Source: Eledone cirrhosa (Eukaryota). From it: 64,000 nt of DNA. The stretch is taken from positions 232,810,001 through 232,874,000 of the forward strand of contig OZ024743.1 of the NCBI GenBank assembly GCA_964016885.1. The letters are read 5' to 3'. Shown here piece after piece: positions 1 through 64,000 of the stretch. The translations under genes were made by a program, and so were the position numbers. The notes beneath the pieces were generated by a model, which saw only the letters and a list, made by a program, of their open reading frames with translations, was not told the DNA's origin and did not search any database. Position 1 is the stretch's first letter, and every line of letters begins with the position of its first letter.

Positions 1-78
1 TATATATATATATATATATATATATATAAGTGTATATATATGTATATATATGTATATATATATATATGTATATATATG

Positions 79-112
<34 letters not shown>

Positions 113-140
113 AATAAATATATATATGTATATATATATG

Positions 141-230
<90 letters not shown>

Positions 231-250
231 GTATATGTATATTTCTATGT
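1..250. repeat. (TA)n / (TATG) compound microsatellite
   Basis: Directly visible. Similar (TA)n tracts recur throughout the window and account for the YIYIYI ORFs. Confidence 0.97.
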
Positions 251-253
251 ATA

Positions 254-287
<34 letters not shown>

Positions 288-429
288 CTCAGTATATGTT
301 GGTTGTATACCAACAACTCAGTATGGAGATTGGAGCACTCGACGAAGTGCGCAGGTTAGTTTGGTTACTCCGGAGTAATGTAAAATAAAATAAAATAAGT
401 CAAATGTTAAAAATTAGGCTTCGTTTATT

Positions 430-484
430 ACTGCTATATATATTTTGGTGACAGCCATAATTCGCTGTGACCTCTTCAGTCAGT
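430..484 (-). ncRNA. Type I hammerhead ribozyme, family 1 (GAAA mutated to AAAA)
   Basis: Minus strand reads ACTGA-CTGAAGA-GGTCACAGC..GCTGTCACC-AAAA-TATATATA-GCAGT. Confidence 0.65.
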
Positions 485-711
485 CCGAATTAGTGTGGTA
501 GACACGAGTACACATGTTGTTGAGGTGTATAACCTTGTCAATACTCTGATATGCCCAGTTCCTGGTTGTTATTTCTCTGAGGAACTGGAATCATATCATA
601 TGATTCCAGTTCCTCAGTGAAATAACAACCCAACCAGGAACTGGGCATATCAGAGTATTGACAAAGTTATACACCTCAACATGTGTACTCGTCTCTACCA
701 CACTAATTCGA

Positions 712-766
712 ACTGCCTTAAGAGGTCACAGCCAAAGATGGCTGTCACCGAAATATATATAGCAGT
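712..766 (+). ncRNA. Type I hammerhead ribozyme, family 1 (CTGAAGA mutated to CTTAAGA)
   Basis: ACTGC-CTTAAGA-GGTCACAGCC aaagat GGCTGTCACC-GAAA-TATATATA-GCAGT. Stems I and II pair. Confidence 0.65.
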
Positions 767-823
767 AATAAACGAGGTCAAGTTTTAAACATTTGACTTA
801 TTTATTTTATTTTATTTTATATA

Positions 824-859
<36 letters not shown>

Positions 860-909
860 TGTATGTATGTATGTATGTATGTATGTATGTATGTATGTAT
901 GTATGTTAT

Positions 910-1518
910 GTCAGGTCACCAGCTGGTGCTACTGGTAACATGTATCCCAGTACAACCTGTTTCATGGTCGGGTCGTTGGCGACTAAACTGGCAGCCCCAC
1001 CAAGGTTTCTTGGTGAGGAGGGTGACTTTGGACATCCTGCAGGACTAAAAACAAAACCTGTCAAAGGGCAAAGGAGCTCTTAAGAGTCAATGGCCATCCA
1101 AAATCACCGGGAGAGATGACCCCTTAGCCTTTGTCAAGGCAGAATTCTAGGAGAAGGAAAACTCTGATATAACACCTGCAACCCTGATGGTATCCAATGA
1201 TGTTGACTTGTTCTTCTTTTTGGTAAATATCATCTTGGTTAAGAGAGTGGGACTGGCTTTGTGCAGTGCCTTTGCTCACTATAAAAGCTTCACGGCACAG
1301 GCATTTCTTTGTATCTGGAGATCTCTCTGCACTTGTCGTCACATGGTACCATGGGTCCAGCACTATGTGTCAATAATTGTCACAAGTGTAGTGTTTGTAC
1401 CAGAGTTTTCAAGTTGCTGGCTGGACTAAAAAGTCACACTCGTTCAGCGCATCGGTAGGGGTTCTCCTACATGGATATAAAGTAGTGACCGTACTCGAAA
1501 ACGAGTTGGCAGCCACCA
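910..1518 (+). mobile_element. Possible LINE (RTE-like 5' UTR) remnant embedded in (TATG)n
   Basis: Higher-GC island with (TATG)n on both sides (832-905, 1518-1560). Contains CTAGGAGAAGGAAAACTCTGA, which resembles RTE 5' leaders as I recall them. No convincing ORF. Confidence 0.3.
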
Positions 1519-1560
1519 TGTATGTATGTATGTATGTATGTATGTATGTATGTATGTATG

Positions 1561-1636
<76 letters not shown>

Positions 1637-1642
1637 CATATA

Positions 1643-1709
<67 letters not shown>

Positions 1710-1736
1710 ATGTAATAAACAACATAAGGCAATTAT

Positions 1737-1794
1737 TCCATTTACCAGTGGTTTCTTAAAAGCAAAAGGCTTTGCTTTCAATCCTCAGAATGAA
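1737..1794 (-). ncRNA. Type I hammerhead ribozyme, family 2
   Basis: Minus strand reads TTCATT-CTGAGGA-TTGAAAGC..GCTTTTAA-GAAA-CCACTGG-TA-AATGGA. Core is intact. Confidence 0.8.
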
Positions 1795-1934
1795 AAAATC
1801 CTGGTTTGTTTATTGAATTTGGATCTTAAAAACAAAAAAGCAAGCTATATGAAAGTGAGGCTTGAGAAGGAAGAAGGAAAGGAAAAATAAAATAAGACTA
1901 CACATACAACCACACATACACGAAAAAACATAAA

Positions 1935-2067
<133 letters not shown>

Positions 2068-2176
2068 ACACACGTTATTCCGGGTTGAATCGGAGGCAGC
2101 CACAGCAAGCAAGGCACTCAGTACACCGCAGAGCATGAAAGTTTTAATATAGATGAGAATCTGTATATGTATACAA

Positions 2177-2209
<33 letters not shown>

Positions 2210-2643
2210 TGTGTATGCGCGCACGCACGCACGCGTATACAAATATAAATATATTTCCCCCATACACATGTGTGTGCGTGCATGCGCGCATACGTGCATG
2301 CGTACGCGTGCCCATGGGTGCGCGCGAGTGTATGAGTGGGTATGTTCTGTTGAAAGTGTCTCGTGAATTTATGGCTACAGTTGTATAGATTATACTTAGA
2401 AATTGTCTACAGAATTCCCTAAACCTTCGTCAATTTACTAGAACCTTTAAGAATTTAGGTTTTAAGGAATCTCCCCTTCCTCCAAATCTATCTACCATGA
2501 CTGACCCCATACTGATCTTGCAGACACCTGTAAGCTAAAGAGAAACCTAATGATAAGGATTGGCTCCAATCTGAATACAGAAATCTGTCTGCCTTTGTTC
2601 CGCTAAAAACAAACATATACAAACATTCATACATACACACACG

Positions 2644-2690
<47 letters not shown>

Positions 2691-2874
2691 CACACACACA
2701 CACAAACATATCTACACACACACGCGCATACATATATATATATACACACACACATACACACACACACATGCATATATACACACACATACACACACACACA
2801 CACATATATACACACGCATATATATACATATATATATATGCGCGTGTGTACACATACATACACATAGCCATACC

Positions 2875-2980
<106 letters not shown>

Positions 2981-3412
2981 CATACGTTCACACAATCAAA
3001 CATATATACACACGTACATGCATACACATACATAAATGCACTCCTCTACATATTCACACACGCAAATAAATATGAGAAAAAAAAATATATATATATATAT
3101 ATTATAAAAATATTGAGACCGTTACATAAGGCAGCAAACTGGACAGACAAGCGTGGTAAGAAACACACACAAAAGCGCATATACATACGCACGAAATAGT
3201 CAACGCATTCACACACTCTCACACATTAAAAAAAAAAAAAAAAAAAAAATTTCAAATACAAATACATAAACGCATACATACGCATACATGCATAACCACG
3301 CACAAGTGTACAATCTATACACACACACATGTGTATACAACTATATGCACACACACACATATATGCATACATATACACACATATATATACATAAATACAA
3401 ACGTACACACAC

Positions 3413-3464
<52 letters not shown>

Positions 3465-3885
3465 ATGAATGTTTGTATATGTTTGTTTTTAGAGGAACAA
3501 AGGCAGACAGATTTCTGTATTCAGATTGGAGCCAATCCTTATCATTAGGTTTCTCTTTAGCTTACAGGTGTCTGTAAGATCAGTATGGGGTCAGTCATGG
3601 TAGATAGATTTGGAGGAAGGGGAGATTCCTTAAAAGCTAAATTCTTAAAGGTTCTAGTAAATTGACGAAGGTGTAGGGAATTCTGTAGACAATTTCTAAG
3701 TATAATCTATACAACTGTAGCCATAAATTCACGAGACACTTTCAACAGAACATACCCACTCATACACTCGCGCGCACCCATGGGCACGCGTACGCATGCA
3801 CGTATGGGCGCATGCACGCACATACATGTGTATGGGGGAAATATATTTATATTTGTATACGCGTGCGTGCGTGCGCACATACACA

Positions 3886-3990
<105 letters not shown>

Positions 3991-4109
3991 GTTTGTATAC
4001 ATATACAGATTCTCATCTATATTAAAACTTTCATGCTCTGCGGTGTACTGAGTGCCTTGCTTACTGTGGCTGCCTCCGATTCAACCCGGAATAACGTGTG
4101 TGTGTATGC

Positions 4110-4210
<101 letters not shown>

Positions 4211-4352
4211 TTTATGTTTTTTCGTGTATGTGTGGTTGTATGTGTAGTCTTATTTTATTTTTCCTTTCCTTCTTCCTTCTCCAGCCTCACTTTCATATAG
4301 CTTGCTTTTTTTGTTTTTAAGATCCAAATTCAATAAACAAACCAGGATTTTT

Positions 4353-4410
4353 TTCATTCTGAGGATTGAAAGCAAAACCTTTTGGTTTTAAGAAACCACT
4401 GGTAAATGGA
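4353..4410 (+). ncRNA. Type I hammerhead ribozyme, family 2
   Basis: TTCATT-CTGAGGA-TTGAAAGC..GTTTTAA-GAAA-CCACTGG-TA-AATGGA. Confidence 0.8.
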
Positions 4411-4510
4411 ATAATTGCCTTATGTTGTTTATTACATAATAATAATTAAGCTCTGTTGCTTACATAGAAGACTCTTTTTTCCTGGACTTTTCCGACGGAA
4501 TTACTTCATT

Positions 4511-4642
<132 letters not shown>

Positions 4643-4678
4643 TACACATATATACATACATATATACATACATATATA

Positions 4679-4766
<88 letters not shown>

Positions 4767-4770
4767 CATA

Positions 4771-6035
4771 CAGGGTGCGGACGGTATTTGAGGACACATG
4801 CGTTTTTTTACTTTTTTTATTTCACTAATTTTCATTGAACTTCCATTTCAGAAAATAACAATGAAAATATCTATGCTTACTAATGAAATGAAAAGGCATG
4901 CTGTGATTGTGGTTTTGAAGGCTAAGCATGGGGGTTTAGAACTTTCTCGTTTTCTGAAAGTTGCAAGGTCTTTTGTCCACAAGATTCGGTGTGAGTTAGA
5001 GAAAGAAGATGGAAGTGTATTACCTGGATGGATCAAAACGTAAAAGAACATTCCAAACGATTTGATTCTATCAGGACACCTGAATTTATTCAGGAAGTTA
5101 AGCAAAACATTGATGACAATCCAGGAAAATCAATGAGATCAATTGCAAAAAATCTTGATGTGTCAGAAAAAACAACCAGAAATGTTGTGCATGAAGGCAT
5201 CAGATACAAATCTTACGTGATGAGGAGAGGTCGAATCATGTCAGAAAAAACAAAAGAAAAGCGTTTAATCAGTCCCAAAAGACATTTGAACAAACTTAAA
5301 AATCCATCAGAAAATGGTGTGATTTGGTTTTTCTCAGATGAGAAAAACTTTGACCAGGACCGCAATACTAACAGAAGAAATGACAGGTGGCTCTGTGTAG
5401 ACCCTTCTGAGGTTCCAAGAGTAATGCACACAAAATTTCCTGCAAGTGTCATGGTTTGGGGTGCTGTTAGCAATGAAGTACATGTGATGCCTCCTCACTT
5501 TTTCCACAAGGCCTTAGGGTGAATGCTGCTGCGTATATTGAGGTTCTGGCTAAAGTTATTAAGCCTTGGATCAACAGTATATGCAATGGAAGGCCTTATG
5601 TCTTTCAACAAGATTCTGCACCATCACACAAGGCTCAAATGACACAAGAATGGATGGCCGTCAATTTGATCATCACATCACCCTAAACATTTGGCCTACT
5701 AATTCTCCAGATCTCAATCCACTGGACTACTATGTATGGAGCATCTTTGAGAAAAATGTCAATGAACACCCCACATAACACCAAAGATTTTTTGAAAGCC
5801 GCCATAATTCGAGTCATGTCCGAAATGAACAAAGACCAATTAATGCGAGGTTGCAAATGATTTCGACCCTGTGTAGAAGCAGTTATTGATGCTTATGGTG
5901 GTTTTATTGGATGAAATGATTAAATTGATAACATAGCTTTATGTTTATGTTATTTTTATAAGAATACAGTTTTTTCTATTATTATATAAGCGTATTTTTT
6001 AAACCATAAGTCTGTCCTCAATTACCGTCCGTACC

Positions 6036-6038
<3 letters not shown>
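4771..6038 (+). mobile_element. Tc1/mariner superfamily DNA transposon, DD37D (maT) type
   Basis: TIRs CAGGGTGCGGACGGTATTTGAGGACA and TGTCCTCAATTACCGTCCGTACCCTG, with TA on both sides, inside a (TA)n tract. Confidence 0.9.
4861..5913 (+). pseudogene. Frameshifted DD37D transposase
   Basis: ORF pieces 4798-5043, 5028-5522 and 5566-5778 contain an HTH region, WFFSDEK, FQQDSAPSH and WPTNSPDLNPLDY. There are 37 residues between the 2nd and 3rd Asp after correcting one frameshift. Confidence 0.88.
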
Positions 6039-6099
<61 letters not shown>

Positions 6100-6174
6100 C
6101 ATATATATATATAGATATACATATATACATATATATATACATAAATATACATATATATATATATATATATATTA

Positions 6175-6302
6175 TAGTTGAGACAGTAAACAAAAAGCCA
6201 AAAAACAACGTAGAAGCGAAGAGGCAGTACAAAATGTTAATATTAGTTTCACGCTTGAGAGTGGGGTGATATATATATAATATATATACACACACACACA
6301 TG

Positions 6303-6336
<34 letters not shown>

Positions 6337-6855
6337 TAAAAGAATAGAGGTGTAACACACGAATTATGATATATTGGTAAAAGGAAAAAAATTGCTGACA
6401 AATTGTTCCCAGTGAAAAATAGTTTAATTAGGAATAAGTAAAAATTAGTAATAGTATTGGTTAGTATTCAGTTTTGGTTTTAAGTTTTACCGCTTGCGCA
6501 TTTCTAATGCTTTTCAAAATTAATTTTGACATAGAGCGCCCGTGATGTTTGCTCTAATCTGATTAGTTTTGGAAATTCTACCTGTTTTATGTAAAAAAAT
6601 GTGGCTCCAGATGTATGAAAAAATTCTTGTGGTCAAAATAATTTTGATTGGTCGGTAGAGGTCATGTGAATGTTAAAAATTGATTTTGCTCCAAATGTAG
6701 GTTTGTCTCGGCTGATTGAGAAGTCACTGAAAAATAAGTCTTTCAAGACAAATGTGTGTGTGTAGTAGTAGTAAAGAGGTTCGTTCTTGTGATAATGGTC
6801 AGCAGGGATGTGTGTGCAAACCGCAGCCTGTTGACAGTTCAAATGCCTATTAAGA

Positions 6856-6906
<51 letters not shown>

Positions 6907-8395
6907 GTGGCAGAGTAATTTGTGGTAGAGGGATGGTCAGTAGGAATGTGTCTGTACGTGTGTGGGGGATATTTTAACATGTTAAAAGATATTTTGCAGC
7001 TCTTGTCTTATACGGAGAAGTGTGTATGTGTGTGTGTGTGTGTGTGTGTATGTCTCTTTGTATGTTAATGTACGCGTGTGTATGTGTGTGTGTATATATG
7101 TGTGTGTGTATATATATATATGTGTGTGTGTGTGTGTGAGAGAATGTGTGTGGGTGGACCAGTATTTTTGTGATACTGGTAAAAATGGTGTACATTATTC
7201 GATATTTTCAGTAAAAACGATTCTCTCAATAGAACATCAAACACCTTAATAATAAAAGGTGTGACATGATATATAGTATTGGCATAATACCAAGGTGTGT
7301 GTGAGTGTCCAGATTGTACGTACTGCAAGGGTAATCCATTAGGTCTTGCCGTATTGGAATACTTGTGTACAAATATGTATGTGCCCATCAGTGTGCAATG
7401 CATGTGTGCGTATATGTATGTGTGTGTGTCGGCACGTTTATATCTATAGACATCAAAAGGTATGCAAATTTGTGTATATTTGTGTTGCACCATAGAACAG
7501 GTGTGTTTACGTATGTCATTGTGTTTATATGTGGATAGAGATGTATGCTGATGTAGGTATGTATGTTGACGTGTGTATGTTGTGGGTCCGTATTTGTTAA
7601 TAAAGTGAGATTCCTTGCTGATGCGCTGGGTGTGGGTGGCATTATCTTTAAATTTGTAGAGGGGAAAGATTCTGAAGTTGGGATGATTTTGGACGGCACA
7701 GGTATCAATGTGTTCACTCAGTGGTATTTTCCTGTATTCCCGTATTTTAATTTGGGATCTATGGACAGTAATGCGTTGGCGGAGGCTGTTTTTGGTCTGG
7801 CCTATGTATTGTTCTCGACAACCTGAGCAAGTTAATACATATATTAGATTTTCTGATGCGCATATGAAATTGTGTTTTACTATAAAACGTTGTCCTTCTT
7901 TGAAATAGAATTCCGAACCCTCTATTAGGTTGATGCATATGCCACAGTTGGGTCTATCGCATTTTTTTACTGTGGGTTTTGTTGTAGTTGGCAGTACTTT
8001 GGCATGCGTTAGGATGTTTTTCATTGACTTAGGTTGTCTTTTGCTCTTTATGATATCGTGTGTTCATAGGATTTGGTTCATTCTATGGTCCTTTTTCAAC
8101 ACATGGATGTTCTGGAGGATGGTGTCAAAGGCCTCATTCTTGAGAGGGTTGTGTGTGGAGATGTATGGAAGAGCTTTTAGTTTCGGTTGATTTACTTTAG
8201 GGTGTCTAAGGTCCTGAGTACTGAGTTTTAGGGCACGTTGGATTCCATTGTCAATTAGTGATGCAGAGTAGTCCCTGCCTATGAGTGTGTCCTTTAGTTC
8301 TTGTAGCCGTAAGTAGCAGGTGTTTTTATCGGAGACTATAGTACAGATTCTCTTGGCTAAGTTGTAGGGAATATTAATTTTAACGTGTCTAGGGT

Positions 8396-8398
<3 letters not shown>
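6175..8398 (-). mobile_element. 5'-truncated Neptune-type PLE (RT thumb + GIY-YIG + 3' region)
   Basis: HPRHVKINIPYNLAKRICTIVS, CDRPNCGIC and NLIYVLTCSGCREQYIGQT..LRQRITVHR. Starts at a (TA)n tract. The 3' boundary is approximate. Confidence 0.8.
7585..8395 (-). pseudogene. PLE RT C-terminus and GIY-YIG endonuclease (disrupted)
   Basis: The N-terminal half of ORF 7065..8024 plus upstream frames carry the GIY-YIG motifs. Homologous to 43127-44040 and 49476-49991. Confidence 0.85.
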
Positions 8399-8434
<36 letters not shown>

Positions 8435-8499
8435 GAAGTATTTCCGTAGGAAAGGTACAGGAAAAGAGAGTGCTCTATGTAGGCTATATATATATATAT

Positions 8500-9354
8500 A
8501 ACGAAGGAAGTGTGGCAAGGAACCAGATGGACCGTAACGCACCAGAGTACTCAATACTTAGGGTAGTAGAGTGGGTAATAGGAAAATGTTTAATCCCTAT
8601 GGCAGAGCTCAAGCCGTTTCGACGACTATTTCTGGACTAAATTAGAATTTTTAGCGTGGTACTAAATAGCCGAACTTTTCAATGGATAATTCCTTATATG
8701 GGAAGATTGTTGTTGTCAAAATGATTGGGCAAAATTTCTTGTAAACACAATTAAGTCTTTCTTGGTGGTCGATGGGAGGTGGGGGTGGCTGAACTTGCCT
8801 GTAGAACAATGAGGGAGTGGGTGGAGCCGATCAAGCTTTGAAAGTGAATTCTATATAGCAAATTCTAAGGAGTGTATATGAAATTAGGCTAGGTAGAAAG
8901 CAGGCGAAAAAGAATTCTGGGAGAATTTGAGAGTGGGACGTTATAAAATTAAAAAGGTTAATAAATTGAGATTAAAAGATAATAAATAAAAAATAATTAA
9001 AAAAATTAAATAGTAACAAATAATAAAAAAAATCTTTAGAGTCTAAAGCAGCTGCTATATTTTTTAGCTGGTATTGCATTTTCGGCCAATGCTATATAGA
9101 ATTTCCTGGGGTGGGGGTACTGAGGGCTGGCTCAGGATGGGCGAAAGAGGAAAACGGAAAAGAAAGGAGAGAGGGAGTGGAAGGAAGTCAAAAGAAGAGA
9201 TAAAGGGAAAAAGAAAAGAAGTACATCTACCTATGTATGCTGGGGTTTCCCCTATCTTGTTCGGCAAGTGGGGAAAAGAAGGATGTTGCAGCCATTTTCT
9301 ACCCACCCGGGTCATCGGGGGGGGGGGGGGTGAGGACGAAATAAGTCCTACGCA

Positions 9355-9355
<1 letters not shown>
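8500..9355 (-). mobile_element. 5'-truncated Naiad-type PLE (last codons + 3' UTR/pLTR), related to the 37253-40158 family
   Basis: The reverse complement of 9300-9355 matches the ORF end at 38816-38865. The pLTR ends ...TTCCTTCGTTA into (TA)n. Confidence 0.7.
8593..8687 (-). ncRNA. Hammerhead ribozyme, family 3 (U3-A8 core variant)
   Basis: Minus strand reads ATCCA-TTGAAAA-stem II-GAAA-CGGCTTGAGCTCTGCCA-TA-GGGAT. Confidence 0.55.
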
Positions 9356-9408
<53 letters not shown>

Positions 9409-9561
9409 TCTCTAATGAAATGATAGAACTTAGATGTATTGTAAATTGAGTTATACTTTCTCCAGTATTTAGCAATTTATAGACATTTTTATCATTGAAA
9501 CAATTGTAAGACTGTAAATAAATATCCTTGTTTTGTACTGTCAACCCTGTTATTCTTCACT

Positions 9562-9632
<71 letters not shown>

Positions 9633-10019
9633 ATTTACATATACACAAACTAAACAATGTCACAGATATATATGTGGCAACCATTCACGATGTGGCTGAA
9701 TGAAGAATTAATAAATTAAATAATCAGAGCAATATATCATAAAGTATGTCCATAGAATCATTTGATAAAATATATACACCATTTCCTCTCCCAATTAGCA
9801 TAATTAACAACAGAAAAATAAATTAGACCAGGATATAAGAATAAAGGCTCCTATGAAGAAATATTTGATAAATAAATGACAGCAGCCTCTTCGCGGCCGA
9901 CCGCAATAGAATATTTACCCAACATTTCAACAACATGTAGAAATCGACTCAATATACCGTCAACCATACACAATTAGGTATAAATTTAAAGTTAGAAGAA
10001 ATGCGTACACTCTTACCAT

Positions 10020-10084
<65 letters not shown>

Positions 10085-10087
<3 letters not shown>

Positions 10088-10245
10088 AAAATATTTAACC
10101 CCAACGGCAGAGCTCAAGCCGTTTCGACGGCTTGAGCTTTGCCGTCGGGGTCAAACATTTTCCTATTACCCACTATACTACCCCAAGTATTGAATAATCT
10201 TGTGCGTTATGGTCAATCTGGTTCCTTACCACACCTCCTTCGTTA
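10085..10245. mobile_element. Short palindromic family-3 pLTR fragment in (TA)n
   Basis: Inverted repeat centred on GTTTCGACGG (3' half of the HHR), ending in CCTTCGTTA-(TA)n. Confidence 0.65.
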
Positions 10246-10311
10246 TATATATATATATATATATATATATAATGTTAATACTGTATATATATATATATAT
10301 ATATATATCAA

Positions 10312-10835
10312 GAAAGTTTTCGCTCTACATGGCTGAATACAATAAATGTAATCTGAGTTTTTCGAATACTAATAACATTCGATTCGTTTGCAATTATGCA
10401 AACAAGCCTCATTTTTATAGCCATGTCAGTAGAATGAACTCTTCATTCTTGCTCTTGTGTTGGCATGTAAACAGAACTTCAGACACTAATGTTTCTAGAT
10501 ATTACTCTTCATCAGTACAGCTCACTATTCACCTGCCAACTGTCAGAGCTAGTGAAAATATATACTATTTTCTAAAATATACAGTGACTGATCGGCCTGA
10601 TTTGCATATTAGCAGACTGGATGATCAGTCAGATTTGCATTTTAGCAGATCCACTGATCAGCCAGATTTGCATATCAGCAATCTGGCCAGTCAGTTTCCT
10701 GTATACGAGCGATAAATGGCCGGTTTTGCCACATTCAATTATAAAGAAAATGTTTGCTCTACATGGCTGAATACAATAAATGTAATCTGAGGTTTTCGAA
10801 TATTAATAACATTCGATTCTTTTGCAATTATGCAA
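10312..10835 (-). mobile_element. PLE pLTR-like remnant with ~90-bp terminal direct repeat
   Basis: 10312-10400 is repeated at 10745-10835, with an internal HHR. Related sequence recurs inverted at 33337-33515. Confidence 0.55.
10477..10520 (-). ncRNA. Minimal hammerhead ribozyme, family 4 (imperfect stem I)
   Basis: Minus strand reads CTGTA-CTGATGA-AGAGTAATATCTA-GAAA-CATTAGTG-TC-TGAAG. Confidence 0.5.
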
Positions 10836-10841
10836 TATATA

Positions 10842-10983
<142 letters not shown>

Positions 10984-11167
10984 TTGGTAAAGATATCCAA
11001 TGTATAAAGCAACTCAAGTTTGTAGGATTAGTTTTAATATCATTATTAATGCCAGATGCTACAACGGCGCCAGGTTGAACAAGTTGACCCTCCGGCCCTA
11101 CAAAACGTACGTCCCTGGTATGGCGTCGTTGCTGTAACTGGCATTTATAATTATATATATATATGTA

Positions 11168-11199
<32 letters not shown>

Positions 11200-11291
11200 T
11201 GTGTGTGTGTCTGTGTGTCTGTGTGTATCTGTGTGTGTGTGTATGTGTGTGTTTGTGTGTGTGTCTGTGTGTGTATGTGTGTGTGTCTGTG

Positions 11292-11394
<103 letters not shown>

Positions 11395-11908
11395 TACCAT
11401 ATCAAGGATGTTTAGGATGACATTTCATAAGTCAATTAAATGTGTCTGATAAGAAAAAGTCTCAAACATCTTGAATGTACCTCGTATTTACTTGTGAAGG
11501 CAGGTAGCTTAATTGTTAGAGTATTCTATATATTCTATTATGAGGTTGTCATTTCGTATCCCGAACTGGGCGATGTGTTGTACCTTTAGGTAATACACTG
11601 TATTTAACGTTGCTCCAGTTCCCGTTACAGGTGGTAATTCACGTTATGTATATCTGCATACACACACACATACATACATACACACACATATAAATATATA
11701 TATATATATATATTAGGTATAGGATTATCCAAGATGTAGTAATGGTTAATTACTACACTGGATATGGTTGACGTACGGTAAGAGGTTACTCTACGAGTTA
11801 TGGAAGAATTGTGGAAGAAACTTAGTTCCTGATCCTTCTGTATTCCGGAGTGTATATAAAGAATGAATAATAACAGGTAGACATCATAAAAAGGTAATTT
11901 ATTCCGTG

Positions 11909-12020
11909 TGCTTACAAGTGTTTCCACGGTGGTACTACAGCCTAGTTATGCTATGTGTAAATTCACAAGTACTTGCAGAACTCAAATATCCAATGCTGTG
12001 ACCACTGTTTCCTCAGAGCA
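11909..12020 (-). ncRNA. Hammerhead ribozyme, family 5 (extended stem II)
   Basis: Reverse complement of the motif at 15261-15372. Confidence 0.75.
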
Positions 12021-12529
12021 GAATGGTAAAATGTACAATGTAAATACCCTTAAGTGGGGTTGTTGGGGAAGATACAGTAGAAAAGGAAGAGAGAAAAGTA
12101 GGGGAGAGAGAGAGAGAGAGAAAGATATGCAGGGGTTGGAGAAGTAGGAGAGAGTGGTTTGTAGATATCTTAATCAAAATGTTATGGTAGGGGTTTCATT
12201 ATACTGGTTACTTTTGGAGAGATGCGTTGATAGTTAAGGTCGGAATTATTTATTGCCCCAGAGGGCAGGTTCATAGATGTTGAGAGGGAGGTAGGCCAAA
12301 GGCGAGAGAGAGAGAGTGTAATGGATGTAGAGAGAGAGGTAGAGAGGGGACAGACGAAGTTTGTGTGGTGAGTGAACTTTGGGTTTGTAGTAGTAATCTA
12401 AGAATTTCACTGAGTTACCATTTATAGTGATAAGCAGTGTATTGTCTTGTAGTGTGGGGGGAAGAGAAGGTGGTTAGCTAGAAAGCGGTGTTATAGTTAC
12501 GGGTTCGAATGTTAAGTTATTTTATAGTG

Positions 12530-13690
12530 AGAGAATTTAGCTTTTACTTTGTGGTTGCAGTATAATGATCGTTCAATTCTATCGTTAAGTAGTTTGTTTT
12601 GGGATTTTAATATGTAAAATAGCTCAAGGTTACATAACCTGCAGTACTTCAATCCACTCCGATATGCACTTGCGCTGGAAAGCATATCCCATTTTAAGGT
12701 GAACTGTTGGTTGTGTTCACGGAGTTGCCAGGTCTAGTTGGCGAGCGTGGTCACAAAACGGTGATTGAGATGTTTGATTGAGAATCGATGACGGTACCAG
12801 CGAGATTTAAACGAGGTGGTGGTAGATCCGATATAATACTATTTCTGGTCATTCGATTCAACCGTGCATTGGTAAACAATGTTGGACTTTAGGCATTCAT
12901 TCTTCAATGGACATCTTTCAGGTAGATGGCAGTTACATTCTTTGCTGTGGGTAGCGAGTATACCATGGATAGGTTGTGATAGCGGTACAGGTGGGTTGTG
13001 TAATACCCGTCTCACATTTAGTGGTTGGCAGGCAGATATTGCGTTCTGCCCATCTGTTACTAAAATGTTTTGTTTTGTAGTGTTGTTTAATTGCCTTAAG
13101 TTAAGTTTTTTTATGTATGCTTCAAGGTTTGGTGCCGTGGAGTATGATAGTCTAATAGTTTTAGAGTTCAGAATTTTGCTGTATTTATGGGAACTAGGGA
13201 AGTGTTTGTTGATTAACTTAAAGAATGAAAGAGATAGCTTTGTACTAATCGAGGCATTAAACATAGGATTGTACCAGATATACTTTCTACAACGTGATTT
13301 ATTTGGTGGTGATTTTCTATTATTAGTATGTCTGGTAGTACTGTGTGTGTGTGCTTGTATTTTAGTCCCCCGGTTACGTATTCCTTGAATTCGTGTAGAG
13401 CTATGTGTGTTATGGAAATTCCTATCAATGTATTCTATTGTGTCCCGGTGGTCAGCATTCCTTAATGCATTATTGTAGTATTCAGCGTGTTCACTAAAAA
13501 TATCAGAGTTAGACGATAGGCGAGAGATTCTAAGAGAAATACTCCGGGGAACTGATTTGATCATGGAGAGTGGGTGGTTAGAGTTAAAGTTAATATACGT
13601 AAGGTTCTCATTCACCTTGTGGAAGGGTCGTATCTGTCCGGTATTTAAATTAAAAGTTACGTCCAGAAAGTTTACTACTTTAAGATTGTA
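12530..13690 (-). pseudogene. Naiad RT C-terminus + zinc-knuckle linker + GIY-YIG (stops)
   Basis: ORF 12839..13615 plus its continuation YIGSTTTSFKSRWYRH..CRLCNLE.. Confidence 0.85.
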
Positions 13691-13870
13691 TTCGTATGTA
13701 GTAATGGTTAATTACTACACTGGATATGGTTGACGTACGGTAAGAGGTTACTCTACGAGTTATGGAAGAATTGTTGAAGAAACTTAGTTCCTGATCCTTC
13801 TGTATTCCGGAGTGTATATAAAAAATGAATAATAACAGGTAGACATCATAAAAAGGTAATTTATTCCGTG

Positions 13871-13982
13871 TGCTTACAAGTGTTTCCACGGTGGTACTAC
13901 AGCCTAGTTATGCTATGTGCAAATTCACAAGTACTTGCAGAACTCAAATATCCAATGCTGTGACCACTGATTCCTCAGAGCA
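13871..13982 (-). ncRNA. Hammerhead ribozyme, family 5
   Basis: Reverse complement of the motif at 15261-15372. Confidence 0.75.
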
Positions 13983-14091
13983 GAATGGTAAAATGTACAA
14001 TGTAAATACCCTTAAGTGGGGTTGTTGGGGGAAGATAGAGTAGAAAAGGAAGAGAGAAAAGTAGGGGAGAGGGAGAGAGAGAGAAAGAAAG

Positions 14092-14756
14092 AAATACAGC
14101 AAAATTCTGAACTCTAAAACTATTAGACTATCATACTCCACGGCACCAAACCTTGAAGCATACATAAAAAAACTTAACTTAAGGCAATTAAACAACAATA
14201 CAAAACAAAACATTTTAGTAACAGATGGGCAGAACGCAATATCTGCCTGCCAACCACTAAATGGGAGACGGGTATTACACAACCCACCTGTACCGCTATC
14301 ACAACCTATCCATGGTATACTCGCTACCCACAACAAAGAATGTAACTGCCATCTACCTGAAAGATGTCCATTGAAGAATGAATGCCTAAAGTCCAACATT
14401 GTTTACCAATGCACGGTTGAATCGAACGACCAGAAATGGTATTATATCGGATCTACCACCACCTCGTTTAAATCTCGCTGGTACCGTCATCGATTCTCAA
14501 TCAAACATCTCAATCACCGTTTTGTGACCACGCTCGCCAACTAGACCTGGCAACTCCGTGAACACAACCAACAGTTCACATTAAAATGGGATATACTTTC
14601 CAGCGCAAGTGCATATCGGAGTGGATTGAAGTACTGCAGGTTATGTAACCTTGAGCTCTTTTACATATTAAAATCCCAAAACAAACTACTTAACGATAGA
14701 ATTGAACGATCATTATACTGCAACCACAAAGTAAAAGCTAAATTCTCTCACTATAA
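14092..14756 (+). pseudogene. Inverted copy of the Naiad family 2 linker/GIY-YIG region
   Basis: Reverse complement of ~12530-13187. Confidence 0.85.
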
Positions 14757-15260
14757 AATAACTTAACATTCGAACCCGTAACTATAACACCGCTTTCTAG
14801 CTAACCACCTTCTCTTCCCCCCACACTACAAGACAATACACTGCTTATCACTATAAATGGTAACTCAGTGCAATTCTTAGATTACTACTACAAACCCAAA
14901 GTTCACTCACCACACAAACTTCGTCTGTCCCCTCTCTACCTCTCTCTCTACATCCATTACACTCTCTCTCTCTCTCGCCTTTGGCCTACCTCCCTCTCAA
15001 CATCTATGAACCTGCCCTCTGGGGCAATAAATAATTCCGACCTTAACTATCAACGCATCTCTCCAAAAGTAACCAGTATAATGAAACCCCTACCATAACA
15101 TTTTGATTAAGATATCTACAAACCACTCTCTCCTACTTCTCCAACCCCTGCATATCTTTCTCTCTCTCTCCCTCTCCCCTACTTTTCTCTCTTCCTTTTC
15201 TACTCTATCTTCCCCCAACAACCCCACTTAAGGGTATTTACATTGTACATTTTACCATTC

Positions 15261-15372
15261 TGCTCTGAGGAAACAGTGGTCACAGCATTGGATATTTGAG
15301 TTCTGCAAGTACTTGTGAATTTGCACATAGCATAACTAGGCTGCAGTACCACCGTGGAAACACTTGTAAGCA
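15261..15372 (+). ncRNA. Hammerhead ribozyme, family 5
   Basis: TGCT-CTGAGGA-AACAGTGGT...ACCACCGTG-GAAA-CACTTG-TA-AGCA, with a GUA cleavage triplet. Confidence 0.78.
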
Positions 15373-15419
15373 CACGGAATAAATTACCTTTTTATGATGT
15401 CTACCTGTTATTATTCATT

Positions 15420-16265
<846 letters not shown>

Positions 16266-16353
16266 ATTTTTAAATACACTTTATCAAGTAACCACACAGT
16301 TCCCTGTTGCTTCAAGTATATGTATATATATATATAGTTCCCTGTTTCTTCAA

Positions 16354-16416
<63 letters not shown>

Positions 16417-16671
16417 GGGGGGGGGGTATCTATGTATGTATATATATATATAATATATTTATATATTTATATATATAAAGAGAGAGAAAGAGGGAGTGTG
16501 AAAGAGAGAGTGAAGTAATAAGATAGGCTTTGTGTATTTGTGTGTGTGTAAGTATATTCTTTGTTTTACATTTATACAATATTTGCCCTAGTGAAAGACC
16601 TAGCTTCTAACAGAAAATCAGAATTCAAAGAACTTTAATCGGTCAGAGATACTTATCTATTTCTCTGACTG

Positions 16672-16728
<57 letters not shown>

Positions 16729-17290
16729 TTTATATGTATGTTTAAATACGTATATGTGTATCTATGTATATCTGTATAATATCTGTATGTATGGATGCAC
16801 GAATCGACGTATGTATCCATATATACATAGATTCGTATGCAAACATTAATAGCATTACATGCGTCATTCTGCATATGTTGATTTGTGTATATATTCATAT
16901 GTTTGTATGTAGGAACTTATAAATATGTATATGCTGTAGTGAAACATTCTAGAATGTTTTACAACAATTCACAGTTCCATTAATGGCTTGTAATTATTAA
17001 GATTGCTGCTGAGGCAGATTGTTGAATAAAAACTTGCCTACAGATATAATTCTAAATTTGTAGTCCGAATGTAGTATTGACAAATTTCTCATCAGTCTGC
17101 CATAAATAGTATCTCTTGCTTTTATTTGTAACTTTATGTTAACTGCCGCTGGACCACTGATTTCTACCTTATGAGTACTTTCTTTTCACTATTTGTGGTG
17201 CCTATAGTTTTCGAAGCTATTGACAGGAATATTCCATCACCATTCTTTCATAATATTAGCTATGCACACCATTATTTTTCGCCATGTGTG

Positions 17291-17505
17291 CAGTGGATTA
17301 GCCGTATTGGTAGAGCGTCGGACAACATGATTCACGGCATAGAGTTACGGCCCTTCAGGTTCTGAGTTAAAATCCTGCCTACGTTAGCTTTATCTTTCAT
17401 CCTTACGGGTTCGATAAAATAAAGCACCAGTAATGCACTGGGATCGATTTTATCGACTTTCCCCTCTTCCAAATTGCTGTCCTTGTGCCTATAGTAGAAG
17501 TCATA
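17291..17505 (+). mobile_element. tRNA-derived SINE (Deu/Nin-like core)
   Basis: A/B-box-like head followed by the core CTTTCATCCTTACGGG.TCGATAAAATAAAG.ACCAG. Confidence 0.8.
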
Positions 17506-17514
17506 ATTTTCACC

Positions 17515-18100
17515 ATGACTCTCCTTCGCCATCCAACTCTGTCATCCATTTCTCCCGACAAGTCCTCCGGATCGCACTCAACATCCTCATAAAGCTGTTT
17601 GATGTAGTTTCTGTGAGGTCTGCCCACGTTGGGATATCCGTTCTTCGGTGTCCACAGCAGAATATCACTACCAATTTCATTATTTGCTCTGTAGCTATGT
17701 TCCGCGAATCTGGGTCCACTCTCTCAGATGGTGTCAGAAATTGCAGGTACATGGCCAAAGAGTTGCTTTTTTGTAGGGTGCTGCTTCCAGTATGTGCTGT
17801 CTAGTTTCTTCTCTTCGCTTAGTGAGTGTCCAGATAGTACTCCCGTACGGCAGGACGGTCTCCACTGTCGCTTGGAAAAATCCATGTTTTATTTGTTTCG
17901 GGAGCTTCTATTTACAAATATCTGTCAATTTTTCCAAGGTAACCCAAGCTTCACCGATGCGTATGTTTATTTCACTTTCCGGGAGATTTTGTTTCGAGAT
18001 CTTGCTTCCTATATAAGCGAACTGGTCAACTTTTTTTTAGATGTTTACCGACTAGTGCCATACTAGTGGAAACAAATATATTCAGTTTAGTCCGCATTTA
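17515..18100 (-). mobile_element. RTE-clade LINE 3' fragment
   Basis: GRPHRNYIKQLYEDVECDPEDLSGEMDDRVGWRRRV is a typical RTE ORF C-terminus. Upstream frames are disrupted. Confidence 0.8.
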
Positions 18101-18107
18101 CACAGAA

Positions 18108-18295
18108 TAGTTTCTACTTTGAGCACAAGGTCAGCAATTACCCCAGTGTATTACTGGTGCTTTATTTGATCGACCTCGTAAGGATGAAAGGCAAAGTTGA
18201 CTCGGCGGGATTTGAACTCAGATCATAAAGGGCCGTAACTCTTTGCTGCAAAGCATGGCATCAGACTCTCTACCGATACTGCCAATCCTCTGGCG
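18108..18295 (-). mobile_element. tRNA-derived SINE
   Basis: Reverse complement of the SINE consensus (B box GTTCAAATCC). Confidence 0.85.
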
Positions 18296-18489
18296 TTCCC
18301 ATCCAAACTGTGTAGCAGGAATTCTGATTCCTGTACTATTTCAACTCCTTACATTTCCATCTTAACAAATATCCACGAATTACATTGTATAATATTTTGG
18401 TCACTATATCAGGTCTCAGGGCTAAAATATCACCTTGATATTTTCAGAGGACTACTAATTGTCTGGGTTATAAGTTTTTGATAATTTCT

Positions 18490-19077
18490 TATTATTACAT
18501 TTACTATGTCAAGTTGTATCTATTATATTACATTTACTATGTCAAGTTCTGTCAGTTATATTACATTTACTATGTCAAGTTCTATCTATTATATTACATT
18601 TACTATGTCAAGTTCTATTATATTACATTTACTATGTCAGGTTCTATTATATTACATTTACTATGTCAAGTTCTATCTAATATATTACAATTACTATGTC
18701 AAGTTCTATCTATTATATTACATTTACTATGTCAAGTTCTATCTAATATATTACATTTACTATGTCAAGTTCTATCTATTATATTACATTTAATATGTCA
18801 AGTTCTATTTATTATATTACATTTACTATGTCAAGTTCTATCTGTTATATTACATTTACTATGCCAAGTTCTGTTACGTCCCTTTACGATCTGAGTTCAA
18901 ATCCCGCCGAGGTTGACTTTGCCTTTCATCCTTACGGGGTCGATAAAATAAAGTACCAGCAATGCACTGGGTAATTGCTGGCCTTGTGCCTAAAGTAGAA
19001 ACAATTATATTACATTTACTATGTCAACTTCTATCTATTATATTACATTTACTATGTCAAGTTCTATCTGTTATATT
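18490..19077. repeat. 33-bp minisatellite (ATTATATTACATTTACTATGTCAAGTTCTATCT), interrupted by a 5'-truncated SINE at 18873-19006
   Basis: About 12 units before and 2 units after the SINE. Confidence 0.92.
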
Positions 19078-19216
19078 TGATTAGGACGACCTGTAATTCA
19101 TACAGATATTATTTGGGGTTGTTTTTTACTTTTACAATATATCACATAAAAACCCACTTGCTGCGTCCTAAAGAGATATTGTGTGTCTGTTAATTTATTG
19201 AAGGTTTGTATTTCAG

Positions 19217-19349
19217 ATGAATTGTTGGAGAAGACACTATTTGTAGCCTGCTACTAGTCTTAGTGATACTACTATCTGACACTATGGCACTGTTGGTATG
19301 GAGGTTGTTATTGCAGTGTTCAGCTATTTACTGCTTTGTTTACGGCAAG
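19217..19349 (+). other. Possible host-gene exon encoding a signal peptide (ATG 19284: MALLVWRLLLQCSAIYCFVYGK)
   Basis: Acceptor TTGTATTTCAG|, donor AAG|GTAAAC and a hydrophobic N-terminal peptide, all in non-repetitive DNA. No downstream exon was identified. Confidence 0.3.
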
Positions 19350-19792
19350 GTAAACTGATTCGGACTATTCAATTATATCAATCAATTTCCATCTGATAAT
19401 CAATTTAGTGTGTCCTTTAAAGTATTTAGATGCGAAGTCTAGTACTGAGTATCTGATATCTCACAGGCATTGAATAAAACCAGAACATTTACACGCATAT
19501 TACACACACACCACATATAGCTGTTTGTTGAGGTCGTGATACCAGTGTAATTATTACACTGCTCGATTGGGACTATTAACAGTTAATTCATATTTGATTT
19601 TAAATAGACAATAAATTTCTTGAAACGTTTTAACAAATTTCAGTCAGAATTAAATTTATAGTTATTCACCTTTAGAGGGTTCGATTTCTTGACATTTTCT
19701 GTTTCACAATGTGTGTCCATGTACATATATAGTTATTGAGAGACACGGGAACATTTTACTTGAAGTGTTGTTTGCATTATTTGTTTGTTTAC

Positions 19793-20378
19793 GGTGCTGG
19801 ATTGGCAGCATCTGTAGAGCGTCGGACAACATGAATTGCGGCATATAGTTGCGGTTCTTTACGTTCTGTGTTCAAATCCCACCGAGGTTAGCTTTACCAT
19901 TCATCCTTACGGGGTCGATAAAATAAAGTACCAGTAATGTACTGGTTAATTGCTGGCCTTGTGCCTAAAGTAGAAACAATTATTTGTGGTGGATTGGCAG
20001 TATCGGTAGAGGCTCGGATGTCATGCTTTGACGCAGAGAGTTACGGCCCTTGCCACTCTGCGTTCAAATCCCGCTGAGGTTAACTTTGCCTTTCATCCTT
20101 ACGGGGTCGATAAAATAAAGAACCACTAATGCACTGGGATAATTGGTGGCCTTGTGCCAAAAGTAGAAACAATTATTTGTTTATTTACGGGCGGTGAATT
20201 GACATTATCGGTAGAGGATCTGACGCCATGCTTTCCAGCATAGTTACGTCCCTTTACGGTCTGAGTTCAAATCCCGTCAAAGTTAACTTTGCCTTTCATC
20301 CTTAAGGGGTCGATAAAATAAAGTACCAGCAATACACTGGATAATTGCTGGCCCTGTGCCAAAAGTAGAAACAACTAT
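19793..20378 (+). mobile_element. Three head-to-tail tRNA-derived SINEs (19793-19983, 19987-20176, 20190-20378)
   Basis: Each has an A-box-like TGGCAGTATCGG, a GTTCAAATCC B box, the core and an AGTAGAAACAA(T/C)TATT tail. Confidence 0.88.
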
Positions 20379-21039
20379 TTGTTTAATTACAGTACGTTAC
20401 AGAATATGGTCTGTTTAGATTATTATGCGTGAACATTCTTATATAATCTCAGTACATGTAATTTACCCACGAATTAAAATAAAATTGAAACAATTGTATT
20501 TATAAACGTTAAAACGGAAAATAGCGAATTTACTAAAAGTAAATACGGAATTAAGGAAACTTTGAAATGGAAAATTTATCCCCTGCATTTTGTATTAAGT
20601 CACTTATCACACTTGCTCTCACGTGTGTATTTATTTTAAGGGGAAAAATAACTAGCAACCTATCAGCTGTATTTTCAGGTTAGCATAACTTCTGGAAATC
20701 AGGCTCCCTCCTCATCTTATATATTGTCCCTCTCTACGTAATGGCTCATTTGAGATCTTGAGTTTGAGACCCTGATTAAACGTATGGATTGTAAGAGATT
20801 TGGTTATTATTTATAGTAAATCCGGTGAACCAGATAAGGTTTGTCATTGACTCGTTTTATTTGATTGTTTAACACTTTCGTTATTGTATTTCTAATGAAA
20901 GACAATATCTAAGATTTTCAAACCCTTTTGAAATTAAGAGAGAATTTATAGAGAGTTAGTAATGTAAATAAGTTTCAAACATTTGAGCTAGAGTTAAAAC
21001 ATAGTTTAACTAGAGATCTTACATGAAATTATAATGATT

Positions 21040-21455
21040 TCTACTATAGGCACAAGGCCAGTAATTTGGAGGGAGGGGAAAATCGATTAAATCGAGCCCA
21101 ATGAATTACTGGTGCTTTATTTTATCGACCCCGTAGGATGAAAGGCAAAGTTAACCTGGGCGGGATTTGAATTCAGAATGGCAAGGGCCGTAACTCTATG
21201 CGTCAAAGCATGGCGTCCGATCCTCTACCGATACTGCCAACCACCGCCCTGGGTCCTGTTCAAATAATTGTTTCTACTTTTGGCACAAGGCCAGCAATTA
21301 CCCAGTGCATTACTGGTACTTTATTTTATCGACCCCATAAGGATGAAAGGCGAAGTTAACCTCGGCGGGATTTGAACCCAGAATGGCAAAGGCCGTAACT
21401 CTATGCGTCAAAGCATGGTGTCCGACCCTCTGCAGATACTGCCAATCCACCACCC
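21040..21455 (-). mobile_element. Two tandem tRNA-derived SINEs (21040-21250, 21264-21455)
   Basis: Reverse complement of the same SINE family. Confidence 0.88.
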
Positions 21456-21715
21456 TGGGTCCTGTGGAAATAATAAAAAGAAATTCATAGTGAGACAGAT
21501 GAACAGTCTGAAATGACCGAAGCAACTCTATACACTTCCCACAAGAATCAAAAACAGTGAAAGAAATACCTTAATAACGACTATGCATAGGAAAACACGG
21601 AGTCATGCCTAAGTGGTTGGCTCACTCTATATATCTCTTTTCCCACTTCTCACTCTCTCTCTATCTATCTATCTATCTATCTCTCTCTGTCTCTCTCTCT
21701 CAATTTCTCTCTCTC

Positions 21716-21782
<67 letters not shown>

Positions 21783-21870
21783 ATGACAAAAATGTATTAT
21801 TGATAAGTAACAAAATATATATTATTAAATATGAAACAATAAAACAATAAAACATAGAAATACTCTTTCG

Positions 21871-21956
<86 letters not shown>

Positions 21957-21980
21957 CATATATATATATGCATATGTATA

Positions 21981-22044
<64 letters not shown>

Positions 22045-22056
22045 CATATATACATA

Positions 22057-22968
<912 letters not shown>

Positions 22969-23839
22969 TATATATATGTATATATGTATATATCAAACGT
23001 ATATCTATACTTACATACATCGATGTTTACACACATAAACACATATATATATATATATGTATATTTATATGTGTGTGTGTGTGTATGTTTGTGTGTGTCT
23101 ACACGTTAAAATAAAAAAAATGTGGCAAACAAAACATATATGCAATATATACAAATATACCAATATTAGGCAAAATGACATATAATCCAGAAAGGAGAAT
23201 AAGTAAAAGAAAAGAAACGATGTAGCTGACATTACATTACTTGAAAAACTAATGGAGTATTATGGCAAACGACTTCGCTGAAAAATGTTGGCATAGCTAT
23301 ATATCAGGTGGTTCAGAATATTTAATCAACGACGAAAATTGCTCCGAGTTTTGAAGACATTCTTGTTCGATTAGGCTTTACCTTGGGATATCGGAGCATA
23401 AATTTCAACATGTAAAAATGGTAGTGAAATCACATCTAACATATTAGTTAGAAAGGAAGACCGCCATGATGGATTAGGGAAGAAAGAGAGAAAGTGAGAG
23501 AGAGTTTGTGTGTGTGAAAGAGAGAGGGTGGAGGGGGGAGGGGAGGATATTGATTTGTCAGTAGTAAGATTTGTTGTTGATTTGTTTAAGTCGACGTTTT
23601 ACCTCCCAGTCAGTTTACCGTAATTTATCGAATGTTTAAATGTTGGCAACTGCATTTACAGTAAAGTGTTAGTTATTTATGGGAATGGAAACCAATTGAA
23701 AAATCTAGGGAATGTTCACAAGAGATAATTGAGTCTATACGAGAAATAGAAGGAAAGATAGAGTGAGAGAAAGAGGGGAAGAGAGAGAAGGAGAAATACA
23801 ATGCCAGAAGAAGCGTGGGAACCAGGGGGGAAAATCTGT

Positions 23840-23927
<88 letters not shown>

Positions 23928-23949
23928 TAGAGAGAGAGAGATAGATAGA

Positions 23950-24853
23950 TATGTTTCTTTATTAGCCACAGGGGCACAAAAGAAGGGGACAAATACAAAG
24001 GGGGAAGTTTACATACAATAAAAACGTGTAAAATATTATCACAAATGCAACTTAAAAATTAGTCGATTTTCCCCAATAGGGGACGACAGTTCATATGGGT
24101 AACACATACCTCTGAAAAAATGTGCAACCCTCATCTCCAGGAGTACGAAGAGTTTGTACTCCTTTCTTCTTCTCCTCCTTTTCCTCAACCTACAGGCTGA
24201 TATAGAGAGAAGGCCCATTCACTCGGGCCATTCTCGCCACTTTCACCCACCTTTCATAAAACTTGCTGGGGTACAGCACCTCTCTCTCCATCCTGATTCT
24301 TCTTCCAAAGTGGTATTTGAAAAAAAGTTGTTGGCCGGAGAGAAAGGTGTCTGACCTCAGCCCTTTCAACCTTGTCCACCATACAACCTCTTTCGCCATA
24401 GCTATCACACAAAGGAAAACCGCCTCTCCTTCGTTTTTGATGGAGGGTGGCGGTTTGATCATGACTATGGACTCGGTGGTCAACTGGATTGGTCCCACCC
24501 ACGACAATAGTCGTTCTACATAGCCCCACAGATCGGTAACGCCCGGGCAGTGTACGAATGCGTGCGCGATGGTTTCTTCGTCTCGCACGCATCTCGGACA
24601 GATCTTTTTCGAAGGGTCCCTGCCCGGGCGCCCATGTCTGTAGAGCTTGTCTCGAACTGGTAGAGCGCCTCGGTAGCACTGCCAGGCCAGGGACTTTGGG
24701 AAGTTGTCCATCGGTCCCGGGCAGAAGGTCCTACCGAACAGACTGGCTAGTTCGTCTTCCTCTACGCCTAGAGTTTCTCCGAGCGCGTCGTCGCACTTGC
24801 TGCGAACCAACCCTCTATAGAATGACGAAGTGGAGTCTCCACTGATCACCGGG
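23950..24853 (-). mobile_element. 5'-truncated Tx1/L1-clade LINE (ORF2 C-terminal zinc-finger region + 3' UTR)
   Basis: [34 protein letters not shown]. The 3' end is AATAAAGAAACATA followed by (TCTA)n, and the 5' end abuts (TCTA)n. Confidence 0.88.
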
Positions 24854-24856
24854 TAA

Positions 24857-24900
<44 letters not shown>

Positions 24901-24926
24901 GTAGGGAGGGAGGGAGGGAGGGAGGG

Positions 24927-24991
<65 letters not shown>

Positions 24992-24994
24992 TAC

Positions 24995-25033
<39 letters not shown>

Positions 25034-25843
25034 AGAGAAAGAGACAAAGAAAGAGACAAAGAGAGAGAGAGAGAGCGCGCTAACGGGCAGCATGGATTAA
25101 GGGAGCCACAGCTAGATATACACACAGATATACATAGAGAGGGAGACAAAGAGAGTCTTTGTGGATCTGTATTTGTAAGAGTCGGAGATGGAAATACTAG
25201 AAGAGAAATTACAATAGCCACAATAAAAGGAAATGAGATTGAAGCATGGTATAGTCATATGTATGCATATATTGAGATATAATTGTATATATGTGTGTAA
25301 GTATATGTTTGCATGCTTACATATACATCTGTATATATGCATCTATTTATACATGTATATGAATATAAATAAAATTGTATTGCCTTGAATCATGTGTCAA
25401 TCTTCTATATACCCATATATGCATATATACAGAGAGAGAGAGTTGATAAATATACATGAATCTAGGCAGTACAACTTTAGTTCACTTAAGCGAGATATTT
25501 AATCATGATGAGTGTATAATAACCCACAGCTAATCGGGACTATGACTTTATATTAACGGAGTTAAACAAACGAAAATAATAAGATTTTCAAATAGACCGC
25601 ATAAATATATCGAATTTTTACCACAAGAAGCCTCGCGAGATATCTAGATATTTCGATGATTATTCACCGTCTCAGCGTTGTTGAACTAATAGACAACGAC
25701 TAATCTAGCCTTAAAACGTATATCGACATCACAAATGACTAGTATATAGATTGAACAAGAAGAGAGATATTGTCGAAACGATCACTACATATATCAGCGA
25801 GAAAGAATAAAGTATATACATATGTGTGTGTGTGTGTGTGTGA

Positions 25844-25879
<36 letters not shown>

Positions 25880-26351
25880 TTTAGTGTGTTTGTGTGCGTT
25901 AAGGAACAAGACCGTTACACAGGTTATGAGAAACATTTATCAATATAAATAATTATAAAGTGTTTATAACTATACTCTACTACCCCAAGTATCGAGTACT
26001 CTGTTGAGTAATGGTCTAACCAGCTTCAAACTGAATCGATCCTGATTTATATATATATATATAGATAGATAGATATATTTCTTTATTTTATATATATACA
26101 GATAGAGAGATAGATATATTTCTTTATTAGCCACAAGGGCGCACAAGAAAAGGGGACAATACAAAGACATGCCGGGGATTTTACATACAGTCGTGTAAAA
26201 AATATAAAAACAAACAATTACAACAATCGAAATCCCCAATAGGGGGAGGCACCACAAATGGGTTGTTTAATACCCCGTCGATAGAACAACCCTCAACTCC
26301 AGGAGGGTGTTGTGCAAGTGCTCTTTTCTTCCTTTCGCTCTCTTCTTCAAC

Positions 26352-29300
26352 CTACAGGCTTATAAACAGAGAAGGCCCAATCACTCGGGCCATTTTCGCT
26401 TCATTCACCCACCTTTCAGTAAATTTACTGGGGTGCAGTGCCTCTCTCTCCACCCTTATTCTCCTTCTAAAGTGATACTTAAAGAAGGGAATCAATTGTT
26501 GTCCGGAGAGAAAGGCATCTGTCCTCAGTCCTCTCAACCTCGTCCACCATATAACTTCTTTCACCATAGCCACCGTACAGAGGAAAACCGCCTCTCTTTC
26601 GTTTTTGAAAGAGGCTGGCGGTTTGATCCTTACTATGGACTCGACAGTCAACTGGATTTGTCCCATACGCGACAGCAGTTGTTCTGCATAGTTCCACAGG
26701 TCGGTTACGCCCGGGGAGTGTATAATTGCGTGCAGGACTGTTTCAATGTCCTGCGCGCATCTTGGACACGTCCCCTTGAAAGGATCGCTGCCAGAGCGTC
26801 CGTACCTGTAGATCTTGTCACGAACCGGTAGAGCTCCTCGGTAGCACTGCCAGGCCAGGGACCTCTGGAAGTTGTCCATAGGTCCCGGGCGGAAAGTCCT
26901 GCCAAACAGACTGGTGAGCTCATCGTCTTCGACGCCCAGAGTCTTTCCGAACACGTCGTCGCCCTTGTAACGTACAATCCCTCTTTAGAATGTCGAAGTG
27001 TAGTTTCCACCGATTGCTGCGCCCACTTGCCAGAGCATTGTGAGCGCCTGAGCGCATTCAATGTGCCAGGTGCCCCTTGTTTTCGGTCTTTTCTTGACCC
27101 AGGACTGCACCTCCGTCAGCGAGACGAGCTGTGGGAAAGCCTGTCTCACAAACGGTTCCCACACCGGTTGGGGGTCGGTGAGGAATACCTGGAGATGCCG
27201 CAGCCTCAGCGCATGTTTGCGCATCATCAGCCACGGCATTCCCAGCCCTTCGTTGGAAGGGTGCTGACAGCAGACGGATCTCCTCACCAGCGGAGCCTGC
27301 TTCTTCCACAGAAACTGGAAGAGCATGCGTTCCATCTTGGCGAGGTGTTCACGGGAACAAGGCACGACAGTCAAGCGGTAGTAGATGACGGACGCTATGA
27401 AAGTGTTCGCCACCTCCGCTCGAAATTTCAAGGACAGTTTGCACTCTTCCCACTTCTGGGTGAGTGCAAACACCTTGGCCGTGACCTCGTTCCAGTTTTT
27501 CTCCACCTGGAGGTCTGGACCGGACCAGACCCCGAGCAATTTCACCGGTCCGTCCGTCCAGCGTCCAACGACGCTGTCGGGCGTCATCGGTTTGCCTCTG
27601 CACGTACCGAGTTGCAAACCGACAGATTTGTCGGGGTTTAGTTTTGCTCGCGTCAGCGTTTCGTATTCTTTCAGTAAGTTGCCGATCACCCCGATTTCTG
27701 AGGTGCTCGACTTTGCGCAGTCCCGGTTCTAGAGGGATGCCCTGCAACAGCTCCAATTTCCGCAGTAGTGGCTCTAGAGTCAATACAGAATGGAGGAGAG
27801 AGGGCACCCCTGTCGAATGGAACGCGTGATTGCGAACGGCTCCGATAAGTCCTTGAGCCTCGCAGCAGATGCTGGTGTGCATCGCCTCGATCCATCCTCT
27901 GAACACGGGACCGAAACCGGCCGCCTTGAGAACCGCTTCCAAGTATCGATGGTCGACCCTATCGAATGCCTTAGACTGATGCAAGTTGATCAGAGCCCCA
28001 CCGAAGACGGGTTTACTATCCACCCTCTCTATGATGTATCGCATGTGGTGGAGGTTGTCGTGTATGGACCTGGTCGGGATTGCACACGTTTGCGCTTTCC
28101 CTACCAGGTTCTTGACGACAAGCGTCAACCTCGTCGCTATCACCTTGGCCAAAATCTTTAACTCTGTGTTGATCAGAGTTATGGGCCTGAAGTTGTTAAT
28201 TTCGTCCCCCTTGTTATCGTCTTTCCTGATCAGTGTTACTACGCCTTTGCCTGCAGAACTGGGAATTCTCCCGTTCTGCTGCCAATTGCAGTAGCCGGCT
28301 TCGAGGACGCCAGAGAACAAATCCGGAATGCCTATGTAAAACTCGTAGGGTAGACCATCTAGACCGGGTGACTTGCGTTTCCCGCAGCGGCCCAGGGCGG
28401 CCCGTATCTCAGTGTCCGTGATAGGTCTTTCGCAGAACTCGGCGTCCGTATTCGAGAGACGCGGCAGGCCGTCGAGATATGAACTAAAGTCCATTGCCCC
28501 GTCCGACTCACCGTCGTTCTGCTCAAACAGTCGCGCAAAGTGCCGCTGAAAGGCCGCGTACATTTGCTTGGGGTCAAGTAGCACGCGTCCGTTTTGGTCT
28601 TTCAAAGACCGAATCGTGGACTTGTTGCCACTTTTTCCCTCCGCCACTCGGGCCCAGCTGACAGCTTTCGCTCCTTCGTTTCCTAGAGCACGTGTTTTGC
28701 TTCTGACCACGCAGCCTTCATGTTTCGCATCGAAGAACTGGTCCAGTGCCGGTCTCGACGCTAACACTCTAGCCGCGTTGCCACTTCTAAGTGCCTCCTC
28801 TACCTTGGCTACTAGTTCTCTTTCTATTCTGTTTTTCTCTAAGGCTAACTCTCTGCTATACCCTATTGATTCTATTCTAATTGCCTCTCTTGACGATGGC
28901 TCCCGTTAACTGTTGCTTGACTAGTCGACTTATCCGTTCACTGTAAGCTTTACGTGCCGGCAACGACACGTTCAGCTTCCAGTATCCGGGTCCCTGTCTA
29001 TGTATTCTATCACGGTTGACTAAGCAGACGATTAACTTGTGATCTGAATAGGCAACCATGTGCATTCGTGGACAGCTTAACATCTCCTTGTCCCTTTCTC
29101 TAATGAAGAACCTATCTAAATACGATCTAGATGTCCCACTGCGGTTTGCCCACGTCCACTGTGGTGCAATAGGGAAATCCAGTCGATACCTATCGGCCAG
29201 TTGGAATTGGCCGATTAAAGTTTTGAGGCTGTTGCACCCCGCTCTACTGGGATATGCTCCCACATAGTCCCATCGTGCATCTAGGATACCATTCCAGTCT

Positions 29301-29724
29301 CCCACTAAAAGTAAGGAGCGAGACGTTCCCAGAAAAGACTCTAGACGCTTAAAGAAGTCTGGCCGTGATTGCGATTGCCCGGTCGGGGCATAAACGGCCA
29401 CCAGTCTGAAGGCTCCACCTCCAATACTGTTCACGTCTAGGACTACCAGTCTACCCTCCGGTTCCAAGTGTACTTGCTGTACTTCGACGTCCAGGTTCTT
29501 CCGAAACATAACAGCCACTCCACCTCCACCTCCTGGCTGACAGAGAGATGCGTAGATCTCAAAGTCGTCGAAGATGGGGGTTAGTTGCTGCCTGTTGTGG
29601 ATTCTGGACTCGGTGATGGCTATCACATCCATACTGTGTGACTAAGGTCGTTTAAAAGTTGGCCCTGTTTCCAGGGCATCCCTAGGCCACGCACATTCAC
29701 GGTTCCAACTCTTAAACTAGGCAT
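26352..29724 (-). pseudogene. Tx1 ORF2: APE endonuclease - reverse transcriptase - zinc finger (frameshifted)
   Basis: ATG at 29724 (MPSLRVGTVNVRGL). Motifs VYAP, GDWN, SYLDRFF, SDHK, GPGYWKLN, KSPGLDGLP, NFRPITLIN, KAFDRVDH and CPRC..ETVLH. Confidence 0.92.
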
Positions 29725-29894
29725 GTTGGTGAAGAAAAGTTTGAGAAAAAGGACGAATTGTGCACTTACCGTTTCGTTTCCTGGAGATCGGGTTGTTCAA
29801 TCTCCATTTGGGTGCTGGATGGAGTGTTGGGTGGGGTGGGAAAACATTTTAACAGGACGCGGTTGATGGGTTTGTGGCAGGGGTTGCCCACATC

Positions 29895-31685
29895 CTATGA
29901 AAATTTATTTTTTAGGTCATTATAGGTTTCCATAGAAACCCTTATAAGTTTAAGGTGTGGAGACGATTCTGCCTTGACGAAAGTTTTGCCCTCCGTCTCC
30001 ACCTTGAGGTTTTGGGAGATGACCTCCATCAAACTCTTGTTATTTGTGTTGATGTATGCGTATTGTTGTTTGTGTTTTTGTTGTGTTGTTTTAGTTTGTT
30101 GTTCGTCCGGGAGTTTTCTTTTTATGGTGGGTGCTTGTGATTGGGGTGGTGTTGGTGCTGGTTTTGCTGAGAGGCGGATGTTTGACTCTGGTGTTGTTTG
30201 TGTTGTTTTTTGTGTCTGTGGTTGTGTGTTGGTGTTGGTGATTGGAGTTTTGTGGGTTTTGTGGTGTCTCTTTTTTTGTTGTTTAGATTTCCACGGTTCT
30301 CCCTCTTCTTCACTTAAAGAAGGAGAAGCAGCTTCATCCGTCGATGAATAATCATCGTCAGGTGTGTGGGGTAGGGGTATGTTGTGTGGTGGTGGTGTTT
30401 CGGTGTGTGTGTTTGTGGTAGTGTTTGATGGAGTGGGATGGAGTGGGGCTGTGTTCTTCAGGGGTGTTGGCTCTGTTTTTTCTGTTGTTGTTGGTTGAGT
30501 GTCTGTTTGTTTTGGTGTGGTTGCTCGTTTCTTCTGTCGTTGTACTTGTGGTGGTGGTGGTGGTGGTGGTGGTGGTTTTGGTGTTGGTGTTGGTAGTAGT
30601 GTTGTTTTAATGATGTTGTTGTTGTGTGTTTGTGGACAAGAGGCTTTTAGGTGTGCTGTGCTACCACAGCGAAAGCAATGAAATTTTCGTCCTTCTACCG
30701 AAATATTTATTTTGTTATTATCGATGACGACTCTTTCGGGTATTTTGGAGATTCTCTCCGCTTTCATTTGCAACAGAATCTCCAAATCAGTACCCGCCCA
30801 CCTTTGTCGAATAGATTTTCGTATCGAAAGAATCATATGAGTTTCTGGCTCTACGAAGCCAGCCAAGATCCACCAGATGTTAATGTTTGGGGGTATGTTT
30901 TTTATTTTTATTTTTTGTGTCCTTTTTCCCATGTATGTAGGGAAAAAGGTGTATGCTTTTGACACCATTGGTGTCACAGAATGTTTTGGGGCGAGTGCCT
31001 CACTTTTAAACAGTACGGAAACACTTCCGTACTGTTTTCCTCGCTAGAGAAAATCGATATTTGCTAGAATTTCCTTGAAAGTAGCTTCTATATCTGCTTG
31101 GCTAACAAATGTCGGCTTTCTTGTGGAATTTGACACAGTCCTAAAGGTGACTGATCTGCGAATTGTGTCTTCCTTTATTTCAATGGGTGAGTTAATTCTA
31201 AACCCACCTCTTTCTTCGAAAGTTACAAATATTCTCCCTTGCTGGAGCATATCTCTTGCGTTGGAGATATCAAGATTTATAAAATCTTGTTTTTTGTTCA
31301 CTGTTTCAGCGAAAGACATTTTCTTTTTTTGTGTGGTGTTGCTGTTGTTGTTGTTGTTATCGTTGTTAGCCTCGGTGTTGGAAATTTCAGTTCCTTGTCG
31401 AGGTGAAACATTATGTGTAGATGTATCTATAGAGTTGTTGATGTCTTTTTCATGTGTATGTATGTTAATGGCTTTAATTCCTGTGTTTTCCTGTGTGTTA
31501 TTGTTATTTTTCTCCGCTTCGACGGTAGAAATTTTAAAATCTTCAAGTGGTAATATTTTTTCCTCTTTGTTGACAGTCGTATCTATGGCGACGTCCATAG
31601 TAGCAGAAGCAGATATAACGTTAATATCTGCCTCGTTCTCTCTCTTTTCTCTATTGACGTTCCCCAGCGTTCTTGTGTTGCTCAA
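29895..31685 (-). pseudogene. Tx1 ORF1 (nucleic-acid-binding; CFRCGSTAHLKASC zinc knuckle), broken near 31000
   Basis: ORFs 31044..31685 and 29895..30977. Confidence 0.8.
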
Positions 31686-31959
31686 GTTATTTAGTTTGTA
31701 AAATCTGATATTTTAAAACAATTTTTAAAATAAAATGTTCGCCCCTACAGGGGCAAAAAATGGGATTACCACCCAGCTGACAATTCAGCTTGGGGGTTAA
31801 TCTACAAAATGTTATGTTTTTTCAAACAATTAGTTCGGTTTTTTGCATAGAAATTAACAAAAAAGCTTACCGACGATGTTCCACGCGTCAGGCAGAAAGA
31901 GATAGATAGATAGATAGATAGATATGTTTCTTTTATTTAAAGATAGATAGATAGATAGA

Positions 31960-33265
31960 TATGTTTCATCAAAAGTGGGACAAGTACAAAGGGGGGAGTT
32001 TACACAAAAAGGCATCCTCAATAAGGAGGAGGCAATAACAAAATATAAAAATAAAATAAGATATAACAAAAAATAAAATGTTTAACAAAATCCTCAATAG
32101 AGAGGAGGCGCCTTGGGGGGTCGCACACACCCCCGAAAAAAGTGTGCAACCCTTCTCCTCAGGAGCACAGAGAAGGGGTGCTCCCTTGGTCTTTCATCTT
32201 CCTCACCTATAGTCTGATGTAGAGTGAAGGCCCATTCACACGGGCCATTCTCGCCACTTTCACCCATCTTTCATAGAAACGGCTGGGGTGCAGCACCTCT
32301 CTCTCCATCCTGATCCTTCTTCCGAAATGATATCGGAAGAAACGGACCAGTTGTTGGCCAGAGAGAAAGGTGCCTGACCTCAGTCCTTTCAGACGCGTCC
32401 ACCATACAACCTCTTTCGCCATGGCTATTACGCACAGAAACACCGCCTCTGCTTCATCTTTGAAGGGGGGAGGCGGCTTGATCATTACAATAGACTCGGT
32501 GGTCAACCGGATCGGTCCCACCCTTGACAGCAGTTGTTCGACATAGCCCCACAGATCGGCTACGCCCGAGCAGTGTACCAATGCGTGTGCAACGGTTTCC
32601 TCGTCGCACACGCATCTGGGACAGATCTTTTTGGCGGGGTCCCGACCCGGGCGCCCGTGTCTGTAGAGCCTTTCTCGAACGGGTAAAGCCCCTCGGTAGC
32701 ACTGCCAGGCCAGGGACTTCTGGAAGTTGTCCATAGGTCCTGGGCTGAATGTCCTACCGAACAGGCTGGCCAGTTCGTCCTCCTCCATGTCTAGGGCTTC
32801 TCCGAGGGCGTCGTCGCACCTGCTGCGTACCAGCCCTCTATAGAATGTTGCGGTGGAGTCTCCACTGATAACCGGATCCGCCTGCCAGAGGGCGGTGAGC
32901 GGCTGGGCACACTCAGTGTGCCAGGCGTCCAGTTTTCTCGGTCTTTGCTTGACCCAGGATTGCAGCTCGGTGAGTGAGACGAGTCTGGGAAAGGTTCGTC
33001 TCACAAACGAGGCCCACACCGGTTGTCCGGTGAGGAATACGTAGAGGTGCCGTAGCCTTAATGCGTGTTTACGCATCATTAGCCACGGCATCCCCAGCCC
33101 TCCTTTCGAAGGGTGTTGACAGCAGATGGATCTCCTCACCATAGGAGCCCGCCTCTTCCAAAGGAATTGGAAGAGCGCGCGCTCCATCTTGGTGAGGGTT
33201 TCCCTTGGGCAGGGCACTACGGTCAGGCGGTAGTAGATGACGGACGCTATGTAGGTGTTCGCCAC
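31960..33265 (-). mobile_element. 5'-truncated Tx1 LINE with an open 352-codon ORF2 C-terminal segment (32207-33265)
   Basis: Homologous to 26352-27410. Flanked by (GATA)n at 31942-31960 and 33266-33333. Confidence 0.9.
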
Positions 33266-33333
<68 letters not shown>

Positions 33334-34438
33334 AATAGGCTCATTCTACTGACCTGGCTTAAAAAGAGGCTGTTTGCATAACTGCAAACGAATTGAATAT
33401 TATTATTAATATTCGACAATACTAAATAAAGTACCAGTAATGCACTGGGTAATTGCTGGCCTTGTGCCTAAAGTAGAAACAATTATTAATATTCGACAAA
33501 CTCAGATTATATTTATGATATATATAAAGTAAACCTGTTAATTTATGGAGTTACTCACAGTTTCATAACATACAGCTTCGATTCAAATAAACGTTGTTTA
33601 ATCCCAAGAAGACGTCAGCTGATTCATGTTTTGTTGAACACTCAATAATTTCTATTCACTTTTGTTGTGTGCATTCACTGTATTCTGCGAAACATTCGAG
33701 AAGTTAAAATCAAAATATATCACCAATGGGTAACTGTTAAATAAATTAAAGCGTTATGTATCGATGGATAATTTGGATCTGCTAAATTCTAAAATCGAAA
33801 TTAATGGAACATTTAAGAAGCTATGTCGTAATCCAAAATTTACAATTAAAAATAAATAATATATAACATTATATTTCGGTAGCAAGATTACAAAACATGA
33901 ATGATTTTGTAAGTTTAGATAATCATAGATGTGATATACCCACACTATTCTACACTATCTGCTTACATTCACATACATACAATTCTAAATTCAAAGTGGC
34001 TTTGCCCAGCTGCCTAAAATGAATTAATTTTAGTGCTTTCATTTTCCGAAAGCTTACGAATTACTTTTGTTGAAATAGCTTCTGCTACATATAGGATAGT
34101 CTCTGAATTTCAAGAGCCATCCAGTGAGCATGTACCGGTTGCCTGTACATAAACAGGACGCCTCAATATGGAAAATGTTGACTGTAGTTCATTTCCTAGA
34201 TGTCGTCCCAAATTTAAATACGAAGTAATATAAACCATTTAGAAAACCAAATAAAAAGCTGGGTTATATTAACATGTCAACCACATAAGGTATTCAAAAA
34301 AATTGATAATATACCTAGAAGGAGTTTCGAAATGATTCCCCAAGTAGAAATATCTTTAACACGACAGTTCTTTCATAGCGAGCACATTCAAAAATAAGAC
34401 TTTCAATATTTCCAGTGCTAGACATAGAACATTATTCA

Positions 34439-34833
34439 CGGTGGATTGGCAGTATCGGTGAAGGGTCGGACGCCATGCTTTCCAGCATAGTTACGTCCCT
34501 TTACGATCTGATTTCAAATCCCGCCGAGGTTGACTTTGCCTTTCATCCTTACGGGGTCGATAAAATAAAGAACCAGTAATGCACTGGGAAATTGCTAGCC
34601 TTGTGCCTAAAGTAGAAACAATTATTCAATAGGCATGTGGATTGGCAGTATCGGTAGAGGGTCGGACGCCATGCTTTGCAGCAAAGAGTTACAGCCCTTT
34701 ATGGTCTGAGTTCAAATCCCGCCGAGGTTAACTTTGCCTTTCATCCTTACGGGGTCGATATAAAAAGTACCAGTAATACACTGGGATAATTGCTGGCCTT
34801 GTCCCAAAAGTAGAAACAATTATTCAATAGGCA
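34439..34833 (+). mobile_element. Two tandem tRNA-derived SINEs
   Basis: 34439-34626 and 34637-34823, each followed by ATTATTCAATAGGCAT. Confidence 0.88.
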
Positions 34834-35313
34834 TAACGGTAAAGTAAGTTTTAGCTATACTGCTAATACAAAGAATATTGTATCCTTATTGTTTTTCTCT
34901 TAGCCTGTTAATTCATTAAAAATTCATTCTATATTTTTTTTTAAATCATCTCCCTTTGTCATTCCTAGTAGCCTAACATCACTACTAGCGGCACCTTAAT
35001 AAATTCCGAATATATAGTGTATGATATTCAGTACTTATACTGATATTCGTCCCTTCTATTCGGCATCTTTCATTACCGTCATTATCATCATTAACAGCAA
35101 CATCAGCAGCAGAAACGGCAGCAAAAACAGCAGCAAAAACAGCAGCAAAAACATCAGCAACGGCAGCAGCCATGTTTTATTTTACTTTTTCTTAAACTTT
35201 TTTCAATCGTGTCTTCATAACGTTCTTCTTCTTCTCCTCCACCTCCTCCTCCTCCTCCTCCTTCTTCTTCTTCTTCTTCTTCTACTACATATAAATTATG
35301 ATATATTTTATAT

Positions 35314-35493
35314 AATTGTTTCTACTTTTTTGGCACAAGGCCAGCAATTACTTTTATTTTATTGACCTCGTAAGGATGAAAGGCAAAGTTAACCTCGGCG
35401 GGATTTGAACTCAGATCGTAAAGGGACATAACTATGCTGGGCATCATGTCCGACCCTCAACCAACCTCTACCGATACTGCCAATTCACCGCCC
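35314..35493 (-). mobile_element. tRNA-derived SINE
   Basis: Reverse complement of the SINE consensus. Confidence 0.8.
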
Positions 35494-35559
35494 TTTATAA
35501 ATTTTATATAATATTATATGAAAATAACTCCAAATGTAGTTGAAATCATTCAGTTTTGC

Positions 35560-35633
35560 TTGTCAACAACAACAAAACCAGCACCAACAACAACAACAAC
35601 ATCATCAACAACATCATTATCATCATCATCATC

Positions 35634-35718
<85 letters not shown>
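35560..35718. repeat. Compound (CAA)n/(CAT)n/(TAA)n microsatellite
   Basis: Directly visible. Confidence 0.95.
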
Positions 35719-35950
35719 TTTACCACCTCGATCATATTGATAACATTCATCAGACTATTTTTTTCATTCCTTCTATCTGGTCTCAGCGTGAGTGTGTACT
35801 GCAATGAACTTCAGTAACTTACACTCCCACATATATATACAGACTCAATCAAACACAGCCATGTACACAGAGACACAAGTATACATAATCACATACATGA
35901 TCATACCCATTGATAAATATTCATGTATATGTGTGTGTGTGTGTGTGTGC

Positions 35951-36054
<104 letters not shown>

Positions 36055-36062
36055 ACATGTTC

Positions 36063-36096
<34 letters not shown>

Positions 36097-36097
<1 letters not shown>

Positions 36098-36595
36098 TTA
36101 AAATAACAGATTAAAGTTTAAGCAAAGAATCGCTGCTTTCACCCTTAACGGGATCTTCTGAAACTAACAAAGTCAATCTATAAACGCAGAAGTGGATTTT
36201 CAAAAAAACGTTGTAACCGGGGGAAGACAGGAAGACGATACTTTGGTTCGTGGAAACGTTCCCTGGCAAAGGTAATTGTTTTTCACCGCTCCTATTAATG
36301 ACGTATTATATTCGTTTTTTCCCGTTCTTTGCCAGAGAACGTTTCCACGAACCAAAGTATCGTCTTCCTGTCTTCCTCCGGTTGCAACGTTTTTTTGAAA
36401 ATCCACTTCTGCGTTTACAGATTGACTTTGTTAGTTTCAGAAGATCCCGTTAAGGGTGTAAGCAGCGATTCTTTGCTTAAACTTTAATCTGTTATTTTAA
36501 TAAATATTTGCTCTACGGTTCTTATATATTTGATATATATTTATCCTTATCGAGCCCTCTTTGGATTTTAGTCTTCAAATTTATTATTATTACTA
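36097..36595. mobile_element. Solo palindromic pLTR of Naiad family 1 in (TA)n
   Basis: 36097-36270 is inverted relative to 36273-36595, which matches 57955-58272. Contains two HHRs (36115-36165 minus; 36433-36483 plus). Confidence 0.85.
36115..36165 (-). ncRNA. Hammerhead ribozyme, family 6 (CAGAAGA core)
   Basis: Reverse complement of the motif at 58113-58163. GAAA is intact. Confidence 0.6.
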
Positions 36596-36688
36596 TATAT
36601 ATATATATATATATATATATCATGTTTAATATAGAAATGGCTTCTTCAGGTCTAGAACTGTTTCATTCAAAGGAGATCATCAGGTCAA

Positions 36689-36739
36689 GGTTTCCTGATG
36701 ATTTCTTTTGAATGAAACATCTCTATTCCTGTAGAAGCC
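36689..36739 (+). ncRNA. Hammerhead ribozyme, family 7 (inverted partner at 36639-36686)
   Basis: GGTTTC-CTGATGA-TTTCTTTTGAAT-GAAA-CATCTCTATTCCTG-TA-GAAGCC. Confidence 0.75.
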
Positions 36740-37264
36740 ATTTCTATATTAAACATGATGTTTAAACTAATATATTAAGTACCTTATTTATTGCGGTTAC
36801 CCATACACACACATAGATATATATTGCCATAATAACACATTTTGAACTGCTTATCTTCAAAAACTATGCCTGTAAATAATATTATTTTTTCTTTCACATT
36901 ACCTTATCATGTTCCACATTACCCACTTTTTTTCTTTTTTCTTTTCACTTCAAAAACCTTGTTTGTAAATAACATTATTCTTTCTTCACGATTTCCTTAA
37001 CATGTTCAACATCACCAACATTTTACACCAATACAAATTCCCCCTTTGATAATGCATAAAATGCTGAAACCGGTAATAGACAATTATTAAATATATAAAT
37101 AAATAAATAAATGTCATTGTTAATTAATTAATAAATAAATTAACTAAAACCCAGAAAAATTAGAAAAAAATAAAAAGGAAAAAAATATATTTTTCTTTCT
37201 AATAATCGTCTTATTCTCCCTATTTTCATATATATATATATATATATATATAGGAACCAGTAAG

Positions 37265-37358
37265 ACCCCGACAGCTGAGCTCAAGCCGTTTCGACGGCTA
37301 ATTCTGGACTAAATGAAAATTTATCCTGGTATTTAAATAGCCGATCTTCTCAAGGGGT
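37265..37358 (-). ncRNA. Hammerhead ribozyme, family 3 (U3-A8 variant)
   Basis: Reverse complement of 39973-40066. Confidence 0.75.
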
Positions 37359-38244
37359 AATTCCATATATGGTCAAAGTGATTGTCAAAAATCAGTAGTA
37401 ATTCTGTGGTTGCAAATTAGTAGGGGAGATGGTGGCTAAACCTGCCAGTAGGAGAAAGAGGGGAGGGGGTGGAGTAGACCCAATCAAGCGTTGGTAGTGC
37501 CAGCTACAGCTGGGCATGAGGTCAAAGAAGAAACAGGGGAGGGGGAGGGGGAGGAAGTCGGAACGGTAGGTAGAACAATGGGGGGTAGAAATAGGAAAGA
37601 AAAAATACTGAGAGTGAAGAAAAGCAAATAAGTGTAAAGAAAAAAGTAAAGTAAATTAAATTCTACGACCTAGGTCTCAGGCTATTGTTAGGCAGAATAA
37701 AATAAAGAAAGAAAGAAAGAAGTAAAGAAATAAATAAATAACGAAATAACGAAATAAGTAAAAGAACTAGGTGGGACGGAATAGGCAAGGACCCTTTTAA
37801 GAGGTATAAGTACGTAAATGATACGGTGACGGGTCAACAAAAGGGGCCAAAATACTAAAGAGACTACCACGAAATAAACAATAAAGGTTTCCATCCCGGG
37901 CCAGCAACGACCCAGTGCAGCAAAGTGAACTTGTACGAGATAATAATTCTGAGTCCCGAGAAAAATATATACTAATGCTAACTCTAAAAGATCTAAAACA
38001 AGCTACATGAAAGTTCGTACGAAATAAAGGTAGAATACGGAGAAATAAATTCAGAATCCACCCCGCCCAGAAGAAAAGCGAAGCAAGAAATACTGAAACG
38101 AAAAAATAAGGCATAAGTGCCACTAAGAAATATAGAGGGCACAGAGAATAGTGGGAGCGGTCGGAAAAAGGGGGCAAGTATCCGGGGTCTAAGCCAACTG
38201 CTATAAAGGGCGGAGTCCGCCAAATCTATCATAGACTAGGGGAG

Positions 38245-38850
38245 GCTCATTGAAAAACACTTCCCATTACAACACCGCTACCACAACATAATTAACAAAA
38301 ATACCATCAAACTCTCTTACAGCACTACACCAAACTTCGCACAAAACATCGTCTCCTCTAACAACAAAAAACTCAACCCCGATGGCAGAAATAACCTAAA
38401 TAGCAGTGGAGAACCGACCAGGAGGTGTAACTGCCCGGATAGATCTATTTGCCCACTCGACAATAGATGCAGAGACCGTAATGTGATCTACCAGTGCAAC
38501 GTGAGGACGGATACCTCCAACAAAGCCTATATAGGACTTATCGCATGTGACTTCAAGACCCGGCTATACCAACATAGACATACCTTCCGAAACCCGGCCC
38601 GGCGTCACGCCACTACACTTTCGGGCCACATATGGGACCTCAAGGACAACAACATGACCTATGATCTCACTTGGAGATTACTGTCCAGAGCCAATTCTTA
38701 CACGGGAGGACGCCGTCCGTGCAATTTATGCTCGTAGGAAACTTTACAAATGCTGTTTTCGACGGACCAACTCCTAAACAAGAAAGATGAACTGGTCACT
38801 GCATGTAAACATAGATTGCGTAGGACTTACCTCGCCCTCAAACCCCATAA
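38245..38850 (+). pseudogene. Naiad linker + GIY-YIG endonuclease fragment
   Basis: KLSYSTTPN, CNCPDRSICPLDNRC, VIYQC..YIG..FKTRLYQH..TTLSGHIWDLK..CNLC. One internal stop. Confidence 0.85.
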
Positions 38851-39972
38851 TGACCCGGGGGGTAGACTAGGGCTATAACACCCCACTTGCCGATTTTGCA
38901 ATGGGTAACCCCTGCTTGCCAAGGAAGACGTAAGATCTTCTTTGTATTCTTTTATCGCTTCCTTTATTTCCTTCCCCCCTCTCTCTTTAGTCCTTCTACC
39001 CCAGCTCTTCTCCTTTGTCGGCGTCTTTTCTCGCCCACCCGAGGCTGCCCTTTGGCCCCATGTAGCCTTAGTACCCCCACCACCCCCTCCCCTAGTCTAT
39101 GATAGATTTGGCAGACTCCGCCCTTTATAGCAGTTGGCTTAGACCCCGGATACTTGCCCCCTTTTTCCGACCGCTCCCACTATTCTCTGTGCCCTCTATA
39201 TTTCTTAGTGGCACTTATGCCTTATTTTTTCGTTTCAGTATTTCTTGCTTCGCTTTTCTTCTGGGCGGGGTGGATTCTGAATTTATTTCTCCGTATTCTA
39301 CCTTTATTTCGTACGAACTTTCATGTAGCTTGTTTTAGATCTTTTAGAGTTAGCATTAGTATATATTTTTCTCGGGACTCAGAATTATTATCTCGTACAA
39401 GTTCACTTTGCTGCACTGGGTCGTTGCTGGCCCGGGATGGAAACCTTTATTGTTTATTTCGTGGTAGTCTCTTTAGTATTTTGGCCCCTTTTGTTGACCC
39501 GTCACCGTATCATTTACGTACTTATACCTCTTAAAAGGGTCCTTGCCTATTCCGTCCCACCTAGTTCTTTTACTTATTTCGTTATTTCGTTATTTATTTA
39601 TTTCTTTACTTCTTTCTTTCTTTCTTTATTTTATTCTGCCTAACAATAGCCTGAGACCTAGGTCGTAGAATTTAATTTACTTTACTTTTTTCTTTACACT
39701 TATTTGCTTTTCTTCACTCTCAGTATTTTTTCTTTCCTATTTCTACCCCCCATTGTTCTACCTACCGTTCCGACTTCCTCCCCCTCCCCCTCCCATGTAT
39801 CTTCTTTGACCTCATGCCCAGCTGTAGCTGGCACTACCAACGCTTGATTGGGTCTACTCCACCCCCTCCCCTCTTTCTCCTACTGGCAGGTTTAGCCACC
39901 ATCTCCCCTACTAATTTGCAACCACAGAATTACTACTGATTTTTGACAATCACTTTGACCATATATGGAATT

Positions 39973-40066
39973 ACCCCTTGAGAAGATCGGCTATTTAAAT
40001 ACCAGGATAAATTTTCATTTAGTCCAGAATTAGCCGTCGAAACGGCTTGAGCTCAGCTGTCGGGGT
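39973..40066 (+). ncRNA. Hammerhead ribozyme, family 3 (U3-A8 variant)
   Basis: ACCCC-TTGAGAA-GATCGGCTA...TAGCCGTC-GAAA-CGGC ttgagctca GCTG-TC-GGGGT. All three stems pair and the cleavage triplet is GUC. Confidence 0.78.
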
Positions 40067-40157
40067 CTTACTGGTTCCTATTACCCACTCTACTACCTCA
40101 AGTATTGAGTACTTTGGTGCGTTATGGTCCACCTGGTTCCTTACCACATTTCCTTCG

Positions 40158-40191
<34 letters not shown>

Positions 40192-40254
40192 CGACTCGTG
40201 TGCTCCTTCTTCACATTTTATTATTATTATTTACTCCCACATGAGATACAGAAA

Positions 40255-41810
40255 ATGCCTACTAAAACAAAAACAGACTCCACTCTCATTAGCACCAATC
40301 AAGAGATACTCCAAGAACTACAAAAAATAAACTCTAATTTGTCAATACTCACCAACAAACTTAATTCTACAAGAGAAGAAACAATCCCCAAATACACATC
40401 CTATGAAATCAACGACAATATCCACAACTTATGTGAAACAATAAAAACACACCTGAATAACAACACAAATCCTATTCAAACGAACGAAAAAACACATGAC
40501 ACTAATACATTTACAACTTACCATTAAAATACAAATTAATACCACAATGGTACACATCTCTTAAAAACAGGAAATTCTCCTTTTGGAAGGTGATACAAAA
40601 CAATAACAAAGTGGAGATCTATGAAAAATGGATTAACCCATCCCCATTAATCATCCCCCGCAAACTACAAATTAAATCCATCCCAAACGAACCAGAGACA
40701 CAAAGACGCCTCAGGGAAAGAATGGCACTTGATAACATAAAAACCGAAATTGAACTCCTTAAATTGAGAGCCCAAGCAAATGAAGATAGGATCAAATCAA
40801 TCGACGATGAGATTAATCAAGCAATTGTCAATAAAACCAAAGACACCACCTGAGAAAATATTTCAACACTTTGGTTAGAGGACTGTATTAAGGAAGAATT
40901 AAAATCCCTTCAACGTTGGGAAATAAACGAAACCTCGTTCTCTAACTATGAAACACTTTTCCAAAAAGAACACACACCCAAGAACCCCTTCATTAAAACC
41001 ATAATAACAAGAAAACCCAATCACCACCCAAACACCACACAACAACCAACAACAACAAAAAACAATACCTCCTCACATACCAAAAAAAGAAGGCATCACC
41101 TCGCCCATATCTCCTACACCCACCACATAGCTACCACACGGATTCCCAAGCAACAAATATAGTAATAGAGAAACATCAGCTACAAGATAGACACTACAAC
41201 TTCTCTCCCACCAGGAGAAACCATAGAATCCCCCACACTTACAACCCCTCTAACATCCCCACACAACAAACCCACAACCATCATTACTTTCAACATAGAA
41301 CCCAAAATACACAACTACCATACATGCCACATAGGGTCTCACAACTACACAGCAACTATAAGGAAACCCTAATCTACCCTCCTCCACTAACCACATCCTA
41401 CTACAACAACACCAGCAGGGGACAATACAACCACACGAGATACCCTAACCACTATAACCACGATAACTACACACCATAGAACAACAACAGCAGGACTCAA
41501 TATAACCACACAAGACAACGCTACTACAACCACCACCAAGTCTACACACCCTAAAACAACAGCAGGCCTCAACACAACCATACAATACAACCCAACTTCA
41601 ACAATCACAACTACACACCCTATAACCACGTCCATCAAATCTACACACCCTACAACAACAACAGCAGAACTCAATACAACCACACGATACAACCTAACTT
41701 CAATAACCACCACAGCTACACACCCACTAACAACAACAGCAGGGGCCAATACAACCATAAGAGACATCCAAAACTCAACAACCACCACAACTTCCGTAGT
41801 CATTTTTTTA
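40255..41810 (+). pseudogene. Neptune 1 ORF1-like region (coiled-coil N-terminus + Asn/Tyr/His-rich repeats)
   Basis: MPTKTK..NQEILQELQKINSNLSILTNKL and IYEKWIN..PRKLQIKSIPNE..KTEIELLKLRA. Homologous to 44440-45597 (minus). Confidence 0.7.
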
Positions 41811-44090
41811 GACACAGCACACAGACACAGGGTAACAAGATAACACAAAACACACAGGAGACACAAAATGTAATAAAAATCGTTAATTTAACCTCTAAAG
41901 AATTAACAACAGACCAAATTAACATACTCTCCAAAGGTCTGAAATTTACATCAACTCCCCAACGACCAAACTACCCGAAATCGAGGAAGATATTGCAGAA
42001 TTCTGTAGAAAACTAAGACTCAGCGACAAATACAATGAGGATGACTCAAAAAATAGCCAGAAATAGAAGCAACTACACCCCACCAAAAAGCAAGAACAAA
42101 TTCCTCGATCAATTCTGCGAACACATTACTAATTACCCATACCACCACCTACACAGACATAATTAAAAACCAAACCTAAGCAAAAAAGAATGGAATTGTC
42201 TCAACAGTCTAAAGAACGACAAAACCCTAACAATCAAAGAGGTGGATAAAGGGAGTGCAATAATCCTTATGGGGACAGATTACTACACGACTCTAGTACT
42301 TTCAACTCTAGAAAACCAAACATATTACGAAAAGGCCCTCACTACACACAACATAAAATAATGAGAAACCTAAAATCCCTAACAACCCTTTACAAAGAAG
42401 GCCTTACCGACAAGGAATACAACTATATCACCAATTTGAAAAGCAGAACAAGCCTCTTCTACGGTATCCCAAAGACACACAGAAGCGAAGTAATAGGCAG
42501 AGCCTGCAAGCAAGCCACAGACATTTACATCAATATCACCCCCCTCCCCGCCTGATGACCTTAAATTAAGACCCATAATAGCAGGAACCACATATGAAAC
42601 CCACCACCTAAGCAACTTCCTAGATATTCTGCTTAAACCTTTCCTAAAACACATAAGAAGCTTCATAAGGGACGACCTTGACATGCTCAGCCACCTCCCA
42701 ATCAACACTTAATAATGAACATACCCTACTAGTAACCTTTGATGTCATCAATTTATATTCCAATATCCCACACAACCTAGGTATAGAGGCAATACAATTC
42801 TGGCTTGAAAATTTCCCTAGTGAACTTCCACAGCATATCCCTAAAGAATTTGTGTTGCAGGGACTCAAATTCATCTTGGAAAACAACTTCTTCGAATTCG
42901 ATGCCAAATACTACAGACAGAAATCTGGGACTGCCATGGGCACGAAAGTAGCCCCCTCATACGCCGCAAGGTTGTAGACAAATACGGTAACCACTTCTAC
43001 CTACACATAGAAAAGAACTGGAAGAGATATCTGGACGACTGCTTCATACTCTGGCATGAAAGTATAGAAAGACTGATTGAGTTTAAAACCCTTCTAAATG
43101 GACTCAACACAAACTTACAGTTTACAATGAATTACAGCCATGAACAACTCCCTTTCCTCGACATCCTTATCAAAAAAACAAACAACAAAATAGAAACAGG
43201 CATATACTACAAATCCAGAGACTCCAAACAATATCTTCCATTCAACTCGTGTCACCCTCGCCATACCAAAATGGCAATTCCTTATAACCTAGCCAGAAGG
43301 ATCTGCACAATAGTTTCAGATAAATACACATGCTACACACGATTAGAAGAATTAAAGAACACACTTATCAGCAGAAACTACCCACCATCCTTAATCAACA
43401 ATGGATTCCAACGTGCCCTAAAACTCAACATCCAGGAACTCAGACACCCCAAACCCAGGAATGATCCACAACAGAAAACTCTACCATACATCTCCACACA
43501 CAACCCTCTCATCAATGAGGCATTCGACATGATCCTCCAGAACATTCCTTTACTAAAGAGAGACACAAGAATGAACAAAATCCTCCAAACACACATCATA
43601 AAGAGCAAAAGACAACCTAAATCCATAAAAAACATCCTCACACAAGCCAAAATCCAACCAACTCTCACAATGAACCCTAAAGTAAAAAAATGCGGAAAGC
43701 CCAACTGTGGCATATGCTTAAATCCAATAGAAGGTTCAACATTCCATTTTAAACAACGACAACATTTCACAGTTAAACACAATTTTAAATGTGCATCTGA
43801 AAACCTAATCTATGTTTTGACCTGCTCAGGTTGTCAAGAGCACTACATAGGATAGACAAAAAACAGCCTCCGACAACGTATGACCGTCCATAGATCACAA
43901 ATCAAAATACAGGAATACAGAAAGATTGCTTTTAGTGAACATATCGCCAATTGTACACCTAACCAACATCCAAACTTTAAAATTTTCCCCATTTACAAAT
44001 TCATAGACAACGCTTCTTTCATCCAATAAGGAAACGTACTTCATTAACAAATTCCAACCTCTACTTAATGGACTAAACTTCGGACTAAAC
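41811..44090 (+). pseudogene. Neptune 1 reverse transcriptase + GIY-YIG endonuclease (multiple stops/frameshifts)
   Basis: IVNLTSKEL..LSKGLKF, FYGIPKTH, LRPIIAG, FDVINLYSNIP, GTAMGTKVAPSYA, KRYLDD, LPFLD, CGKPNCGIC and NLIYVLTCSGC..YIG. Confidence 0.9.
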
Positions 44091-44432
44091 TAAAACTGGA
44101 ACGAACAATGAACCGAAACCAAATCCCTATGTTCTCTAAAGAGTTACCTCCCTGACACCCTACCTAATCCTTTTTCTTATATAAATAAATTACCCCCTCT
44201 CATTTCTCTCTCCTCTACCTGACCACCCTGAATTGCCCTCCTGTATATTAACTCTCTAAAAAGGGAAATCGTTTCAAACCCCAGACTACCATTTGCCTCC
44301 ATCATGGATCAACTAAGCACTCTTGCCATAATAACACACTTTGAACTGCTTATCTTCAAGAACTATGCCTGTAAATAATATTATTTTTTCTTCCTAATAA
44401 TCGTCTTTTTCTCCCTATTTTCATATATATCA

Positions 44433-46560
44433 TAGGTCTAAAAAATGATTTTTCTGGAATGTTTTTTCAATGGTATTATTATATCTAATGGTATTTCCCC
44501 TGTTGTTATGTGGTCTTGTATAGAAGTTTCGGACGTATTGATGTTCGGTTTGTTGATAGTCCGGGTTGTAGATTTTGTTCCTTTGTGTGGGTTGGGATCT
44601 ACGGTTTGGGAACAGGCTCTGTGTGGGCAGGGGTCTACGGTTTTGGAATAGGTTTTGTGTGGGTTGTGATCTGCGGATCGGGTCCTGTCTTGTGTTGGGG
44701 GATCTTCGGTTTTTGTTAGTAGGGTTATAGTTTTGTCTATGGGTTCTGGGATTATCGTTATAGTTTTGCTGGGGGTATGTTGGACGTTTTGTTACTTTTT
44801 TTGTTATTTGTTGTGCATATTTGGTTACTTTTTTTTTATTTGTTGTGCATGTGGTGTGTGAGTTTTAGTTTGTTTTAACTGTATGTTTTTAATTTTTGAA
44901 GTCCATTTCGTAGTTGTTGAACCAGGTGGCATTTTTTCCCCATTGCTGGAGGGATGTTAGTTCTTCATCCTCACAGTTTTCTTTCCAAAGTTTTAAGGTT
45001 TTTTCGTAGAGTAGGCCTTCAGAGTGCTTTGAGATTTCTGTGTCCATCTGATGGTCGAGTGACTTGAATTTTTCTTCGTTGAAGTTAGCTCTTAATCGCA
45101 ACAGTTCTATTTCTATTTTAAATTTTTCCAACGCCATCTTTTCCCTAAGTGTTTGTTGGTTTTCTGATTCATTCGGGATGGGTTTTATTTGGAGTTTTTT
45201 GGGGAGGATGATTGGGGTAGAGTTTAGCCACTTTTCATATATGTCTGCCTTGCCATTATTATTTATGAGATTCCAAAAGGCGAATTTGCGGCTGTGAGCT
45301 TTTGAGTCCATATATTGATTAGGGTGTTTTTCACTGAGTGGACATCTCGTAGATTGGGTTCTAATGGTTGTTCTAGCTTTTGGAGCATTGCTGTTTCAAT
45401 GGTTTCGATTAGTTTAGTTAATGCTGGAGTAACATTCGTCTCTTGGATATTTTCTGTTTCTTCGTGGGGTCCTTTTTTATAGATGTGTATTTGGTCTACT
45501 TTGTTGGTCAAAATTGAGAGTTTAGAGGAAATCTCTTTGAGTTCATTTAAGATGTCCTGGTTCAGTGAGTTGTTGTTTTGTTGAACTTTGGTGGCATTTT
45601 CGGTCTTCGTGTGGTTGGTATGTATTAGAAAGTGAGGCTTTTTTTAACAAAATGAAAAATAACCGAGGTGTCCTACGTATAAAGAAAAAAAGATGAAATC
45701 GAAAATGCAACTGGAGACTTATTTAAAAAAATATATATATCTTTATTTGGTTCCTTTACCGGTTTCGCGAGTTCTTCTGCTTTTCAAAAGTAGAGTTCAG
45801 ATGGAGAGTCTGTGGTTTTTCTCACATCTGGTTGGTCTCTGAATGTTACTTGTTTTATATGGGAAAAGGTGGCTCGAAATGCCAGGTTTTTAGAGAAGTA
45901 ATTTGATTGGTTGGTCAATAATTATAATAAATTTCGCGCCAGTTCGCGTTACAAAGTTCTTCAAACAAGGAGGGGGGGACACAGGTTGTTTTTTCATGTA
46001 TGAGTGTTTGAATTTCTTTTTACTTAAAAAAAAGGGGTGGGGGCTCACGAAGGCTTTTTTTTAATTAACATAATTTGATTGGTTATAAATGAAATTATGG
46101 CTGTCACGTGAACAAGTTTTCATAACATTTTCGCGCCCTTATTTGGAAATCTATTCTGTAGCCTTTTTAGAGAATTTTATGACAAGCAAAAGATAATGGT
46201 CAAGAGAAATGGGATGGGAGAATTATTCTTGTTTAGTGAATATGGTTAGTTCGCTGGGGTGTCAGAATTCAGATTTTCTATTGAAGTAAAGAAAGTAAAG
46301 ATGTGTATGTTTATTTGCATGCTTGGGTGGGTGTGTGTGTGTGTGTGTGTGTGTGTGTATTGAAAGATGATTCTATTAGTAGAAATGGGGGAGGGAGTTG
46401 TGTGTGTATATGTGTGTTATGTGTGTGTGTGTGTGGGAGTATGTTAAGATGAAGAGAATATATATATTTTGTGTGTGTGTATATGTGTGTATATGTGAGT
46501 AGGAAAGTGATTCTATTAGTAGAAATGGGGGAGGGAGTACTGTTTAAACAGGCGGAGCAC
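44433..46560 (-). mobile_element. Neptune-type PLE 2, 5' part (pLTR + ORF1), inverted
   Basis: 45700-46540 is the reverse complement of the 50250-51455 pLTR. ORF pieces 45263-45597 and 44889-45311 are homologous to Neptune 1 ORF1. Confidence 0.8.
45754..45790 (-). ncRNA. Minimal hammerhead-like motif, family 8 (U3-A8)
   Basis: Minus strand reads CTT-TTGAAAA-GCAGAAGAACTCGC-GAAA-CCGG-TA-AAG. Confidence 0.5.
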
Positions 46561-46908
46561 TTAGCTTTGATAAGCACCAAAAAGTGCGAAACAGAGCTCT
46601 GTCAGCTTTACCTCCCCTGTTTGCTGAAAATTAAAGTAAGTGAGACTGTCACTACTCTAAAACAATAGCGTAAGGTTTTCGAAATGCTTTTAATTAACCA
46701 TACAGTGTATTGCAAAATACACTATATATACATTCATATATATATCGCTATTTCAGAGCACCAATTCTAATTTTATATATATATAAACAGCTATTATCAG
46801 CGACCTGATTTTGCGTGTGTGTCATTTTAACGGCTTGACCGCATGCGTTGGGCAGGAAGCGAAATATTTACTTACTGTAGGGCTTGCAACCTTATAGTGT
46901 GGAAATAG

Positions 46909-46989
46909 GCTGTCTGAAGATTCATTTCTTTCCATTGGAAATTCTCTGGATTTCCAATCTTTTGGAATGATGAAACCGTCGGTAACAGC
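46909..46989 (+). ncRNA. Type I hammerhead ribozyme, family 9
   Basis: GCTGT-CTGAAGA-TTCATTTC...GGAATGAT-GAAA-CCGTCGG-TA-ACAGC. Confidence 0.82.
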
Positions 46990-47377
46990 AATAGAACAGG
47001 TGATTATTTAAATCGTTTTTTAATTTATTTAGAGAATTTTTTGATAACCGCTTGCTCCGCTACTTTTTATATTGTTCTGGTATCTCGAATTAGTACCATT
47101 GAACCACAAATATTATAAGCAACTTGCATATTTCTATAAGTACATAGTACCTGTTGAAGTATTCATCCACTTTTATAATTTTTCTCCTTATGTAGAGAAC
47201 AAAACGTTGAATAATGCTGCTAATTTTAGTGACAATATCAACATGTTTATAATAAACAGCTATTATCAGCGATCTGATTTTGCGTGTGTGTCATTTTAAC
47301 GGCTTGACCGCATGCGTTGGGCAGGAAGCGAAATATTTACTTACTGTAGGGCTTGCAACCTTATAGTGTGGAAATAG

Positions 47378-47458
47378 GCTGTCTGAAGATTCATTTCTTT
47401 CCATTGGAAATACTCTGGATTTCCAATCTTTTGGAATGATGAAACCGTCGGTAACAGC
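47378..47458 (+). ncRNA. Type I hammerhead ribozyme, family 9
   Basis: Second copy, 469 bp downstream, with an intact core. Confidence 0.82.
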
Positions 47459-47638
47459 AATAGAACAGGTGATTATTTAAATCGTTTTTTTATTTATTTA
47501 GAGAATTTTTTGATAACCGCTTGCTCCGCTACTTTTTATACTGTTCTGGTATCTCGAATCAGTACCATTGACCCACAAATATTATAAACAACTTGCATAT
47601 TTCTACAAGTACATAGTACCTGTTGAAGTATTCATCCA

Positions 47639-47677
<39 letters not shown>

Positions 47678-47681
<4 letters not shown>

Positions 47682-49991
47682 CCACTTCCTCCTACAGGAC
47701 CCACGACACCCGGTGGCACAAGCCGATTTTGAAAAACCGAAAATAATCAACCTTTCAAATACAAACCTCTCAGCCCAACAAGTAAAAATTCTCTCCAAAG
47801 AACTGAAATTCACACCAACACAATAATACTCTAACGCCAATGAGATAAATAGATAAATGACGATATCTCACACTTCTGTAGAACATTACGTCTCACAGAG
47901 GAATTCTTTGACAAGGAGAATAACGACGAATCAATTGTACGGAATAAAAGCAGCTACAACCCAACAAAAGGTAGAAACAGAGTTCTGGACAAATTTTGTG
48001 ACCACATAGCTACTTTCCCATACCATGAACTACCGCAACCTAAACCCAAACCCAACACGAATCGAAGGGAATGGGAAATTACCCATGAACTAAAAAACAA
48101 TACGGACATTATAATTAAGGAAGCGGACAAGGGAAGTACTGTTGTCATTATGGAGGCTGAAAAATATAAAAATGTTATGTTCTCTCTCTTACAAAATACT
48201 AATTACTATGAAAGAATAAAAAACTACCAGCAATCAAAAACAATGACCAGATTAAACACACGGATTTATCGATACCAGGAAGACCTAACTAAAAAAGAAC
48301 GCGATTATTTAACACATTTTGAATACAAAACTAGCAACCTTTACGGACTTCCGAAGATCCACAAGTGTAAAATAATTAACGATGCCTGTAAACAATCCAC
48401 CCCAGCCCTCGTGAACACACAATACCCCACAGACCTTAAATTAAGACCAATTGTAGCGGGCCCACAATGTGAAACACACAGACTGAGCAACTTTATAGAC
48501 ATACTACTAAAACCAATTCTCAAACACATACCAAGCCTTGTAAGAGACGATCTGGACCTCTTAAACCAGCTCCCCAAACATGTCAACAACAACACTATTA
48601 TTGAGTCTTTCGATGTAGTGAATCTCTACACAACGATCCCACACAAATACGGACTAGAAGCAATAGGATTCTGGCTAGAGAAATATCCCAATGAGATACC
48701 TGGCAGAATAGAAAAAAGCTTCATCACCGAGGGATTAAATTTCATCTTACAGAAAAACTTTTTTTTATTTCGATGGTAGTACTTACAAGCAAATATCGGG
48801 GACTGCGATGGGTACAAAAGCCGCTCCAACTTATGCCAACTTAGTCATGGCATACTTAGAAGTCCAGATATATGAACAGTCCAAATCAAAATACGGATTG
48901 AACTTCCACAAATATTTATCAGAGAATTGGAAACGCTACTTGGATGATTGTCTCATTCTTTGATCCCACACACTCTACCAGCTGAAGGATTTCAAAAACT
49001 TAATAAACGGCATCAATAACCACATCCAATTCACAATGGAATAGAGCCAAGATCAACTACCATTTCTGGACATCTTAATCTTAAAAAAGACACAAATATT
49101 GAAACTGACATACACTACAAACCAACAGATTCCAAACAATACCTGCTATTCACCTCCAGCCATCCAAAGCACACGAAGACGAACATTCCTTTTAACCTAG
49201 CAAGAAGAATTTGCACAATTGTCTCCAATTATGAAACGCGAAATAAAAGACTTCAAGAATTAAAGGAAATTCTACTCGAAAGAGAGTACCCACTATTACT
49301 AATAATTAATGGAATAGAAAGGGCTAAAGCAATTGGCATTGATGAATTACGAAAACAGAAACAAATTCAAGGTACATCCAATATTCTATCATATATCTCA
49401 ACACACAACCCAAGAAATGCGGAAGCTTACAACACTATTCACAAGAACATCCCACTACTAAAACAAAACCCAGGAATGAAAAAATCCCTTGAAACACACA
49501 AAATAATCAAAAGCAAAAGACAACCGAAATCACTGAAAACATTACTCACCAATGCCAAATTACCTACCACAAACCCACAATCAAGTGTCAAAAAATGTGG
49601 TCGCTCTAATTGTGGGACCTGCACTCACCTCATTGAAGGCAACACGTATACATTTAAACCAGGACAAAATGTTACTGTAAAAAATCACTTCACTTGCTCA
49701 TCAAAAAATCTAATTTATGCCATTAAATGTAAAGGATGCAATGACGATTATATAGGACAAACTAAACTCACACTCAGAAACAGAATAACAGTTCATCGCC
49801 AACAATTACGAGATCCAACCACGAAACAGATACCACTAAGCGCACATCTAGACATATGCGCAAGTAATAAGACACCCAAATTCCAAGTCTTCCCATTTTA
49901 CCTTTGCACTAACAATACAACAGAACAAATACGAATAAATAAGGAAAATATGTTTATTCAAATATATAGACCAGCATTAAATATGGTTTAA
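47678..49991 (+). pseudogene. Neptune 2 reverse transcriptase + GIY-YIG endonuclease (disrupted)
   Basis: IINLSN..LSKELKFTPT, KEADKG, LYGLPKIHK, LRPIVAG, FDVVNLYTTIP, KRYLDD, CGRSNCGTC and NLIYAIKCKGC..YIGQT. Confidence 0.9.
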
Positions 49992-50741
49992 TATACATTA
50001 TGTCAACACCATAACATGCTACCCATCCAAACAGACACATAAACACGCACATAACACCTGCTACTTTAGAAAATAAAAAGCCGAACTAAATAAACCTTAA
50101 CATACGTTTGCGCTGACAATACAACAGAACAAAAACGAATAAGTAAGGAAAATATGTTCATTCAAATATATTCCTACTAAAGGAATCATTTTCCTACACA
50201 CACACACAAACACACACACACACACACACACAATATGTATATATATTCTCTTCATCTTAACATGCTAACCATGCTCCCACACACATAACACCCATACACA
50301 CACACACAACACCCTCCCTCATTTCTACTAATAGAATCACTTTCCTACACATATATATACATACACACACACACAAAATATATATATTCTCTCCATCTTA
50401 ACATACTCCCACACACACACACACACACACACAAGCACACAAATAAACATACACATCTTTACTTTCTTTACTTCAATAGAAAATCTGAATTCTGACACCC
50501 CAGCGAACTAACCATATTCACTGAACAAGAACAATTCTCCCATCCCATTTCTCTTGACCATTATCTTTTGCTTGTCATAAAATTCTCTAAAAAAGCTACA
50601 CAATAGATTTCCAAATAAGGTCGCGAAAATTTAATGATAACTTGTTCACGTGACAGCCATAATTTCATTTATAACCAATCATATTACGATTATTTAAAAA
50701 AAAAGCTTTCGTGAGCCCCTTTTTTAAGTAAAAAAAAATTC

Positions 50742-50830
<89 letters not shown>

Positions 50831-51361
50831 GCACACAAATAAACATACACATCTTTACTTTCTTTACTTCAATAGAAAATCTGAATTCTGACACCCCAGC
50901 GAACTAACCATATTCACTGAACAAGAACAATTCTGCCATCCCATTTCTCTTGACCATTATCTTTTGCTTGTCATAAACTTCTCTAAAAAGGCTACAGAAT
51001 AGATTTCCAAATAATGGCGCGAAAATGTTATGAAAACTTGTTCACGTGACAGCCATAATTTCATTTATAACCAATCAAATTATGTTAATTAAAAAAAAGC
51101 CTTCGTGAGCACCCCCTTTTTTTCAAGTAAAAAGAAATTCAAACACTCATATATGAAAAAACAACCTGTGTCCCCCCCCCCCTTGTTTGAAGAACTTTGT
51201 AACGCGAACTGGAGCGAAATTTATTATAATTATTGACCAACCAATCAAATTACTTCTCTAAAAACCTGGCATTTCGAGCCACTTTTTTCCATATAAAACA
51301 AGTAACATTCAAAGACCAACCAGATGTAAAGAAAAACCACAGACCCGCCATCTCAACTCTA

Positions 51362-51394
51362 CTTTTGAAAAGCAGAACTGCGAAACCGGTAAAG
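51362..51394 (+). ncRNA. Minimal hammerhead-like motif, family 8 (U3-A8)
   Basis: CTT-TTGAAAA-GCAGAACTGC-GAAA-CCGG-TA-AAG, with a palindromic stem III. Confidence 0.55.
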
Positions 51395-51470
51395 GAACCA
51401 AATAAATATTTATATTTTTTTAAATAAGACTCCAGTTACATTTTCGATTTCATCTATTTCACTCTCTCTC

Positions 51471-51564
<94 letters not shown>

Positions 51565-52195
51565 GAGAGAGTGAGAGAATGGAGAGACAAATACCATCCT
51601 TTCTGTCTAGGGTGCAATTGAAATCTAACTACTGTTTAACTGATTATTTCAAACACAAACAAACAAGGAGTCAGCACAAATAACCAATCTAATTTACATC
51701 ACCGTGCATTCGTTAGTAACCTGATTAAATAATCAATTATTCATTTTATGTACAATACCATACATACTAGATAATTTGACATTTTTGAAAGAGTTATACA
51801 AGCAGTTGTTTAATTTGCATAAGTAGAATTTAATAGTTTACAGTTATTTATATCAAAAACGTGCCTTGACTTAGCTGGAAAATTTAGTTTCATTTGCATA
51901 ACAGTGCACGAATTTTCGAGTAGAAATGAAACTAACCAGGTCAATGCCAATGTTTATTTACTCGCAGAGAAATATAACATATAGTTTTACATGGGTTAAC
52001 GTTTCGAGTCTGCTTTATAATTTTTAAATTGTAAGTATGTCACCTTAAAAAATATAGTCTATTATCCAATGCACCAAACTACAATTTCCATGGGTAGTGA
52101 CGAATGAGGAAAATAGATGCTACAATTCGTTCATTTCACACATCCGTATATGCGTTTTCCAGTGTGAATCTTCGTACGAATGTATATAAAAATAC

Positions 52196-52249
<54 letters not shown>

Positions 52250-52264
52250 TAACAGATTAAAGTA

Positions 52265-52315
52265 AGTTTAAGCAAAGAATCGCTGCTTTCACCCTTAACG
52301 GGATCTTCTGAAACT
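52265..52315 (-). ncRNA. Hammerhead ribozyme, family 6
   Basis: Reverse complement of 58113-58163. Confidence 0.6.
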
Positions 52316-53515
52316 AACAAAGTCAATCTGTAAACGCAGAACTGGATATTTCAAAAAACGTTGCAACCGGAGGAAGACAGGAAGACGATACTTTGGTTCG
52401 TGGAAACGTTCGCTGGCAAAGAACGGGAAAAAACGAATAATACGTCATTAATAGGAGCGGTGAAAAACAATTTCGCGCAAAGACAGAACCACGTTTATGG
52501 TATAAAGAGGTCGTAGACTAATGTTCACTTAGGTGGTGCATAGAGACGTTCTCTGGCAATGAACGAAAAAACGAAGATAATAAGTCATATGTGGATCGTG
52601 GAGAACAATAGGACGCAAAGACAAAACCACGTAAATGGTATAGCAGAAGTCGTAGACTAAAATTCTAACTAGGAGACCAAATGAATCTCCGCTACAGAGT
52701 TAAGAACAAAGTAAATAAATGCAATACAGAAGTAATAGAAATAAATAAATACATACACGCAAACAGATACGTACATACACAAGCATACGCAAAACCTTAC
52801 CATAGGTATACAAAACCACGCATATATAAATATGTGTGTGTGTGTATGCTTGTGTACAAATAAATAAATAATTATATAAACGTATATAAGTAAATAAATA
52901 CGTATATAACAAGCGCACACACATACCTACAAATAAATACACGAATGTTCGGAGACGTAAGTCAACTAAAACAAGAAGTACACATATACACATATACACA
53001 CACCCACCATACGTACGAACCTGCATACTCACGCAGACGCAAAACTCCCGTATACACATAGCCGAACCCTAAATACCAGAATATGTAAAAATGATACGCC
53101 ATAACAGTCAAATATACGTACGAGAAGGTATACATACCTTCACAAAACATACGGGTAATATATACTTACCAATGCAAATAAGTAAAGGAATAAACAAAAC
53201 ATATACTTAGCTCCCACATCAAGACGTAAAATATCCACGTATAGATCGTGCTATCCGTTAGGGTATAACGTGGGGCTGTAATACAGGAAAGTTTTGTGCA
53301 ATTTATGTTTACAAGCCGAAATTGCCTCAGATTTTTTGTTTAAGATGTGGTCTGTGGCGTAGAGTATTTCCAGGGCCTCAGTGGCGCAGAGGTCACATGG
53401 TCTTTTATTTCCGTTATACGATCTAGCCCTAGCTAGGATCTCCCAGTGTAACTTATATTTGGGTGTGGTTGTCTTTTAGACTCCAGATATAAGCTGAAAG
53501 TGACGTCATATTCCT

Positions 53516-54541
53516 TCATGGAGGGTAACGAAAAGAATGGGTATGCATGTAAAGACGCTGCTTGAAACTATTGGCGGTTAACCCTATGTAGGCCCTACGG
53601 GACGTGGGTGTTACAATCTTACATTTGGAGACAATGTTACTAGAGAGGCATTTCCCGGATAGGGGGCAATCAGCCCGATTCCTACAATTACAGTTAGTAC
53701 TAACTACAGGGTTGCACGTGTTCCTACGGCTAAGTAGTTTAGCTAAATTTGAAGCTGTGATGTTATGTGCAAGGTTAGGAGTCGTAGAGTAAGAAATGTT
53801 AATAGTATTTCTATTACAAATTTTACTATATTTATGTGTAGGGGGAAAATGCTTCGTAATAAGGGAAAGAAAGAACTTAGCTAATGGTGTGGCCACCTCC
53901 ATATTATATGGTGGGTTAAACCAACAAATGCGACGGGATCTATTTCTTCTAGGTCTATTTTCGTACTCTGTATATGCTACCTTATCGACAAATCCACTTC
54001 GAGCAAGAGCTTCATTGTAATAAGTGGAATGGTCGTTGAAAATGCGCTCGTTGGTGGAAAGACGGGAAAGCCTCAACGAAACGTTTTTTACCAGGTTCTT
54101 GGTTATGCTGGCAGGATGGTTGGAATGCTTACTTATGTAATTAAACGTATCATTCGGCTTTCTATACGGGAAATACAACCCATTCAATAAATTGAGGGTA
54201 ACGTCGAGGTAATTAACGACCGAGAGATTGGCCTCAACCTGTATAGAGAGGTTGAAGCCTTTAAAGAAGGCTGTGAGTTCTTTTCTGAACCTGTCGCAAG
54301 CACGAGGTCCGCACTTAGTCATGGTCAAAAGACCATCGTCACGGTACAAACCACCGCACGCGTTGTGGAATTCGTCCTTGATAGAGAAAAGAAGGAAAAG
54401 GCCAATAAGATCAGTAACCCGCGCAGAGTCACTGGCGCCCATATTCACGTCGAATTGGGTACTATTGGATTTTTTAATCCAAATAGAGTCGTCGAAATTA
54501 ATCACCGACTTTTGGGCATTAAGGATGACATCAACTTCGAA
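53516..54541 (-). pseudogene. Inverted truncated copy of the Naiad 1 RT-EN ORF
   Basis: ORF 53516..54598, from FEVDVILN onward, is near-identical to 55887-56912 (GLYRDDGL). Confidence 0.88.
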
Positions 54542-55046
54542 AGTGCTATTGTTCTCCACGCTCCACATATGACTTATTATCTTCGTTTTTTCGTTCATTG
54601 CCAGAGAACGTCTCTATGCACCACCTAAGTGAACATTAGTCTACGACCTCTTTTATACCATAAACGTGGTTCTGTCTTTACGCCTAATTGTTTTTCACCG
54701 CTCCTATTAATGACGTATTATTCGTTTTTTCCCGTTCTTTGCCAGCGAACGTTTCCACGAACCAAAGTATCGTCTTCCTGTCTTCCTCCGGTTGCAACGT
54801 TTTTTGAAATATCCAGTTCGGCGTTTACAGATTGACTTTGTTAGTTTCAGAAGATCCCGTTAAGGGTGCAAGCAGCGATTCTTTGCTTAAACTTTAATCT
54901 GTTATTTTAATAAATATTTGCTCTACAGTTCTTATATATTTGATATATATTTTCCTTATCGAGCCCTCTATGGATTTTAGTCTTCAATTTTATTATTATT
55001 ACTATTTGGCTCCTTCGGTTGAGCACTCTACTGACTTATATTCATC

Positions 55047-56912
55047 ATGCAGAAACAACATCTGAATATTTCTACGAAGAACATACCCGTACCAAGCAGG
55101 AAAACATACCTAAAACTCCTTATACGGAAAACAGACGCGTTTATTAAAAGGTTGCGTTGGCGTGCCTTTTATTTCGATAATCCGCGAAAAGCAGACAACA
55201 AACAGGATAAATTTGGATTTAAAACCTATAATAACCCTCCGTGGAACCCAGCATTGCTACCCTTCGAAAATGATGTCTTGGAAGTCATTCGGAGTATCGA
55301 ATTTCGGAATAGGAGCAATTCCTTCCAGCAAGACCTGAAGAATAGAATTCGTTCTATTAAGGGTTCTAACGCCGTGCACGTCCATTCCGACAAAACTGGC
55401 AACCTATATCAAGTGGAGCGCAGTACTTACCATCAACTACTACATAATGCTGTAACTAAGGATTACCGTAAAACTAATCGGTGTGTCATCAATGAAATCA
55501 ACGATGCTGGGTTTAAAATCACATCTGATCTCAACATCCTGGACCGGACCGAACCTCTGGATCCTATCTCTCCCCACTTTACTCTGAAGGATCACAAATC
55601 CAATTTTCCGAACAACCCCTCTATTCGGTTTATTAACCCTACGAAGTCCGATTTAGGTAGACTTAGTAAAACGATTCTTGACAGAATTATACCTGAAATT
55701 AGAAGTTTGGCCCCTCTCGCACTGTGGAACAATTCCTTCGCGGTGATTGATTGGTTCAACGGCATATGTAACAAGGAACATTGCCGTTTTATCCAATTCG
55801 ACATCAACAATTACTACTCCTCCATCACTTTACCACTTCTCCTTAGAGCTATCAATTTCGCTAAAGCACTCAAAGTGGTTAAGAATTTCGAAGTTGATGT
55901 CATCCTTAATGCCCGAAAGTCGGTGATTAATTTCGACGACTCTATTTGGATTAAAAAATCCAATAGTACCCCATTCGACGTGAGTATGGGCGCCAGTGAC
56001 TCTGCGGAGGTTACTGATCTTATTGGCCTTTTCCTTCTTTTCTCTATCAAGGACGAATTCCAGAACGCGTGCGGTGGTTTGCACCGTGACGATGGTCTTT
56101 TGACCATGACTAAGTGCGGACCTCGTGCTTGCGACAGGTTCAGAAAAGAACTCACAGCCTTCTTTAAAGGCTTCAACCTCTCTATACAGGTTGAGGCCAA
56201 TCTCTCGGTCGTTAATTACCTCGACGTTACCCTCAATTTATTGAATGGGTTGTATTACCCGTATAGAAAGCCGAATGATACGTTTAATTACATAAGTAAG
56301 CATTCCAATCATCCTGCCAGCATAACCAAGTACCTGGTAAAAAACGTTTCGTTGAGGCTTTCCCGTCTTTCCACCAACGAGCGCATTTTCAACGACCATT
56401 CCACTTATTACAATGAAGCTCTTGCTCGAAGTGGATTTGTCGATAAGGTAGCATATACAGAGTACGAAAATAGACCTAGAAGAAATAGATCCCGTCGCAT
56501 TTGTTGGTTTAACCCACCATATAATATGGAGGTGGCCACACCATTAGCTAAGTTCTTTCTTTCCCTTATTACGAAGCATTTTCCCCCTACACATAAATAT
56601 AGTAAAATTTGTAATAGAAATACTATTAACATTTCTTACTCTACGACTCCTAACCTTGCACATAACATCACAGCTTCAAATTTAGCTAAACTACTTAGCC
56701 GTAGGAACACGTGCAACCCTGTAGTTAGTACTAACTGTAATTGTAGGAATCGGGCTGATTGCCCCCTATCCGGGAAATGCCTCTCTAGTAACATTGTCTC
56801 CAAATGTAAGATTGTAACACCCACGTCCCGTAGGGCCTACATAGGGTTAACCGCCAATAGTTTCAAGCAGCGTCTTTACATGCATACCCATTCTTTTCGT
56901 TACCCTCCATGA
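55047..56912 (+). CDS. Naiad-type PLE polyprotein: reverse transcriptase + CNC..CPL..C linker + GIY-YIG N-terminus (EN C-terminus continues past a stop/frameshift to ~57150)
   Basis: 621 aa with STKNIPVPS..KRLRWRAFYF, SDKTGNLY, TLKDHK, RFINPTKS, QFDINNYYSSI, FDVSMGA.D.AEV, HRDDGL, NYLDVTL, SNHP and WFNPPY. Confidence 0.88.
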   Translation: MQKQHLNISTKNIPVPSRKTYLKLLIRKTDAFIKRLRWRAFYFDNPRKADNKQDKFGFKTYNNPPWNPALLPFENDVLEVIRSIEFRNRSNSFQQDLKNRIRSIKGSNAVHVHSDKTGNLYQVERSTYHQLLHNAVTKDYRKTNRCVINEINDAGFKITSDLNILDRTEPLDPISPHFTLKDHKSNFPNNPSIRFINPTKSDLGRLSKTILDRIIPEIRSLAPLALWNNSFAVIDWFNGICNKEHCRFIQFDINNYYSSITLPLLLRAINFAKALKVVKNFEVDVILNARKSVINFDDSIWIKKSNSTPFDVSMGASDSAEVTDLIGLFLLFSIKDEFQNACGGLHRDDGLLTMTKCGPRACDRFRKELTAFFKGFNLSIQVEANLSVVNYLDVTLNLLNGLYYPYRKPNDTFNYISKHSNHPASITKYLVKNVSLRLSRLSTNERIFNDHSTYYNEALARSGFVDKVAYTEYENRPRRNRSRRICWFNPPYNMEVATPLAKFFLSLITKHFPPTHKYSKICNRNTINISYSTTPNLAHNITASNLAKLLSRRNTCNPVVSTNCNCRNRADCPLSGKCLSSNIVSKCKIVTPTSRRAYIGLTANSFKQRLYMHTHSFRYPP

Positions 56913-58112
56913 AGGAATATGACGTCACTTTCAGCTTATATCTGGAGTCCAAAAGACAACCACACCCAAATATAAGTTACACTTGGAGATCCTAGCTAGG
57001 GCTAGATCGTATAACGGAAATAAAAGACCATGTGACCTCTGCGCCGCTGAGGCCCTGGAAATACTCTACGCCACAGACCACATCTTAAACAAAAAACTGA
57101 GGCAATTTCGGCTTGTAAACATAAATTGCACAAAACTTTCCTGTATTACAGCCCCATGTTATACCCTAACGGATAGCACGATCTATACGTGGATATTTTA
57201 CGTCTTGATGTGGGAGCTAAGTATATGTTTTGTTTATTCCTTTACTTATTTGCATTGGTAAGTATATATTACCCGTATGTTTTGTGAAGGTATGTATACC
57301 TTCTCGTACGTATATTTGACTGTTATGGCGTATCATTTTTACATATTCTGGTATTTAGGGTTCGGCTATGTGTATACGGGAGTTTTGCGTCTGCGTGAGT
57401 ATGCAGGTTCGTACGTATGGTGGGTGGGTGTATATGTGTATATGTGTACTTCTTGTTTTAGTTGACTTACGTCTCCGAACATTCACGTGTTTATTTGTAG
57501 GTATGTGTGTGCGCTTGTTATATACGTATTTATTTACTTATATACGTTTATATAATTATTTATTTATTTGTACACAAGCATACACACACACACATATTTA
57601 TATGTGCGTGGTTTTGTATACCTATGGTAAGGTTTTGCGTATGCTTGTGTATGTACGTATCTGTTTGCATGTATGTATTTATTTATTTCTATTACTTCTG
57701 TATTGCATTTATTTACTTTGTTCTTAACTCTGTAGCGGAGATTCATTTGGTCTCCTAGTTAGAATTTTAGTCTAGGACTTCTGCTATACCATTTACGTGG
57801 TTTTGTCTTTGCGTCCTATTGTTCTCCACGCTCCACATATGACTTATTATCTTCGTTTTTTCGTTCATTGCCAGAGAACGTCTCTATGCACCACCTAAGT
57901 GAACATTAGTCTACGACCTCTTTTATACCATAAACGTGGTTCTGTCTTTGCGCGTAATTGTTTTTCACCGCTCCTATTAATGACGTATTATTCGTTTTTT
58001 CCCGTTCTTTGCCAGCGAACGTTTCCACGAACCAAAGTATCGTCTTCCTGTCTTCCTCCGATTGCAACGTTTTTTGAAATATCCAGTTCTGCGTTTACAG
58101 ATTGACTTTGTT

Positions 58113-58163
58113 AGTTTCAGAAGATCCCGTTAAGGGTGAAAGCAGCGATTCTTTGCTTAAACT
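58113..58163 (+). ncRNA. Hammerhead ribozyme, family 6 (CAGAAGA core; copy at 54843-54893 has GCAA)
   Basis: AGTTT-CAGAAGA-TCCCGTTAAGGGT-GAAA-GCAGCGATTCTTTGC-TT-AAACT. Confidence 0.62.
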
Positions 58164-58269
58164 TTAATCTGTTATTTTAATAAATATTTGCTCTACGGTT
58201 CTTATATATTTGATATATATTTTCCTTATCGAGCCCTCTTTGGATCTTAGTCTTCAATTTTATTATTAT

Positions 58270-58327
<58 letters not shown>

Positions 58328-58759
58328 TGAAAGGATAACAAGGACGATTGGTTACTCCTTCATTACATTTATTGGTATGTGACGCGCGTTTCGCCACTGA
58401 TCAGCTCAAGGTTTGATCTGTATCGATCTTACCCGACTCTATAATCGGCAGCTCGACGGACCCTTTAAAATGCTAGTAGAAAAATGAATACATGGTATAT
58501 GATAAAGTCAGAAGTTCACATATTGGTCAATATGAATTGTTTTGATTGGTGGACTAGATCAAAACAATTCATATTGACCTACATATGAACTTCTGACTTT
58601 ATCATATACCTTGTATTCATTTTCTACTAGCATTTTAAAGATGGAGCGGTATTTATGACCTATGGGAAAGTGTCTATCTAAGAGGGCTAAAAATTGTTTG
58701 CCTACATTGGTTTTAACGTTGAGTGAGAAGGGAGGAGAGAAGCGTAACAATAGACAAAC

Positions 58760-59718
58760 TATCTGGTTTTCTCCTCCTTTCTCACTCAACGTTAAAACTA
58801 ATGTAGGCAAAAGATTTCCAGCCCTCTTAGATAGACACTTTCCCATAGGTCATAAATACCGCTCCATCTTTAACAAAGTAAAACTAGAATACTCCTGCGC
58901 TAATAACATGAAGGCCCACATCACCAGCAGCCCTAGGAGCAACATCCCACCAGGGTGCGCTTCCCGTAAGCCCGAATCTTTTCCCCTTCAACACCAATGC
59001 AACACACCCGCTGTAATTTATGAAGCTGTGGTCACTTCCAACCGACCAAACCAACCACAGGAGGTCAAATCCTATGTGGGCATGGCGGAGGGTCGATTTC
59101 AGGAACGTTTCCTGAACCACCAGTCGACTTTTACGTACCGGGACAGACGTTCATCCACGAAACTCGCCAGCCACGTATGGTTCTTCATGGATTCAAGTAT
59201 AGACTACTCCATTCAATGGAAAGCCATCACTAAGTCCAAGCCATACTCAAGGGGAAATCCGTCGTGTCGACTATGTATTGATGAACGAATAAATATCCTA
59301 AAGAGATTATGCAATAGTGATTGCCTAAACACGAGGAATGAATTCTTTACACGTTGTCCACACGTCTCGAAACACCTCTTGCATAACTACAAAACTCCGG
59401 ATTGAATTATTACAACAACATCATAATTTTCTTATCAACTAAAAACTGTTTGGACTTTCGCACTTATCTCCCTTACACCTCTCCTCTCCTACGCATTTTA
59501 GTATTGCCTGTGTGAAGTGACCGATTTCTGCGCATGCTCGTTCGTACGGTTGTCCTTCCTGTTCCGTATAACCATGTCCATTACGAGCTGAAAATCCGCT
59601 AAGGTGAAACAATTGTCCTCGGTATGGTGAACTAACTGTTGTGAAACCACTTCTACCTAACTCGTCCCATGGACTGAGTGCTCTACCACTACGGATATTA
59701 CCTTCCAGTGTTCTACCA

Positions 59719-59720
<2 letters not shown>
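58760..59720 (+). mobile_element. Naiad-type PLE family 4, 5'-truncated (GIY-YIG to 59405 + pLTR with HHR at 59584-59621)
   Basis: [57 protein letters not shown]. Confidence 0.85.
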
Positions 59721-59779
<59 letters not shown>

Positions 59780-60380
59780 GAGAGAGTGAGAGAATGGGGA
59801 GACAAATACCATCCTTTCTGTCTAGGGTGCAATTGAAATCTAACTACTGTTTAACTGTTTATTTCAAACACAAACAAGGAGTCAGCACAAATAACCAATC
59901 TAATTTACATCACCGTGCATTCGTTAGTAACGTGATTAATTAATCAATTATTCATTTTATGCACAATACCATACATACTGGATAAACTGACATTTTTGAA
60001 AGAGTTATACAAGCAGTTGTTTAATTTGCATAAGTAGAATTTAATAGTTTACAGTTATTTATATCAAACACGTGCCATGACTTAGCTGAAAAATCTAGTC
60101 TCTTTTGCATAACAGTGCACGAATTTTCGAGTAGAAATGAAACTAACGAGGTCAATCCAAATGTTTCTTTACTCGCAGAGAAATATAACAAATAGTTTTA
60201 CATGGGTTAACGTTTCGAGTCTGCTTTATAATTTTTAAAATGTAAGTATTCTATTATTCAATGCACCAAACTTTTTCCAAGGGTAGTGACTAATGAGCAA
60301 AATAGATACTACAATTCGTTCATTTCACACATCCGTATATCGGTTTTCCAGTGTGAATCTTCGTACGAATGTATATAAAA

Positions 60381-60440
<60 letters not shown>

Positions 60441-60867
60441 AAAGGAAAACAAGGACGATTGGTTACTCCTTCATTACATTTATTGGTAGGTGACGCGCGT
60501 TTCGCCACTGATCAGCACAAGGTTTGATATGTATCGATCTTACCCGACTCTATAATCGGCAGCTCGACGGACCCTTTAAAATGCTAGTAGAAAAATGAAT
60601 ACATGGTATATGATAAATTCAGAAGTTCATATGTTGGCCAATATGAATTGTTTTGATTGGTGGAATAGATCAAAACAATTCATATTGACCAACATATGAA
60701 CTTCTGACATTATCATATACCTTGTATTCATTTTCTACTAGCATTTTAAAGATGGAGCGGTATTTATGACCTATGGGAAAGTGTCTATCTAAGAGGGCTA
60801 GAAATTGTTTGCCTACATTGGTTTTAACGTTGAGTGAGAAGGGAGGAGAGAAGCGTAACAATAGACA

Positions 60868-61860
60868 AACTATCTGGTTCTCTGCTCCCTTCTCACTCAA
60901 CGTTAAAACCAATGTAGGCAAAAGATTTCCAGCCCTCTAAGATAGACACTTTCCCATAGGTCATAAATACCGCTCCATCTTTAACCGACACAAAGTAAAA
61001 CTAGAATACTCCTGCGCTAATAACATGAAGGCCCACATCACCAGCAGCCCTAGGAGCAACATCCCACCAGAGTGCGCTTCCCGTAAGCCCGAAGCTTTTT
61101 CCCTTCAACACCAATGCAACACACCCGCTGTAATTTATGAAGCTGTGGTCACTTCCAACCGACCAAACCAACCACAGGAGGTCAAATCCTATGTGGGCAT
61201 GGCGGAGGGCCGATTTAAGGAACGTTTCCTGAACCATCAGTCGACCTTTAGGCACCCGGACAGACGTTCATCCGCGAAACTCGCGAGCCACGTATGGTCT
61301 CTCAAGGACTCAAGTATAGACTACTCCATTCAATGGAAAGCCATCACTAAGTCCAAGCCATACACAAGGGGAAATCCGTCGTGTGGACTTGTATTGGCGA
61401 ACGAATAAATATTCTAAAGAGATTATGCAATAGTGATTGCCTAAACATGAGAGGTGAATTTTTCACACGTTGTCCACACGTCTCGAAACACCTATTGAAT
61501 AACTTGAAACACCTATTGCATAACTACACGTCTCCGGATTGAATGAATTATTGTAACAACATCAATATTTTTTCTTATCAACTAAAAACATTTCTGACTT
61601 TCGCAGTTATATCCCTTACACCTCTCCCACGCATTTTAGTATTGCCTATGTGAAGTGACGGGTTTCTGCGCATGCGCGTTCGTACAGTTGTCCTTTCTGT
61701 TCCGTATAACCATGCCCATTACGAGCTGAGGACCCGCTAAGGTGAAACAATTGTTCTCGGTATGGTGAACTAATTGTTGGGTAACCACTTCTACCTAACT
61801 CGTCCCATAGACTGAGTGCTCTACCACTTCGGATATTACCTTCCAGTGTTCTACCACTAT
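60868..61860 (+). mobile_element. Duplicate Naiad family 4 fragment
   Basis: ORF 61025..61408 is a paralogue of 58908-59280. Confidence 0.85.
61722..61759 (+). ncRNA. Minimal hammerhead ribozyme, family 11
   Basis: CGAG-CTGAGGA-CCCGCTAAGGT-GAAA-CAATTG-TT-CTCG, with a palindromic stem III. Confidence 0.7.
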
Positions 61861-61882
61861 ATAAATATATATATATTAATAA

Positions 61883-61951
<69 letters not shown>

Positions 61952-62278
61952 ACAATGCACAATCGGCTTATGTGACTTCATCAGCGGGTGTCTCCTAATC
62001 AATAATCGATCGACAGAATCCGAACACCAGCCCATGCCCGTCATGACTGTTTGTGACGACTGACACAGTAAAGCGATTAGCAACTGGCACCCTATAAGAT
62101 TCTAACTCTCAACTAGCCACCGATTTACAAATTTTACGTGGCGGCGGGAAGCTAAAAGAATCAATCTTTTCGTTCCCGTCAAAAGCATCGAGCCAACGTG
62201 TCTCACACACAAATTATTAAGCGGTAAAATAAAATAAAACAAGGATGATCGTTTACTCCTTCATTACGTTTATTGGTT

Positions 62279-62364
62279 GCTGACGCGCGTTTCGCCACTG
62301 ATCAGCTCAAGGTTCGATCTGTGTCGATCTAGCCCGACTCTGTAACCCGCGACTCGTCAGACCC
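62279..62364 (-). ncRNA. Hammerhead ribozyme, family 10 (degenerate copies at 58377-58463 and 60488-60574)
   Basis: Minus strand reads GGGT-CTGACGA-GTCGC...GTGGC-GAAA-CGCGCG-TC-AGC. Confidence 0.6.
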
Positions 62365-62428
62365 CTTACCATGGTAATGGAAGAATGATTATACATTTTA
62401 CTATATATACATTTTACATTATACATTT

Positions 62429-62469
<41 letters not shown>

Positions 62470-62540
62470 GTATCTATTCAACTATTAGTTATAGCTGTCA
62501 ACTATTATTAATAATTATCTGCATTATGGCGACTATACTG

Positions 62541-62580
<40 letters not shown>

Positions 62581-63069
62581 ACATAGATATATATAGATAT
62601 ATACTGTATATATGTGTGTGTATGCATATATGTATGTATGATATATATTTATATATATATATATATATACATATATATAAAAATACATAAACATATATAT
62701 ATGTATATATATATATGTGTGTATGTATGTATGTATGTATGTATGTATGTATGTATGTATGTATGTATGTATGTATATGTATGTATAATATGCACATACA
62801 TCCATACAACTTGTTTACACCCCAAGCAACATATCTAATAATAAAGAGCAACGGTTTTCATATCTTCAGTTTTTTCCTTTACATTTCTATAAATGTATTT
62901 TCTAAGTAAACCACATACATAGCCGCATGTGGCGTTGGATTTCGTTTTGATATTTACTATTACTTCTATATTTACTTGAACATAGCTCTAAAGAATATAT
63001 TACACACTAATACTGCACAAGATCATTCAGTGTATAGACCTGTTGGTGTCGTGGTCTGTATTGGTACAG

Positions 63070-64000
63070 ATGGTGATGGCTATCGGTGGTGGCGATGGTG
63101 GTGGTGGTGGTAGTGGTGATGATGGTAGTGGTGGTGTTGGTGATGGTTGTGGTGGTGGTAGTGGTGGTGGTGATGGCTATGTCGGCGGTGATGATGTTGG
63201 TTGTGGTAGTGGTATTGCTAGTGGTGGTGTCGGTAGTGGTGGTGGTGGTGGTGGTGGTGGTGGTGATGGCCACGTCAGCGGCGATGGTGGTAATGGTAGT
63301 GGTAGTGGTGGTGGTGGTAGTGGTGGTGGTGGTAGTGGTGGTGGTAATGGTGGTGTTGTGGTGTTGATGGTGGTGGTGTTGTGGTGTTGATGGTGGTGGT
63401 GGTGGTGGTGGTGGTGGTGGTGGTGGTGGTGGTGATGGCCACGTCGGCGGTGATGGTGGTTGTGGTAGTGGTAGTGGTAGTGGTCGTTGTGGTGGTGGTG
63501 GCGGTTGTGGTGGTGGTTGTAGTGGTGGTTGTGGTGGTGGTGGTGGTGGTTGTGGTGGTGATGACCACGTCGGCGGCGATGGCAGTAGTGGTTTTGGTGG
63601 TTGTGCTTGTGGTGGTAGTTGCGGTGCTGCTGGTAGGGGTGGTGGTGGATGTGGTGTTGTGGTAGAGGTGGGTTTGGTGGTGATAGTGCTGGTATTGGTT
63701 GTGGTGGTTGTGGTGGTTGTGGTTGTTGTGGTGGTAGTGGTGCTGGTGGTGGTTGTGGTGGTGGTCACGTCGGCGTCGATAGTGGTAGCGGCCACCTCGG
63801 CGGGGGCGGTGGTGGTGATGGCGGCCACTTCAGCGGTGGTGGTGGTGGTGGTGGTGGTGGAGGTGGTTGTGTTGTAGACGGCGGCGCCCGTGGAGGTGGT
63901 GGTGGTGGCAGCGGTGGTGGTTGTGATGGTGTTTGTGGCATTGTTGGTTGTGATGATATCAATGATGATGGTGATGCTGATGATGATATTGGTTATGATA
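63070..64000. repeat. Compound (GGT)n repeat punctuated by GGCCACGTCGGCG-like units
   Basis: Directly visible. The minus strand reads as Thr/Pro runs with recurring ADVA-like motifs. Confidence 0.85.

Follow-up and report, generated by a model that had tools for sequence, protein, structure and literature searches.

Two elements at the locus

The window analyzed here, a stretch of 64,000 nucleotides from Eledone cirrhosa, contains two Neptune-type PLEs of different families (F1 and F2). Their parts were located as follows:

40255-41843, plus strand: ORF1 of element 1 (family F1), broken by stop codons and frameshifts in the window copy
41797-41799, plus strand: TAG closing the RT frame one codon 5' of the heptamer in T6A copies; TAA in a subfamily
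41803-41810, plus strand: slippery site of element 1, T7A in the window copy and T6A in 21 of 30 F1 copies
41804-44070, plus strand: ORF2 of element 1, broken; RT, CX4CX2C linker finger, GIY-YIG endonuclease
44071-44434, plus strand: 3' untranslated part of element 1, adjoining the break point of element 2
44435-45597, minus strand: ORF1 of element 2 (family F2), broken; ATG at 45597, cut 4 nt past the heptamer
44439-44445, minus strand: heptamer T TTT TTA of element 2, in ORF1 phase
45598-46538, minus strand: 5' region/terminal repeat of the F2 insertion, an inverted copy of the insertion's 3' end
47692-51454, plus strand: broken RT-endonuclease half (frame end at 49991) and the 3' terminal repeat, both from this F2 insertion

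Both window copies are dead. ORF1 of element 1 consists of a helical core followed by a tail rich in Asn, Gln, Arg, His and Tyr, and in family F1 it stops at the TAA 41841-41843 (+), 10 codons past the Leu codon. The linker finger of this element, CGKPNCGIC, lies at about 43690-43717 (+). In a preliminary description the upstream regions of the two elements had been regarded as homologous and as ending at a shared motif. Their homology was confirmed (49-52% amino acid identity, E 1e-41), and CATTTTTTTAGAC and CATTTTTTAGAC were indeed found at 41801-41813 (+) in element 1 and at 44447-44436 (-) in element 2, whose Asn/Tyr-rich frame reads AAT CAT TTT TTA GAC as claimed. In element 2, no RT stands in place beyond the heptamer, and the sequence ends 4 nt on; the RT half is inverted at 47692-50441, its first base corresponding to a point 9 nt downstream of the heptamer.

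With its extra T, element 1 has a frame of 153 codons (41555-42016) that continues into IVNLTSKEL..LSKGLKF. Thus, the described fusion exists but is not evidence of function: as element 1 is decayed, with several stop codons and frameshifts, the T7 fusion is private to this copy (1 of 30 F1 copies). Contigs from four sequencing runs of unrecorded kind have one T fewer at 41803.

Conservation of the heptamer

Genomic copies of the junction were compiled from 179 loci, which were best-scoring matches and not randomly sampled. Removal of 10 duplicates gave 169 distinct copies; three 5'-truncated F6 loci and element 2 of the window were left out of this count. A loose pattern, used only for finding families, did not exceed its control (2710 vs 3036). 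The exact T TTT TTA in ORF1 phase was present in 154 of the 169 copies, distributed over seven families (F1, 21/30; F2, 53/56; F3, 28/29; F4, 2/2; F5, 1/2; F6, 27/27; F7, 22/23). Two copies were T7A and two T5A, while a shared TTTTATA in four F1 copies and a shared TTATTTA in two broke the heptamer. The site of L128 is U UUU UUG, a poorer fit to a slippery heptamer.

Given the codon usage of these ORFs, chance would produce the spelling T TTT TTA for His/Pro-Phe-Leu in only 1-2% of cases, so that T6A in 154 of 169 copies is more than chance; the 13 other Phe-Leu pairs in the five ORFs examined were all spelled differently. The heptamer has been kept in seven families despite saturated synonymous distance, and comparison of the copies identified T6A as the family form, not T7A. 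One continuous ORF as the family form was rejected: frames of 998-1181 codons occurred in 6 of 104 matches, but these were F3 copies that had changed in length in a downstream C run.

Overlap of ORF1 and the RT frame

Intact copies of F2, F3, F6 and F7 exhibited the -1 overlap that the preliminary description had proposed, an ORF1 of 400-455 codons overlapping an RT-GIY-YIG frame of approximately 775 codons. In intact F2, ORF1 comprises 409 codons from stop to stop and ORF2 773-775 codons, with Pfam matches over cut-off to RVT_1 (30.5 bits) and GIY-YIG (28.2 bits), a CX2-5CxxC finger (CGRSNCGTC) within the RT-EN linker and, between GIY and YIG, two Cys, NLIYAIKCKGCNEDYIG. Six lineages have a stop in the RT frame 1-10 codons 5' of the heptamer, and from the heptamer to the ORF1 stop the frame is open. 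At the upstream stop rate of 7% per codon in this frame, ten open codons have a p of about 0.01.

The first Met of the RT frame lies 42-155 codons past the heptamer, inside or beyond the first RT motif, in F1, F2, F6, F7 and L128, and in four families there is no AUG ahead of this motif. Every one of the best 120 RT homologues is shorter than 800 aa, and a weak search for longer fused ORF1 proteins found none; the Mytilus coruscus model P0020 consists of an ORF1 tail, ERFFR and RT. Upstream of ORF1, L061 and the F2 insertion of the window have their 3' end repeated in inverted orientation (pseudo-LTRs). The copies are spread across all large contigs and are not restricted to telomeres. No hammerhead ribozyme was present among 58 Rfam matches (E<=1) from five loci, some of which stop short of the 3' end.

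The ORF1 protein family

With a cut-off of E<=0.001, a profile of ORF1 matched 821 cluster representatives; none of the best 150 exceeds 553 aa. Between families, the ORF1 core gave a dN of 0.23-0.47 and a dS of at least 1.76; the family is under purifying selection. From 94 long homologues, one chimeric (P0257) and one duplicate sequence (P0128) were dropped. Of the remaining 92, 72 have Phe-Leu among their last 50 residues, compared with 8, 3 and 19 of 94 in control windows. As far as codons can be deduced from the proteins alone, the X position of the heptamer is unbroken, since no residue lacking a U-ending codon precedes Phe-Leu in any of the 72 homologues: K, Q, E, M and W are absent there against a background of 19%.

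Searches with ORF1 gave nothing above cut-off in Pfam and no match in the PDB; scans of metagenome and viral contigs were empty. The AlphaFold model predicts long helices throughout (pLDDT 74), and Atlas matches to gag and coat clusters all stayed below 0.9 and may serve as leads only. We also considered whether ORF1 corresponds to the extension that a single-ORF PLE carries at its N terminus; this candidate was rejected, the extension of L134 being unmatched (probability 0.7%).

Possible routes to the RT-endonuclease

Together, the T6A family form, the -1 overlap, the conserved heptamer and the fact that the AG behind it is not universal support the -1 frameshift suggested for this locus. With a probability of about 0.8, judged from sequence comparison, these are two-gene Neptune-type PLEs that would make an ORF1-RT-endonuclease protein by a -1 slip at U UUU UUA. 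If, on the other hand, TTTTTTAG were a splice acceptor, ORF1 would be produced from unspliced and the RT-endonuclease from spliced RNA. An AG does follow the T run directly in six of the seven own-genome families, the residue after Phe-Leu is of the G-initial kind in 51 of the 72 homologues, and introns in PLE 5' regions are reported in passages of PMC8557442. However, the residue is incompatible with a G-first codon in the other 21, and neither the young family F6, with TTTTTTAAC in 27/27 copies, nor L128, with TTTTTTGTT, has an AG directly after the heptamer, even though the next AG downstream in both keeps the same RT-frame phase. Moreover, the 20 nt ahead of the run are just 30-60% pyrimidine, some families have an extra AG 5-10 nt upstream, and a crude scan disclosed no donor of the right phase in ORF1 of F1, F2, F3, F6 and F7. 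Splicing would not need the codon phase of the run either, nor does it agree with the run showing no T-to-C exchange although synonymous distance is saturated. On these grounds, we regard splicing as very unlikely. The joints listed from four runs of unrecorded kind, for an intact F2 copy and the window junction, included none at the AG, another 48 joints being unlisted; these runs carry no weight for or against splicing.

ORF2 might instead have a start of its own at RT-frame codon 12, used through internal initiation or when ribosomes re-initiate once ORF1 has terminated. This codon overlaps the position at which ORF1 has its +11 stop or Trp codon; in the class with a 10-codon spacer, stop and candidate start coincide. 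F3, F4 and F5 have AUG, with G at +4, as codon 12 after the heptamer and F2 has GUG, and the called start of many database RT homologues lies 4-20 residues ahead of the first motif. Yet codon 12 is AUA in F1 and F7, while F6 and L128 contain no AUG, CUG, GUG, UUG or ACG ahead of the first motif, within which 39 of 106 RT homologues are called; the in-phase heptamer and the RT frame open up to codon 12 would also be left unexplained. In F3-F5, such a start could serve as a second route, but as a replacement for frameshifting it is unlikely. Both splicing and an own start are disfavoured by the lack of an AG directly after the heptamer in F6 and of an AUG ahead of the first RT motif in four families. 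Slippage of RNA polymerase on the T run, adding one U, would yield a fused mRNA like the T7A copy of the window, which shows that one extra T fuses the frames. This hardly seems probable at all, as T7A is no commoner than T5A, each having 2 of the 169 copies, and the X XXY YYZ codon phase, unneeded by the polymerase, is broken in none of the 72 homologues.

RNA structure and stop codon downstream of the heptamer

Programmed -1 frameshift sites are characterized by a stem-loop or pseudoknot 5-9 nt downstream of the heptamer. The search for a stem-loop 3' of the heptamer, a check proposed in the preliminary description, disclosed no significant one within 45 or 70 nt after eight junctions, pseudoknots being outside the folding model. 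The own-genome junctions tested gave z-scores from -1.25 to +1.26, and L128 alone reached -2.3, with 100 nt. The first 70 nt past the F1 site did not fold whatsoever; in F1 and F7, the downstream sequence is too rich in A and C for pairing. Since there is no stimulatory hairpin, the efficiency of the slip may be low.

The spacer between the Leu codon and the ORF1 stop measures 10 codons in 21 of the 72 homologues and is shorter in none; other spacers were found in 51 homologues and in families F2-F6. Among the own-genome families, F1 and F7 have the 10-codon spacer, whereas it measures 20 codons in F2 and 23 in F6. On the tree, homologues with the 10-codon spacer group together (6 changes vs a shuffled mean of 14.3). 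A periodic spacing near 20, 30 or 40 codons was not significantly enriched (18/48, p 0.16). In E. coli reporters described in passages of Smith et al. 2019 (PMC6815119), a ribosome stalled at a stop codon promotes -1 slippage of the trailing ribosome, with a maximum at a 9-codon spacer and a range of 8-10. By analogy, the 10-codon spacer may hint at collision-driven slippage, a suggestion which we make tentatively and at rather less than even odds.

Discussion

In the frameshift reading, ribosomes translating ORF1 would reach the conserved U UUU UUA where the RT-endonuclease frame overlaps by -1, a minority likely slipping one base back to yield the ORF1-RT-endonuclease fusion and the remainder likely yielding ORF1 alone. 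This would give a gag/pol-like surplus of ORF1 over the enzyme, and ORF1, with its long helices and basic low-complexity tail, may be the RNA-binding structural protein of a particle. More tentatively, in families with the 10-codon spacer, such as F1, a ribosome terminating at the ORF1 stop may cause the next one to stall on the heptamer, replacing RNA structure as the stimulator. Going further, a widespread EN+ PLE clade might be bicistronic, with an undescribed structural ORF1 family and a structure-free, collision-triggered -1 frameshift; as a whole this proposal is somewhat less likely than not. If it is true, the stimulator of a natural eukaryotic frameshift would be another ribosome, and enzyme output would be tied to ribosome load.

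A conserved ORF1 with a gag/pol-like junction would change the annotation of EN+ PLE proteins and also their biochemical rebuilding, because the RT frame alone has no start in several families. To our knowledge, no capsid- or ORF1p-like protein has been known from EN+ PLEs. As many copies have unbroken frames, the junction is directly testable, and the 10-codon spacer, being independent of sequence, supplies natural cassettes for asking whether stop-codon collisions programme eukaryotic frameshifting.

The elements are assigned to the Neptune-type EN+ PLEs on the basis of RT and GIY-YIG, the finger, the pseudo-LTRs and a by-eye comparison with supplement rows. They share with the Neptune clade an RT with a CX2-5CxxC linker finger behind it and GIY-YIG at the C terminus, as well as inverted terminal repeats and (TA)n flanks. 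Judged by eye, the Neptune1_Nv and Neptune-1_Ac rows of the Craig 2021 supplement have a similar distance from finger to GIY, unlike the short Nematis rows. Passages of PMC8557442 bear out that canonical EN+ PLEs are described as single-ORF elements, whereas a separate ORF1 overlapping RT in -1 is found here. The passages of PMC12602865 on a killifish Neptune describe an ORF1 of 420 nt, non-overlapping and of unknown kind, and do not mention a frameshift.

Athena and Terminon elements, which are likened to the present ones by layout alone, have no GIY-YIG fused to RT and are telomeric, while the elements here possess the endonuclease, are dispersed and lack a 3' hairpin. Among PLEs, a frameshift-separated ORF1 is probably a trait of the endonuclease-less Athena elements, in which a T6A frameshift joins the coiled-coil and RT ORFs. 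The legend to Fig. 1 of Craig 2021 states that a PLE ORF1 can be frameshift-separated with a pseudoknot, and lists coiled coils.

With HIV-1 gag-pol, the elements have in common U UUU UUA, named as the HIV shift site in passages of PMC5009743 in agreement with the preliminary description, and the layout of structural protein and enzyme. The same source notes that Semliki Forest virus frameshifts without evident 3' structure. The elements themselves are non-viral, have no 3' hairpin and encode an ORF1 without a Pfam or PDB match to Gag. The collision reporters of Smith et al. 2019 are a synthetic bacterial construct, whereas the Neptune case would be natural and eukaryotic and fits only part of the family; both share a slippery heptamer, the absence of RNA structure and a stop codon one ribosome length downstream.

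Penelope-like elements in the window

The window harbors two Neptune-type Penelope-like elements (PLEs), element 1 (family F1, forward strand) and element 2 (family F2, reverse strand), besides other mobile DNA:

41801-41813 (+): motif CATTTTTTTAGAC of element 1
44447-44436 (-): motif CATTTTTTAGAC of element 2
45768-44435 (-): aligns to positions 1-1324 of an intact relative, whose heptamer lies at 1314
47692-50441 (+): aligns to positions 1329-4065 of the same relative
7068-8399 (-), 12632-14646, 37250-40081, 52264-61393: other Penelope-like pieces, namely an RT/endonuclease end related to F1, together with several inverted pairs belonging to another GIY-YIG family
55035-56909: 625-codon frame of that other GIY-YIG family
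39975-40045: repeat end upstream of element 1, hammerhead-like in layout by eye (TTGAGAAG, paired stem, CGAAAC)
26355-33340 (-): LINE-like element, decayed, that retains a gag-like frame plus AP endonuclease and RT pieces

Both motifs were located where the preliminary description had placed them, each as the sole match of its pattern on that strand, and the claimed homology of the regions upstream was recovered (49-52% amino-acid identity). Element 1 is decayed yet full-length: each half is interrupted by stops and frameshifts. At position 41803, contigs of four public runs have one T fewer. For element 2, the ORF1-side region does end at the heptamer, but the RT said to follow is not directly there, a break occurring 4 nt further on. 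Because 45768-44435 (-) and 47692-50441 (+) cover the intact relative in a complementary manner, they represent a single insertion whose 5' part is inverted. The inversion break (44435/47692) lies 4-9 nt past the slippery heptamer, a closeness that may be due to chance, and the 3' end of element 1 adjoins it. The remaining 29 F2 loci examined, which were selected for continuing through the junction, do so.

Conservation of the heptamer

The 3.0-Gb genome was searched with the junctions of element 1 (1179 initial candidates) and element 2 (541); additional searches yielded five more families (F3-F7), and 10 duplicate loci were removed before counting. The heptamer T TTT TTA in the ORF1 phase (T6A) proved to be kept as the family form in 154 of 169 distinct loci, best-scoring and hence young copies rather than a random sample, while forms with one T more (T7A) or fewer (T5A) occurred twice each. 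Exact T6A was present in 21/30 (F1), 53/56 (F2), 28/29 (F3), 2/2 (F4), 1/2 (F5), 27/27 (F6) and 22/23 (F7) loci. The 30 best F1 loci were mostly T6A although the query itself carried T7; the others comprised one T7A (the window copy), one T5A and seven substitutions. Heptamer-breaking changes were shared by the F1 copies L010, L012, L025 and L026, and by L024 and L029, perhaps through old duplication or mobilisation in trans. The former four lie within 10 Mb on one contig (C1), only L025 and L026 being a near-identical pair.

Two overlapping reading frames

The suggested overlap of ORF1 and the RT frame in -1 phase was present in intact F2, F3, F6 and F7 copies. In F2, ORF1 spans 409 codons between stops, 400 of them from the ATG onward, and ORF2, 773-775 codons in length, overlaps it by about 90 nt; F3 (ORF1 of 427 codons), F6 and F7 (455) have the same layout. 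ORF2 encodes the Pfam domains RVT_1 and GIY-YIG plus a CX4CX2C linker finger. In F1, F7, F2, F3, F6 and the outside element L128, the last stop in the RT frame lies 1-10 codons upstream of the heptamer, and no further one occurs up to the ORF1 stop; the upstream background is 64 stops in 900 codons. L128 (ORF1 homology E 5e-15) resides on a contig of a bacterial MAG, which is probably host DNA. Animal Penelope-like elements were seen inside bacterial genome assemblies at L128-L134, a probable host contamination. L134 consists of one 1006-codon ORF, the N-terminal part of which did not match ORF1.

A continuous ORF was rejected as the family form: frames of about 1000-1180 codons (6 of 104 matches) were restricted to F3 copies with an altered C run 30 nt downstream of the heptamer. 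The length of this run is highly unstable, from 7 to over 20 (noted at L097, L105, L109, L111, L114, L115 and L124-L126), perhaps partly owing to sequencing error.

The ORF1 family and the protein trace of the heptamer

Between families, dN was 0.23-0.47 and dS at least 1.76 over the first 260 ORF1 codons; judged by its sequences, ORF1 is a real protein family. With its profile, 821 cluster representatives (50% clusters) were retrieved at E<=0.001 and 405 at 1e-10; none of the best 150 exceeded 553 aa. The best 120 RT homologues were all shorter than 800 aa in a search covering lengths up to 1357. Those with names came from mussels, oysters, a scallop, Solemya and Octopus, or from symbiont assemblies, which likely carry host DNA; when 20 ORF1 homologues were checked for an organism name, only Mytilus came up, once. 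From these taxa, the host of the present elements is probably a mollusc, likely an octopus. ORF1 had no Pfam family, and its predicted structure, long helices with pLDDT 74, had no PDB match. The C-terminus is a basic tail, about half of it N/Q/R/H/Y. This anatomy of long helices and basic tail suggests that ORF1 may be an RNA-binding structural protein.

Of 92 ORF1 homologues (at least 290 aa), 72 had Phe-Leu among their 50 C-terminal residues, compared to 8/94, 3/94 and 19/94 in control windows further upstream. The residues K, Q, E, M and W have no codon ending in U. None of them preceded Phe-Leu in the 72 homologues versus 19% in the tails (binomial p 2e-7, kinship ignored). Among 13 further Phe-Leu pairs taken from the ORFs of the elements themselves, T TTT TTA was never used, against 1-2% predicted by codon usage. 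The T7 form had been read as fusing the two frames; a Mytilus coruscus model (P0020), running from the ORF1 tail through ERFFR into RT, gives the same reading. The homologues P0137, P0162, P0172, P0230 and P0258 end with Phe-Arg and 9-11 residues instead of Phe-Leu and 10, which may indicate that another shift site is used with equal spacing.

Origin of the RT product

If the AG following the T run were a splice acceptor, RT would be made from spliced RNA. Such an AG directly follows the run in six of seven families, whereas F6 reads TTTTTTAAC in 27/27 copies and L128 reads TTTTTTGTT. Moreover, the residue after Phe-Leu has no possible G-initial codon in 21 of 72 homologues, the 20 nt upstream of the run are not rich in pyrimidine, and no suitably phased donor turned up in a crude scan of five ORF1s. 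Since F6 and L128 possess a later AG in the same phase, splicing is only disfavoured. A separate start of ORF2 at codon 12 of the RT frame (AUG in F3-F5, GUG in F2) appears improbable: the codon is AUA in F1 and F7, and none of five start-like codon types precedes the first RT motif in F6 and L128. Fusion of the frames by RNA polymerase slippage on the T run is scarcely credible, as the codon phase of the run would then be needless. On sequence grounds, we consider it probable (about 0.8) that the ORF1-RT junction works like a gag-pol -1 frameshift.

Downstream structure and stop spacing

A 3' stem-loop was not found: no hairpin, the only structure covered, was outstanding after the own-genome heptamers (z -1.25 to +1.26), and in F1 the folding energy was zero over the first 70 nt. 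Of 72 homologues, 21 had a spacer of exactly 10 codons between the Leu codon of the heptamer and the ORF1 stop, with no sequence shared among their ten-residue stretches; none had a shorter one. The spacer amounts to 10 codons in F1 and F7, 20 in F2, 19 in F3, F5 and L128, and 23 in F6; enrichment near 20, 30 and 40 was not significant (18/48, p 0.16). In a quickly built tree comprising 76 ORF1s, the 10-codon class required 6 changes (shuffled mean 14.3), at least 4 of them forced by starred branches, and F1 fell inside a well-supported group whose other members have spacers of 19-26 and often Trp (TGG) at the +11 place. By these changes and the placement of F1, the 10-codon spacing is ancient and has persisted along long branches, yet it is clustered and non-universal. 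An Asp-Thr-Arg-Trp motif was seen past the heptamer in the ORF1 frame of L061 (5158-5228), L119 and P0001-P0006; its Trp codon occupies the stop position of the 10-codon class and gives AUG/GUG in the RT frame.

Stalling of a ribosome at a stop codon in E. coli reporters increased -1 slippage of the ribosome behind it, with a peak at a 9-codon spacer (excerpt of PMC6815119); 10 codons might suit a ribosome larger than that of E. coli. Where the 0-frame stop lies also affects SARS-CoV-2 frameshifting (excerpt of PMC8168617). In the 10-codon class, a ribosome terminating at the ORF1 stop could halt its follower on the heptamer, which would slip by -1; we regard this stimulator as a tentative possibility.

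Comparison with known elements

By domain and motif tests, tree apart, the elements are classed as Neptune-type PLEs. They depart from canonical EN+ PLEs in having more than a single ORF, and from a programmed -1 frameshift site in showing no 3' hairpin. A T6A frameshift is known from Athena PLEs. U_UUU_UUA is indeed named as the HIV shift site in PMC5009743, the first 300,000 characters of which do not mention Penelope. In the literature searched, no endonuclease-bearing PLE was described as having a frameshifted ORF1; earlier PLE papers or Repbase may cover part of this. Excerpts of PMC3846280, PMC6431247, PMC5408684 and PMC13282606 contain no junction of this kind. A killifish Neptune has a short, non-overlapping ORF1 (excerpt of PMC12602865). 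The Fig. 1 legend of PMC8557442 refers to an ORF1 separable by a frameshift with pseudoknot, the text excerpt giving no clade, and part of its supplement records, for two Chlamys families, a zinc-knuckle ORF1 located upstream. Canonical EN+ PLEs are described in the same source as single-ORF elements (Craig et al. 2021, in part), whereas the present elements possess two overlapping ORFs.

Follow-up and report, generated by a model that had tools for sequence, protein, structure and literature searches.

The 6-kb element in our window, a 64,000-nt stretch of the Eledone cirrhosa genome, is by its motifs a Hydra-clade Penelope-like retrotransposon (PLE), and it probably entered a pre-existing TA tract after the surrounding 2-kb unit had been duplicated, through a cut that primed reverse transcription from both ends, one at each of two fixed start sites. 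These two start sites are paired near-strictly in insertions of four families of this one genome. The pairing bears on PLE mechanism and matters more than the TA preference itself, which PMC8557442 already describes for the clade; to that preference we add counts across the genome and a clean example of an empty paralogous site. In that paper, the mechanistic questions still open for PLEs are how tandem and inverted structures come about and what gives rise to the tail and to the bias for microsatellites.

Structure of the locus and the element

Inspection of the self-alignment reveals a tandemly duplicated unit of ~2.08 kb plus tracts (Table 1). In the first copy, flanks X and Y (58326-59720) are separated by a TA tract, the element (52244-58272) and a second TA tract, whereas nothing but (TA)27 separates X' from Y' in the second. 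This layout of a filled and an empty site in a ~2.1-kb tandem unit, reported by the first-pass annotation, is confirmed by sequence and self-alignment. Aligning the flanks, as the annotation had proposed, gives 28 substitutions in 610 aligned bases for X and X' (K2P 4.7%) and 71 in 1388 for Y and Y' (K2P 5.3%; 22 differences in the initial 800 columns of Y), with the duplicate units overall 2.8-5.3% apart. All three unit boundaries lie within TA tracts, the last at 61859-61948. A genome-wide search with the 3' 396 bases of X returned two candidates and two matches, X and X' alone. Y is not neutral DNA but is made up of pieces from two further PLEs, with fold-backs at 58463-58873; the family of its first piece, Z, is high-copy (3356 first-look candidates).

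The tandem, as opposed to allelic, arrangement of X-Y and X'-Y' is taken from the assembly, and reads give no proof of it. Letter variants of X and X' are both seen in contigs from two runs of one sample, so the X/X' differences are not assembly errors; the sample may be the assembly source, and its contigs cross no junction. The partial reads that fall on X in two RAD runs from other individuals, 2 in one and 1 in the other, are uninformative. That the assembler set filled and empty alleles of one locus in tandem is very unlikely: both variants do come from one sample, at depths fitting either case, but the unit ends fall exactly in TA tracts, the window is assembled without a gap, the unit is only 2 kb long, and 4.7% divergence in low-copy DNA is in our judgement high for alleles. 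The stretch at 4800-5900, meant as a single-copy depth control, is a high-copy repeat.

Table 1. Features of the duplicated unit, the element and a related copy (positions in the window).
Feature	Positions	Strand	Basis
Short two-armed same-family copy; inverted arm ends at T1, direct arm at T2, both sides TA-flanked	36094..36593	.	
(TA)43 tract, left edge of duplicated unit	51474..51559	.	sequence, self-alignment
X, left flank; 3' 396 bases unique to X and X'	51560..52195	.	self-alignment, genome search
Left TA tract, filled site	52200..52243	.	sequence, self-alignment
Inverted 5'-truncated arm, reverse complement of 55886-58180	52244..54542	-	self-alignment
5' pseudo-LTR, 460 nt, 2.0% from 3' copy	54543..55002	+	self-alignment
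Hydra-clade ORF (by motifs), end approximate	55047..57176	+	motifs RWR, DKT, RDDG, CxCX5C, C-terminal GIY-YIG-type
3' pseudo-LTR up to downstream fixed end T2 (58272)	57813..58272	+	
Hammerhead-like motif (putative), three stems in Hydra layout	58113..58163	+	
85-nt tail, T1 (58187) to T2 (58272)	58188..58272	+	
Right TA tract, filled site, one G interruption	58273..58327	.	sequence
Y part 1: tail-less fixed end of PLE-type family Z, usually TA-flanked	58326..58560	-	
Y part 2: 3' fragment of Hydra-like family W	58740..59720	+	
(TA)27 tract separating the two units	59721..59774	.	sequence, self-alignment
X', second copy of X	59775..60384	.	self-alignment
(TA)27, empty site	60385..60438	.	sequence, self-alignment, paralogue comparison
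Y', second copy of Y	60437..61858	.	self-alignment

The element displays general PLE features, namely pseudo-LTRs, an inverted truncated 5' arm and a tail at one end, and its family unit measures 3270 nt. The inverted arm lacks the 85-nt tail and stops at T1, the upstream fixed end. The T1 site is AT-rich (AATAAATAT), and the junction of the 5' pseudo-LTR with the ORF side reads TATTTGG without a TA tract. Any short target-site duplication would be hidden in the flanking TA tracts. The window ORF is broken by a stop at 56910-56912, present in both arms, and by a frameshift downstream of it; an uninterrupted 709-codon frame survives in four of 33 long copies. We rejected the idea that the in-frame TGA (56910) encodes selenocysteine, as the codon is private to the window copy (1/33), occupies an Arg position and is followed by the frameshift. 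The hammerhead-like motif has the core CAGAAGA in place of CTGAnGA, as do 120 of the 132 matches listed. An Rfam search returned nothing on this motif, giving only sub-threshold miRNA-type matches to repeats or hairpins, and the minimum-energy fold of the region differs from a hammerhead (z 0.52).

Clade assignment

We assign the element to the Hydra clade because its endonuclease is C-terminal and accompanied by RWR, DKT and CxCX5C motifs. A single ORF places the RT before a C-terminal GIY-YIG domain; the RWK/DKT motifs appear as RLRWRAF (K to R) and SDKTGN; the linker, for which a role in recognising TA has been proposed, reads CNCRNRADC; and CDLC..E and N..CKH flank the catalytic E and N, with no CCHH. 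Insertion into (TA)n also agrees with the clade, and the unit slightly exceeds the usual <3 kb on account of a long 3' UTR. The ORF shares 43% identity with P0005 over 625 columns (E 8e-170, pairwise), and a comparison by eye of P0005 with Hydra-2_Amil, over the first 400 residues that are printed for the latter, shows ~15 differences. A Pfam scan of 14 proteins gave no family for the main ORF, so the GIY-YIG call rests on motifs and alignment.

The first-pass annotation had named the element Naiad, a label that does not hold. The N terminus of the ORF reads MQKQHLNISTKNIP and the YIG and catalytic R, E and N follow the RT thumb, so that an N-terminal GIY-YIG is absent; DKT replaces the Naiad-type DKA at residues 115-117; and the GIY-YIG core is without CxxC, hence without CCHH, when compared by eye with the Naiad description in PMC8557442.

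TA tracts as the probable insertion target genome-wide

The comparison of family termini with random sites that the annotation had called for bears out its TA bias. Among the best-scoring loci (30-40 drawn from candidates numbering hundreds to thousands), at least 10 nt of alternating TA directly adjoins 120 of 134 fixed ends, versus 6.2% of random positions and 2/30 and 3/30 (5/60 in total) of SINE control ends. The flanks follow the target, in that two copies end in (TAT)n tracts and 14 of the 134 ends have less than 10 nt. All 33 internal junctions read TATTTGG without TA, so TA is not an encoded tail. Tracts constitute 5% of the genome and hold 59% of its TATA sites; a preference for short TA motifs would therefore suffice for much of the bias. 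The statement that nearly every PLE in the window is bounded by (TA)n stands by eye for most pieces, at one or both ends. TA-targeted PLE lineages, as the annotation suggested, are already published for Hydra and for many Naiad families (PMC8557442).

Empty paralogues matching both flanks of 77 insertions were sought in a 1.4-Mb library. For this set, matching blocks shorter than 100 nt, below 85% identity or with less than 80 nt of flank were dropped; two insertions that matched themselves or the ends of their own family (L085, L066) were not scored as empty, nor was L084, where two repeats had been joined by chance. Simulated tract-free TA sites had a two-sided paralogue in 124 of 300 cases. 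A tract-free empty paralogue was found for one of the 77 real insertions, versus ~32 expected if a tail were added at random TA sites (P = 8e-17), and for none of the 28 two-armed insertions (P = 3e-7). At L092 the paralogue is tract-free and ~52 bases are replaced. In all, a single insertion had a true two-sided empty site that carries a tract, and two-sided searches with families V (41 insertions), W (30) and Z (17) returned none. Several flanks of one-sided, tract-free "empty sites" proved to be tail-less ends of other PLE families (L056 inspected, the rest by eye); such matches mislead, so only two-sided matches were counted. The family targets pre-existing TA tracts and does not carry a TA tail, a reading supported by the genome-wide data and in line with the annotation's view that the tract came first. 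For a tail model these data set a bound, in that TA is neither encoded nor added at random sites.

Some duplication or lengthening of tracts may nevertheless occur. Flanking tracts sum to a median of 101 nt, versus 65 nt under a plain-cut null (P = 0.02), and 25 of 28 two-armed insertions have at least 10 nt on both sides, versus 60% expected (P = 7e-4). Such lengths are what one would see if the element cut at TA sites of any length and if the RT, which is related to telomerase, then slipped on the few U/A template bases at the start site, adding TA and so lengthening or seeding the very tracts that the family goes on to favour. The tract sum of 96 nt at the filled site versus 54 nt at the empty one fits this, as do ~7 extra TA bases at L092 relative to a 99% identical tract-free neighbour sequence, and tracts at 90 of 99 fixed versus 16 of 55 truncated ends. 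We nonetheless consider it unlikely: addition is not obligatory, as 14 of 134 fixed ends have under 10 nt, tract-free empty paralogues are nearly absent, a staggered cut, long-tract preference or later slippage would lengthen flanks too, and the L092 neighbour may be a truncated PLE arm.

Order of events at the locus

The insertion is likely younger than the 2-kb duplication, judging from divergence, because X/X' and Y/Y' differ by 4.7% and 5.3% whereas the arms of the element are 1.05% apart. The window copy lies 1.65% from the family majority, with 13 private variants common to both arms and ~10 further changes per arm in 1665 bases. It is extremely unlikely that the element came first and that, after duplication of the filled unit, the second copy lost it by recombination between its TA tracts; direct tracts around the element and tracts bounding the duplication make exchange plausible, but both element distances fall below the 2.8-5.3% between units, and homogenisation of the arms would be needed. 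From the empty site the annotation had inferred that the microsatellite existed first and was the target. A tract is indeed present there, but it directly adjoins a fixed end of family Z, whose copies are mostly TA-flanked; the site alone therefore cannot prove that TA tracts exist independently of PLEs, and an earlier insertion may have left its mark on the empty tract.

Pairing of the two fixed ends

Two-armed insertions end at T1 and T2, 85 nt apart, with one of each in 27 of 28 cases (P = 8e-8 if independent) and in all 16 two-armed loci chosen independently of their ends. Family W has one of each in 8/8 insertions with both ends fixed, family Z has mixed ends in 8/9, and the 23 insertions of family V comprise 17 mixed, 2 same and 4 clipped. 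The long arm ends at T2 in 20 insertions and at T1 in 6, and both ends show a 3-5 nt TA-like overlap with the target. This pairing suggests paired priming on one template.

Alternatively, a single priming event could be followed by cDNA fold-back or a template switch, with the endonuclease then cutting the AT-rich T1 of the element itself. A self-priming model of PLE inversion exists (PMC3846280), PMC8557442 suggests a tail through endonuclease-mediated resolution, and the base composition of T1, the private variants common to both arms and the near-palindromic junctions of short V copies all fit. On the other side, neither arm is contained in the other at L096 and L107, the two arms have unrelated 5' ends in the window element's family, and in the single PLE assayed in vitro the RT starts at either boundary of the tail (PMC11167929), which leaves this origin doubtful, if a serious contender.

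We regard paired priming as the likely mechanism. The C-terminal GIY-YIG would nick both strands in alternating TA, and each 3' end would pair by a few bases with the template, either just past T2 (TAT) or at T1 (AATAT). Two cDNAs from one source would then halt at variable points and be joined head to head; where one arm is lost, repair would join a truncated end and often lose the tract on that side. The enzyme for the window copy would have been supplied in trans, because the stop codon sits in both arms, and the 2-kb duplication may have arisen by unequal exchange between its bounding TA tracts. Assays of a purified Poseidon PLE show cleavage and extension of each strand, with starts at two tail-bounding sites; its start site is the same for both strands, with single-molecule pairing unreported in the accessible text (PMC11167929).

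Whether Hydra-clade integration is an obligatory paired reaction, in which a dimer cuts both TA strands and RT subunits start at T1 and T2 on one template, we hold to be an even call. If true, it would account at one stroke for the inversion of one arm, for TA on both sides and for a tail that is present at one end but never at the other. The boldest form, in which the RT also adds TA by slippage and Hydra-clade families build the tracts they target, is improbable. Near-strict pairing predicts that two-ended in vitro products use one start site each.

Comparison with known systems

LINE-1 5' inversions arise by twin priming, where cDNA synthesis starts from both target ends on a single template and joining of the products yields an inversion. 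The likeness to the window family lies in the two target ends, the one template and the inversion; in LINE-1, however, the parts are non-overlapping and the second site is variable, whereas here both arms carry the same pseudo-LTR and the start sites are fixed. Our literature search found no empty-site test and no twin priming in PLEs, though earlier work such as Arkhipova 2006 and Evgen'ev and Arkhipova 2005 may already state the pairing.

Poseidon PAc of Anolis is the sole PLE active in vitro in the literature found (PMC11167929). As here, its tail lies between two RT start sites; it cleaves AT-rich DNA, cutting both strands and extending them, and is a predicted dimer. It differs in belonging to another clade, in preferring ATT and in priming without homology to the cut DNA, in contrast to the TA-like overlap at the window family's ends. 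Penelope elements of Adineta vaga have readable target duplications of 8-10 bp, unlike here, and the explanation given for their inversion is that an antisense template primes itself (PMC3846280).

As described by Craig et al. 2021 (PMC8557442), Naiads share the partial tandem with an inverted 5' arm, the one-end tail and, in many families, the (TA)n preference, but have an N-terminal endonuclease, DKA, CCHH and no canonical hammerhead, where the window ORF has a C-terminal endonuclease and DKT. Hydra-clade elements (e.g. Hydra-1_Obim, Hydra-2_Amil) share the C-terminal GIY-YIG, an RWK-type motif, DKT, CxCX5C, CxxC and CxH around the catalytic E and N, the absence of CCHH, and (TA)n insertion. 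The window family differs from them in its 3270-nt unit (generally <3 kb in the clade), its hammerhead core and its 85-nt tail (30-40 nt is given for PLE tails), and it adds an empty site and an end pairing that the accessible text of PMC8557442 does not give.

A two-armed Hydra-clade element in a TA tract

The first-pass annotation had assigned the 6-kb Penelope-like element (PLE) of this window to Naiad. Inspection of its ORF reveals RWR, DKT and RDDG motifs and a CxCX5C linker, followed by a YIG motif that makes the endonuclease C-terminal. These features, the C-terminal endonuclease among them, match the Hydra clade; in Naiads the endonuclease is N-terminal and the motif is DKA (PMC8557442 for both clades), which rules out a Naiad identity. 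The window protein is 43% identical to P0005, a Hydra-like comparison protein that is itself ~96% identical, by eye, to the printed part of Hydra-2_Amil. By sequence, the element appears to be a new Hydra-clade family.

The family is large and young: the ORF start as query returned 2165 first-look candidates, and among 33 long copies the divergence from the majority sequence is 0.5-1.7%, with an uninterrupted 709-codon frame in 4 of 33. The window copy, with a repeating unit of 3270 nt, carries a private stop and a frameshift; since the stop is common to both arms, this copy was likely mobilised in trans. Its pseudo-LTR contains a hammerhead-like motif with three stems able to pair and a core reading CAGAAGA in 120 of 132 among the matches listed, for which neither Rfam nor folding gave independent support. 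Fixation of this core in a young, recently mobile family would reflect either a tolerated variant or dispensable cleavage. Arms at five loci (L086, L100, L007, L083, L089) begin or break off between unit positions 3138 and 3144, the base of hammerhead-like stem III and a possible RT stop site. No N-terminal-endonuclease element was seen among the window ORFs examined.

Features of the window element and of neighbouring repeats (window coordinates)
Feature	Position	Description
Inverted arm	52244-54542	Inverted; 1.05% from 55886-58180
First pseudo-LTR	After inverted arm	460 nt
ORF	Start 55047	Between the two pseudo-LTRs
3' UTR	Between ORF and second pseudo-LTR	Long
Second pseudo-LTR	End at 58272	
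CAGAAGA core	58118-58125	Also in family copies
Last 600 Y/Y' columns	59100-59720 vs 61250-61858	~Three times the divergence of the first 800
PLEs, Neptune-like by motifs	40189-44430, 45687-51459, 7592-8396	DKG, CX2-5CxxC linker, C-terminal Pfam GIY-YIG match
Family V PLE, Hydra-like	37252-40158	Inverted tail-less left end, 77-nt-tailed right end, TA both sides; genome-wide, many two-armed derivatives of 190-200 nt, junction letters varying at nearly the same template position
Further Hydra-like family	11734-15422	Direct and inverted arms, TA-tract bounds; ends differ by ~119 nt
Second small tandem duplication	46778-47173 and 47248-47642	396 nt, 97.7%, one end at TA tract
Nested inverted repeats, possibly a fold-back element	1705-4442	97-99% identical, built round microsatellites
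LINE fragments	24190-33340	Several partial copies; endonuclease, RT and zf-RVT matches
High-copy repeat	4800-5900	Depth in thousands in three runs; no match in the 1.4-Mb library

A paralogous empty site

Sequence and self-comparison bear out the annotated tandem unit, in which one copy is filled and the other empty. The order is (TA)43, X, (TA)22, the 6-kb element, (TA)27, Y, (TA)27, X', (TA)27, Y' and a TA-rich tract, where X and Y flank the filled site and X' and Y' are their second copies round the empty tract. The insertion is real and well preserved, and a paralogue of its site stands empty. Over 610 bases, 28 substitutions separate X from X' (K2P 4.7%); for Y against Y' the count is 71 over 1388 (5.3%), spread unevenly: 22 differences fall in the first 800 columns, and the higher divergence at the far end possibly reflects conversion by another copy of family W. 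Across the genome (3.0 Gb), the 396 bases at the 3' end of X were found at no place other than X and X'. Both variants occur in contigs from two runs of one sample, which may be the assembly's source, and no contig spans the junctions; the case for tandem over allelic copies rests on structure, namely that the unit ends exactly in TA tracts and that the window is gap-free.

The two arms have 13 private variants in common and ~10 changes apiece in 1665 bases. At ~0.6%, an arm has diverged less than a copy of the duplicated unit (1.4-2.6%), which makes the insertion likely younger than the 2-kb duplication, provided that the arms were not homogenised. Under that proviso the dating argues against a second copy that was formerly filled and then lost its element.

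The TA tract is older than the window insertion. Y, however, is not neutral: family Z (high-copy, PLE-type) supplies its first 235 bases in the form of a tail-less end, with a tract at the equivalent place in 16 of 27 paralogues of that end, and the remainder of Y is a 3' fragment of W, another Hydra-like family. An earlier PLE may therefore have had a part in shaping the empty-site tract, and genome-wide tests were called for on the target question.

The TA tract as the probable target

Family ends are fixed at T1 (unit position 3185), lacking the 85-nt tail, and T2 (3270), 85 nt downstream. Internal junctions past T2 read TATTTGG in 33/33, so TA is not encoded by the element. In 1.4 Mb of loci, TA (at least 10 nt alternating, interruptions allowed) adjoins 52/60 T1 and 68/74 T2 ends; for random positions, taken from 60 evenly spaced 10-kb regions, the figure is 6.2%, and ends of a SINE-like repeat gave 2/30 and 3/30. 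Perfect (TA)5+ tracts make up 5.2% of this random set, where 59% of TATA sites continue into a tract; part of the bias is therefore explained by a preference for short TA. A tract is present at 90/99 fixed but 16/55 truncated ends, an asymmetry that an added tail would also give.

What decides between target and tail is that TA added at random TA sites would leave flanks contiguous in tract-free paralogues. Such a paralogue was detectable for 124/300 simulated sites and found for 1/77 real insertions (L092, ~52 bases replaced) and 0/28 two-armed ones; large deletions at real junctions lower the power, with two-armed insertions less affected. Tail addition at random TA sites is thereby rejected, and the proposal that the microsatellite came first is right in the main. 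That flanks follow the target is also argued by two copies ending in (TAT)n and by 14/134 ends with <10 nt TA. A point against a target-only model is that flanking tracts have a median of 101 nt where a plain cut predicts 65 (P 0.02), and both are long in 25/28 against 60% predicted (P 7e-4); a staggered cut, long-tract preference, later slippage or RT addition could each produce this. At L086 (G000:C2:131513647-131523646), the first 33 bases outside the left and right tracts are reverse complements of each other, indicating either insertion mid small palindrome or inverted target duplication.

The suggested TA-targeting PLE lineages are supported in the main, though not as a novelty: PMC8557442 reports the bias for the Hydra clade, and its supplement gives a (TA)n preference for all Hydra families but one, including an octopus family. 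The value added here lies in the quantitative rejection of the random-site tail and in a T1 + T2 pairing rule.

Pairing of ends and a putative mechanism

Insertions with two fixed ends combine one T1 and one T2 in 27/28 cases. Of these 28, ten lie at loci that a T2-ending query had picked out and two are in the window; at loci chosen by ORF start or randomly, 16/16 are mixed. Single fixed ends number 24 T2 and 19 T1, so independent choice predicts about half mixed (P 8e-8). Arm lengths differ at every two-armed locus, making these separate events. Mixed ends also characterise W (8/8 with both ends fixed, all loci but one chosen with a T2 query), Z (8/9) and V (23 cases, almost all found incidentally: 17 mixed, 2 same, 4 clipped). 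Among the papers searched, none tests PLE empty sites in microsatellites or describes PLE twin priming; older subscription papers may already state the pairing.

The long arm ends in T2 in 20 cases and in T1 in 6. Among 13 arm overlaps examined, long ones share 13, 10, 9, 6 and 4 private variants, pointing to one source copy, and five shorter ones share none. In short V copies both arms stop near the same template position with differing junction letters, as expected if both were copied to one RNA end.

The simplest reading is that both strands are cut within the TA tract, that the two DNA ends prime at T1 and T2 through an overlap of a few bases, and that the resulting cDNAs are joined head to head, each enzymatic step being inferred. 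One priming event followed by endonuclease resolution at T1, or self-priming, is the rival account; PMC8557442 suggests such resolution in general terms and describes a tail often on one end only, and a self-priming model exists (PMC3846280). Simple fold-back is disfavoured by L096 and L107, where neither of the two arms lies wholly within the other. The proposed cutting and double priming fit what Poseidon PAc does in vitro: this predicted dimer cuts and extends both strands and initiates at two positions, one on either side of the tail (PMC11167929).
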